Notes: generated by a model not told the origin, from the letters alone. Shown: positions 1 through 63,697, counted from the whole stretch's first letter. The stretch is DNA of 63,697 nt, filler included, from Syncephalis fuscata S228 (GCA_025786725.1; 4 parts of 4 records of this genome joined end to end with filler, not necessarily neighbours in it); one strand, 5' to 3'. Numbers and translations are program-made.

Positions 1-2
1 AC

Positions 3-125
3 ATTCAACCTGGTACCAATGGTCAATACGTCGAGAGGGTCATAGCCTATGCTCGGTCGCAAGGCAAAAAACTTGTACGCATCGACGAATGCTTTGGAGC
101 TCCAGGTACCGCTTATCGCAACTGA
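3..125 (+). CDS. 3' end of a polysaccharide (chitin) deacetylase, CE4/NodB family (partial)
   Basis: Manual translation (D)IQPGTNGQYVERVIAYARSQGKKLVRIDECFGAPGTAYRN* fits the CE4 C-terminal pattern HD....T...V..I...G..LV...EC.G...YR; cut by window start. Confidence 0.7.
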   Translation: MQPGTNGQYVERVIAYARSQGKKLVRIDECFGAPGTAYRN

Positions 126-494
126 GCTGCCACTTTCCTGTGTGGATTTACATGACTATAATTAATAGAAATTACTAAACATAAGACTGTCATGTCAATT
201 ACACAGTTTTACTAAACCCAATAATAAGATTTGTCTGCTAAATATAATAAACAGTTTGGTTGTTAGATATTATAAATGAATTGTATAATATAAACAAATT
301 TGCACTATCAAAATGATAACAGTACAGCCATCATAAAAGTAATAATTTTATTTCTAATAACCACGACAGTAGCAAGAATATATTACTTTTATTTATATTA
401 CTCCAAAACACCGATAGAATGCTAGCTTAGAATTTAAACTTAAAACTATCTCCAATGCTACAAAAGTATATGCGCATCAGAAGCGTAGTATTAA

Positions 495-1450
495 TGTAAT
501 TAAGTGGTAAAATGGCATGGTGTTTGAATTATAAACAATAGAAATAATTAATCAGTAAAATGTTGTCAAGATTACGTATAACTTTACGTATAATAAAGTA
601 AACTGCACGATATTTTGCACAAGCATGCACATAGTCTATAGGTAACTATTGGCAAAGTATACCGCTATTGTGTTGAATAATGATGCAATAGCAGCGATAA
701 TACACTAATAAGTGTATAAAAATAGCAGTTTCTTACCAGTCACAACTTGTATACTTAAATACAGCAAAATAATTAGCAGATTCAGATTCTCCATGCTTGG
801 ATGAACAGATTGGCATGATCTATAGAACAATGATTTTTGCAACAATATTTAGTCAAAAATGCGATTTACGTATGGCCAATTAACGAAGCTTTATGTTGTA
901 CGCATATACATATGACATAGATTGCCGTAGCGCATCGGAATTCCTGCACATCAACCTGCTATTAGGATTGTTATAGTATTGTAGAACGTTTTGGATTTAC
1001 TTTAGTCCAAATTTGTTTGTAATATGAGATTGTAAAATCATCAAGTTTAATCGCTTTTTCGCTAACTAATAATACGTAAATCGCATTTTGACTAAATATT
1101 GTTGCAAAAATCATTGTTCTATAGATCATGCCAATCTGTTCATCCAAGCATGGAGAATCTGAATCTGCTAATTATTTTACTGTATTTTAAGTATACAAGT
1201 TGTGGCTGGTAAGAAACTGCTATTTTTATACACTTATTAGTGTATTATCGCTGCTATTGCATCATTATTCAACACAATAGCGGTATACTTTGTCAATAGT
1301 TACCTATAGACTATGTGCATGCTTGTGCAAAATATCATGCAGTTTACTTTATTATACGTAAAGTTATACGTAATCTTAACAACATTTTACTGATTAATTA
1401 TTTCTATTGTTTATAATTCAAACACCATGCCATTTTACCACTTAATTACA
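495..1450. mobile_element. Foldback / non-autonomous long-TIR element: ~379-bp inverted arms (495-873, 1072-1450) around a ~198-bp spacer
   Basis: Arms are near-perfect reverse complements with a few substitutions/1-nt indels (tgtaattaagtggtaaaatggcatgg ... ccatgccattttaccacttaattaca); no ORF; no clear TSD seen. Confidence 0.8.
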
Positions 1451-2253
1451 CTATAATCACCTTTTTAAAATGGCAACAGCTATTAGAGATAGCAGATGTT
1501 ACATTTTCATCACGGCCATAGCTAATTAAAACCAAGACATTCGTGTAATTAAAGTAGCTATAGCTGAGCATATTTGTCATAAACAAATAATAATAATACT
1601 GTTGCAGTTCTGATTTAGAAGCTGTATCTTAGATGACCAAGTAATGCTTTATTTCAATGTTAGCTTATAATGCTAGCCTTTAATGTTTGCTAATCCTTAA
1701 AAACTAAAATAAACTATATTAACTAATATTAATCTGATATTAAATTTATTTGCCATTGATCATAAATTACCACAGTCAAGCTATAATAAACAGAATAGTT
1801 TGTATGGGATTAAATGGAAATAGGGTGGAATTAAAAACCATCGTCTTTACTAATATCGAATAAATCTATTACTTTATAATAAATATAGCTCATAATAAAA
1901 CTTGAAAATGTTGTAGCATTTTATACAATTGCTCATATCCTTATAATAATTGTTTGTTGCTAGTAATTAGTGTTAATATTCGACGTATGTAAAAGTGTGG
2001 GAAAATCTACTAAATTACTATTGCCAAATATGGGCATAGCATAGTATTCCTTGTTAATATTTATCATATTTATCATATACATTTAAACAAATAGCACCGA
2101 GTGTTATTTTATAGCCTTATTAAATAAAGGTTTAGTTATATAGATAATTATAAATATAACAATAAATACCAGGTTTTATTGATATTCAATCAGACTGTGC
2201 AATAATAAATATTAATTTTAAAAGCAGTCACAGTTTATGTATATATATGTATA

Positions 2254-2616
2254 GGCTGTGAAACCTTCGGGTTGGATTGTTGGCAATAATCTGTGACCGC
2301 TGCTGCTGGTGGGACCTATTCCCGGATGGCTAGAATAGCGTATAATACAGGGTCAAATCTAATTTCGTTCACCACTGCGTAGACGGTTGTGTCCGATGAA
2401 GTGCGATGTCGGCATTGGCTTATCCGCGGAAGCGTCTATGATGAGTCAAGGCTGTTAAAGAGGCGGGCAATGCGTGAGGCTGGCTAACAGAGCAGCGAAA
2501 ACCGTCCGCATCGGTCACGGTCAGCGGGTGGCACACCTGAGCAATGGTACTCTACTTGTAGGGTCATTGGAATAAATTAGACCTGTTTTACGATGAACTG
2601 TCGTTCGAATTTTTTT
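2254..2616 (+). ncRNA. Signal recognition particle RNA (7SL/SRP RNA); 5' boundary approximate
   Basis: Helix-8 motif GCGTGAGGCTG-GCTAA-CAGAGCAGCG (~2472-2497); helix 6 with CGC-GGAA-GCG tetraloop; long helix-5 pairing between ~2324-2412 and ~2506-2606; T7 Pol III terminator at 2610-2616; TA-rich element upstream. Confidence 0.8.
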
Positions 2617-3349
2617 ATTTTTTTGGCTAAAACATTTGCGCATTTTTTTGCTAGTTGTCGCGCCTATGAACGACTATGTACATCAAGGATCACCACAGCT
2701 GCTACGCTTGTGTCCGTTTTCATACTTTTTACGCATTATTTTTATGAAACAGCGATGTATTTACTAACACACGTCATCACTAATGCTTTGTGCCATTTTA
2801 CACACATTCTTACCATATTTATAATCAACAGTGACGTACTCACTATTGTACATCACTAAAGTACTTGTCGGTAAGGTTATAGTCGTCTTAATACGATCAT
2901 TAACCGCTCATTAACCATATAATCGGCCATATCAATACTAAGGCACCACATGGTCAGTATTGATATAATTGCTTGATTACTTCTTTTCTATTATTTTTAA
3001 CAAAATATCGTTTTATTATGTACCTTCTATTATTTGTACTAAAAGTTAAACATTAACATGAGCAGCATAGCTTATAGACACGCTGCTCTACAACTAGGTA
3101 AATCATACATTTTGACGCCAAAATTATAATAAAAATAGCCATTTTCTTTTTTAACTTTTCACTTATACATCTGTAGCATTCTTGGTCTTCTAGCGATACT
3201 GGAAGCTCCGAGAATAGCTGCTACGTATAACGGTCTTTATTTACTTTATTTTGTTACGTGTATTTTCGTAACTACCTTACCAAATGTAAGGCTATATTCC
3301 TACACTTTGCTCTATCCCGTGTGTATGGCAACATTACAGCGCGTTTTGA

Positions 3350-6137
3350 CTAGTTGTTGATTGAATGGCGTGTAAGCAAATCTAGCACGCTTTTTATGGC
3401 GTTTTGATGCTTCTCACTGCTACGGCGCGCATCTTCCAATGGAGTGTCGCCACGAAAATCTTGTGTCTGCATTGATACGCCCTTGCTGATCAAGTATTCT
3501 GCCACGTCATACTGATTTTCAGACGCTGCCTATATATGTGCATATCAACTATTATCACTGCTGTTTGTTATTAATGTTTGCCATTTCAACGTACTTTGTG
3601 TAGAGCAGTTCGGCCATCCGTATTAATGCGGTCCAAATCCACGCCGGCGCTAACAAGTATCTTAATTGTTTTCAAGTCACCAACGGCAGCAGCACTGGTT
3701 TACGTTAGTATAGTAATTTTAATCTATTAAATATTATCACTTACTGCTGCAACAAGTGTGTCACTTCGCTCAGCTCTTTATCGTTAAAGTGCGCACCAGC
3801 TTTACGAAGTAAATCAACTACTAGCTTTTGTTTAAAGCGGGCTGCAATAAAAAGCGGTGTATGGCCCAACCGATCAAGTACATGTACACTGGCACCGTGT
3901 AAAAGTAAATATTCCACACATGTGACATGGCCATTACCGCTTGCCAAATGCTAATTATAAATAAATAAATAAGCTATTGTTTTATATCTTGTATACTCTA
4001 ACTTACTAGTGGTGTAGATCCATTATAATCCACACAGTTTAGTTGAAGCACACCTCCAAATGATTGCTCCATCGCATGCAAACCTTCCAAATCACCCGAG
4101 GCCGCGGCAAAGCAAAGAAGAACAGGATACAAAGTGTGCTCAACCTCGGCACGTTCATACTCGTCCACTGTGTTCCAATCCTGAGCAGTACCCACACTAG
4201 GACGTGTGGCCGATAGCACAGCACGAACAACAGCGCGGTTTTTGTGTGGAAGCGAGAAGCGCTGTTGTTCGTGAATTATGGTCATTTCACCACGTAGTGT
4301 ACGTTGGATTAATTCACGGCATTTTTCTGGTGGATATTTTGACAGCAAATACGACAATTTGGTAAGAGCACACTAGTATCGTATTAGGTAATTAGTTGTT
4401 GTATACACTGTGAATACATATTCAATACCTCTGCTGTCATATCACTACCAGGCACTACTCCTGCTTTGATCAATGGCTTTGCTGTGGCATACAAAGTCGA
4501 TACAAGTCCACGTGTGCCTGCAAAATTATACCAATAATTAGTTATTCATAAGTCGGTTGTTTGATTGGCGTACATTGAGAGCAATTAACTATAACAATGC
4601 CATTATCAGTTGCCTCTCGTAAGGCACGTAGCAGCTCTGGTCGATTGTTTGGAGCATTTCCTGCGCCATATGTTTCTAAAACAACACCTTGTATAGGAGG
4701 CGTGAGAAAAGCACGTACTGTTGCTTCGGTAATGCCCGGAAATATGCGCAGTGTGGCAACATTTGGATTCATTTTCTTGTGCGCTCGAAACCGTGCTATT
4801 CTATCTGGGTGTAGTACTTCTGGCCAGGCAACATCTAAACGTAGCATTAACATTTATTACGTCTTTATTAATTTCTATCAACTACTTACTTATATTAATG
4901 CCTACTTTGGCCAATGGACGTAGATTCGGCGAATCAAATGCATCAAAATCAACTGCATCCACCTTGGAAGATCGATTGCCTCGAAACAAGGAATTATTGA
5001 AGTAAAGACAGACTTCCGGAATAACATAATGCCCGGCAATGGTAAGTGCGCTCAACAAATTCTCTACACCGTCGTTTCTCACTTCGGATATTGGTACCTA
5101 GTGAGTAAATCAACCATCGTTTATTAGCGTCGTTGTTAATTGTTACTGTAAAACTTACCTGAGATCCTGTAACAATAACCGTTTTACTAATAAATATATT
5201 GGTATCAGTGAACCATTAAAAGCTTAAATATGTGTATTGTGTATTACCCCAAATGTTCAAGTAGAAAACTGAGAGCGCTGGCCGTATAAGCCATTGTATC
5301 TGTGCCATGCAAAATGATAAACGAATCAAAATCTTTATAATTAGCTTCAATATCCGTGGCAATCTGAATCCAGCCTGGCAAAGTGTCATCAGATACAATT
5401 GTTAGTAAAATAAAATCAGATGTTGTAAATCGCTAACGCCCACCATCCATAGTCATGTTACTTGAATCCAACAATGGATCATATTCTAGAATGGCATATC
5501 TAACCAAAAGTTCAACCAGGCATTACTTTGTATTTATCGGACGCTGACACCTACCTAATACGCTTGCCATACATTGATTGTGGCATTATTAGCCAGTGAA
5601 GTTGCTGTTCATCATAACGGCTACCGTCAATCCGCGATGTGTCTAATTTCTCGGCTACACACACTCCCGCAAGTGTTTGTTCCGAGGGTGCTTTGCGAGC
5701 AAGCGCCTCCAACTGCTCTAATCCTTTAGGATCATGAAAACGAGCCATTGTCTCTAGAGTTTTGCCCAAATAATCTGGCACCTACACTTGTTCATTTTAT
5801 TAACACATTGTATTTACGTGGGTGTGTTGTTGTTTTATCAAATAACTTGCCGGTATATAGCCTTTTTCTTTGCTGTTTTTCATACCAATAGTGCCACCCG
5901 TATAAATGACCAATACTCGGGAAATATCTTGGTTTGCCACGGTTACTAATAGCGTTCATTGTATACCAACGTCATTAACTAACCTGGCATAAGCATACTG
6001 CTTCTGTCCGCCACAGTTTGTAATTTGACTGCTGGGCTTTCAAACATAACGTCTGAATTCGTCGACTCAACACTCTCGCCCGACAGACTGGGCTTTGTGA
6101 GTCTAACAGAAGCCGGTATATTCAAGTCTTTCTCCAT
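3350..6137 (-). CDS. ASPG: L-asparaginase with C-terminal ankyrin repeats (60-kDa lysophospholipase type), multi-exon
   Basis: Motifs [57 protein letters not shown] followed by ankyrin repeats; spliced manually. Confidence 0.9.
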
Positions 6138-6613
6138 GTTAATTGCAAGCAAAAAGCGCTGTTAATAGTTGTTTAACAAAATTCGTATTATAAGTATTTT
6201 AAGACATTTTGTTACATTTTTTATTTCTCTCTTTTATTTTACTGCATTTCAGAACTACATTTCAGATTAGATGGATTAGGCTATTATTAAATAGATATTG
6301 TTTCTGATGCATCACTGTTTAACAAAATGCAAAAAAGGCCTTTAATTTAAAGTATGCATTCCTATTTACTTGTCTGGTGACAGCCAAGTGCTAGTATTTA
6401 ATGTGCTTAGTTTTTTAATAAATTAGATCTATAATTTAATGATTTATTGCTGTTGTTTCAGCTTGTTTAATGTGTTTATCACATCCATATAAAGTAAAAT
6501 ATTACTTTAGAACTTTGGCTGGCATCTACTTTGCGCCTCCTAATTTAGCGCAATAAATCGTAGTGCTTTGAATATATTGATTTAAATAAAAAAATGTAGT
6601 ATACTATTTGATT

Positions 6614-6890
6614 TCATTGAAACATTTGAGGTTAATCATTGTTGTTAATCATGTGTAGAAAGATTGATCGAATATCAATAGAAGCCATATGATTGTGATT
6701 CCATATCATTCCGCATTTGTTGTTATTGCATCTACGTACAGCATGGATTCTTGCGTTTGAATGGTCTCTTCTACTTTCTAATATGCTAATATTGTATTTT
6801 GGACATATTTGTGATGTAAGATCAAGATTAATATAATTAGTATAAATGTCGTTTATTAAACAGCCACTTCCTCTATAGCCAATCTGACTA
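6614..6890 (-). pseudogene. Decayed Fanzor (TnpB-like) C-terminal fragment: RuvC-II / Zn finger / RuvC-III
   Basis: Manual translation INLDLTSQICPKYNISILESRRDHSNARIHAVRRCNNNKCGMIWNHNHMASIDIRSIFLHMINNND*PQMFQ* matches the Fanzor pattern IDEYLTSQ.CP.C...IH.V..C..C...WNRD.MA..NI..IF..M....RP..F. Confidence 0.75.
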
Positions 6891-7445
6891 AATGAAGGAC
6901 AATATATATATATATTAAAGCAATAATAAAGATGACTAATTAATTACATCATTGTATTGATAATTACACATGAATCAATTAATGTTGGATGTAATATTAT
7001 ACATGGAGTAGTGGTGAACAAGTGTTTAATTATGTCTAAAAGTATTAAGAAAAAGGGATAAAATGAGTAAATAAAATATATTAAAATCAAAGTAAAACAA
7101 TATTTGTAGTTAATTATCTATTAATTTTGTATTTATTTATTATAATAATTTATCCGTGATAAATCTATTAACAGTCAACTATGTCATAGCATAAATTGTT
7201 TGCAATGGATTGCAAAATAGTGTTGCTATAGAGAATGCCTATAAACTGGCTGTATTTTTATAAGCAACTACTATAATGGCGCACAAAAAATGAATTGACA
7301 GTTAGTGTAGCTGCTATTGCTTTTTTTTTAATAAAAGCATAATCATGGTCGAGTAAAATAAACATAATAACGCTGACAATATTTTAAAACAAAATTGCAA
7401 AAGACCTATAGTTTTTAACAGTAGTAGACTGGTGTCTACTATCTA

Positions 7446-10400
7446 TTAGAACGACTTCAATACTTCAATCGCTGCTAATCGACTGCTAGGATTGTAGGAG
7501 AGAAGTGATGCAACCGCCAATCGTGCGGATTCATCAGGAATTCGCTCGTTCAAATCATCAGGCATTAATACGCGATCCGCTGACCATGTAACGTGTCCCA
7601 ATTTAGCACCTGGTGTTGGTGACATCAAAAAGGCATGTACTTCTTCATCCGATGCGGCAATATCAAGCAACGGTTTTTCGGCAAATATTTCCTATTAATC
7701 ATATATAATTAGTTTCAATGCCATTAATGTTTAATATTTGGTATATATATATACTTACGTAAATAATACAACCCAACGACCATAGATCTACGGTGGCAGC
7801 AGCAATCAATTTAGCTTGATCGCGCCACAGCTTCTGCTACCTCCGGTGCACAGTAGCGTGTGGTCAAGCATGAATCCGAGGACCATTCTTCGCCTGGACG
7901 ACGAATACGTTCTAGCGAGACAAGCTTACACTTTGGCGTATCATCGCTCGATTGAGCAAATGAGGCCGGTGTCAAATCGCCTATCACTAGACCTTGAGAA
8001 TGGCAAGTGGATAGACACTCGGTAACTGATCGTGCCAAACCAGCACGTACATCCGAGTCCAAATCGCCATTATCATCAAGCTTGAAAGTAATTCGGGCAG
8101 TGCACGGCCATAACGTTCGTAACGAGCACGTCACCGTTCCGTGCCTGTGCGTTTCGGCAAGATTGTAAATATTACGCAGTGCTGCCACTTGTGACTGCGT
8201 AGGAAACGAGGGCCACATATCACGTTCCATGCTGTACGGGAACAAACATCTTAATGACTACCATTTCACCGGCCGTATCATCGGCGGCATAGACAACAAC
8301 GGCATCGGTAGCCAGATTAGGTGCGGTCTATCCAGTAGAATGTATCGTTAAATAGGACGGAGCCAGGACGGAATACATCCGAACAATACGCACAAGTGTC
8401 GGATGTCGGTGTAGATTTTTAGTATCGGCTGGTTTGTCTTCGTCGTCATTGTCCTGGCTTTCAGTGGATTCTTCGTAGACTGTAGTTGGCTCAATAACAC
8501 TTCGACTGCCTGCACTACCAAATAGATAGCCTTCGACACTTTTCACGTGCATCGCCACCGCGTACCTGTACTTGTTCGTTGGAGCTTTCGTTTGATTTTT
8601 GTGAACTTTCCTCGCTAACATTTTCAGTTGCTGGTACAGCAGTGTCGCCGACGATACTCATTATAGCTGGAGCAGTTGACATTTCTTGACTTGTCGCTTC
8701 TGTGGATGGTCCGTTACCGCCATTCTCACCAACGCGCTTCATTTGATTTAGACGTAGACGAGCAATTTGATCAAGTGGGCTGACCATGCCAGAAATGACA
8801 CTGCCTGGCTGTAGATTCGGACTCATTGGCGGTGATATAACCTGTGTTATCGGTACAGCCTCTGAAGTAGGCATCGATGACGCAGGCGGTATATTGGCGC
8901 GGAAGACAGCTTGTGACATTGATCTAGAGCGTGGTAATGCGGCAAGTGGTGGATAGTAGCGTGCAGCACGTGTATCATTGTTATTGCTACCTGATATGCG
9001 AACACGACTGCTAGCATTTGTATTCTGGCCAAATGAAATGGATGAGGCAAATGTCCAACGATCAACGTCATCGTCATCGTCATCAGCAATGTTGGTCGAT
9101 GTATTAGCGGTGCGGCCTACACGGCGTCTACCCGAACGATGAACACGCGGTGTTGGATCGGATGCAGCAGCAGTTGATAAGTCTCCATTAGAATCGCGCG
9201 GTGAATTTGTCTCACTGGTTGCCATAGCACGGCCGCCCACTGTCAATAAGCCTATACCAATTCCTTTATTTTGCAGTTCTTCCATACTTGGATGATTCAT
9301 GCTACTTGGGGACTGAGAACCAAAGCTTGTACTATCAATTGTTTCTTTCCTTAATAACGTCTTATTGCCAGCACTATTTGTACCAGTAGCTCTGCCATTA
9401 ATACTGCAACCGATGAACCGCTGGTTTGAGCTCTATTCATTTTACGGGCTCGTTTCTTTCGTAGACCAATAACAATAAACGCTACAATGGCTAGTAATCC
9501 AACTAGCGCACATACAGTTGCCACAATGACTACAACCTTGCCATTGCTATCTTTTGCGTCTTCTTTTTGATCAGCTGCTCCAGGCGGTGGCAACATAGTG
9601 TCAACATCTGCATGCGACCATGACCAAGTGTCAATATCGAGTGCATACATACGCATGTCTACTTCGTCACTAACACCTCCCCAAAACAAAATACGATTAT
9701 TGGTAAGCACAGCACTATGTCCTATGATGGCCATTATAAATATTAGACACACAGCCAGCATACGCCGCCTATATGCACTTACCCATACGCGATGATGGAG
9801 CATTGCCCATATTCTTCACCACTGGCCTTGTCCAGACGTATTTAATTTGGTTATCCGGCGCTTCAAGTACCCATACATCATTTGAAGCAAATTCTGATGA
9901 TCTGCCATCCTCATTAGATCCACCACCTAATCAATAATTAGCTATTATTGCACAGATTATGAATATATAATACACTTACCAAAAACAATCATTTTGTTAT
10001 TAACACAAGTGGCTGTATGCCACATTCTAATTGATTACCGATTAGCATTGTTGTAATACTGGTATATCGACTAGTTGTTACTTACCTGGGAGTTGGTATA
10101 CCTTTATCCGTTTCAATGACCGGACTAGGATCCCATGTAGCCGTTTGAGTATTAAATAAACTAAGCTGGTTTACCGCTTTAAGTGTATTATCCATGCCGC
10201 CAAATACGACAATCGCGTTACGATTTGCAAAATAACAAGCACTGTGGCCCTGTCGTGAATAACTGCTGGTAAGTCCCGACCAGACTCGTGAAGCAGTATC
10301 CAGCGTAACCAAGTCGTTATTAATTGAGCCGCTATTAACTGTGCCATCTGGATTTTGTGTACTACCGCCGTACATGTATATCTTTGGACCAACAAGTGTA

Positions 10401-10918
10401 AATGATTGGCCTACGCGTGATAGTGGTGTTGAAACATCACGGTTGGCAACCAGCCAACTCCATGAAGCGGTGTTTAGAATGGTGACCGGACTACTTTTAT
10501 CGGCATTCGTTCCTGTGGTGTTGGTGGCGTAAAAGAGTATCGACGACTCGTCAATGGCCGCTCCTGAATGCATACGTTGACCAGCTGTGGGTGCATTAAG
10601 CATTTTTGGTTTGTACCAACGACCATCTTTGGTATAATAAACAAAGACGTCACTAGTACCCGGTTGATTAATGAATCCTTTATTACTGGCAATACCGCCA
10701 TAGACTACCATATAGTCGCCAGACATCACAGCAACGTGAAGAGCGCGCCATTTAGGTGAAACAGGCGAACCAATGTTCAGTATTTCGCGTCGTGCCAACC
10801 GTGTTGCCGAATAACTAGGCAGTCCACTCACTGCCCCTTCTACTTGCCATAGCCATGATAATAATAATGGTATCAAGCAAAGTAGAACCATGAATGGCTG
10901 GTAAGAAATTAGAGACAT
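7446..10918 (-). CDS. Signal peptide + Kelch-repeat ectodomain + single TM + cytoplasmic protein-kinase-like (pseudokinase) domain; several apparent frameshifts
   Basis: Hydrophobic N-terminus; Kelch GG motifs (VVYGG, YMYGG, VVFGG, LFWGG); TM VVVIVATVCALVGLLAIVAFIVIGL-RKKRARK; kinase motifs VVIK, HSQGLVIGDLTPAS, TTRYCAPE, VDLWSLGVIIY, LLSYNPSSR. Joining all parts into one gene is inferred across frameshifts. Confidence 0.65.
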
Positions 10919-12994
10919 AGTGACAACGTTTGGCAACGAAGGGCACGTGAGCAAGTTGGTTGCTTAATTGTGTGTAAAACACAGCACAGGTTGGGAATGA
11001 TGAGTGTTAAATAATTAGTGAAGTTAACGAGTAGCACTTGTTTGTGGCCACCTTTGAATCCAAGCCAAATAATTTTCTTCTATGCGCAATTAAATAAGGT
11101 TTGCAAGGAGAGGAATGACGACAGTAGTAGTAGTAGTAGTAATAATAGCGATAATAGTGGTAGGTGGATAACAGCCACGTAACTGGGATCTGGCCAAGCG
11201 CTTGGCAATAAACAGTCAACAGCCACGCATATACCGGTGTGCAGTATGTGGCCTATTCTAGTAACAAATCTACTATTTGTACCGATATTTAAAAAAATCT
11301 GCAGCAATCAAAATAGCTGCAGACCAGATGCAGTAACCGTCGACTAATTAAATGTATAAACACCGCCTTTTATCGTAAGTATCGGTGTCGTGATCAAGGA
11401 GTGGAAAACAAATAAAGAAACAAATAAAGAAAGGAAGGAAGAGCTTCAAAGTGCAGTGTAAAAGAGTAGCGGCAGTATTGTTCTTAGTAGCGTTTTAGAG
11501 AAAAGAAAAGCGGTCAATATAATGGAAATACAGCCCAACTCCGACTTGGTTCACCTGTGAACGTCGGATTTGATATTGGCTGGTCTAAAGACAGACACAC
11601 ACACACGCGCGCGTGAATACACACGGCCAAATACACAGGCCAGTAGACAGACAGACAGATAACTAGATAACTAGATAAATAGGTGAATGGAATACGCACG
11701 CAAACTTATAGATAAAGTGCTAGTTATTACCGCTTGGCGAGAAAGCCAGGCGAGAAAGAAAGGTAAATGAAATGGTCGAGAAACAGAAAAGAAAGAACGG
11801 GTCGACACGCGCACAAGCGACTAGCATTAATAGTATTTAATAGTCTGTATTGATGATTATAGCGCAGTTGAATGGAATACTACAAGGTTATTATCTATTA
11901 TTATCGCTAGACAATAACCAACCATGACAAGCAATAGGTCAAAAGCACAAAAGAAAGGATGGAATGAAAGCCAGTGGCACAGAAAAAGGGGACATGCCAG
12001 GCCATGCATTTGATTCATGCTGTTGTCTTCTTCATGTCTGCATAGAAGCCTTGATTTTAAATATCATATTTGTTATATCGATAGACTGGCAAATCGATAG
12101 ACAATGTAATCTAATTATACAGAAATAGTAATAACAGTTAACAGTATTACCAATAGTAATAGCATCATTAAGTAACAGTCAATTAAATAGTAGAAATGAC
12201 AGGTACACTAGTCTATACAATACGTATTTTTTACAAAACTTGTTTTTACTTGTTATCGGTACCTGTGTTCTTCTTTTTATCCATATCTGTAGATGAAACA
12301 GCTTTGTGGTTTTATTGAACGGAGTACAGGTTATTAGCATGGTATGAATGCCAAATATTTAGTAGTGTACAATAGTTATCATTTCTAGTTGAATAAATTA
12401 TATTAATATTACTATTAAATAAAAACTAAAATAGCTATATTAATAAATTGTAATTTTCTATACAAAGAATGGCACGTTATAGCTGTTATTTTATTTTATT
12501 TAAAGTAATGACTGGAAGGTGAAAAATAAATTATTCATATTATAAATACGTTTTTAATCTTTAAACTAAATAAACTTGTTAGTATATCTTAAATTAATGT
12601 AATAATATTGGTGTTCTGCTTTAATGACCATTAAATAATGATTACAAAGCATATTATATATTTATTACTTGGTTACACTTCAATGTTATTGTTAAATAGT
12701 CAAGATAGTGTTGAATCAAATAGGCAATTTACACTAAATTAAATATCTGACGACATTCTACTAAAACATAGCGTCAGTCGTTAGTTGTCACACTACTTTC
12801 GATAAACTTCTTGTTATCTTATTGCTATTGCTCATCTCAAGTTTTTGTAAAGCTGTTTTGTTCACTAATTACGGTTTGAATAACACTATAGCTATACTAT
12901 ACCTTAACAGACTATATTTCAGGGGGAAGTGAAAAGAAGCACCATTAAACCACGTTTGGCACCTAGCAAATAACAGTACGCTTTTTTTTACATC

Positions 12995-13638
12995 ATGGTA
13001 GTGTTGACTAGCTCTGAAGGCACTGAATTTGAAGTAGATCGTGGAGCGATTGAAAAGTCGCTACTGATCAAGAATATGCTTGATGATATAGGCGAGAGAG
13101 ATACAGGTAAATCACTCTAATATTCAATCATTAATACACTACTTATGGTTATGCCTTACACGGGTACTAGCTATTCCACTACCTAATGTCAGCGGTCCTA
13201 TTCTAGCTAAAGTAATCGAGTATTGCGAACATCATAGAAATGATCCAACTACCAATCAAGCCGATACAGAAGCTGATGCTAGTGGATCAGCCAAGAGCGG
13301 TCCATCGATAGCGGCCAACTTTTCATCAAGTACAGATATCGATGAGTGGGATCTCGAGTTCTGTAAGGTAGATCAAGGTACACTCTATGAAATGATACTG
13401 GCAAGTAACTATCAATCGATTTAACGAGGTATTTATTAACAAAATAGCGGTATCAATTGAATAGGCGGCCAATTACTTGGATATTCGTCCCATGTTAGAC
13501 TTGACGTGTAAAACGGTGGCCAATATGATTAAGAATAAATCGCCCGAGGAGATTCGTAAAACATTTAACATTACTAATGACTTTTCTGCCGAAGAAGAGG
13601 AACAAGTAAAGCGCGAGAATGCTTGGTGTGAAGACTAA
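12995..13638 (+). CDS. SKP1: SCF complex subunit Skp1, 3 exons
   Basis: [15 protein letters not shown]...[21 protein letters not shown]...[40 protein letters not shown]...ENAWCED*; intron 2 (13401-13464) is GC-AG. Confidence 0.97.
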
Positions 13639-13664
13639 CATCGTCATACAGGCACTACCACTAC

Positions 13665-13700
<36 letters not shown>
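13665..13700. repeat. (CAT)12 microsatellite between the convergent SKP1 and carboxyltransferase stops
   Basis: Direct reading. Confidence 0.95.
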
Positions 13701-15869
13701 TAGATACGAGCAATACCGTGAAGATTGCCACCTTTCACTTGAGATCCATAAATAACCGATAGAGAAATACCCAGCACTGTACGTGTATCTCGTGGATCAA
13801 TAATACCGTCATCGAGTAAACGGCTACTGGTATAGTAGACATCAGCTTCTTGTTCTACAACATTATGCATGAGAGCCTTGCGTGCTGCTTGTTCTTCCTC
13901 GTTAATCTGACGTCCCGCTCTGTTTCAATCATAATATACTTAATAAATAACTACGTATTTTGTTACTATGCATTTACACTTACGCTGCTGCACTTTCACG
14001 TGCTACCATGTCCATGACACCGGCCAGTTGTTCGGCGCCCATCACACTGCATCGACTGTTAGGATATGACCATAGGAAGCGTGGTGCATAGGCTCTACCA
14101 CTCATGGCATAGTTGCCTGCACCATAAGAGGCGCCCATAACCACTGTAATTGCCGGTACTTCACTGTTCGATACAGCATTAATAAATTGCGATCCAGCCT
14201 TAATAATACCCGTCGATTCATACTGTTGTCCAACCATAAATCCTGTAATATTTTGTAAATAAATCAATGGCACATTGCTAAATACAGCCAAATTATTATA
14301 AAATATACAGTACTATGAATTACTTGCCGCATATTGCACATTTGAATGAAATGTGTAGCTTTACTGGCTTCGGCATTAAATATAACATTATTGTTTGCTA
14401 TAATACCAACGGGAATGCCTAAACTATCCGTTAGAATATTGCTAGTATAAGTTATTGTATACATTACCATGAATATCTGCCCAGCAGCAAATAAGATTAG
14501 AGCCGTAAAGTGGCTTGAATTCTAAGAAACGTGAACCATCAACTATACGACAAATGACTTCACGGGACTCAAACGGTTTGCGAATATTGGCCTGTACAAT
14601 ACCGAGCAATTCATCTATTAATTATCGTATTAATAAACAAATAAATACATAAACCCTGTTTAAACAATAGCCACCTTGATTATAAAACGGTTCTTCCACA
14701 AGACCACCACTTGGTCCGTACATATGACGTAGTGGTGGTTGACCTTGTTTCTTCCAGTTAAGTGCAGCAATGTATTCACGAGCCTTACGGATACCATCTA
14801 TTTCATCAACAGCAAGCTGGTCTGATACGCCAGATATTCGACTATGCATATCGGCACCGCCTAAACTTTCTGCATCGGTCACTTCTCCTGTGGCCATCTT
14901 CACTAGTGGTGGGCCACCTAGAAATACTTGCGCTTGATTCTTTATCATAATAACATAGTCACTCAATCCAGGTGCATAAGCACCGCCGGCAGTTGATGAG
15001 CCAAATACAATACTACACACGGGAATGCCCATTTTAGAACTAGAAAGAACGCATTATAAGGTAGACTTGTTAGTTAGTGTTTGATAGTAATAGCTATTAT
15101 ATATATATACTATGCTTACGCAATAGCTAGGTTTCGAAATGCACCACCACCTGGATGAAATACAAGTGATTGCTGTCCTAGATTGGCGCCAGCCTATCAA
15201 ACAACAACAATATTATTTATTAATACATTTATTTATTATTTATATCGCTAATAACTTACTGTTTGAACCAAGGAAATGGTCGGCAAATTGTTCTCCATAG
15301 CAATCTTTTGTAGACGTAGTCCTTTAAGGACACCTACTTGGTTTGCCGCGCCACCATTCAGTGTTGGTATACGTGCTTCAATAAGACATTCAATACCGCT
15401 ACCATGATTAATATCATAACAGGTATAATTAGTTGTATTCAGGTGGTAAATAGTCTATTTATTATTTACACTTACCTAACAAGGCCAATACCCGCGACCA
15501 ATGATCCACCAACGGTCATGCCATCTTGTTCCCAGCCTGCTAATGGCATCAACTCTAGGAAAGGCGAGTCAGGATCAAGTAGAAGCTCCACACGTTCACG
15601 CGCTATATCAATATATCATCATTAGTATAGATGGATATGGATATGGATGTTGATATCACTAACTTACCAAGCATTTGACCGCGCTTTAAGTGGCGCTTTA
15701 TGTGATGTTCTTTGCCTTGATAAGTGGCTTCGTTTTGCAAGCGTTCATTAAGTTGCTCGACCAACTCGGTCATAGCGGCGTAATTACTCGCATATTCTGG
15801 TGTTGTTGTATCCACAGCGCTTTGATAGCGCGGATATTCTTGTTTCACCGCGGAGACTGAGTTTTCCAT
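13700..15869 (-). CDS. Acyl-CoA carboxylase carboxyltransferase (beta) subunit, methylcrotonyl-/geranyl-CoA carboxylase beta-like, multi-exon
   Basis: [87 protein letters not shown]; ends HGIARI*. Confidence 0.9.
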
Positions 15870-16507
15870 GGCAATAGTAGCTGTAGTAATTAGTAAATAA
15901 CCTGACGAAGAAGAAAATAAAGCTATTGAACACGGTCACACACACTTAGTTAAGTGTATTAAGCGGTAAAGTTACGTATATGGCTCTAATCTTTGTGTGG
16001 GGAAGTACTCGGCAGTTTAACATTCCGACTTTATTAAGTAAACACATTTTTATAAAATAAACCTATCTATTTTCTATAGTTTGTTAATAAATAGCTAATA
16101 TATAATATTACATTTATATTCGTATGCAAATAGTGGCTGCTAAATAAATACTTATTTATTTGACAGAATAGAATATTACAAATATTGATGTAGTAAAATA
16201 ATGGACTGCTGGTTGTTTGTCATGTCTAGTAACAAGCAGGCAAAATAGTTTAAATATAGATTAAGCTAATAACATCGAGTTAGCTACGTGTTTATATTAT
16301 CTAATAAGTAAATGATATAGCCGTAAGACATATTAATTTATATACATTATCTTTTATTGTAGCAATATGGTGTTATCCTATGGCATTACGCAATAAAACT
16401 ATAGCGCACCTTTTCCTTCTTGGATACAGCTATGCTATAGCACATGCCTTCCTTTAAATACACTCAAACTACCGCTTTTTTTATTCCACTGTTGACTACT
16501 TGGCATA

Positions 16508-17430
16508 ATGTCGGCACCATTGGTAGTAATGCCGCAAAGCGAAGAGGTACAAAACAAGGACAAACAGACTAAAACACTTTCCATACTGCTTACTGGCTTT
16601 GAGGTAATTTACAAAAAGTAAAATAGTTAGCTAGATAGACTGACTAATACTTTATGGGCTATTGCTGGCTATGTAGCCGTTTGGGCATCCACGACCACCC
16701 ACTAATCCGTCTTGGGAGCTACTAAAGCCGTTAAATAATACAGAAATTGAGCTTGAAGGCCGGCGGATTCAGCTGCACTGCCGTGAGTTACCGGTTGTTT
16801 ATGAAAAGGCAAAAAAGATGGTATTTGAATTGCATCGGACATCTCGTTCAACTGCCAATTTAGGTGATGCATCCGACGCTGACCTCGTAGGCTATGATAT
16901 GTACATTCATATTGGGCAAGGAAGCCTAGGATCGGTTTTTATTGAACAACAGGCCCGTAATGGTCCCTACAGTCGACAAGATAATGACCAACACATTCCA
17001 TCGCATCCGTATTGCGAAGGATTGGATGGCGATGATAATAGCAAGTACCCACTGCATACATATCATCCTGTTTATTGTACTCGTATCGATGTGTTAGCAT
17101 TACATGAGTGGCTAACTAAAGAACGTTCATGGCCAGATGTTCGTATTAGCGAGGCAGGTATTAAGTGTTGATGTCGGTTTATTTCTAACTATTATTAATA
17201 ATTAGGATCCTGGATTGTATCTTTGCGAATATGTATACTATCATTCACTGCACGTTAGCCACGCCATGTCTAATACAACGGAGCCCGTATCTTCATCACT
17301 TGGCGATAAGTCTGAGAAGCCTGTTTTATTTATTCATGTACCCACACCTAAGCATCCTTTCGCTATTGATCAGCTTACTGCTTTGGTAAATGATGCAGTC
17401 TATTGGCTTGCCGAACATTATTTGAAGTAG
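16508..17430 (+). CDS. Pyroglutamyl-peptidase I (peptidase C15), 3 exons
   Basis: LLTGFEPFG...NPSW, LPVVY, IHIG, EQQARN, SEDPGLYLCEYVYY (catalytic Cys), FIHVP (catalytic His). Confidence 0.9.
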
Positions 17431-17651
17431 TTGGTATTAGTTGCTGGATTGACAAATAAAAATTGATTATATAACGTTTCCCCCAAGTTACTACATAAAT
17501 TAAAAGCAGAAATTAATTAAAACGGCATTAAATTTTCAGTTATTTCATATGTTAAACTAAGTAAAAAACGGCAACTGAACAAAAAGCAAAATGATTTAAA
17601 CAGCAGAGAGCGAAAGTCAAATGATTAATTTTAACAGTATTGTGCAGTTGA

Positions 17652-18660
17652 ATATTTGCTCTATTGAATATGGGGCCGCGTAGTAAGAAATATTAATAAA
17701 TAAAATTATTTAATTATAATATGGTTTTATGGTTAATTGACTATACTTAATAAATTTAGGCAATTAAACTAAATATTTGTTCTATTGAACATGCTAATGG
17801 GTGGTGAATAATGTCAGTGATTAAACTACTTATCATCATAGATTTATGATTCAGTATGTATATATCCTATATTCATTTATATCATTCCCATTCTGTCCCA
17901 CACTAATATATATTATTCTATGATATATTAGACACATTCTATTGTTTATATGTTCCAATACACTTTACTCGATTCGCTTATTGCACTATATACAGTATAG
18001 CATTAGCACCGCTTATCATACTATTACCAGTATATATTCATTCTATGCTGTATCACTCTATACTCTCCTAATCACGCTTTATCCAATGCTATTTTTATTT
18101 TTGTTCTAGCTTTATTATTAATAAATGTCGCATATGTCGGTCATTTGCTCATGTATATATGCACTTTAACTTTAAACTAGCTACTTACCAATTTGGTTCA
18201 TATATTCTGTATGTTATGTGTGTTGTTTTATTGCCTAGTAAACATGAACTAGCTATCGAGGCTATTCTTTTGGTTTTAGAGCTATTATTAGTAAATCTCA
18301 ACTCATTTTAGCTTATTCATTTAAAGACTATATGTAATTGAAATATTAATAAATGGAATGTATTTAATATATCATAGATTAATATATAGTAATATAAATA
18401 TACAATGTTAATTATATATGTGTGTGTACTGAATATATGCATACTGGATAATGAATCTATGATGATGAGTATTTGATAATTAATGTCACTCACCGCCCAT
18501 CATCATGTTCAATAGATTGGATGTTGTTAAAAATAGTCATTTGACCACCAAACAAACAATAAATGTGATGATGTAATGATTAAATAAAACTCACCACTTG
18601 TCCCCATGTTCAATTGCGCGAATGTTATTAAAAGGTCGTTTGATCCCAAATCACATTAAA
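17652..18660. mobile_element. AT-rich non-autonomous TIR element (MITE-like family), copy 1; internal ~85-bp inverted repeats starting at 17782 and ending at 18515
   Basis: CTATTGAACATG..ATGGGTGGTGA...TCATCATAGAT vs ATCTATGATGA...TCACCGCCCATCATCATGTTCAATAG; interior matches copies at 27.3-28.3 kb and 52.5-53.1 kb in reverse orientation. Confidence 0.75.
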
Positions 18661-19138
18661 TAGCTAATAAATGACTTTACAACAACGACAGCAATAAATA
18701 ACACAGCTAAATTGTTAATGCTGCCTCTAGACTAACTCGTAAACTAGTTAAACAAACGAATAACAAACTTATCATATGCGCAATATTTGCTCTTTAATGA
18801 AATGTGTATTCTGTGAACCAATAATTTGTATAGATCTCCCCAAACATACAAATGATAACCGCCAAATCAAACAGCGGTCATGGTCAGTGTTAATTGAGCC
18901 TTGACTGCTGTATAGATGTGACATGGATATACAGTTGTATGTAAGTGCGTGTAAGAGTAAACTAGAAGCTGTAAACGAGAGTGTAAAAACACCAATGGCG
19001 TCTGCGTGTGTATACGTGTAAAGCAAGCAACCAAGCCAATATGTGAGAAAAAAGAAGAAAGTAGTGAATGTGTGTAATTGTAGTTAGTAAGTGGAGTAAT
19101 TGTAGTAGTTGATGTAAAAGCTGTTGCCAAAAAAATGT

Positions 19139-21535
19139 CTACACTTGTGCGGGCGTGGGCGATGTCACTGCCGCTAGATCTGCCGTTGTAGCTGACTGCT
19201 CCTCGGTGTTTAGTTCCTCGGCAGCAATTTCTTCTTCGTTGGGCGATGAAGGCATTGATGACATCTCATGTGTATAGTCTGGCGACTCGAATGAAGATAG
19301 AGCAGCGCCATCAACGGCTGTGGCCATATCTGAAGACTCGGATTTATCATTTACACCGCTTTGGTTAGCTGCTGCCGGGTTGACTGCACACATCCAAATG
19401 CGCGTCTTGTAGATCTTGAACAGGTCACGCACTAGTTCACGGAAATCAATACGACGATCGGCCACAAAGTAGAAGGTAAGCTTGCGTCGATCCCACTGGT
19501 ATTCAGCATCGACAACTTCCATAGGCAATTTACGCTGCTTGATCTTCTGTTGGCAAAGCGCTAACGACTTGGCTTCGTCTTGGCTTTTTTGTACTAGCAA
19601 TGTCACTTCGCCTGGCTGTGCTAGACGATAAATACGTTTAGGATGGATTTCCTTATTGCCACGGTGCAAATCTGGCATTTGCTCAGCTTGTTGACGCTGT
19701 AATTGTTGGACTTGAATAGGAGTAATACGATCGTTGGTTACTTTGCCAAGATCTTTGCCACGATCGGCCTCCACAATGACCAAGTCTCCTTTTTTGACCA
19801 TGCCATTCATAGCATCGCTTACATAGTAAAGATCAGATCGGCCGGCCTTAAACTCTACGATGTACAACGGTGTCTGATTTGGAATGGCAGCAAGTGGTAC
19901 ACCTTTGCCGATATCAGCAATTGAACGACGACGTGGCATAGCGCTGTCTTGATTGAATTCATCAAGCTCTTCAGCTGGTAAACTACCATAAGGACTGGTA
20001 CGTACATCGCCAAGTTGAAGTGAATCAAGTGCATCAGCCAACATACGATGTTGAGATGATCCAAGACCGCCGTTCATACCACCACCACCGTTATTGCTAC
20101 CTCCGTAGGATAGTGTAGCAGTAGCTAACGAGTGGCGTCGTTGGCCAAGTAAAGCAAAGTCAGGAGAAAGGCCGCCACCAGTATTGCCGCTGGAGGGTAC
20201 ACCCAGTCGTTGCGATCCAGAGCGTTGTATGCCACTAGGAGGCCCGAATGGCTGGCGTGGACTTTCTGAGCTGTATGGCACTGGTGCCAACGATAGACGG
20301 CGTATTTGTGCCAATCTCTCCAAACGATCTGGTGTCGATAAAAGCGTTGGTTGTGCTGCTCCGCCTACCGGTTGACCTGGGCGATCAAAATAAACACTGC
20401 CGTAGCCAGGCGGTGGCTGAGTTGCAGCACTGAATGAGCGACGGTGGGCAGCCGAGTTGGGATTAATGCCAATAGGTAGTCCACGAGCAGCCAGGCTGGC
20501 GCGTAGTGCATTCAAGTCAGTGTCGTGCTGATAGGAGCTACGACGGCCGGCAAGCAATGGGTTTGCACTCTGTAGCGTTTGGCCACCTGGATTATTAAAC
20601 GTAGAACGGGATCGGCTTTGGCGAATTCGATTCGTAATAATACGTGCATATTCTTCTTCAGTTAACTCTTCATCAAGTGAAGCCAAATAAGCAGGATTCA
20701 ACTCTTCATCAATTACGCTGCTGCTGGCACCAAACTTTGCAGCTGCATCGGCAAATGTGTCGCCTTGCCCAACCGAATACGATGAGCTACGATAATTACG
20801 GAAAGGTGGCTCTTCTGAGTTGCTGTTAGAAGCAAAAGATACTTCTGATTCTACACCATTACCCGCTGGACGAAGACGACTAACACCCGACTGTTCTTTC
20901 CAAATACTAGTGTTTTGGAATGGAAGACCAAGGCCAGAAAATTTACCAAATCCAGGTGCCGATGGACGACGTTGCATAAGGATAGAGTCGCTATCGCTGC
21001 CCGAAAGAGATGGTGCCAAACCAACAGCACCTACCTCGCTATGCTCGGCGCTGTTCTCGTCAACCTCTTTAAGATCAGATAGTCGTCGAGGGCCTTTGGT
21101 AGCACTAAATGCACGGCGTGGCGCTGTACTGGATGAAGTAGAAGTGGAGGCTGGCGTAGAGGTCGGCTTCCAGTCTGGATCCGGTAACAGTGAGCCAGCT
21201 GTCGTCGTCGTAGTCGCAGAAGCAGGAGACGCAAGCTTCCGTTCACCGGTGGCGCCAGCGCCCAAAGCCTCGTCCATTTTGTCGTCCTAGATTATTCATT
21301 GCCGTTTAAATCAGCCAATAATTCTTACTTGATCGAAGCTGATTAACAGAATTGTTTAAATGCACTTACACCGGTCGCTGTTGTTTTTTGTAGATTCTTG
21401 TCTTGTGACGAAGCAGTATCGGCCGAAAGCTAAACATGTCGTATTAGTTATTTGTACGATAATATAATACATGCACAGCTGCTTTTTCTTTAACTTTGGC
21501 GTTAAAACAGCTGCAAATTAATTACTTACCTCCAT
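19139..21535 (-). CDS. PSP1 C-terminal domain protein with long low-complexity N-terminus; two short 5' exons inferred
   Basis: LYIVEFKAGRSD, GDLVIVEADRGKDLG, LPMEVVDAEYQWDRRKLTFYF, RIDFRELVRDLFKIYKTRIWM in the 712-aa ORF. Confidence 0.9.
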
Positions 21536-23829
21536 GTTCGTCATTACAACTTAACGTAGTTGGTATTCAAACGACAGTATAGGAAAATTCTAAAGGTACG
21601 CTCTAGTTAGTATTCTGGTCTTTCATGCAATATATATGTGTCGGTGCAGTAAGATGCAGCTGTTGTAAGCATATGACCGGTGCGTCATATCGCCACCCTT
21701 ATTGCACATCTCCACGAAGGCTTTAGCTATATAAGCTGCGTCGTTTCAATTGATACTAATATCGAAATCCGCTATTAGAACTAGCCGGCACTTGTGTCAA
21801 CTACCACCACATCGCATAATTTATCTCATATTTGGCTATACCTTCGCCATCCTTACCAGAGTAATAGTGTATATTCGATGGTAACGCAATAAACAATCTT
21901 TGTCAGTTTAGTAGCAATAATAGTAGCTGTAGTAGTTGTAATAGCGAAAATAATAAGATGAGCAAAACACCAGTAGCAAAGTGCGTGTGTAAGCGCGCGC
22001 GCTAGTTATCAGTCAATAAAGGTGTGGACAGAGTGTGCACACCAAGAGCGAAGCAATAAGGAACGTGGTCCACACACACACACGTGCGTATGATGGGAAA
22101 CGAAAATGGAACAAGTTCAGTAGCAGCCACAAGCAGCACACGACGCAGGCGTGCGTGTGCGTATATGTGTGGATGTGTGTACAAGGGATACCGCGCGCGC
22201 GCGAGCGAGAATGACAGGAAAGTAAGTAGTAAAGCAAAGTATATGCGAAGAGAAGATTGAAAGGAGATGAGCTCTGAGTTTAGGGGCGCTGGATACCAAC
22301 TGATAGGACAGGTGCCGTGTGTGAGAGTGAGTAAGTGTGTGTGTGAGTGGGTGAGTAAGTGAGGAGAAAAAGGGATGAGAACTCGTTTGTATGGTTTAAT
22401 TTTGTGTGCAAATGGACGAATACTGCCAAATAGAGAGAAATAAGAGAGTGGAAAAGTACAAGTGTATAGCTTGGACCAGTAATATTCGGGTAATAGTGTT
22501 GCGGCAATTTGGCATCCCAGTTATTTAATATCATTATACGGAATATTATTAAGATGTAATGACAAGAGCTATCATCATATGATTATCATAATTGTATGGG
22601 GCATGTGTATAGAGTGTGCTGCCTTTCACAGACCATCAGCACGCATGCTGTGTTCAGGCAACATGACAGGCCGAGTGCATGTGATCACCCTAGCCACTCA
22701 ACTCTATGTATGTATATGTGTATGCGTGTATGTATGTATAGCAACGTGTCAATCCTTTTTCTCCTCTAATAAGCACTTTAGCTAGTATTATCTAATTGTA
22801 GCTATAAAGATGCGCTGATACGCTTATGAAAATAGATTGCCCCATTGTCCAATCACTGTCTAACAGCGCTATGCAGGTGGTAAATGAAAATGGATACAAA
22901 TGTAGAAAAAACAGGTTCCGTCATATCAAAAAGAGTATGGACGCGCACGCGCAACTATGGAACGGAGCTGTAGTTGTTCCGATCAAATCCCCAGCCTTGT
23001 AGTCAATAGTATAGACACCTACCCATGGATGTATAGATGTGTGGACATATAGATGCATCATTGGATGTAGGAATTTAGAGTGTATTATACGTATATAGCA
23101 TACGCGTTTTGACAATCCATTTGTTTTTGTAAATACATAGTATAAATAAAGTATTAAAAAGTCAATGGTTTGCCGCCACTATGAGCATCACTGACTACTG
23201 AATGATGTAGATGCATCAATGAGTAACATACTAAGTAAAATAGCTTACCGGAAGTAATAGAAATAATAATAATAATAATAATGGTGATGACGATAATAGT
23301 GGTAGAGAGCAATGATAGTGGCAATAGAGCAGCAACAAGATAGTAGTAGTAGTAGTGGAGTGCAGTAAAGTTGTAGTTATAAAAGAAAGAAGTAAGTTTT
23401 ATTGAAAAAGTATATTGGCCTATTGATTGACTGTCAGTCAAACTGACATTGGTGGTGACAGCCCATTCTCACGATAAATACCTATTATTATAGCTAGACT
23501 CCGACCATAGGCAATTTACTTATTTAATCAATCCTGTGAGCTGGTCTAAAAGTAGTATTAGTGGATTTATTTAGTTAGCTGTCTTTTGTTTATGTTAAAT
23601 AATTACATTAGTAAATGTGTGCTGTGTCATTTAATTTTAATTTATTACTTTAAAAGTATGTAACAATAATATAGCCTAAACTGCAGTTTGATTTCAAAAA
23701 TGTAAAGCAAAAAAGATTATAAGTTTTGAAATGTTTCATAAATAGTAATTCAAAATTAGTAATGGTTATTAAAAAAACCATTATAGTTATTTATATCTTG
23801 ATTCTAAAGTTGATAAACTTCAAGAAATA

Positions 23830-24420
23830 CTAGCTTCTTCGAAACCAATCCGGTATAATACCGCTCAATCGTAGACTATCAAGAATATGTTTGAGATTCA
23901 AAGCAGCAACCAAGTCACAATTCCATAATCTTGCACCCATAAAAGTTTCATGAGCTTTCTTACAATGTTGGTTTGCGCACCTACAAACAATCTAGATGTT
24001 AGAATAAAATATATTTGTATTTAGTCCATAAATTATAGTACCTTAAAGTCTATAGCACTTTACTCTTGCACAATTTTTATGTTAATACGGAAGTGGATTA
24101 TCAATTATTTGAATGTTTCTAAACTTTGAGCTTGACCAGTGGGACAGGTTTAGAGCTATTATACGCATCAATTAAACACATGTTAACAACTATTTTAAGC
24201 ATACGCTTCAAGCCAGCACCTTGAATAGGTTTTTTTAAAAATTTACACGACTTGCAGGCCAGTTACCAAATACCAAAGTAGCATTATCAAACTTGGATTT
24301 AATCTTATTGATGAGCTTTTGGTCCGCTTGCTATTGTTTAATGTACAAATATAGTTTTAGTTTTCTGAATAGCCAGTTTTATTTGATAGAGTCTATATTT
24401 GTTTGGTGAGTGTAGTATAT
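23830..24420 (-). pseudogene. Decayed Fanzor1 (TnpB-like OMEGA nuclease) C-terminal half with a spliceosomal intron (23981-24041)
   Basis: Manual translation with stops/frameshifts: LFRKLKLYLYIKQ*QADQKLINKIKSKFDNATLVFGNWPASRVNF*.PIQGAGLKRMLK...LIDAYNSSK.CPT...SLETFK..DNPLPY*...VKCYRL|RCANQHCKKAHETFMGARLWNCDLVAALNLKHILDSLRLSGIIPDWFRRS*. Confidence 0.85.
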
Positions 24421-25179
24421 TAGAGATTGAATGAATAAAACTGTTATTTGTGTTTATATGTTAAACATGCAGTTAATTTCATTAATTATAACTTTGTTGT
24501 CATAGTATTTGAAATGATTGAAGTCATTTGCTTAATCTATATTATTGCGCTTTATTATATCCATTGCTATTTGGCAAACATAGAAATGACATGTAACAGC
24601 TCATATATACATTGGTGTATAATATTACGGACAATTAGTTCCATCATGAAGAGAAAAACTGTACAAAAGTTGTGGTGGCTGATTAAAAAAGAATTAGCAC
24701 TACGTGATGTTACTAAAATTGGAAATATAAACAAATGAAAATTAAATTACTAGCAGCTTCTATTTAAGCACGCTTTAATTACAAATTAACACCATTTCAC
24801 ACCATCAGTATGTACGTTCAACAGCTTGGTTATAATTGTCAGCCATATTTTATTCTTTGTTTTTTAATGTTTTTTATTTAATAAAATATGGTGGTTAAAA
24901 CCAGCTTAAACAAAAAATTAATTACGTTATTTTATTAATACTATTCTAAATACACGTTTTAAGTATCTTGTTTGATAATCTAAAATGGTATTCAGCGTGT
25001 GTTGACATTTTTTATGGTATTTTATTTTTGATTAGAATAACTGGTAGGTACTTAATCAAAGTAGTTATGTCTCATATGCAACAGTTTATTTCTTATTTGC
25101 TTTTATTGGTATTTTTCCCCATATAACTAAGTCATACAATTGTTTTCAATACAACAGCTAGTTTTAACAATGATATCAA

Positions 25180-27009
25180 GAAAGCACAACAACTGGCGAT
25201 ATTTACACCATTGCTATTTTGTTCAACACAATACTTTGCTGTAGACAGTGCCAAAACATATAAAAATGATTTCTACACAATACCTAGATTCAATTGTCCT
25301 TTTATTAGCTCTAAAATTACCGGCAAAAAATTTATGTGACACCTTACTATGTGTCCACCGGTGTTAAAACACTTCACGCCATGGGCTTCAAAGGAAAAGA
25401 CGTAAAACTTGGAATTATTGATGCTGGTATTAATTTAAACACTGGTGCATTTAAAAGGAATTATAATTATAATCACAATTTTGTGGATGCAAGTCATAGA
25501 AAGATTAAAGATACATCTGAATGCAATAAACGCGGTGTAAGTTTAGCTGGAATTGCTGTTGCAAAATCCAATCATTTTACTGGAGTTGCACCCAAGGCAA
25601 CACTTGACGCCTATCGCGTATTTGGCTGCACGAGTCCAACTTTAACTTTATTGATGTTGCAAGCTATAGCAGCAGCAATCAAGGATCAAATGAAAATTGT
25701 TGTATTACCGAAGATTGCCATTGTAGATGAATACAGTACTAAACTAAAAGAAACGATAGAATATGTTGCAAAACATGGCGTGATTATGATTGTTGCAGCA
25801 TCAGCCAATAATTTTATGAATCCAAATTACTTTTCATATCAAGGCCTTCCTGTATTAAGTGTTGGTGGTTTTAAACAAAAGTATCGACTATCGCACTGGT
25901 TTGAGGAGAAAACAACTGGCCGTCGTATTAAGTTTATGTCTTCATGTGCAAACATGAGCTATGACTTTAACAAAGAAATGAATATTATTCCTAAAAATAT
26001 CAATGACAAATTAAACGAACATCTTACTGGGCTTAAAAGAGGAGACATTGCACTTGTGTGGTATGATAAATCAAAAACTCCTTATTTGTTAAAGTATGCC
26101 AAAACAATAAGAATGACTGGACTTATCATCGTAAACGGTCCTTACCAAAAAAGACAAAAATGCGATATGCCTTTATTTGATATCAATGAAAAAGATGCTA
26201 TATTTATAGAAGAAGGCTATGCGAATAAGCTTGGATACAAATATATTTTTGCAGAAAAGTATGGCTACATTAAAGATGGCAGTGTTACTGTCGATACAGC
26301 TGGACCGCAGAATGAACCATTTATACCGCCTTTCTATCCTGACATCTTGGCACCAAGTCACGAAATCTACACTACTACCACTCGTAAAACAATAAGCAAA
26401 CCTCATTTCAGCGATATATCAGCTGCTGTTGCATATGTTGCCGGTGCAGCTGCATTGATAGCTGAAATTGATAGCAAGAGTTTGGTTGATGTTAACCATG
26501 CCAGAACTATATTACAAAACAGCGCAGTTCCCGTCAAAGTCAGTAATGCAGATTCGCTATGCTTCTGCATTATATCAAGGCTCCGGTATAATCAATCTTA
26601 CCAAACTAATAGATACTAAAAGTGTTCATGTTGAACCATCGTTAATTAATTTGGAGGACACGTATACCAACGCAGTGGATGTATTGATCAAACTTTCACC
26701 TCTATCTGACACATCAGCATCGTATAAACTTTCACATATTCCAGCCGCTGCAGTTTTGAAATCAAAACCTATTAGCAATACATCGTCAGGAAAACATGTG
26801 ATTGCAACCGTTTCCCTTCCAGGATCTATTGATTTACGACTAAATCAGATAAGCGAGATCAACATAAAGATTAGGTGCCGAGGAATATACAAAATGGCGA
26901 AATATGGTCATATTCCGGGTATATTGTAATTGATCCTAATCCAGGAATTAATGGATCACCATCGAACCATGCTGTTTATGTTCCATATTATGGAACAGTT
27001 AGAGGTTAA
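25180..27009 (+). CDS. Subtilisin-like S8 protease homolog (PA insert and Fn3-like tail), catalytic His substituted; frameshifts present; start approximate
   Basis: LGIIDAGI, CNKRGVSLAGI (for HGT), TGVAPKATLDAYRVFGC, PDILAP, FSDISAAVAYVAGAAAL, YQGSGIINL, GYIVI...VYVPYYG. Confidence 0.75.
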
Positions 27010-27287
27010 ACAGCTTAGATATAGACTATGCTTAACATTGTTTTGTTATTTGTTGGCAGTATTGCTTTTATTGTGGCTTAACTAGTAAACATATTAGATT
27101 TCACTTTTACTTTTTGACTATTGTATTTAACATATTGTATGTTCTGTATGGTGTATTCAAATATTTTAATTTTTAAAAACTTAATTCTCTGTTGTGCAAG
27201 TCGAATAAGCTGTATCAATCGTATAATATACTATATGTCATTTAACATTATTATACAATTTGTTTTTACTAGCAATTTTACTAACCA

Positions 27288-28341
27288 TTTAATATGATTT
27301 GGAGACCAAGTGATTATACTGATTATTCACACATTTAAACTACACATCCAATCTACTGAGCATGATGATGTGTGGCGAATGGCATCAATCATCAAACACT
27401 CATCATCATAGATCCATCATCTAGTATGCATATATACTCTATCCACATATTGCTATATCATCGCATTCACACAGCATTACGTTATTGCTATTTACACCGA
27501 TCTTATTCCTGATAACCTCCAATTCCACACTGATCTATTGTTTTTTGACTTGTTATTACTACAGATGGCCTATTATCTGGTTCAAATGCCATCAGAATCA
27601 TAACTAATTGCCATTAGCTAATTCGTTCATAATCAACTAGTAGTAATTAATTAAATAAATGCTTCTATAAGATGACAATTCTACACATACCTGTATTATT
27701 TATTCGATTGTTATAACTCAACGAGAAAAAAAGTGAACAAGTCAATTTGTATTATTAATATAGCTAGAACTAAACAAGTAACTGCGGTAGATAGTCTGTA
27801 GTCATGCCAAAGTTATTGAGTATATATGCATGACCAATGAGCGGAATTAGTTGCCATTTGTTAATAATAGTGCTAGAACAAAAATAAAAACAGTTTGGAT
27901 AGAGGAAGACTAGGCGAGTATAGAATGCTATGTAGAATGATAAATGTACGGTGATAAAGCATATAAAATAATGTTAAAGCTGTAAAGCATATAGTGCAAT
28001 GAGTGGAATGAGTGAAGTGTAATGGAACATATAAACAATAGAATGTGTCTAGTATATCATAGAATGATATATAGTATTATAGAATAGAATGGGAATGATA
28101 TAGATAAATAATATATATATGTGTACTAAATATATGCATACTGGATAACGAATCTATGATGATGAGTATTTGATGATTGATGTCATTCACCATCCATCAT
28201 CATGTTCACTAGAACAACTTCTAGTTCAATTACGCGAATATAATCAAATAAAATCATTTGACCCCCAAACAACAATAAATATGATGATGTAATCATTAAA
28301 TAAAACTAACCACTTGCCCCATGTTCAATAGAACAAATATT
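27288..28341. mobile_element. AT-rich non-autonomous TIR element, copy 2 (inverted relative to copy 1); internal inverted repeats 27353-28212
   Basis: Ends TTTAATATGATTTGGAGACCAA and CCCCATGTTCAATAGAACAAATATT correspond to the reverse complements of the copy-1 ends; shared interior GAACATATAAACAATAGAATGTGTC. Confidence 0.75.
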
Positions 28342-28480
28342 GGTGTTAGCAATACAAATATAATAATAATAGTAATAATAAAATGTTATAATCATAATAA
28401 AAATAAAACTATACTTTCAGTGCATATTTATTATCCAATAAACACTGCCCATATCCAGTTTGCATAAGATAGAAAGGCGC

Positions 28481-29079
28481 TTAAGCAACCAAGTCCTTCT
28501 TGAGAGTACCCAAGAAAGTGTTCTTCTCTTCCTTGGTCTGGAAGCGACCGTGACCAAACTTGGAGGAGGTATCGATGAACTTGAGAGCAATCTTCTCCAA
28601 AGCAGAGCGCTTGGTGTGAGTAAGCAATGACTTGCGAAGAGTCAAGACGCGACGACGGACACCGACGCAGGCACCCTTGATCATGACAAAGTCCTCGTTG
28701 ACTTCACCGTAGTGAGGGAAGCCACCCATTGGTGTGATGGTCTTGGTGGTAAGATCGTACTCGGTGGAGGCGTTCTTCTTGTCGGCACCGCTGCCAATAC
28801 GGTAGATCTTCTTGTTGATCTCAGTACGGTGTGGTAGCCGTTCTGACCAGCACGTGGTACCGAGTACATAACACGGGATGGATGCCAGGCACCGATACAG
28901 GCAACCTTGCGGAGACCCTTGTGCGTCTTACGTGGCAACTTCTTGGTGCCCCAACGGTGGGTGACACCTTCGAAACCTTTACCTTTGGTAACACCGATAA
29001 CATCAATCATCTCATCTTCTCGAAGATGGCGTTGATATCAACGGTCTTTTCAAAGTGCTACGGGCCCAGTCGACCTTTT
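28481..29079 (-). CDS. RPL3: 60S ribosomal protein L3 (uL3), 3' part; truncated by contig end; two 1-nt deletions
   Basis: [60 protein letters not shown]. Confidence 0.97.
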
Positions 29080-29179
29080 NNNNNNNNNNNNNNNNNNNNN
29101 NNNNNNNNNNNNNNNNNNNNNNNTTAATTAATTAANNNNNNNNNNNNNNNNNNNNNNNNNNNNNNNNNNNNNNNNNNNN
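29080..29179. other. Artificial contig-joining linker (N44-TTAATTAATTAA-N44)
   Basis: Identical 100-nt pattern occurs three times; core has stops in all six frames. Confidence 0.97.
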
Positions 29180-29568
29180 GGAGTGCGTAATTTTAATTCA
29201 AATCGAAGGAGTGTTGTTGAAAGGAGACAATTCTGTGTAAACAAAGAATACGGCAGTTGTTGCTGTGATGATATGGTTCCCCAGACAACATCGATTGATG
29301 ACGCAACAGTAGTGCGATGTCGATAACGTTGCTAGTTACGTTGACATGGCGTGCTAGTCAATGGAATCAATGTAATAGCGATAATGAGCGAATGAGAGCA
29401 GATTGATTGATTAATTGAACACTTGACCACAACTTTTGACATTTAGACATTTACTAATCGATGTTATGCGTATTTTATAGACAAATCAGTATGACACGCC
29501 TTAGTAGTACACTTGCCTTTGTTGGCATCGCCTGCTTACTGGCTACTACGGCGATGGCTAGACCTGAT
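29180..29568 (+). repeat. Outer arm A of the inverted duplication (partner 35118-35507); runs off the contig end
   Basis: By eye identical to the reverse complement of 35118-35507 except one 1-nt indel near the contig end; covers upstream intron, ATG and signal peptide. Confidence 0.92.
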
Positions 29569-30537
29569 GCTCCAACGTATAAGCAACCCATCACGACTTC
29601 AATGGGTACACCGGAAGTTTGTAGATTTCCATTCTTTTATGATAATAAGTGGTTTTATACCTGCATTGCTACGGATATTGAGCCTGGTAATCCTGGTAAG
29701 CCATGGTGCGTGCTTAAGGACGAATATGTGCCAGCCAAGCCTGCAAACAACTGGCTTTACTGCGACATGAGCAAGTTCCAATCTGCTGGTATTTTATCCG
29801 ATGGCCACCGATACTCCTGTCTTCCGCAAACGCTACCTAATATAACATACACTGGCTGCATTGGTGACACTGAAAAGGGGCCTTCTAGCTGCAAGACTGA
29901 TAATGACGGTACTGTGGTTACTGGCTCTTGCCTTACTATAAGGTCTCAATTAGATCTCGGTGGTGACAATACTGCTAAAACCGGACTTGCCATCTCGGTT
30001 GGTGCTAACGACGCAAATTCCGATGATGATTCTACCAAAAAAGGCAGCAATAATGTTGTCATTAGCTTGGCTGCAGTGCTCAGCGTCGCCGGCGTAGGCT
30101 TATTGGCTGGTCTATTCATTTATCGTCGCCGCCAATCGCGTCAAAATCTATCATGGCGCCAACAAAATAAAGATGAAGGTCAAATGGAATCGAGCGCAGC
30201 TGGCCCCGGATTTGCTGCCATGGCTGCCGTTGGTGCTACCGGCTATCGTGAATCAGCATCAAGCAGTAATATCTTTTCGCCAGTCAGTCCAGGCGAGCGT
30301 ATGTACCCAGTTATCAGCACATATACACCTACATTAGGCGACGAGTTAGAGATCCAACCAGGTGATAAGGTCAGCATTCTTATTGAATATGACGATGGAT
30401 GGTGCCAGGGTGTCAATCATACACGCGGTGGTCTTAAAGGTGTATTCCCGCGCCATTGTGTTGATATGACTGCTGGTATGCCAGTAGATGATGCAGACAA
30501 GACGGTCAATTCAAGTACAGCCACCATCGCCGTATAA
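29491..30537 (+). CDS. Single-pass membrane protein: signal peptide, fibronectin type II-like ectodomain, TM, cytoplasmic SH3 (paralog A)
   Basis: CRFPFFYDNKWFYTC...KPWC...WLYC (FN2 pattern); TM ending LLAGLFIY-RRRQSR; SH3 YPVISTYTPTLGDELEIQPGDKV...DDGWCQG...GVFPRHCV; branch point and TAG acceptor just upstream of ATG 29491. Confidence 0.85.
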   Translation: MTRLSSTLAFVGIACLLATTAMARPDAPTYKQPITTSMGTPEVCRFPFFYDNKWFYTCIATDIEPGNPGKPWCVLKDEYVPAKPANNWLYCDMSKFQSAGILSDGHRYSCLPQTLPNITYTGCIGDTEKGPSSCKTDNDGTVVTGSCLTIRSQLDLGGDNTAKTGLAISVGANDANSDDDSTKKGSNNVVISLAAVLSVAGVGLLAGLFIYRRRQSRQNLSWRQQNKDEGQMESSAAGPGFAAMAAVGATGYRESASSSNIFSPVSPGERMYPVISTYTPTLGDELEIQPGDKVSILIEYDDGWCQGVNHTRGGLKGVFPRHCVDMTAGMPVDDADKTVNSSTATIAV

Positions 30538-31542
30538 ATCATCCATTTCGCTTTTAATTATCGTACTTTTCTCTCTCTCTCTCTTGATTCTTTACGCTCA
30601 CTCCACTTCCACTGCCAACACAATACACCACATTACACCTACGATATATATATACATACATATATAATCACACCAACAATAGCCTCCACACCTACATCAG
30701 CCACCACCATATTGAACCTTGTTGACAGCCTACCAAATGGCACCGCAATAATGATGATGGCTACTATTATTATTACAGCTATTATTATTACTATTAACTG
30801 TCATCGGTTAACGTAATAATAGTAATGTTGCCGGTATGGCTAACAACAATAAACGATACAATGACGCATACGATCCCGTTGCGCTGTTGACCAGCACACA
30901 GGACTGTATGCAATCAATGGCGTACGTGTGCGTATAGATGTACGTGTTGATGCTTTGTATATGTGTACGCAAATCTATATATTATATATCCATAGGTGTA
31001 ATCGTGTTGTAGTGTTATACTTTTATTATTATTATAATCTTGATTTACACTTGTTACTGATTAGTATTATATTGCTAACATTAACATTGCCATCACACCA
31101 CCAACATCACTACTACTACCACTACCACAACGATAACTAGCACAATCCATATTCCAATTTCTGTCACAGCCCATCTGTTCTTTTGGTTAAATGCTTGGTT
31201 TATTATTTATCCATAATTCCGTTTATTAATTGAGCCATTTGTGATATGCCCTAATTCACAAAGGTGCTACATGTTTACGCGTTCATTGTTGATTAAATAA
31301 CGATGATTTACATATAATATTGAGTATATGGTAGATGAATAGCCATATTAAATACATGTGTTTATGTGTGTGTTTATGTTTACGTGTGTGTTTATAATAT
31401 GTATAATAATCATTGTAACAGCTTATACAATTAAATTAAGATGGATCCAATTTAAAAAAGCTTCTATGTGATGACAATGGCTATATAATAGAAATAATGG
31501 CAATAAAATGTTAAGTTAGAAATTAGTAATTTATATTGTAAT
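30316..31542 (+). repeat. Inner arm A of the inverted duplication (partner 33118-34346)
   Basis: ~1.23 kb reverse-complement match; by eye only 3 substitutions in the SH3-coding part and a 2-nt indel near the inner end. Confidence 0.92.
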
Positions 31543-31622
31543 TAAACGTTTTTGACAGTCTGGTTACTATTCCAGCCAACTTGTTTATTTTCGTCAATAC
31601 ATCTATATACCATAACAACTTC

Positions 31623-33226
31623 ATGACGCGCCTTTCAAACATTGACGGAATACCAGCAGAAGTACTAGACATATTGTCTAATGCCAGTATTTACACGGGT
31701 AATAATAACATATAGTACGTCAATAGTAGTCATTGCTTTAACTATATACGATTACTTTCAGCTCAAGACGTACTTACTACTGACAAACAAACGCTTTGTC
31801 AAAAAACAAATCTATCACATTCGGTAAGTTTAAATCTGGTTGAATTGGTTTAATAATGATAAGGCACAGCTAGTTGAACAGTTGTATAGTCGAGTAATAA
31901 ACAGTTTTAATATTTCTCTCAATACTGCTAGCTCGCTTATTACATCAGCTACATCATTTTTTCCAGCTGGGATACTACCGTCAGGCACTCGATTATCCAC
32001 TGGCTACACTAGGTAAATATATAGTTTAAATCTGCAACTGCTTAATATCATACTTAAGGATCACTACTATTAGTATAGATCGATTATTGAATGGAGGTCT
32101 ACTGCCAGGTCAAATTACCGAATTATTTGGGCCAGCAGGAGCGGGAAAAACCCAAGTAAATATTTAAATAGTATAACTGTAGCAGGTGACATTAACTGAT
32201 TATGAGTCTAGATTGCCTTTAGTACAGTTGTGCAATGTCTTATGTTATTACATTCATTAATGCTTAATCAAACTGATAACAATGATAATGATAATAACCA
32301 GGATCAAAGTGCTAATGGTACCACTCCATTCATTGCCTATATAGACACGTGTGGCTCATTTTCCGCCCATAAGCTATATACACTTCTTTGTAATCAATGG
32401 TCTGACCGTGAAGGTATCTAAATGTTAAATTGATATATAATTTACTAAAACTGGAATCATATAGATTGTATGTCGGCGTTAAAATATGTTCGCGTATTTT
32501 CCTGCAATACTATTTATGATGTATTTAATGCTCTTGAACAATTGGGCGGCTTTAGTAACTCTCAAGTAAGTATAGCAATTATAAATATTGAATAACAACC
32601 TTAATACTTGATGAGTTAATTACTTACTACTATTCCCGTAAAAGTCACCATTGCTGATTGTTCTTGATTCGGTATCGGCTGTGTTGGCACCTTTACTATC
32701 CAACCAAGCACGTCAAGGTATATAACTGTAATAGTCACTTTTATATGCTATAACTGTGTTTAGGACATGTTCTTATGTCAGAACTGGCTTATGTCCTTTC
32801 CGATATAGCTCACAAACATTCCAGTATAGTCTTGGTAAGCTGAATGGTTTTATTAGCAATTTAAATTTAATCATGCATCTATAGATATTAAATAGTGCGG
32901 TGCGTCAACCTATTGAAGATGACGACGGAATCGCTTTAGATTCTACAGCTCTTTTAGCTATCCAGCCACCTCAGTCAAATGCCTTGTCTAAACCAGCTCT
33001 GGGTGCTACTTGGTCTTATACACCTCATGCGCGTATCTATATTGCGCGGGATGGTGAATCGCAATCTAAATCTGTTAGATACTGTTTACTTGTAAAGTCC
33101 AAACAGCAAGCAAGTAGATTACAATATAAATTACTAATTTCTAACTTAACATTTTATTGCCATTATTTAACTATTATATAGCCATTGTCATCACATAGAA
33201 GCTTTTTTAAATTGGATCCATCTTAA
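31623..33226 (+). CDS. RAD51D: RAD51 paralog, RAD51D-like, multi-exon
   Basis: LSTG..SIDRLLNGGLLPGQITELFGPAGAGKTQ (Walker A), AYIDTCGSFS, LIVLDSVSAVLAPLL (Walker B), KPALGATWSYTPHARI, KSKQQ|PLSSHRSFFKLDPS*. Confidence 0.85.
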
Positions 33227-34346
33227 TTTAATTGTATAAGCTGTTACAATGATTATTATACATATTATAAACACACACGTAAACATAAACACACACATAA
33301 ACACATGTATTTAATATGGCTATTCATCTACCATATACTCAATATTATATGTAAATCATCGTTATTTAATCAACAATGAACGCGTAAACATGTAGCACCT
33401 TTGTGAATTAGGGCATATCACAAATGGCTCAATTAATAAACGGAATTATGGATAAATAATAAACCAAGCATTTAACCAAAAGAACAGATGGGCTGTGACA
33501 GAAATTGGAATATGGATTGTGCTAGTTATCGTTGTGGTAGTGGTAGTAGTAGTGATGTTGGTGGTGTGATGGCAATGTTAATGTTAGCAATATAATACTA
33601 ATCAGTAACAAGTGTAAATCAAGATTATAATAATAATAAAAGTATAACACTACAACACGATTACACCTATGGATATATAATATATAGATTTGCGTACACA
33701 TATACAAAGCATCAACACGTACATCTATACGCACACGTACGCCATTGATTGCATACAGTCCTGTGTGCTGGTCAACAGCGCAACGGGATCGTATGCGTCA
33801 TTGTATCGTTTATTGTTGTTAGCCATACCGGCAACATTACTATTATTACGTTAACCGATGACAGTTAATAGTAATAATAATAGCTGTAATAATAATAGTA
33901 GCCATCATCATTATTGCGGTGCCATTTGGTAGGCTGTCAACAAGGTTCAATATGGTGGTGGCTGATGTAGGTGTGGAGGCTATTGTTGGTGTGATTATAT
34001 ATGTATGTATATATATATCGTAGGTGTAATGTGGTGTATTGTGTTGGCAGTGGAAGTGGAGTGAGCGTAAAGAATCAAGAGAGAGAGAGAGAAAAGTACG
34101 ATAATTAAAAGCGAAATGGATGATTTATACGGCGATGGTGGCTGTACTTGAATTAACCGTTTTGTCTGCATCATCTACTGGCATACCAGCAGTCATATCA
34201 ACACAATGGCGCGGGAATACACCTTTAAGACCACCGCGTGTATGATTGACACCCTGGCACCATCCATCGTCATATTCAATAAGAATGCCGACCTTATCAC
34301 CTGGTTGGATCTCTAACTCGTCGCCTAATGTAGGTGTATATGTGCT
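33118..34346 (-). repeat. Inner arm B of the inverted duplication; contains most of the RAD51D last intron, its last exon, and the SH3/3'UTR of paralog B
   Basis: Reverse complement of 30316-31542. Confidence 0.92.
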
Positions 34347-35195
34347 AACTACAGGATATAGGCATTCTGTAGGACTAAGTGGTGAAAGTATTTGACTGTT
34401 TTCTTCAGAACCGTAATAACTTGATGTATCGTTATTGATTCTAGAGGTACTTGCAGCAGTCATAGGAACAGTAAGTTCAGTACCAATAGTACTTGGATCA
34501 ATTCGTTGCATACTCCTGTCTTCGTACTGCATCGACATACTTTGTCGTGATTGCCGACGACGATATACAAATAAACCAGCAAGTAGAGCAATGGCACCTA
34601 CAAAAAATGTAATACCTAGAACGCCACCAAGACCAATGCTGCTTTTATTGGGTGAGTCGGTGTTTTCGGTTACAAGAGCCGCTTTGGAAACAGAATCGAC
34701 ACTTTCCAAGTTTTGTTTTACACTTAAACATGCTCGGTAATCTTGTTTACCACCAACGTCAACGAGACATTGGAATATGCCGTTTTTAGTATCAGCACTA
34801 CATCCCATATATGTCTCATTTTTGACTTTTTGAGGAAGACAGTCTTTACGCACGCCATCAACTATAGCACCAGGCGCATGGAATGTTTTCATATCACAGT
34901 AGGCCCATTCGGGAGATTTGGCATTCTGAGAGACATATCCTTTTTTAAGCATGCACCATGGTTTGTCGTCCGTGCTACCAAGAGAAATACAAGTTGACCA
35001 ATACTTTTTACGACTGAAAAATGGTAGCTCGCACGATGTTGGCGTGCCCATAGCAACCGTGATGTTTTTACTATCCTGTGGATTGTTTGTAGTATCCTGT
35101 GGGTTATCCTGTGAGTTATCAGGTCTAGCCATCGCCGTAGTAGCCAGTAAGCAGGCGATGCCAACAAAGGCAAGTGTACTACTAAGGCGTGTCAT
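34125..35195 (-). CDS. Single-pass membrane protein: signal peptide, FN2-like ectodomain, TM, SH3 (paralog B)
   Basis: CELPFFSRKKYWSTC...KPWC...WAYC; TM ending LLAGLFVY-RRRQSR; signal peptide identical and SH3 nearly identical to paralog A. Confidence 0.85.
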   Translation of the reverse strand: MTRLSSTLAFVGIACLLATTAMARPDNSQDNPQDTTNNPQDSKNITVAMGTPTSCELPFFSRKKYWSTCISLGSTDDKPWCMLKKGYVSQNAKSPEWAYCDMKTFHAPGAIVDGVRKDCLPQKVKNETYMGCSADTKNGIFQCLVDVGGKQDYRACLSVKQNLESVDSVSKAALVTENTDSPNKSSIGLGGVLGITFFVGAIALLAGLFVYRRRQSRQSMSMQYEDRSMQRIDPSTIGTELTVPMTAASTSRINNDTSSYYGSEENSQILSPLSPTECLYPVVSTYTPTLGDELEIQPGDKVGILIEYDDGWCQGVNHTRGGLKGVFPRHCVDMTAGMPVDDADKTVNSSTATIAV

Positions 35196-35507
35196 ACTGA
35201 TTTGTCTATAAAATACGCATAACATCGATTAGTAAATGTCTAAATGTCAAAAGTTGTGGTCAAGTGTTCAATTAATCAATCAATCTGCTCTCATTCGCTC
35301 ATTATCGCTATTACATTGATTCCATTGACTAGCACGCCATGTCAACGTAACTAGCAACGTTATCGACATCGCACTACTGTTGCGTCATCAATCGATGTTG
35401 TCTGGGGAACCATATCATCACAGCAACAACTGCCGTATTCTTTGTTTACACAGAATTGTCTCCTTTCAACAACACTCCTTCGATTTGAATTAACAATTAC
35501 GCACTCC
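35118..35507 (-). repeat. Outer arm B of the inverted duplication
   Basis: Reverse complement of 29180-29568. Confidence 0.92.
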
Positions 35508-36751
35508 TGCCACGTCATCTTTAAACACCGCCACATTACATTACATCATCATCATAATAGCAATAATATGGATATGGATATGGATAGCGCTATACTAGCA
35601 TTATAATATAATGTGCTAAGTCACATTTGTACAACATCCAATAGAGTACACGGATGGATTGGCCATTATCGCTATAGCCCAGTACTTACAGACTACTGTC
35701 CAATGCTTACTAGTGGATATCAAAAAGGTAAATTGAAAATAAAGAACAGAGAACCAGCTCCTTTTGACTAGATATGCCGTGCAATAAGAAGCAGGAATCG
35801 AGAAGCAATTGAACTGGTATCGTATACTACACCGTACGTACACGCAAATAAGAAGAAAGAAAACAAAGTATACGTGCTGCAGACAGAAAGGTCGACTGCA
35901 CTACAAGTTTGGAAATAATATACTGCAGTAAAGCTTTGCGTTGCGTTCAAATGAATAAAAGTAAACGCTATTGAATAAAAGAAAGCCAATAGCAATTGCT
36001 AATAGGTGCAATAACTATAGACTATGAAGATATGAAGTTAAATGCAAGTCGGAATGGCCAACAACAAAGGAAAGAAGGCCAAAGGCTTCAAAGACTAAGA
36101 CTAGCGACAGCTATTCAGATAGACAATTAAGTAAAGTGTGAGTGAGAGTGAAAGAGTGAGTTAGGAAAGAGAAGCGAGTAGAAGCGTGCAGGATAGCAAA
36201 GGATAGCGTGTTAAAACCTGATGCGCATGCCACTTACCATGCAATCCACATGAATCCACAATAATAATTAAGAACAGGTTAAGAGAAAAAGGCACAAGGT
36301 TAAACAACAATGCCTGCTTTCTGTGAAAGGCGCGACAAGGCAAAACTGTCCTACACATGTGCATCTAGAATACATGCAATTTACTTTTATACTATTCATA
36401 GTTGCACATCTTACAGTGCCGAGCAGCAATTAAGGGAGTCGAGTATCATCAATGCAGCCACTATTCCTACCACTACCAACACTATTATTTTTATTATTGC
36501 TGCTGCTAGTGCTGTAACATCTATGGTGTTACAAATAGCAATGAACAAGTTTATTTCAATCTAATTCTGCATAATTTCATGGTACCAAGAGTATTGGCAC
36601 ATATGGACTGGCAGAACGCATGTACTATGTCGTGCTAGTTTGTGCCATGTATCAATAACCGGTAATGTAAAGTAATGTGTGGTATTAGATAGACAATGAA
36701 TGAAAACAAATATAAACTCTTTTCTATTACATATGCGACTAGAAACCAATA

Positions 36752-38156
36752 TTAAGAAGAAGTAAATCGTTGGAATTCATCACACATCGGCAAAGGAGCC
36801 CGTTCTGCACGACGAACAGCCTCCTCGTCATAGCCAATGCCGAACCAGCCTTTGGCCCGTTGGATCTCCTGTTGCCGTCCATGGCGTTCCTGGCGACAAC
36901 GTCGTTCCAAATGATAGGCGTAGTCGTTCTCGATTGTTTGCTCATAACGGGCCAATCGCTGCTTATTGCCACCCACATACGAGTTAAGATCGCGGGCATT
37001 CACATAGTATGGCACGTGACGGGGTGTCGTATGTTGTTGTGAATGATGATTGTAAGTGCGACTGAATGAATAGGTCGGCTCAGAAGGCCCAGAGAAGATA
37101 TTACTTGAAAAGGTAATAAATAAAAGGAGTAGCAGTGGTAGTAATTGAACTAAATAACCAAAACCTGTCGTATTCTCTTCTCGAGCTGCTCTACGCTGTT
37201 GTTGTTGTTGTTGTTGAGCTGCTCGACCACCACTATTAAATCGTTGAAATCTTACACCATTGCCCATAAATGATGCTGATGAAAAGCCTGTATTTATATT
37301 AATTAATTAATAAATTACATATATACATATTATAATCGACATCAATAATCTATTTACCTTCATTAAATCCACCATTGAAAAACATATTAAATAATTGTTC
37401 AGGCGTAATTTCTGATTCAAAATTAAATGCAGCACCGCCACCACCATGATGAAATCCAGGACTGCCACCACCACCTCGAGATTCTGGATCAGCACCATAT
37501 CGATCATAATGCTCTCGTTTATCTTGATCACTTAATATTGTAAATGCTTTACTAACCACTAAATAAATAAATCAATATCTATTTAATTAATAATTGATAT
37601 TAATCAACAACTTACACTTGAATGCTTCATCTGCACCAGGTGCATTATTTTTATCTGGATGCAATTGAAGCGCCAGCTACACTGATGTTAATTTCAAGCT
37701 ATTTATTTCTGCTAGACTAATTACCTTGCGATATGCTTTTTTAACATGTACTTCAGTGGCAACCTTTTCAAGTTCTAAAATACCATAGAAATCACTTTTT
37801 GAACATGATAACACACGCTTTACCGCTATTGTATTCTCTTCCGTATAACTGGCAGACGCTTTTGATGAAGAGGGCCCACTGTCAGTTGATGCAGTGCGTG
37901 CACCACTACCACTGCCGGTACTTGTTGCAGTACGTTGTCGCAATTCGGGCTGTGCATTTGTACTGCGAGCTGATGAATCGGCCGTACTAGCTGTTTCGGC
38001 CAGTACAAGCTTTTCTATCAGCGATTCAGCCTCATTCGTTGGGTAGAGATTATTTGATTTACGTGCAAATCTCAATGCCCCTGCTACATCACCTTCATCG
38101 CGTTTCCGCCGCGCTATACCAATGCAACGAGACGCTTCGTCTTTATTCATCTCCAT
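36752..38156 (-). CDS. ER membrane J-protein, DNAJB12/14 (Hlj1-like) with DUF1977
   Basis: MEMNKDEASRCI, J domain LALQLHPDKNNAPGADEAFK, YDRYGADP, ITPEQLFNMFF, TM LVQLLPLLLL, C-terminal DUF1977-like Cys region. Confidence 0.9.
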
Positions 38157-38433
38157 TGTGAATCGTGTGTTCGTTCAATAGACGACCAAGAAAGTCAAAA
38201 GCAATGAGTACCAAGAAAATGCTTAGATAGTCGTCAAATTAGAATAGGTAGATAGTAGATAGATCCAGAGTCGTTATAGTTTGCCAACACCAACTCGGAA
38301 TAATAGGCGGTAAAGAGACGAAAATAACCGTACACAACAGTTTGAAACGGTGTCTGGTCGGCCTAGAAACACCACAACAGACAAATAAAAGGCAGTGGCG
38401 GATAAAGGCGTGGATAGTCGCTAAAAAGAAGCC

Positions 38434-38593
38434 TGTAGAATACAATTCTGTGTGTGTATTATTTACTGGCCTTGGTCATCCTCCTATTCACACCACACAT
38501 TATAGAGAGAGAGAGTATTATGAGTGAGTGAGTGGATAACCAAGGCCAGTAAATAAAACACACACACACAGAATTGTATTCAATTATTCTACA
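38434..38593. repeat. Short imperfect inverted repeat (arms ~38438-38481 and ~38534-38581); MITE-like hairpin
   Basis: gaatacaattctgtgtgtg...tttactggccttggt..atcc vs ggat..accaaggccagtaaa...cacacacagaattgtattc. Confidence 0.8.
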
Positions 38594-40011
38594 CCATTCT
38601 CTCCCCTAGACAATAATCATTTATATGGTCAAACAAACCATAACACCATCCAGCCTTTGTTAACAGTATAAACTTTTTCATATTAATAAACTGGTCTTTA
38701 AATCATTAGATGCCATCAGCTGAGCTGACCACCTGATTTACACTTTTAGCGTTGCATCTAACACAGCACAGCGCTTAGCAATACACATCACGAGCAGCAA
38801 CCATATCGTGCAGATAATCACCACTAACGCTTTTTTATTCTACAGTTTGTTCGGCAAAATGGTTATTGGTACTGATTTGTATTGGCTGAAAGTACGAGAA
38901 TAGGCCCTAAATGCTTGTTTTGAATGGAGTTTATGCTAGCATGCGCAGTTACAGGCACATGACTCGTTAAACTGGGCTTGAACAATGCCCAGGATTTCAG
39001 TAGTTCATTGTTCTCTCTCCCTCTCCTCCTATACATCCATATCGTCATTTCTATGGTATGCTATAGTATTTATTGCTGCTGTAATCATCATGTCGCATTG
39101 TTTGATGGAGTGGGGGGGGGTCTATTGTTACAGAGTGAAAGAGCAGGACTGCTGTCGCCATTTCGAATTATAAATAAACTGCATGCTGGTTGGTGTTGTG
39201 TATGACTCGGCCATAGATAGACATACACCGACATACACACACTGGTATGCAATGGTCGGCGGAGATTGGAGGTAAATACGAGTGCCCCAAATTTAGTAGT
39301 GTCTATGTGTGATATCCAAGGCCCAATGTACACGCGTTGTTGTAATAGTCGATAGGGACAAACATGTGAGCTTGAACAACGGTCCAGTCACTGGCGTACA
39401 GCGAGTTGGCACAACTATTGTCATTTCTTTTCTTTACAAAATTTCAAGATTTTTGTATTTGAGCAGATATTTGGTGTATTTGTCTGATAAGTATCAGACA
39501 ATTATTTGCGTTGAGGCAACAAGTAAGTAATGGTTATAGTGTTTTATAGTGCTGTATAGTTATTAGTAAAAGTCGGAGTAAAAGTAAAAGTAAAGAATAC
39601 TTGGCAAATGTTTATAAAGTATTTCTAAAGTTGTAATTCTATTTGAACAGCAAATATAGTGCAATCTCTAGAGTTTAGCTTTATATAAATAGTAAAAGAT
39701 AATAATACATTTATTATATGACTAATAATATTAACATAACTAATATGGCTGCTATTGCTATTGCTATAATTACTATTGAGATATGAGCGTCTACTAACAC
39801 ATCGCAAATAACTTGTAGAGTCTGCCAAGCATAAAAGTGTAACAAGGTAAGCAGCAAAGGTGGTGAATGTAAAAATAACTAATCCAACATATGTCTGATT
39901 TACTATTACAGTCGATCTACTATTTAATTAATGATAAAGCGTCACTTGTACGCCAGTTATTTACCACTCGACGTTTAATCTTATAACGGTACCATTTCTA
40001 TCTCTACTGCC

Positions 40012-41465
40012 ATGAGCGATACACTTGAACCACAGGCCGATAAGTTTACAAATGGGCTCGGTGCCTACCGAACACCCGCAAGTAGTCGAGACCCAGTACA
40101 CCCGCCTTTGAATCATCCTGCCACGCCCTCATCTACTGGTAAGTTATAATGGGCGCCATATGATTGGTGAATGGTCATTTTATTAATCTATTTATATATC
40201 CTATATTCGTATTTACGTATTTTATAGCCACGTCACCTGTATCCAATGCTGCGGGTAGATCGATTGATAAAATGGATGTCTCCCTTCGAGATATATTAGA
40301 ACGATATACACATAATGACGAGATACTATGTCTTGTTCTTACGGCAAAAATCGAAGAAGACAAGGTAAATACATCTGGTGTAGTTGTTCTAGTCGTTAAT
40401 AGTCCAATCATTGTAGCGACATGCAGCTCAAGCCAATGCAAAGGCTGAACAAGCAAAATTAGATTGCCGACGGGCCGAATTAGAATTGTTACAACGACAA
40501 AAGTCACCGAGTAAGTAATTATAAACTATAATAGTTATGGTAGCTATAATAATTTGTAACAACTATTAGGTGGCGGTAATAACACTTTACCTATTTCACG
40601 TATGGCTCGAGCTTCGAGTGATTATTATTTATTACGATCAAACTCAAGTTTATCACATTCAGATGGTAAACGGCCATCATTGGCTGAGCATAGAAATACT
40701 TTATCTTCAAGCTATTTAAATTCACATATAGCTCATAATGGATCCGACAACGATGCTGCCTATAGTCGTAGTCATAATGCTTCCTCTCCATCCTCTTCCG
40801 CTGCTTCTTTACCAGCCACGACTGCTGCTGCTGCTGCTGCTGCTGCTGCCACGACTGCCACTTCAAGTTATATGATACCTTCATTTACCGACTGTTTAGC
40901 CTTTTCGCCTGCTGATATGACGCATATGCCACCGCTACCGTTACCTAATGCTGATAAAATGGAACATCGATCAACAAGCTTAACAGAGGCATCCGCAAGA
41001 GCAATATCCAATAACGGCGGTGGTAATGGTATAGGCTCGCATAATCTTAGTCGTAGTCGTTCAGCCTATTCAAATGCTAGCAAGTATGCCACACCCTATA
41101 TGAATGGACATAGTAGTCATAACCATAATAGCAGCAACACTAACAGCAATAACAATATCGAAAAGCATAGTATGGACGATAGTGAGACCTGTCTAACACC
41201 AACGACGCTTAAGCGACGTCAACACGAAGAAGCTATGCGTACAGTACGTGAACGTGTTCTATCAAAGCGTCGCGCTATGAGTATGCATGATAGACCTGCA
41301 CCCAAAATGCGTGCCAGCCATGATGTATTAAGGACACATCATCCACGGGACAGATCTCCACCAAATCATCAATTGGCCAATCATTCATTTGTATCCATGG
41401 ATAACCGCAATTTAACATTGCCACCACTTTCAACTACACAACATGCACTACACCGTGCCACATAG
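40012..41465 (+). CDS. Hypothetical low-complexity protein with short coiled-coil (ILERY..NDEILCLVLTAKIEEDK), 4 exons
   Basis: Canonical GT-AG junctions keep the frame open from ATG 40012 into the 287-aa ORF; poly-Ala from (GCT)n. Confidence 0.65.
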
Positions 41466-41809
41466 TCATTATTATTAATAAGATAATGACTATAATGACT
41501 GTTACGATTATACTGCACATTCCTTATTAAGAAATGTTATCTTTTTTATTCATTTGTTTCGTTTTCCGTTTTCTCAACGGGCAGTATTTAGTATGACTGC
41601 TGTACTATTCCTATTGGTATATTGTTATGTTTACAATAAACTTTTTACATCTTTTAGTAATATTAATACTACTGATATTAATATGGATGCGCATATTTAG
41701 TCATTTATTGCGCTTCCTTAATAGGTAGTTAAAATGCCTATTATAGCTGTATAATTATATAGATTGCTGTATTATACTAATGATTATAGCAAATACATGA
41801 TTATTTATA

Positions 41810-42793
41810 CTAATTGAGACTAGCATAATATCTTTCATTATATGGATCATTAATGGTTACATTAGAGGCAGCCAGTAATATAGGCGTTTCTAATTCCATA
41901 TTTCTAGATTGGAGCAGTGCTTGTAGATCGTTGGTTCTACCGGCGGAATCTGGCCATGTATTATCGGGATAGCAGCATAGCATAGCTCGACGCGTATGTA
42001 GAAAGTCTGTCAAGTAGGCGCGTTCAGATCTTTGACCACGCTGCCCGGTAAGATTAATGATTCTTTGGATATTAATATCCGGTTCTGTAAGATGCCAACC
42101 ATGTTGCACGATTGTATCGTAGAATATAGTGATACCCAGCGCTGATTGAATATTAAGACGGTGGGCGAATCGAAGGGCTGGTTCAAAGTACATTTCACGC
42201 GCTAGTTTTAGTTGAGCATTGCGAAAGACCGCATCGTTCTGCGCTGTTCTACGCCAGGCATTAGGAAAGCCATTTAGTTTATTGACACTGCTACGCTGTG
42301 TATCACATGGATCGAGCGAGGCAAGACGTCGTAGTTCAGGTAGGTAAGAGGCAAATGGATTATTGTCGTCAAGTCGTTGTCGATTGTATCGTTCAATGAC
42401 CATTAGTGCATCGCCGGTGGCAGTGGTAAATCCAACCACACCGGCCGTAAAGCCGCGTTTATCGTTAAGATTCTCTATATAGTCATAATGAGGTCGGTCA
42501 TCGCCATTCTCAAATGCACTTGTTATACGTCGAGCCACCATGGCTGTGTATTCGCTTGCATCGGCCATTGGCCAGTGGTCAGTATCGGGGAACTCGCCAA
42601 CGACCGATTCCGAGTATGAGTTTGCACAGCTATTTGAGCTTTTCTTTAAACGTGAAAACTTAAACGCCGAACATAAATCATTATCAGGTAGATAATTTCC
42701 CGAGCAGTAACGCCTTGCGCCATCGACCATACAACAACAAGCTGTAATGATCAATACAATACTTAATAAATGATAATACGCCGCGAACAACAT
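41810..42793 (-). CDS. Secreted chitosanase, glycoside hydrolase family 46, intronless
   Basis: Signal peptide; ITSAFENG, YDYIENLNDKRGFTAGVVGFTT, YLPELRRL, YFEPAL, FYDTIVQHG, YLTDFLHTRR. Confidence 0.9.
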   Translation of the reverse strand: MLFAAYYHLLSIVLIITACCCMVDGARRYCSGNYLPDNDLCSAFKFSRLKKSSNSCANSYSESVVGEFPDTDHWPMADASEYTAMVARRITSAFENGDDRPHYDYIENLNDKRGFTAGVVGFTTATGDALMVIERYNRQRLDDNNPFASYLPELRRLASLDPCDTQRSSVNKLNGFPNAWRRTAQNDAVFRNAQLKLAREMYFEPALRFAHRLNIQSALGITIFYDTIVQHGWHLTEPDINIQRIINLTGQRGQRSERAYLTDFLHTRRAMLCCYPDNTWPDSAGRTNDLQALLQSRNMELETPILLAASNVTINDPYNERYYASLN

Positions 42794-43067
42794 TGTATTC
42801 AACTAGTTAGTGAGTATGCGAGTACTTGTTATATTCGTAAGCAAAACTGTCTTTATTTAAAGCTCAAGTATGAATCAACGCTTGCTTGTGTTCCACCTGA
42901 CTATGTCAGTGATCCGATCCATCATAATCGATTTATAACTGGCACAAATGTGTATTATATACACAAAAAAGATAACACATAAGTAATTAGTTTTAATTTG
43001 ACCACTAATACATTATTGTTATTATCAACTACCATTATTATTACATTTTGTTTGTTATTATCAATTG

Positions 43068-43652
43068 TTATTGTACATCTGTGTTACGTGAATATCCAGG
43101 TGTGCCAACATGTTCACTATGCATCTCATCATCTAATTCCTCATCGGCCTTGCCATCAACACCGTCGTCGTTCATTTCACTATCTTCGATAAGACGTGTT
43201 TCTGTCTTGTTGTTCTTGTCTAATCCCAGACTTTTAACCATAGGCTGAACCATCTAATACCATTATCATATAAGTATTTATTAGTATTAGCACTATTATA
43301 ATTATTGACCTTGGCAAATGCTTCAAATTGGTCATCAACCTGGCGTAATTCTTCACCACGCTTTTTATTTTCATATAGAAATTCTTGTCTCTGCTTTAAT
43401 AGTTCATTTTCTTGTTCTTTCAATCTAATCAATATTACTAATCAGTTCCTATACTAACATATAATCATATAATCATATAATAATAATACCTTTCTCGTTC
43501 TTGTAATTCAAACTGTAATCGATTCAACATTAATGTATGGGCATCAACACTGGTTGTGCAAAGTTCTTCAGATGCCTTTTCCATAAATTCTTCTTGTGTA
43601 TACATATCTACTTCAGTATATAGATATCTATTTAACAAATATAATTATATGT

Positions 43653-43690
<38 letters not shown>

Positions 43691-44189
43691 AACATAGTCT
43701 TTTCTTTGTAGCTTACTCTCTTTCGCGACATTTGCGAATCTCTTCACGTAAATGTGTCTGTTCATATAGCAAGTTTTGTAAATCTAAATGCTGCTTTTCA
43801 AGATTGTCTCGAAATGTTGTGGCATAAGCTTTGGCATCTCGTCCATTAAAATAGGCTGTGCGATTGAATTGCTTTAATTTAGCTACCATGCCGAGACCAA
43901 GTGAAATCGTACGTTCACGGTCAACTGTCTAATAGTTCAATGTTACATACACGTCCATGGATCGTTAGATTCTTGTTTCTATGCCGCAAGCCATAACTAT
44001 CCCCTTCACTACTAGCAATCGCTAACTTGCCTGATGAGTGTTGGTACCACTAAGTTCCGCCGTGTATGCACCATCAACTAGACCTTTAAGTTTATGGCAT
44101 GCATCAATAATACGATCAAGATGAGCTTGTGCTGCATCTAGATTAGCACCAGGTATTTCCTGAACCATTGCTGTAGATTCCGATGCCAT
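43068..44189 (-). CDS. THOC5: THO complex subunit 5 (FmiP/Thoc5 domain), short fungal form, multi-exon
   Basis: LKQFNRTAY...HLDLQNLLYEQTHLREEIRKCR...HTLMLNRLQFELQER.RL. Confidence 0.8.
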
Positions 44190-44587
44190 ATTATAATGGT
44201 GTAGTGTAAAAGTCGCGGTCAATAAATAAAAAGACAACGAGGAAGAAGCGTTAAGATGAATCTATATTTAAAATAAACTGTCGTTTTCTAAATCATGATA
44301 GTTTTGACAACATGACGTCGTTTAAAAATCACGTACTATTTCTAGTGTTGTAGTTATTGGTTCGGTAAAAGGGGGCAGTCCAATAATGAGTATATTAATT
44401 ATAAAGGGGAAATACTACTTGACCATAGCTAGGATGGGACATGGTTAAGCTGTACAAAGTTGCAGAGAATATCGCCACTTTGTCGTAGTTTATTAGCCAT
44501 TTCATTATTATTTACAAAGCATTGTTATTATTATTATCGATAACTGGTCCGGTTAAATGTTACGCACGCCTTACACGGCAACTATTC

Positions 44588-46936
44588 ATGGCAATGCAAA
44601 CAAACGATAATATAATTGATCAATCAGAGGAACGTGTTACCATTTATCCACTACATCCACGACCCGGTGCTATTAGAGAAATTAGTCGAAGTTCAAAGCT
44701 ATTTGCTTTAATGAAAGAGGATGGTCTCTCGGATGTCGTTGTTACGCGTGGCACATTGAATGGATTGCGCGGTCGATATCTCACCTCACTAGCCAATATG
44801 CCCAGGGCCAATGAGGAGAGAACAGCAGCGTCAACATGGCCAGTTGAAGCGGTAGAGATGTTATCGGATACACTGCGTGAACAACAACAACACGAATCAA
44901 CACGACCCGTCCATCGATCATGGCGTCGTTCCATAAGAAGATCCTGCTTCCATTGGCGTAAGTGACTACAAATATATTTAGTATTACAAGTGGGCAGTTA
45001 ATTAATAGTTTGTGTAATTAGGCCAGCGTATTTTATTCGGTAGTTTAGCGTTAATTGTTCAAGCTGCATTATTCTATTTTGCGTGGACTGATACCACGTT
45101 TCGTAGACGATATCATGGTGCACTTGAATTCTATGGCCCTACCTCGCTTATACTTGCCCGTTCTGCTGCCAGTGTTATTAATGTACAAATGGGCATATTG
45201 TTATTTACGTTGTGTCGTATTACAATCACGTATTTACGTAAAATTATTCCAAATCGAATTATTCCACTTGATAATATTCATGTAGCACACCGTGTTCTTG
45301 CCTGGTCGATTATGGCTATGACACTAGTTCATATCATCGGTCACTATTGGAGTATATACAATGTCCGTCGGTTAATCGCCACCACACATAGAGACAATCA
45401 TCGTGGTCATAATGGCTATAATAGTCATAATAATAGCAATGACGACACGTTAATGCAAATTCTATTACATCCAGCTAGTTTAACTGGACATGCTATGCTT
45501 ATTATCATCCTATTAATGGCCTTTACGTCATTTGGTAAGCCATACTATTCCATACTACAGTTCACAAATGCTAATCTAACTGTAATGAAGCGTATGTAAG
45601 AAAGCGCAATTATGAAATGTTTTCCTATACACATCAATTATACATGGCATTTATACCACTGCTTTTATTACATGGCGCATTTTGTTTTCTTAAAAGCGAC
45701 CAGAAACCTGAATGCTCAACAATGGGCGGTACATTTTGGCATTATGGTCTACCCGGACTTGTTTGGTATATTGGTGAACGTATTTACATTGCCGTTTATC
45801 ATAGCCGTTCTACAACCATTCTTGGTGTCTATGAACATCCATCACAAGTGATTGAAATACATGTGGCACGACCGCCTAATTTCCATTATGGTACCGGTCA
45901 ATGGGCCTATCTCTCTGTAGCTGAGGCAAGTCCATGGCAGAAACATCCATTTACGATTACATCGGCGCCGGAGGAAAAGAACCATATTTGTTTTCATATT
46001 CGGGTTGTTGGCGACTGGACACAACGATTGGCTGCTCAATTGAACTGCTCACTCGATATAACAAGTCCATTCTCGGCACTTTTACGATCCCAGGCCACCA
46101 GTACAAATAACAGTAGTGCTGTTAGTAATAATGGTATTAGCAATACAGCATTAATGCCACCCATTCAAATCGATGGCCCTTATGGTGCCGTATGTGATCA
46201 TGTACTCGATTACAAAGTGGCAGTGCTTGTGGCTGGTGGTATTGGTGTAACACCATTTGTCTCGACACTTAAAAGTATTTGGTAATAATCAACATGTATA
46301 ATATAGCAATACTAATTCAATTGTAGGCTTCAATGGACAAATGCCTCCCATGAAATGAAATTGAAAAAAGTGTATTTTATTTGGATTTGCCGTGATTTCA
46401 AGGTAAAACTAGTCATTATTATTATTATTATTATTCATTAGTATTGGCATTGATGATAGGCATTTGAATGGTTTTACGACTTGTTGGCCACTTTAGAAGA
46501 TGGCCGTATAAGCTCGCTATTATCAATGCGTATCTATGTTACTGGACAGTTAGATTTAGAGCAGATTTGGAATGTGGCTATGCGAGCCGGTCATAATGAA
46601 GATGCTCTAACCGGCTGGCACATGCCCACCTTCTATGGTCGACCTAATTTCAATGTTCTATTTCATGACCTTACCGAATCACATCCTCAGACAGATATTG
46701 GTCTATTTTGTTGTGGCCCTCACTCACTTACTGCCACACTACGCCGTCACTGTCAACGCTACACATTGGCCAAAGGATCAGGCACGCGATTTTATTTTCA
46801 CAAAGGTAAAAGAAATGAAAATGAATTGATTTTGGATACACACACTTTTGTGCGTTAAACAATAACTACTAACACTGTTGTTATTACTACTGCTTCATTG
46901 TATGATTTCTATATGTCTCTAGAACATTTCAATTAG
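44588..46936 (+). CDS. NADPH oxidase (gp91phox-like) with N-terminal extension, multi-exon
   Basis: Heme His pairs (AHRVLAW...HIIGH; YTHQLY...LLHG), FAD motif QKHPFTITSAPEE, IDGPYG, GGIGVTPF, VYFIWICRD, FYGRPNF, CGP, FYFHKEHF. Confidence 0.88.
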
Positions 46937-46950
46937 TCTCGTTCGTTCTA

Positions 46951-47961
46951 CTAATGGTTAATATGCTTTAACGCATCTGAAAATTCGTGGGCAATACGTT
47001 GCATTGCACGGTTATTGGCTAGTATTAATATGTAAGTAGGTTATTAACAATACAATACTAGTGTATTGATACTTACCTATAATAGGCAGAATTGTTTGTA
47101 GTAGTTCGTGCTTCTTTAATCCCTAAAATAAATGTTAATAATAAATATTACAATTCTATTTTATTAATTACACAAATGGTTGGTTCCCAGGATGAATCTG
47201 TTTTAGCTGTTGTTGTCTTGGATGTATCATTCATAGTCGTTGTGGTAACCGTGAAATCCACAGCCATTCTATTATAGTCAATTAATTAACCAATTATAAT
47301 ATAATATAATATAATAACTTACGGATAAGAGGGTCCTAATAAATTTCTGCATAATTCTTCTGTCTTATCAATTAAACTATCATTGGTCAATCGACGTACG
47401 TATTTCAATAACCAACGTTGATATTCTTCGGGTGATGCAAGTAATTCAGCACTCATTAATTGAGACTATTTAGCAATCAACATTAATATACTTATGCACT
47501 TTTATCAATAGATCTATTTACCTCTAAATGATCAATTGATAGTAATGCTTGTTGTTGTTGTTCCGATCGTAATTGATCACTACGTTGAACACGTCCATGA
47601 TCAGTACAAGTACGTTCAGCAATAATCTGAGCCACAGTTAATGGACCTCCGCCATGTACATCAGGATTCAATGCAGTGGCCACTGGTGCAAAATACTCTG
47701 ATGCTGCATACCACGCATCAACAATACGTGACCATGTCTTCATATTTTGATCATAGGCAAATGCACAGCCATTTGATGTACATAGTACAGGTGTGCCATT
47801 AGCATGCACACAAGCATCAGTAATAGTAACACCATTACTGAGCGTATCAGATGAATTAGCTGTTGTAGCTGATTCTTTGTATAAAATGGCGGCAATGGAT
47901 TCATTCGACAGAATAGCCAGACGTTCTTTAATATCCCTGTAACAACATTAGATATCTACAT

Positions 47962-48010
<49 letters not shown>

Positions 48011-50990
48011 GATTTATACTTACCAGATAGATAATTGGCCAACTGATGTTAAACATAGTAAATATCGACCATTACAATCAAGAAACGATGCCGGCGCATT
48101 TAGACAAAGACATGGAAATAGTCTATTAATTACAAATGTTATCAATATGTATATATGTATAATATAATATATATGACACTTTTGATAACTTACCGCCGTC
48201 CATTGGGCGAGAATACATGAATAGTGCCATCTTCACAAGCCGCAGCACTAAATACAGAACTGGCCACCAATAGAAGAGTAGAACTGGATAATAATTGTTT
48301 CCATAGTATTTTACCTTGACGTGAACATATAATATGAGATGCACCTATAACAATAACAACCGTCAATTATCCATTATTTATTAATTCATAAACCTACCAC
48401 TTTGATTGGGTATTGAATTATGACACTCAAATACTAAAGACTGGTCACTGACCCGACTACGAGAGAATACTGAATGAACCTTGGGTATGCTTAGACGAAT
48501 AGATGATACCGCCAATTCAGGTGCCAAGAATGTGGCCCGTGTCTAATAAGTATAATCAATATGTCATTATTAACAATAGTGACTACTTACCTCAATAGAA
48601 TGGGTTGAGGTCATTTTACTTGGACCTTGATTTGCCGCATCACGGACATCTGATACCGATCGTTTCCGCCCCACTACAACCGTCTCTAATCCACTTAATG
48701 GCATAGCCCGTGAAGGAGGAGCAAGCTCCATGGCATGGTCCATAGCCATTGAATGTATAGATGATGTATTCTATTGATATATCGTTATTAATAACTATTA
48801 AATACTAAACAGTGTAGTATTACCCGGAATCCTGGTGTAGGCGTGTAGGTGTAGGCGGTGCTGATGGAAATGAATGCATCGGTGCAGTATGTGATGCTGT
48901 TGTTGTTAGTCTATTGAATACATTTATTATAATAACTATATCAACAATATATTAATAATAGTTACCCTCTAATGAACTGTGGCTGGATACGTCGTCTACC
49001 ATCTGCAGTAATAGTTACTCGTTGTGGCTGTGTTGGCGCAGTAGTAGTATCTTGTCCACTATGCGTGGATACCATGGTTGTTATAGTATCTACTGCTTTA
49101 CTCTGTAATGGTGGCACTGATCCACTACTAACTGATTCTTTATCATTTATTGTGGATCTGCCCATAAGCATAGCAAGTCGATTAGATGACTGTGTGGCTT
49201 GAGTAACTGCATGTTCTTGTTCCATTTCTAATTGTTCTGGTGTTTCGGCTAATTGAATTGATTTCACTTGTAATCCAAGACTTGAGAAATGTGCCTCCTA
49301 ATTAAATAATAATAATAATAATAATAATAATACATTCAATCAGTCAGTCATATATATCTATATATATATATATAATAGTTGTTACTTGTTCATGATTGGT
49401 AAGCGGTTCTCCTAATTCTTGTTCATTCATTTGAATAACAGCAACTGTTCCATCTAATGAACAAGCATAGACTACACAGCCATCTTTCGACCTATTCATT
49501 ATAACATATCAAATAGTCGGTTATCTAGTTGTTATTCATTTAAATCATCCTATTACCAGGCAATATCCAAAACACCTTGTGTGAATATGTCATGCGCTAC
49601 TAATAAAGATCTTGATCGAGCAGTTAACCAAATGATACTGAATGATCTTGACTGCCTACAGCACAAAGTGCACCAATTTGACCTGATTGCTGTACTAATG
49701 AATCATCATCTTTAGATACTGGTAGACGGAAGAGTCGTGGATTAAATCGCTATTATAATGAGTATTAAATAATTAGTAACTAATCAGATCCATTAGTATT
49801 TACATACTACTACTTCAACTGCTGCATCATGTCCAATAAAATGAACATCATTCTTCCAAGTATCTCTATGAATGACCGCAGCTGATGCAACCCCTTTGTT
49901 AGAAGCATTGGCCGTCACTAATTGGACACCATCTGGTGACCAGCTGTATGCTCAATATTATACAATTAGTTATGGGACCATTATCTATCATATACTCCGT
50001 ACCTTGGTCGACAAAAGAATGTTGTCGATGTCGATTTTGTATACGGTGCAGTAATTGTCTTTTCTATTTGCCAGTCATGAACACGCCATACAATTGCTGA
50101 CTTGTCATCCGACTTGTATTATTGTAAATATAATGCCGATATTGTATATATTATGATTACTATACATATACTTACTTGTGTGGCCAAGTATTTACCCATA
50201 GGATCCCATGCTATTCCCTTAACAAATCCTTGATGTTGTTCAAGTTTCTTAATCATTTCTGTATGAATATAATGCTACTGATTAATATCAAGTGACTAAG
50301 TAATTGAAATGACAATATGAATAGTTACCAAATGTCTGTCCATTCCATATAATCACCTTACTATCAAGGCCACATGATGCAAGATATTGATTATCTGGAG
50401 ACCAGGCTAGATCAGCCACATCTACCAAATAATACAACAGGGTTATTACTAGCTAATTGATTGGATACAATAAACAATTTAATACCTGATTCATGGCCAA
50501 CAAGTCGTTTAATTGCCTTCCAATTTTCAAGGTTCTGTGCTCCATCTAAACTACCAAATACCCTGCCCATACTATCAGGAGACCTATATATAAATATTGT
50601 TATGCTGTTCTTATCTAACATGATAGCAGTAGTAGCCCTAGTAATAGTTACTATTACCGCTAATGAATGCAACTTACGTGTCAAGCATCCAAATAACAAT
50701 GATTTTATCATCTGACCCGGTGGCTAAATACTGGCCATTTTTACTAGACCATTTAACACATAATACAGCACCTAAAGTGCATTTATCATGTTAAAAAATA
50801 CATACAATATATTCTGTATTAACAAGTAGATTACCGTCATGAAGTGCTAACGTGCAAAGAAGTGCGCCAGGTGGTTCTGGTACACGGCTATGCTTAAGTA
50901 TTACTTCAGTGCTCCATATTTTCACTTTGGTATCTAAAGCGGTAATATGTTAACAAAGCGTAATCGCCAGTATTATAAAAAGCAGCCTAC
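46951..50990 (-). CDS. HIRA: Histone chaperone HIRA/Hir1 (5'-truncated by contig end), many exons
   Basis: WD40 LCTLALHDGAVLCVKWS, KRLVGHES, HQGFVKGIAWDPMGKYLA, B-domain QRVTITADGRRRIQP, C-terminal Hira domain LSIDHLE...SPEEYQRW. Confidence 0.92.
47963..48010. repeat. (TATC)12 microsatellite within a HIRA intron
   Basis: Direct reading. Confidence 0.95.
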
Positions 50991-51090
50991 NNNNNNNNNN
51001 NNNNNNNNNNNNNNNNNNNNNNNNNNNNNNNNNNTTAATTAATTAANNNNNNNNNNNNNNNNNNNNNNNNNNNNNNNNNNNNNNNNNNNN
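50991..51090. other. Artificial contig-joining linker
   Basis: N44-TTAATTAATTAA-N44. Confidence 0.97.
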
Positions 51091-52288
51091 GGTAAGTATT
51101 ACACTAACTATTAAACATTGTACTAATGATAATTTATATTGCTTATTATTTATTAGACATCAAGGCAAGTATTTTATTTACTGACGTTTTAGTAACAAAT
51201 ATTAACATTGCTTTTAGTTGGAAAATGTGCTGCTGATGAATGCCGAGGATAATCCTAGAGTTGTTCTTTCGGATTTTGGTTTGGCACGGACAACCTCATC
51301 CACAGATCCGCCACTAACTGTTTTTTGTGGCACGCCAGGATATGTAGCACCCGAAGTACTATTATGCACAAACCATCGTGCTGATTGGCTTCAGCAAGTA
51401 TATAAACGTGATAGAGAACTTGATGGCGCCATTAAGAAGTTCGCTTTTAGTCATAGCGGTTATGGCAAAAAGGCGGATGCTTGGAGCCTTGGAGTCACAT
51501 TATTTTGTTTGTTCACACGTAAGTGCACAACTCAAATATAATATTATAATACCTAATACGCGTTTTAGGTAAATTTCCTTATAACAATAAGGATATGATC
51601 AAGTATATCATAAAAATATTCTATGATAATATTGATTTTAACAACTTGGACCGCCCAGATTTAAGTGATAATGGTAGGTGACAATGTATTAAATAATACA
51701 AAAACTAACTTTATTATAGCAAAAAAATTAATATGTCGCCTACTTACTTTCGATATAACAATGCGATGTAATATCGAAGAAGCATCAGAAAGTGAGTGGC
51801 TCACAACATCGCCAATCCATTCACCTGCTGAGTCATCATCCACTTATTCGCCTGTGCCATTACCATCTAACAACCCATCTACTACGCCAAAATCTACTTA
51901 TTTACCTACTGCACCGTCATCTATATATTCACCTGCTACACCACCACCATTCATTAATTCACCTATTACACCACCATTCATTCATTTACTTGGTACGCCT
52001 TTATTTATTCATTCACCTGTGGTATTACCATCCGCCCATTCATCTGCTACACCATCATCTATCCATTCACCTATCGCATCACCACCCACTCATTCATCTG
52101 CTGCGCTTTTACTTAAAGAAGATTCAGCTAAAGTGGCTGCTAATATATTAATCCCACAGGATACAAAACGATTGCGATCGTTTGAATCCTTTGAGATAAA
52201 AAAACAAGTTAAAACAACACACAAAAGTAAGTAATACTTGCAATACATACATTCAGATATTAACAAACAATCAGATACTTCAGTGTAG
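51091..52288 (+). CDS. Ser/Thr protein kinase (CAMK/Chk2-like), C-terminal part, with Ser/Pro-rich repeat tail; stop at 52234 or 52288 depending on last intron
   Basis: (D)IK|LENVLL, LSDFGLAR, FCGTPGYVAPEVL, GYGKKADAWSLGV, AKKLICRLL...RC. Confidence 0.85.
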
Positions 52289-52460
52289 TTTGTATATTAG
52301 TTTAACAACTCTATTTGTTTTAATAAATTGTTTAATTTTACTACTACTCTAGATATTTTAGTATCATAATCATATGATCAATTTATTGCATTTATTGCCC
52401 AGCTAAACAATGTGTTAATAATACATGCTATTACACTAACATTTAACAGTTTATTAATAA

Positions 52461-53100
52461 TTTAATATGATTTGGGGGTCAATGACTATATTTGATAACA
52501 TTCGCGTAGTTGAACTAAAATTTCAATCTATTGAACATGGGGACAAGTGGTGAGTTTTATTTAATCGTCACATCATCACACTTATTGCTTTTTTGGGGGA
52601 CAAATGACTAATATTTAATAACGCCCAATCTATTGAACATGATGATGGGTGGTGAGTGACATCAGTCATCAAATACTCGTCATCATAGATTCGTTATCCA
52701 CTATGCATATATCCACCATTTACCTATATCATTCCCATATTATTTCATACCATCATATATTATTTTATTTATATTAATTTTTATTTGTTATAGACTTTAG
52801 ATATAAATAGTCTAAAAAGTTCAATAGGCAAAACGAATTATAATTTATTAATAATAAAGCAAGCTAAAAAACATAAAATGATACATAAATAGCAAATGTA
52901 TGTAGAAAGTTATACAAAACAATGTCAAAGTTATAGCGCATATAACGTAATGAGTGAACTGAACAAAGTTTATTAAAATATATAAACAATAGAATGTATT
53001 CAGTATATCATAGAATAATATATAGTAGTATGGGACAGAATGGGAATGATATATGTGCACTGGATATATGCGTACTGAATAATAAATCTACGATAGTGAT
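52461..53100. mobile_element. AT-rich non-autonomous TIR element, copy 3 (same orientation as copy 2, right end truncated)
   Basis: TTTAATATGATTTGGGGGTCAA start, CTATTGAACATGGGGACAAGTGG and CTATTGAACATGATGATGGGTGGTGAG modules, shared TAAACAATAGAATGT interior. Confidence 0.72.
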
Positions 53101-53251
53101 TGACACTGGGATATTGTAAATGTATTTGAATAAATAAATGACGCAATACACATTATTGTTTTGCTTTACTATCTTTATCACTTATTGCCAACTTTCTAGC
53201 TTCAATTTGACTCTTTATTATTTGAACATCTATATTCAATATTTTACATAA

Positions 53252-54828
53252 ATGTCTTTGTTTCCAGAATTCTTGCCAATGAACCAAGGACCTCTTCTTG
53301 AGTTTAAAGCAGGCCGTCTTTTCCGAGATGGCAATACAAATTGGGTACGACCTGATGAAGCTAGAGGACTCATCTATTTGGACAAGGTATGTAGCTGTGC
53401 ACGTTTAGAAAAACACATCCACTTATTGATCGTGTCTATTTGTATTGCTACACACTTAGCCCGATGGTTTATTGCATTTCTACTGGAAAAATCGCGATAC
53501 CAATAGTATTACTGAGGTAAGTAGTTTAAATGGCTGGTTATGCAACCTGTCACGCTGACTCCTTTATTTTTATCTTGCTTGTTCTAATAGGATCTTATTA
53601 TTTTTGCCGATGATGCCGAGTTCTTCAAAGTATCGCAAAGCTCAGGTCGCGTCTATGCTCTTAAATTCAGGTCATCTGGCAACACAATGTTCTTCTGGAT
53701 GCAACACGCGGATGAAGAACGCGACGAAGTACTTTGCCAACGCTTGAACGACATTATTGCTAATCCTGATGCAGCCGGTATGTATATTCTATAGTATTTA
53801 TTAAAGTATAAATAAACTAATAATAATAATAATAATCTACGATATTGGTTCTAGATATGATGGAAGATCGCGACGCCTTAATGCAAATGCTTAATAGCTC
53901 AATGGATTACAAGTAAGTGTGCTTAAATACATTAAATCATTATTTATATACTAATGTGCGGTCATCAGTATCGACGAAGAAGATGCTGGAGAGCACCATG
54001 AACCTTTATTAAGCGCCACAGCTCCTACACCTGCTTCTGCTGGAGGAGAGATCAATCTACAAACGAACCAATTGAATAATCTTCGCGAGTTACTGGCTAA
54101 TATTACTGTGCCAGAAGGTAATGGTAAGTTAAGATATGCCATATTTAACCACGAGTACATACACAAATACACATAAATACATATTGGTACTAATAATTAC
54201 AATTGCTAATAGAAGGCCAAACATCTAATGCAGCTCTATCACTCGGTGATGTGCTTACTGTTAAAAATATTCAACCACTTCTTAATGATTCCGATCTATG
54301 TTCAGGTATTTGTTATTATTAATTGTAATGAATATTTATTAGTATACTTATATAACAATCATCATAGCGGTATTTCCTCATTTACCAGAGGGTGCGCCTC
54401 AAACAGCCGATGAAGTAAAGGAAGTGGTAGCCAGCCCACAATTCCGTCAAGTAAGTTGCTTGTATTTTAAGAAACATTTAAATTAATGTACAATCTAGTC
54501 ATTGGCATCACTTAGTGAGGCATTAAACACAGGCCAACTTGGACCATTAGTACAAGAATTAGGTTAGTAACTATTGGTTAAATCACTGTAGTTTATTAAT
54601 AATGATATCAAATACAACTGTATAGGACTACCACCTTCTGCTGGTAATGGTAAGTTGTATCACTAACTATTTATTCTGCATTACTCATCTCACTATAATT
54701 ATAACACTATAGGCGTAGAAGCATTCCTTCAAGCCATTGAGACGTGTGCTCGTCAACGTGCCTCTGAAGTTGAAGAAGAGATGCAGGCTGATCCAGCACC
54801 AAATAACGCCGATCAAATGGAAGAGTAA
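53252..54828 (+). CDS. RPN13: Proteasome ubiquitin receptor Rpn13/ADRM1, multi-exon
   Basis: Pru domain LLEFKAGRL...RGLIYL...DGLLHFYWKNR...DLIIF...SGRVYALKF...FFWMQ; DEUBAD-like VVASPQFRQ..SLSEAL.TGQLGPLVQELG...VEAFLQAI. Confidence 0.92.
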
Positions 54829-54922
54829 ATAAATAAGCTTTGTTGTCGGCATCATAATAGCCATTATCATTTAAACAATAGAAATACTATAATGTCAAAT
54901 TTTTATATATTCCATAGTTATA

Positions 54923-55585
54923 TTAAACATCATGGTTATGTTCATGACAGTGATGCTTATGTTGTTATTGCTATTGCTACTACTTGCTATTGTTGGTGTG
55001 CTATTCTGATGATTATCTAAATCATCCTTTGGTGTGGATGCCGCAGAAGGCTTCTTATGGTAGCGAGGTGCCTTTTCATAGGCATTTGGGCTTGGTGATC
55101 TATTCGATCGATGGCGGTGTCGTCTACGCCGTGAAGTTCTTTGTTTACTTGACCCTTCATCAGAAGAGGAGCAACAGGAGGAAGAGGAAGAGGATTCATC
55201 GCTAGAGGATTCGTCAAATTGGCGCCGCTTTTTAAATATACAACAAACTATTACCGTAAAGTATTAGTCTAGGTTGTTCATAAAAACGGTGGTGGTTTAG
55301 CTTACTTTTCGATTTTTGACGATTCAAATTCTCGTTATCTACCACTGAATCATCCCAACGTATTCTACGACGTTCAGTGGTATTTGTATCTGCTTCACTG
55401 GCTATTTCCCCATCAGCTGCGACGGCAGCCTCTGGCACTGCTTCACCCGATAGACGCAATACACCACTAGGTGGAATAAGAGCTGTTGTAGTAACAGTTG
55501 TGGAATCCGCTCTATTGGCCATCATCTCTCGTGTCTGTACCGAGTTATGATGAGCATTAGAGCTCGATCCCGTTAAACGTGACAT
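54923..55585 (-). CDS. YPI1: Protein phosphatase 1 inhibitor-3 (Ypi1/PPP1R11); 3' end approximate (probable 1-nt error)
   Basis: RRIRWDDSVVDNENLNRQKSK|ICCIFKKRRQFDESSSD...SPNAYEKAP. Confidence 0.9.
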
Positions 55586-56124
55586 ACTCTGTCGAAATAG
55601 TGCTAAACTGTGTCACTAGTAGTGTTAATGAGATAACAATAAAAATAATAACTAGAAGAATGTATAGCCACATTCACTAGGAAAGATATTACTAATTTTT
55701 ATTATTCATTTTTCTTGTTTAACTCAAACATGAAATCATACTTATCATCGTCATATGGTATTTAATTAAATAACATAGAATCTTAATGTAATGCATCTGT
55801 ATACGAGCATGGATGTGCTCACTATTATACAGCTATTTATTCAATGGTTTACCATATATTATCGTATCATTGTATCATATATAGGATTTGGACAACCTGT
55901 CATAGTAGTTGCTGTGTTACCATGTATAATTTCCATTCAAAGTGGTGTAGAACGCCAAACCGGACATGCTACTACTAGTTATAGTAGCAGTACAATAAAC
56001 CTGACACTTGTGCTTCAACTCCTTCTAGTCCCTTTTCTTACTAGTACTTCTTTCTATATGGAATTACTTTTTTATTCATAGCTATTATCAAAACAAGCTA
56101 TCACAAGGAATTCCGCTCAATAAT

Positions 56125-58074
56125 ATGTCACTTTTTACTAGTTGCATTTCGTTAACACGAGCCAGTGTTCCACAAAACGGTCGACTATGTACGATAGCTG
56201 CTCAAAAAGCGGCCTTTACTTTTTATCGAGCCATTCATTACAAGTAAGTCAAGGGGAAATAAGTAGCTTAGAATTATTTATTATTATTATTTAGTCGTAA
56301 TATAGCCAATACTACAATAAAAAGTAGTCAAAGTGTATTAAAGCCATTCTGTTTCAATCTAAATACTTTACAGGTAAATAAAGACTAATTAAAATAGTAT
56401 TAATAATTAATCAATATTAGGGACGTGCTTTATTGGCAACATCATCGACTGCTTGTCATAGTAATGCATCAACAGAGTACAACAGTAAAAGCAATAACGA
56501 TGTTACGCCAATTCATAAAGATATCAAAAATAATGCCACTTTAACTAATATTAACACAACTGGCGTGACACTTGACTGGCAACAAGGATCTACTAATGTG
56601 TTGTAAGTTATATTTATAAGTAAATCTACATTTTTATTAAATCATTGATAGTTCACATATGTGGCTACGTGACCATTGCAACTGTTCAGCATGTCAATAT
56701 CCTGGCACAAAACAAAGATCTTTAAATACATTTGAGGTAAGTGTACACTTATTACTCAATGATTAGTATAATTTACACTATTGACCAGATTCCTTTGGAT
56801 ATTCAACCGAAAACAGTTGAGATTTGTAATAATCAACTTCAATTAACATGTTTGTAAACCTATAAATTAAATCACATTAACATTAATATAATTATATTAA
56901 ATAACTAATAGGGCCAGATGGACATTGTACAAATTATTCACTCGACTGGCTACATCGACATACACCAGAAGCGTACAAAAATGAAACTACGCCTAAACTT
57001 AGTCTATGGGATGCTCAATTGGCGCGATCATTACCCACTGTATCGTATAATGATGTAGGTGGTCTATTATTTTAAATACATATAATAAATAATGCATTTA
57101 CTACTATAGGTGATGCATACTGAAGAAGGTGTAAAACAATGGTTACAAAACATTGCAAGTAACCACTATAGCAATAGTGTATCCAACTAATGAAAGCTTT
57201 ATTAGGAACGTTATGGTATTGGATTTGTAGAAGGTGTACCAGTCAATTCAAAAGACACTGAAAAGCTAGTAACGCGTATTAGTCATGTTCGACATACGCA
57301 TTTCGGTAAACTAGCCTGTGCACAATTAATAGCAAGCTAACCTTATTCTAGGTGGATTTTGGGAATTAACATCGGATATGTCATTCAATGATATGGCTTA
57401 TACAGCAAAGCCCCTTGATCTCCATACAGATAACACTTATTTCACTGAACCAGCTGGGTATGTTAGCATTTACTTGATAAACACCCATCTAATAAGCCAA
57501 TACTAGACTTCAAGTGTTCCATATGTTACACCAAGCCGAACGAGGAGGTGAATCTACTTTTCTTGATGGATTCCATGCGGCCAATCTATTAAAACAACAA
57601 GATCCGGATGCTTATCGCATTCTATCCACCATTAGAACCAATGCCACTACCTGTGCCAGTGACCATTTAATTATACAGCCCATCCATAGCTATCCAATAT
57701 TAAATCATTTATCCGTGGAGGGACAACCAATAACTACCCATAATGCAAATAGTCCATCACCCTTTGGTAGATTGTTCCAAGTTCGCTACAATAACGAGGA
57801 CCGTGCACCATTAACACTAGGCATTAATGAGACCCACGATTATTATCGCGCTTTACGGTCATGGCAGTCGATTATACGTGATCCATCGAATATACTTGAG
57901 CTAGCCCTCCCTCCCGGTCTAGTTGTTTGCTTTGATAATTGGCGTGTACTTCATGGCCGCAACACATTTGTGGGTAAACGACAACTATGTGGCTCTTATC
58001 ATGGTGTAGATGATTGGCGTGCTCGACTACGAGCATTGGTTGAAAATAATCATTCCAGTAATAACACCAAATAA
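56125..58074 (+). CDS. TMLHE: Trimethyllysine dioxygenase (TauD/TfdA, carnitine biosynthesis), probable mitochondrial presequence, many exons
   Basis: WLRDHCNC..C....TKQRSLNTF, DMAYT..LDLHTDNTYFTEPAGLQ, GGESTFLDGF, QVRYNNEDRA, FDNWRVLHGR. Confidence 0.85.
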
Positions 58075-58105
58075 ACAAACGCTTTATTTCACATCTTATA
58101 AACCA

Positions 58106-58878
58106 CTAAACCAGTCGAGAATACAACTGGAATTCATAGCTTAGTCCATTCTTTTCATTGGTCAAAAGACCTTCTGGATATTCGTCATACTCGATAGTGC
58201 TATCCGTACCCGTTATAACTGCTCGTCTCTTCAGCATATCCGCTTGGAATTCCGTATGTGTACAACGTCTCCAACCAGCCGCAGTAATCGTCTCTGGATC
58301 TTGTGAGAATAGTGAGGGAAAGTGAGCCGTAGCATGAGGTACATGTGTATGAACACGCGTAATATATGCACGCTCACAACTTGGATGGGCCACTGCTTCA
58401 GCATATAACCGTGTTCCACCACAAATAAATATTTCCGCTACATCTGATTGTTGTAACAATAACTGCAATGCATCCTCCAATGATTTAGCGGTCAAAACAC
58501 CATCAGGCAAGCTAAAATGTTGTTGTTATCGAATAAATCCACATAAATAGTAATAGGTTAGCACAAAGGCCTATGGGGCATGCCGTTATTGCTCCGCCCA
58601 CTGTTGTTGCTGCTTACGTTTTTATGAACGCGTCATTACTTGTTAGGACAACATTTAATCGGCCGGCAAGGGGTCTCAACTTTTCAGGGAGACCCGAGTA
58701 AGTTTCGCGGCCCATAATGGCGGCGTTACGATAGTGCGAGGGATACTCGCCTTGAGGCAACTCCGTACTCACTCTATGGAAATGCGCCATATCGCGCGGT
58801 AATCGCCAAGGTAGATTATGGCCCACCCCAATACCATTATCTAACGAACACGCCACCACCACGTGAAATGTCTTTAGT
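58106..58878 (-). CDS. DFR1: Dihydrofolate reductase (start cut by contig end), 2 exons
   Basis: VVACSLDNGIG...LPWRLPRDMAHF, NAAIMGRETY, RPLAGRLNVVLT, IFICGGTRLY, YITRV, YEFQLY. Confidence 0.95.
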
Positions 58879-58978
58879 NNNNNNNNNNNNNNNNNNNNNN
58901 NNNNNNNNNNNNNNNNNNNNNNTTAATTAATTAANNNNNNNNNNNNNNNNNNNNNNNNNNNNNNNNNNNNNNNNNNNN
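58879..58978. other. Artificial contig-joining linker
   Basis: N44-TTAATTAATTAA-N44. Confidence 0.97.
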
Positions 58979-59199
58979 CATTGTTAAGTAGTAGACGCTA
59001 TGGGCGTTTAGTAACCAGTCGTTTGTTCACGTTTCTGCAGCGGCCACCGCACCACTAGGTGATTCGGTGTTGATGTTGGTAATAGACAAGAAAAAAAGAA
59101 ACGATCAGTGAATAAATAGTTGTAAAGTTGAATTCCTTTTTCTTAGCCCATTGCCATTTTGTGTGTGTATTGCTTCTCTTTGTGGATTCAAGTGTTAAA

Positions 59200-61844
<2,645 letters not shown>

Positions 61845-63697
61845 TAAGCTATTGCATATATAAAATATTTTGGTTAAAATAAACAACTAATGGCTGTCAT
61901 CAGTGTCACAATGTTTGGGAATAATAGCTAGAATTTTAATAATGAATTGCTTTTAGGATTAGATGAAATAATTAAAAGTGAGTTGTGATATAGTGTTTAT
62001 TTATTTAATAAAATGTATTAGTTTATATATTAGTTGTTCATTTAGCATAATGGTAATAGCAATACTGTGCATGGCTGCAAGACAAATTAATATCTATAAT
62101 AATAATACAGTTAGCAATAAACAAACAACTTTTATTAATGGTACGTAATTAGTCGCCGATATATTAGTGTACAATATGACGAATGAATAAATTGCGATTG
62201 AGAAATAAGAATATATGATAGAATGATACTATTATGATAAAAAAGAATTTAAAATATGGGTATGATAACTACGCAGTATCATTTGTTGTTTATCTTGTTA
62301 GTATATATTAAGTCTGTCTCCTTTTAAAAATATTTATAATTTGAATCATAGCATAATATCATGAACACAAGCAGCAATACAATATCTTTAAATCTATACA
62401 ACATAACAGTTACAAGAGTAGTAGTTGAGCAAAATGCAGATAGTTTGAAGCAGAAAATAAAGTTTACTATTTGATAGTTTTAATCGTGCAAAACAACAAA
62501 GTGGTGCTGGTTGTCAGTGTTATTACCAAGCAATTTAATGAATGATTATTGATTCAATAATAAGTATACAAAAGACATTTTGGAATATACACTAAAATAC
62601 GCAATAATTTGTATGATTTTATATATGTTTGTTGATAGCATGCTTAATTGAATAAATATAGCAATATTTGATTTATAAATTAAAAATGACATATTTTGAG
62701 TGAGATTATTAGGATATATTGCAAACAAATGCTCTACAATAATCCATAACAAACATTGGTGCCAGCCACAGTATTGGACCAGAAAACAGTGCAAAATGAA
62801 ACTCCAGCATAGTATCGTACAAATACTGGTGCTTAGAAAGAAATACTGATGAGTGAGATTGTTCAGGCGATTGAAGAGAAAGACAATCAACGGAGAAGTA
62901 ACTACGCATATACACAATACGGCTATCGTTCTAACGGCAGTACGCGACTACTTTGGCAACTATATGCTGCTAAATCCTTGTATACTTTGCCTTTAATATA
63001 GATTGCCACTGTATATTGCTCTGACCGTAGCCTATATTGTCTCGGCAGTAACAGAGCATGTTGCTATTATTGAGATTGCAAAGCAAAGCATACAACTAGA
63101 CTTCACAGTATATATTCAAAACAACACAAAAACAAGCCAGGAATGCACTTACCGTGTCAAAGAAGCTGCCAATACCAATTATCAAAGTAATGAAGGTAAT
63201 TACAAAAGAGCAAGGCAAAGACATAGTGTAGAAGGTGTTTGTACTTGACTAGTAGCCAGTCAAGTACTGACTATCTAGTTAGCATATATGGAGTGTACAA
63301 GTATATGCAATGGATATATGCTGTTAAGTGTGAAGAAAGAGAAAGGAAATGTGATGACGTAGATTGTGAGATGTGAGCCTGCCAGTCAATATTTATAAAC
63401 AGCCGAGTTTAATTGATTAATAAATGAAGTGTAAATAATAAAAGTCAATCTACCCAACATGTTGGTACATCATAGAACAGATTGATAGTAAATGAATAAA
63501 TGCATTAAGAATAAAAGTCATTTTACCACCAAAACTACTCATTATTATAAAACATATATTCAGTATAATAGTAAATGTATTAAAAGAATAAAAGTCATTT
63601 AACACCAAAATCATTATTACAAAACATATCAATTCTCATCGCATTATAGACTATGGAACAATGTTTATTTATATATATATGCAAGTAATGGTAAAGA

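Follow-up and report, generated by a model that had tools for sequence, protein, structure and literature searches.

How could two neighbouring genes be kept almost identical at both of their ends and in the non-coding DNA beside them, while their middles have gone separate ways? The question is raised by two FN2-TM-SH3 genes, here called A and B, that lie tail-to-tail on either side of a Rad51-paralog gene in the window (the whole 63,697-nt stretch of Syncephalis fuscata S228 DNA that was analysed, filler included). The first-pass annotation of this DNA had proposed a flip-flop or cassette-switching receptor locus, with a hypervariable middle between constant repeats. The explanation that we regard as probable is an old inverted duplication, now a nested palindrome, in which the arms have been homogenised by recombination, the A and B cores have persisted and inversions have occurred occasionally, with no regulated switch.

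A repeat search and pairwise alignment reproduced the arm and core coordinates of the first-pass annotation (Table 1). The arms consist of two near-identical inverted repeats, one nested within the other, with the diverged cores between them. The copies of arm 1, which carries the 5'UTR intron and the signal peptide, differ by 0 substitutions and one 1-nt indel over a length that is a minimum, as the left copy is truncated by the contig end at 29180. The copies of arm 2, which carries the SH3 domain and approximately 1 kb of 3' DNA, differ by a 2-nt indel after 31491 and by 3 substitutions (30373, 30501 and 30507), all of them within the SH3 coding part, and the non-coding DNA of this arm, about 985 nt, is 100% identical between copies. 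Identity between core A (747 nt) and core B (771 nt) amounts to only 34-57% per 100 alignment columns, and to 39% between the proteins, and their synonymous sites are saturated (pS 0.73). A step-like identity profile of this sort cannot be due to chance and is found again in a second species.

Table 1. Features of the locus, in positions of the window
Feature	Position	Strand	Content and evidence
Arm 1, left copy	29180..29568	+	3' part of the 5'UTR intron (to 29480), start of exon 2 (29481), gene A codons 1-26 (signal peptide)
Gene A CDS	29491..30537	+	ORF, 348 aa
Core A	29569..30315	+	Ectodomain, TM helix, juxtamembrane linker; not homogenised with core B
Arm 2, left copy	30316..31542	+	SH3 domain of A, C-terminal tail, 3'UTR (to ~31105); reverse-complement copy of the Rad51-paralog last exon
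Unique spacer between arm 2 copies	31543..33117	.	No repeat partner (repeat search, alignment)
Rad51-paralog gene	31623..33226	+	10 exons, 359 aa; nine spliced joints in one RNA contig; frame check
Arm 2, right copy	33118..34346	-	SH3 domain of B, tail, 3'UTR; on the opposite strand, Rad51-paralog last exon and 3'UTR
Gene B CDS	34125..35195	-	ORF, 356 aa; architecture as in A
Core B	34347..35117	-	Ectodomain, TM helix, linker
Arm 1, right copy	35118..35507 (minimum extent)	-	Repeat search, alignment
Gene B 5'UTR intron 1	35207..36237	-	Its 3' end, ~300 nt, is arm 1
Conserved non-coding block, ~60 nt, in DnaJ-side intron 1	36071..36130	-	81-84% identical in L001 (2403-2463) and L002 (8289-8350)
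DnaJ-side exon 1 (5'UTR), 3' end	36238..36268	-	30-nt loose end of an RNA contig matches with 1 mismatch; RNA overhang 255 nt

The window was compared with two further loci, one in Syncephalis plumigaleata (L002, on a 976-kb contig) and one on a metagenome contig (L001). The syntenic S. plumigaleata locus lies mid-contig and has the same nested inverted repeat, with diverged cores and a Rad51 paralog in the spacer; its arm 1 copies (8398-10074 and 16017-17680) are 98.5% identical and its arm 2 copies (10828-12082 and 14000-15244) 99% identical. Within a genome the arms are thus 98.5-100% identical, whereas between species the figure is about 70-84% for coding sequence, and the arm intron and 3' flank give no alignment at all. 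The signal peptide is 100% identical within species against 68% between them, and the SH3 domain with its tail 99-100% against 82-84%. These contrasts bear out the earlier proposal that recombination homogenises the arms, and indicate that recombination between the inverted copies has kept both arm 1 and arm 2 almost identical within each genome since the duplication.

The cores behave in the opposite way. Cores A and B are 35-39% identical whether they are compared within or between species, whereas A-A core orthologs are 49-78% identical and the B-B pair 45%, the latter being core B of the window and the B-type core of S. plumigaleata. Core A of the window is 49-52% identical to the A-type cores of the other two loci, against 39% to its neighbour core B. 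In the core tree, B cores form a clade across species (support 100/98), with a weaker A clade (48/85), and the AU test rejected within-species core clades both for the window (winA+winB, p 1.8e-4) and for S. plumigaleata (L002A+L002B, p 1e-49). The ectodomain, TM and linker cores, judged by this tree, were spared homogenisation and survive as two paralog lineages, A and B, and the duplication is older than the split of the window species and S. plumigaleata. As first suggested, one constant SH3 tail is therefore served by two ectodomain/TM types, both of them old and distinct. The middle is not hypervariable as had been claimed: the cores are under purifying selection, with a dN/dS of 0.14 between the A cores of the metagenome contig and S. 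plumigaleata (SH3, 0.05). The A-type copy of S. plumigaleata carries two 1-nt deletions, so in some species the pair may not amount to two functional receptors. Taken together, these alignments and trees describe an old pair of inverted paralogs that undergoes segmental concerted evolution.

Arms of this kind could also recombine by crossover, and the gene orders of the three loci differ. With DnaJ taken as plus, the order is DnaJ, B(+), Rad51(-), A(-) in the window, DnaJ, B(+), Rad51(+), A(-) in S. plumigaleata and DnaJ, A(+), Rad51(+) on the metagenome contig. The orientation of the Rad51 paralog relative to DnaJ thus differs between the window and S. plumigaleata, and what follows the DnaJ-side flank and its conserved block is core B in both of these, but core A on the metagenome contig. 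The three genomes represent three of the four possible arm-recombination isomers, and inversions have therefore happened in evolution, although only the S. plumigaleata locus stands on a long contig, and in the window and the metagenome contig, if these are short-read assemblies, the path through an identical arm of about 1 kb, and hence the orientation, could be arbitrary. The DNA runs gave a few short contigs, at a depth of 4-6, none of which spanned an arm. One inversion exchanged which core follows the DnaJ-side first exon, so that such a swap has happened at least once. The inversion part of the first-pass annotation thus stands as evolutionary traces, and its cassette-type switching finds no support.

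For the gene in the spacer, the Rad51 identity comes from the syntenic S. plumigaleata gene model, which has a precomputed Pfam Rad51 match and to which local tblastn links the window gene. The spliced protein, with a Walker A motif GPAGAGKTQ, was used for the frame check and for tblastn against the two other loci; when the exons of the window gene were searched one by one against Pfam and NCBIfam, there was no match. Its last intron (33110-33181, GC..AG) spans the border between spacer and arm, so that the right arm 2 contains the last 14 codons and the stop, together with the 3'UTR to at least 33554. The left arm 2 supplies the DNA upstream of the start, and an adapter-tagged RNA contig end at 31582 gives a faint hint that transcription begins 40 nt into the spacer. 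The last exon is inside the arm in the window and 237 nt outside it in S. plumigaleata; the arm's inner border has therefore shifted. As the upstream DNA and, in the window species, the last exon lie in arms that are identical on both sides, the gene can tolerate inversion.

Genes A and B are both transcribed. In a run verified as RNA by its spliced joints, RNA contigs cover core A (29539-29999) and core B (34317-34700 and 34702-35147), at a depth of approximately 3500 for core A, 1900-2100 for core B and 270 for the Rad51 paralog; these are bulk RNA data, and single nuclei may differ in which gene they express. The exclusive expression of A or B that the switching proposal entailed was not seen in this bulk RNA, in which both cores were covered at similar depth; each copy is a complete gene, and there is no sign of a silent cassette. 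The upstream intron of the first-pass annotation proved genuine, with RNA contigs splicing into the gene A acceptor at 29480/29481. One RNA contig joins sequence ending at 36238/36239, next to a GTAAGT donor, to the acceptor at 35206, which corresponds to 29481. In the RNA the same acceptor is joined to two different upstream sequences, the DnaJ-side one and another that is absent from the window, and a separate first exon seems to belong to each gene. The RNA contigs disagree with the assembly at a few positions in the arms. Three loose RNA contig ends hint at a third related locus.

The homogenisation probably came about by non-crossover gene conversion between the arms. At the cores, conversion would be blocked either by tracts ending where the sequences diverge or by selection against converted cores. 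Now and then a crossover in these same arms would invert whatever DNA they enclose: in arm 2 it would flip the spacer, and in arm 1, inside the 5'UTR intron, it would exchange the cores between first exons and promoters. The genomes differ by exactly the two kinds of inversion that arm 1 and arm 2 crossovers would produce.

It is very improbable that the structure is an artefact of assembly, amplification or haplotypes, with A and B as alleles or unlinked paralogs falsely joined in a fold-back, even though the structure lies at the edge of a contig, where the left arm 1 ends. A fold-back chimera would have neither a unique spacer nor diverged cores, but the 1575-nt unique spacer here holds an intact, spliced and expressed gene, the last exon of which reads into the right arm, and independent RNA contigs bridge each core into the arms, a linkage that reaches at most 30 nt as these contigs break at repeats. 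The same nested repeat, gene content and core types recur on the 976-kb S. plumigaleata contig, which also speaks against the assembly collapse or chimera that had been kept in mind at first. A fold-back or MDA chimera, or alleles of one gene, were rejected on the unique spacer, the diverged cores and this counterpart. Hardly any credence is left for a history without ongoing gene conversion, in which the arms are alike through purifying selection on non-coding DNA or through a recent independent duplication in each species. Selection would have targets, since the arms hold the signal peptide, the SH3 domain, UTRs, and the last exon and upstream region of the Rad51 paralog; however, arm intron and 3' flank that are 98.5-100% identical within a genome and unalignable between species are the opposite of what it predicts, and selection-driven conservation of the arms was rejected for this reason. 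Recent independent duplications, in turn, are incompatible with cores that group by type across species and with their saturated synonymous divergence.

A genuine flip-flop, in which frequent arm 1 crossovers in the coenocytic mycelium swap promoters and first exons between the A and B cores and nuclei or life stages differ, is unlikely, although several findings fit it: arm 1 is intronic, two different upstream sequences share an acceptor, the flanks outside arm 1 in S. plumigaleata are unrelated on the two sides, and the DnaJ-side flank reveals at least one swap. Against it, the two cores have similar depth in bulk RNA, and the three isomers come from three distant species (dS 0.5 to above 2), for which about two events over a long time suffice. 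The yeast analogue discussed below is stable on laboratory timescales (PMC9731477), and no recombinase gene, site-specific motif or nearby silencing region was found at the locus. We would give a smaller chance still to an intron-borne invertible element, in which crossover within the 5'UTR intron swaps promoters and first exons between receptor cores and leaves the coding sequence untouched, while the inner repeat lets the Rad51 paralog survive in either orientation. If such crossovers were frequent in a multinucleate mycelium, its nuclei could come to differ in how the two host-sensing receptors are wired. Judged by the evidence available, the inversions are infrequent by-products of evolution and not a regulated switch.

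In the palindromes of the human Y chromosome, arms kept approximately 99.9% identical by intrachromosomal gene conversion surround a unique spacer, and inversions of the spacer occur. The Syncephalis locus resembles them in these respects, but it is of kilobase scale and its arms are interrupted by a conversion-resistant coding core of two functional types. In the phage Mu G segment and similar systems, a site-specific recombinase acts on short sites and one variant is expressed at a time. There, as here, two inverted variable receptor-binding parts go with a common constant part, and inversion re-pairs the variable part with a fixed upstream expression signal; in Syncephalis, however, the homologous arms are long, a recombinase is absent and each side has a promoter. 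Cassette-type antigenic variation differs in having silent, incomplete donors and a diversifying variable part, whereas the Syncephalis copies are complete signal-peptide ORFs, both transcribed, with cores that are old paralog lineages under constraint (dN/dS 0.14).

Mating-type switching in Ogataea polymorpha and Komagataella phaffii proceeds by flip/flop inversion (e.g. PMC5720833) and likewise involves two alternative inverted genes bounded by inverted repeats, recombination between which causes the inversion. In Ogataea, however, one locus is silenced by centromere proximity and starvation induces inversion, whereas both Syncephalis genes are transcribed, the repeats are parts of the genes and not flanks, and no silencing region is evident. 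The closest analogue is the flip/flop region of Saccharomyces chromosome XIV, a paralog inverted repeat homogenised in each species and repeatedly re-inverted (Salzberg et al. 2022, PMC9731477). In both cases paralogous genes form an inverted repeat whose copies are homogenised again and again in each species, and the enclosed DNA has differing orientations among lineages without orientation being a regulated switch. The enclosed DNA is 24 kb with 15 genes in Saccharomyces and 1.6 kb with one gene in Syncephalis, where the orientations compared are those of different species. Unlike those of Saccharomyces, each Syncephalis arm is split by an unhomogenised core, giving two nested repeats and four possible isomers, and the genes are chimeric, with constant ends and a divergent middle.

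The locus is thus a natural example of mosaic concerted evolution, in which recombination maintains identity in non-coding DNA and at both coding ends and the middle is held as two old functional types, with mosaic boundaries common to species diverged to synonymous saturation. It extends the yeast phenomenon of flip/flop by homogenised repeats to an early-diverging fungal lineage, with the added twist of nested repeats, promoter exchange via an intron and the absorption of the last exon of a recombination gene into the repeat.

As for the proteins, A and B are predicted to be type-I membrane proteins with an FN2-containing ectodomain, one TM helix and a C-terminal SH3 domain. Both scored above the Pfam gathering cut-offs for the domains assigned in the first-pass annotation, with 29.5 bits (A) and 24.9 bits (B) for fn2 (PF00040; cut-off 22.2) and 36 and 36.9 bits for SH3_9 (cut-off 30). 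Protein A has, in order, the signal peptide, an FN2 module and a second 4-Cys module, the TM helix, an RRRQSR motif, the linker and the SH3 domain. The FN2 modules show the four-Cys/aromatic pattern, with Cys residues invariant in 12-18 relatives, and matched MMP-9, MRC2 and fibronectin chains in phmmer. The structure model of protein A has the TM helix at 194-219 and an SH3 fold, which Foldseek matched with probability 1.00 to many SH3 structures (TM-score by target, 0.8-0.88); the ectodomain model (pLDDT 81) had no significant Foldseek match in the PDB, its FN2 rows being weak and non-significant, and an ESM Atlas look-up gave weak leads only. NCBIfam had no match for A or B, an exact-sequence look-up found no identical record for protein A, and literature searches found no fungal FN2-SH3 proteins. 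A metagenome scan yielded no more than three short contigs (1.2-1.6 kb), all from distant relatives, which are uninformative on locus architecture; one relative, P0003, sits on a 1.5-kb contig. FN2-TM-SH3 proteins are an uncharacterised surface protein family, highly expressed in an obligate mycoparasite, and are candidates for sensing the host or the cell wall. Tentatively, A and B could be two co-expressed surface sensors that differ in extracellular specificity and recruit the same proline-motif partner via a common SH3 domain.

A last observation concerns the conserved block in the DnaJ-side intron. An Rfam scan of 29180-37000 gave nothing credible and the block matches no Rfam family. The intron around it does not align between species, and in the relatives the block holds the palindrome CTATTCGAATAG.

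Within positions 29180-50990, a repeat search found two long inverted-repeat pairs framing the tail-to-tail FN2-TM-SH3 genes A and B (see table). The two copies of each arm are almost identical, and all three substitutions in the inner pair (arm 2, comprising the SH3 part and 3' DNA) fall within the SH3 coding part. The left copy of the outer pair (arm 1, comprising the 5'UTR intron and signal peptide) stops at the contig end, so that the extent of arm 1 in the window is a minimum. The blocks separating both pairs (the cores) are 747 nt and 771 nt long, with 34-57% identity per 100 alignment columns. In the encoded proteins, A and B are 100% identical in the signal peptide, 39% in the core and 99% in the SH3 domain and tail. 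The near-identical ends and diverged middle of an inverted gene pair, as described in the first-pass annotation, were thus reproduced in both coordinates and identities.

Coordinates of the repeats, genes and conserved block in the window and in the syntenic locus of S. plumigaleata (L002) and the third-species contig (L001)
Feature	Locus	Position	Strand or orientation	Remark
Arm 1	window	29180-29568 / 35118-35507	inverted	0 substitutions, one 1-nt indel (alignment)
Arm 2	window	30316-31542 / 33118-34346	inverted	3 substitutions, one 2-nt indel (alignment)
ORF A	window	29491-30537	+	348 aa
ORF B	window	34125-35195	-	356 aa
Arm 1	L002	8398-10074 / 16017-17680		98.5% identical
Arm 2	L002	10828-12082 / 14000-15244		99% identical
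Conserved block	window	36071-36130	minus	DnaJ-side intron 1
Conserved block	L002	8289-8350		DnaJ-side intron 1
Conserved block	L001	2403-2463		DnaJ-side intron 1
DnaJ/DUF1977 gene	window	36755-38156	minus	
GH46 (chitosanase) gene	window	41813-42802	minus	Pfam E 5e-45; syntenic at L002 1017-1430
NADPH-oxidase/ferric-reductase type gene	window	45189-46858	plus	Ferric_reduct, FAD_binding_8, NAD_binding_6
HIRA-like gene	window	47495-47809	minus	

Both A and B score above the cut-offs that Pfam sets for fn2 and SH3_9, and sequence matches link the FN2 part to FN2 modules from MMP-9, MRC2/Endo180 and fibronectin. Eight cysteines of the ectodomain are invariant across the family. In the AlphaFold model, the ectodomain is predicted with confidence (pLDDT about 80-90), a TM helix spans 194-219, the linkers are disordered and the SH3 domain shows an SH3 fold; a structure search with the ectodomain model gave no significant match for the second four-cysteine module. 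The full architecture was also found in Syncephalis, Basidiobolus and metagenomic fungi, and the TM-SH3 part is common across Mucoromycota and Mortierellomycota.

The flanking genes are syntenic with those of S. plumigaleata at about 70% DNA identity, which marks the organism as a Syncephalis-like zoopagalean fungus. There, inside a 976-kb contig, the same nested inverted repeat, diverged cores and Rad51 paralog in the spacer are present, and the arm/core borders fall on codons that match those in the window, directly after the signal peptide and directly before STYTPT. An assembly artefact is therefore ruled out. Across species, the coding parts of the arms are about 70-84% identical and the intron is not alignable. 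As the arms are near-identical in each genome yet diverged between species, their likeness must stem from continuing homogenisation rather than conservation, which bears out the earlier proposal that recombination homogenises the arms.

The cores show the reverse pattern. Core B of the window clusters with the B-type core of S. plumigaleata (support 100/98), the A clade was recovered with weak support (48/85), and trees constrained to unite both cores of a single species were rejected by the AU test (p 1.8e-4 and 1e-49). Because synonymous sites between A and B cores are saturated and dN/dS between the two closest A-type orthologs (from L001 and L002) is 0.14 in the core (0.05 in the SH3 domain), the cores are old paralog lineages under purifying selection, and not the hypervariable middle that had been proposed. 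In the S. plumigaleata A-type copy (L002 15007-16090, minus), two A-runs, near 15636/15637 and 15375/15376, are each 1 nt shorter than in the L001 ortholog, and these deletions break the ORF into three frames. This copy is either a recent pseudogene or affected by long-read homopolymer or sequencing error; given the core dN/dS, any decay would be recent.

Taking the neighbouring DnaJ gene as +, the order reads DnaJ, B(+), Rad51(-), A(-) in the window, DnaJ, B(+), Rad51(+), A(-) in L002, and DnaJ, A(+), Rad51(+) in the 6.9-kb metagenome contig L001. Compared with L002, the spacer of the window is inverted, the product of an arm 2 crossover; compared with L001, all DNA between the arm 1 copies is inverted, the product of an arm 1 crossover. 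If the window contig and L001 come from short-read assemblies, their orientation could be arbitrary, as such an assembler may thread inverted repeats either way; of the three loci, L002 alone is clearly part of a long contig. The DnaJ-side 5'UTR intron holds a block of about 60 non-coding nt that is 81-84% conserved in the three species, while the adjacent intron is unalignable. It includes the palindrome CTATTCGAATAG in both relatives, had no match in Rfam and could be a regulatory site or an unknown small RNA. The flank carrying it precedes core B in two of the three genomes and core A in the other. In L002, the sequences beyond the outer ends of arm 1 are unrelated to each other and the block sits immediately past the arm, so arm 1 apparently spans no more than the intron and signal peptide. 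An arm 1 crossover would swap promoters and first exons between cores.

The spacer gene encodes a probable Rad51 paralog (10 exons, 359 aa, Walker A GPAGAGKTQ). Its exons, searched one by one in Pfam and NCBIfam, gave no match; the joined protein was used for a frame check and for local comparison with the L001 and L002 loci. The last intron (33110-33181, a GC..AG pair with donor GCAAGT) straddles the spacer/arm border, so right arm 2 contains the final 14 codons, the stop (33226) and the 3'UTR, and the left arm bears a reverse-complement pseudo-copy of the last exon (about 31434-31478). The DNA upstream of the start of this gene lies in left arm 2, and the pseudo-copy sits just upstream of the gene's own start. 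The last exon is within arm 2 in the window and 237 nt outside it in L002; the arm 2 border facing the spacer has thus shifted between the two.

One public run gave GT..AG-spliced contigs and is therefore RNA. Contigs are spliced into the acceptor 29480/29481, which identifies the arm 1 DNA preceding 29481 as a 5'UTR intron. An upstream exon on the minus strand terminates at 36238, where a GTAAGT donor follows, about 730 nt past the known end of right arm 1, and a second, different upstream sequence that is not present in the window, ending ...TTTGAC(TAG), is spliced to the same acceptor. The A and B copies probably carry different first exons. The DnaJ-side 5'UTR exon 1 (36238-36268) ends in ...ATGTGGATTGCATG; once spliced to the 5'UTR start of exon 2 (29481-29490 in the copy of gene A), both of its ATGs start very short uORFs before the main start at 29491/35195. 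Contig depth was about 3500 for core A, about 1900-2100 for core B and about 270 for the spacer gene. As both cores are covered, A and B are both transcribed, and neither copy is silent at the population level. Between contigs and assembly there are transitions at 30456, 33275, 33280, 33510 and 34923, a (CT)n at 34078 is 4 nt shorter in RNA, and three loose ends (29478, 30566, 33884) exit the arms into sequence outside the window. Such discrepancies may stem from variation between strains or alleles, or from a third locus that has portions of the arms in common.

The best-supported reading, which we consider probable, is that an old inverted paralog pair has undergone segmental concerted evolution. 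Arm-to-arm gene conversion would keep the gene ends homogenised, the diverged cores would resist conversion, either mechanically or via selection, and the inversion isomers seen across species would be products of rare crossovers. The closest published analogue is the flip/flop region of Saccharomyces chromosome XIV, in which homogenised inverted paralogs lead to recurrent re-inversion with no regulated switching (PMC9731477). We regard a frequent, functional flip-flop that swaps promoters between cores as unlikely. The Ogataea-type switch (PMC5720833) does not fit, as silencing of one copy is among its defining features and both cores are present in RNA, and cassette-type antigenic variation fails on silent donor cassettes and on diversifying selection.

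Gene order toward DnaJ and GH46 is conserved in S. plumigaleata. GH46 occurs mainly in bacteria or viruses, whereas chitosanases of fungi usually belong to GH75; in a parasite whose Mucorales hosts have chitosan walls, the GH46 gene could encode an enzyme against the host wall that was acquired by horizontal transfer. Immediately upstream of DnaJ, at 38449-38566, lies a (TG)n-rich inverted repeat of 43 nt (86% complementary) with a 32-nt loop.
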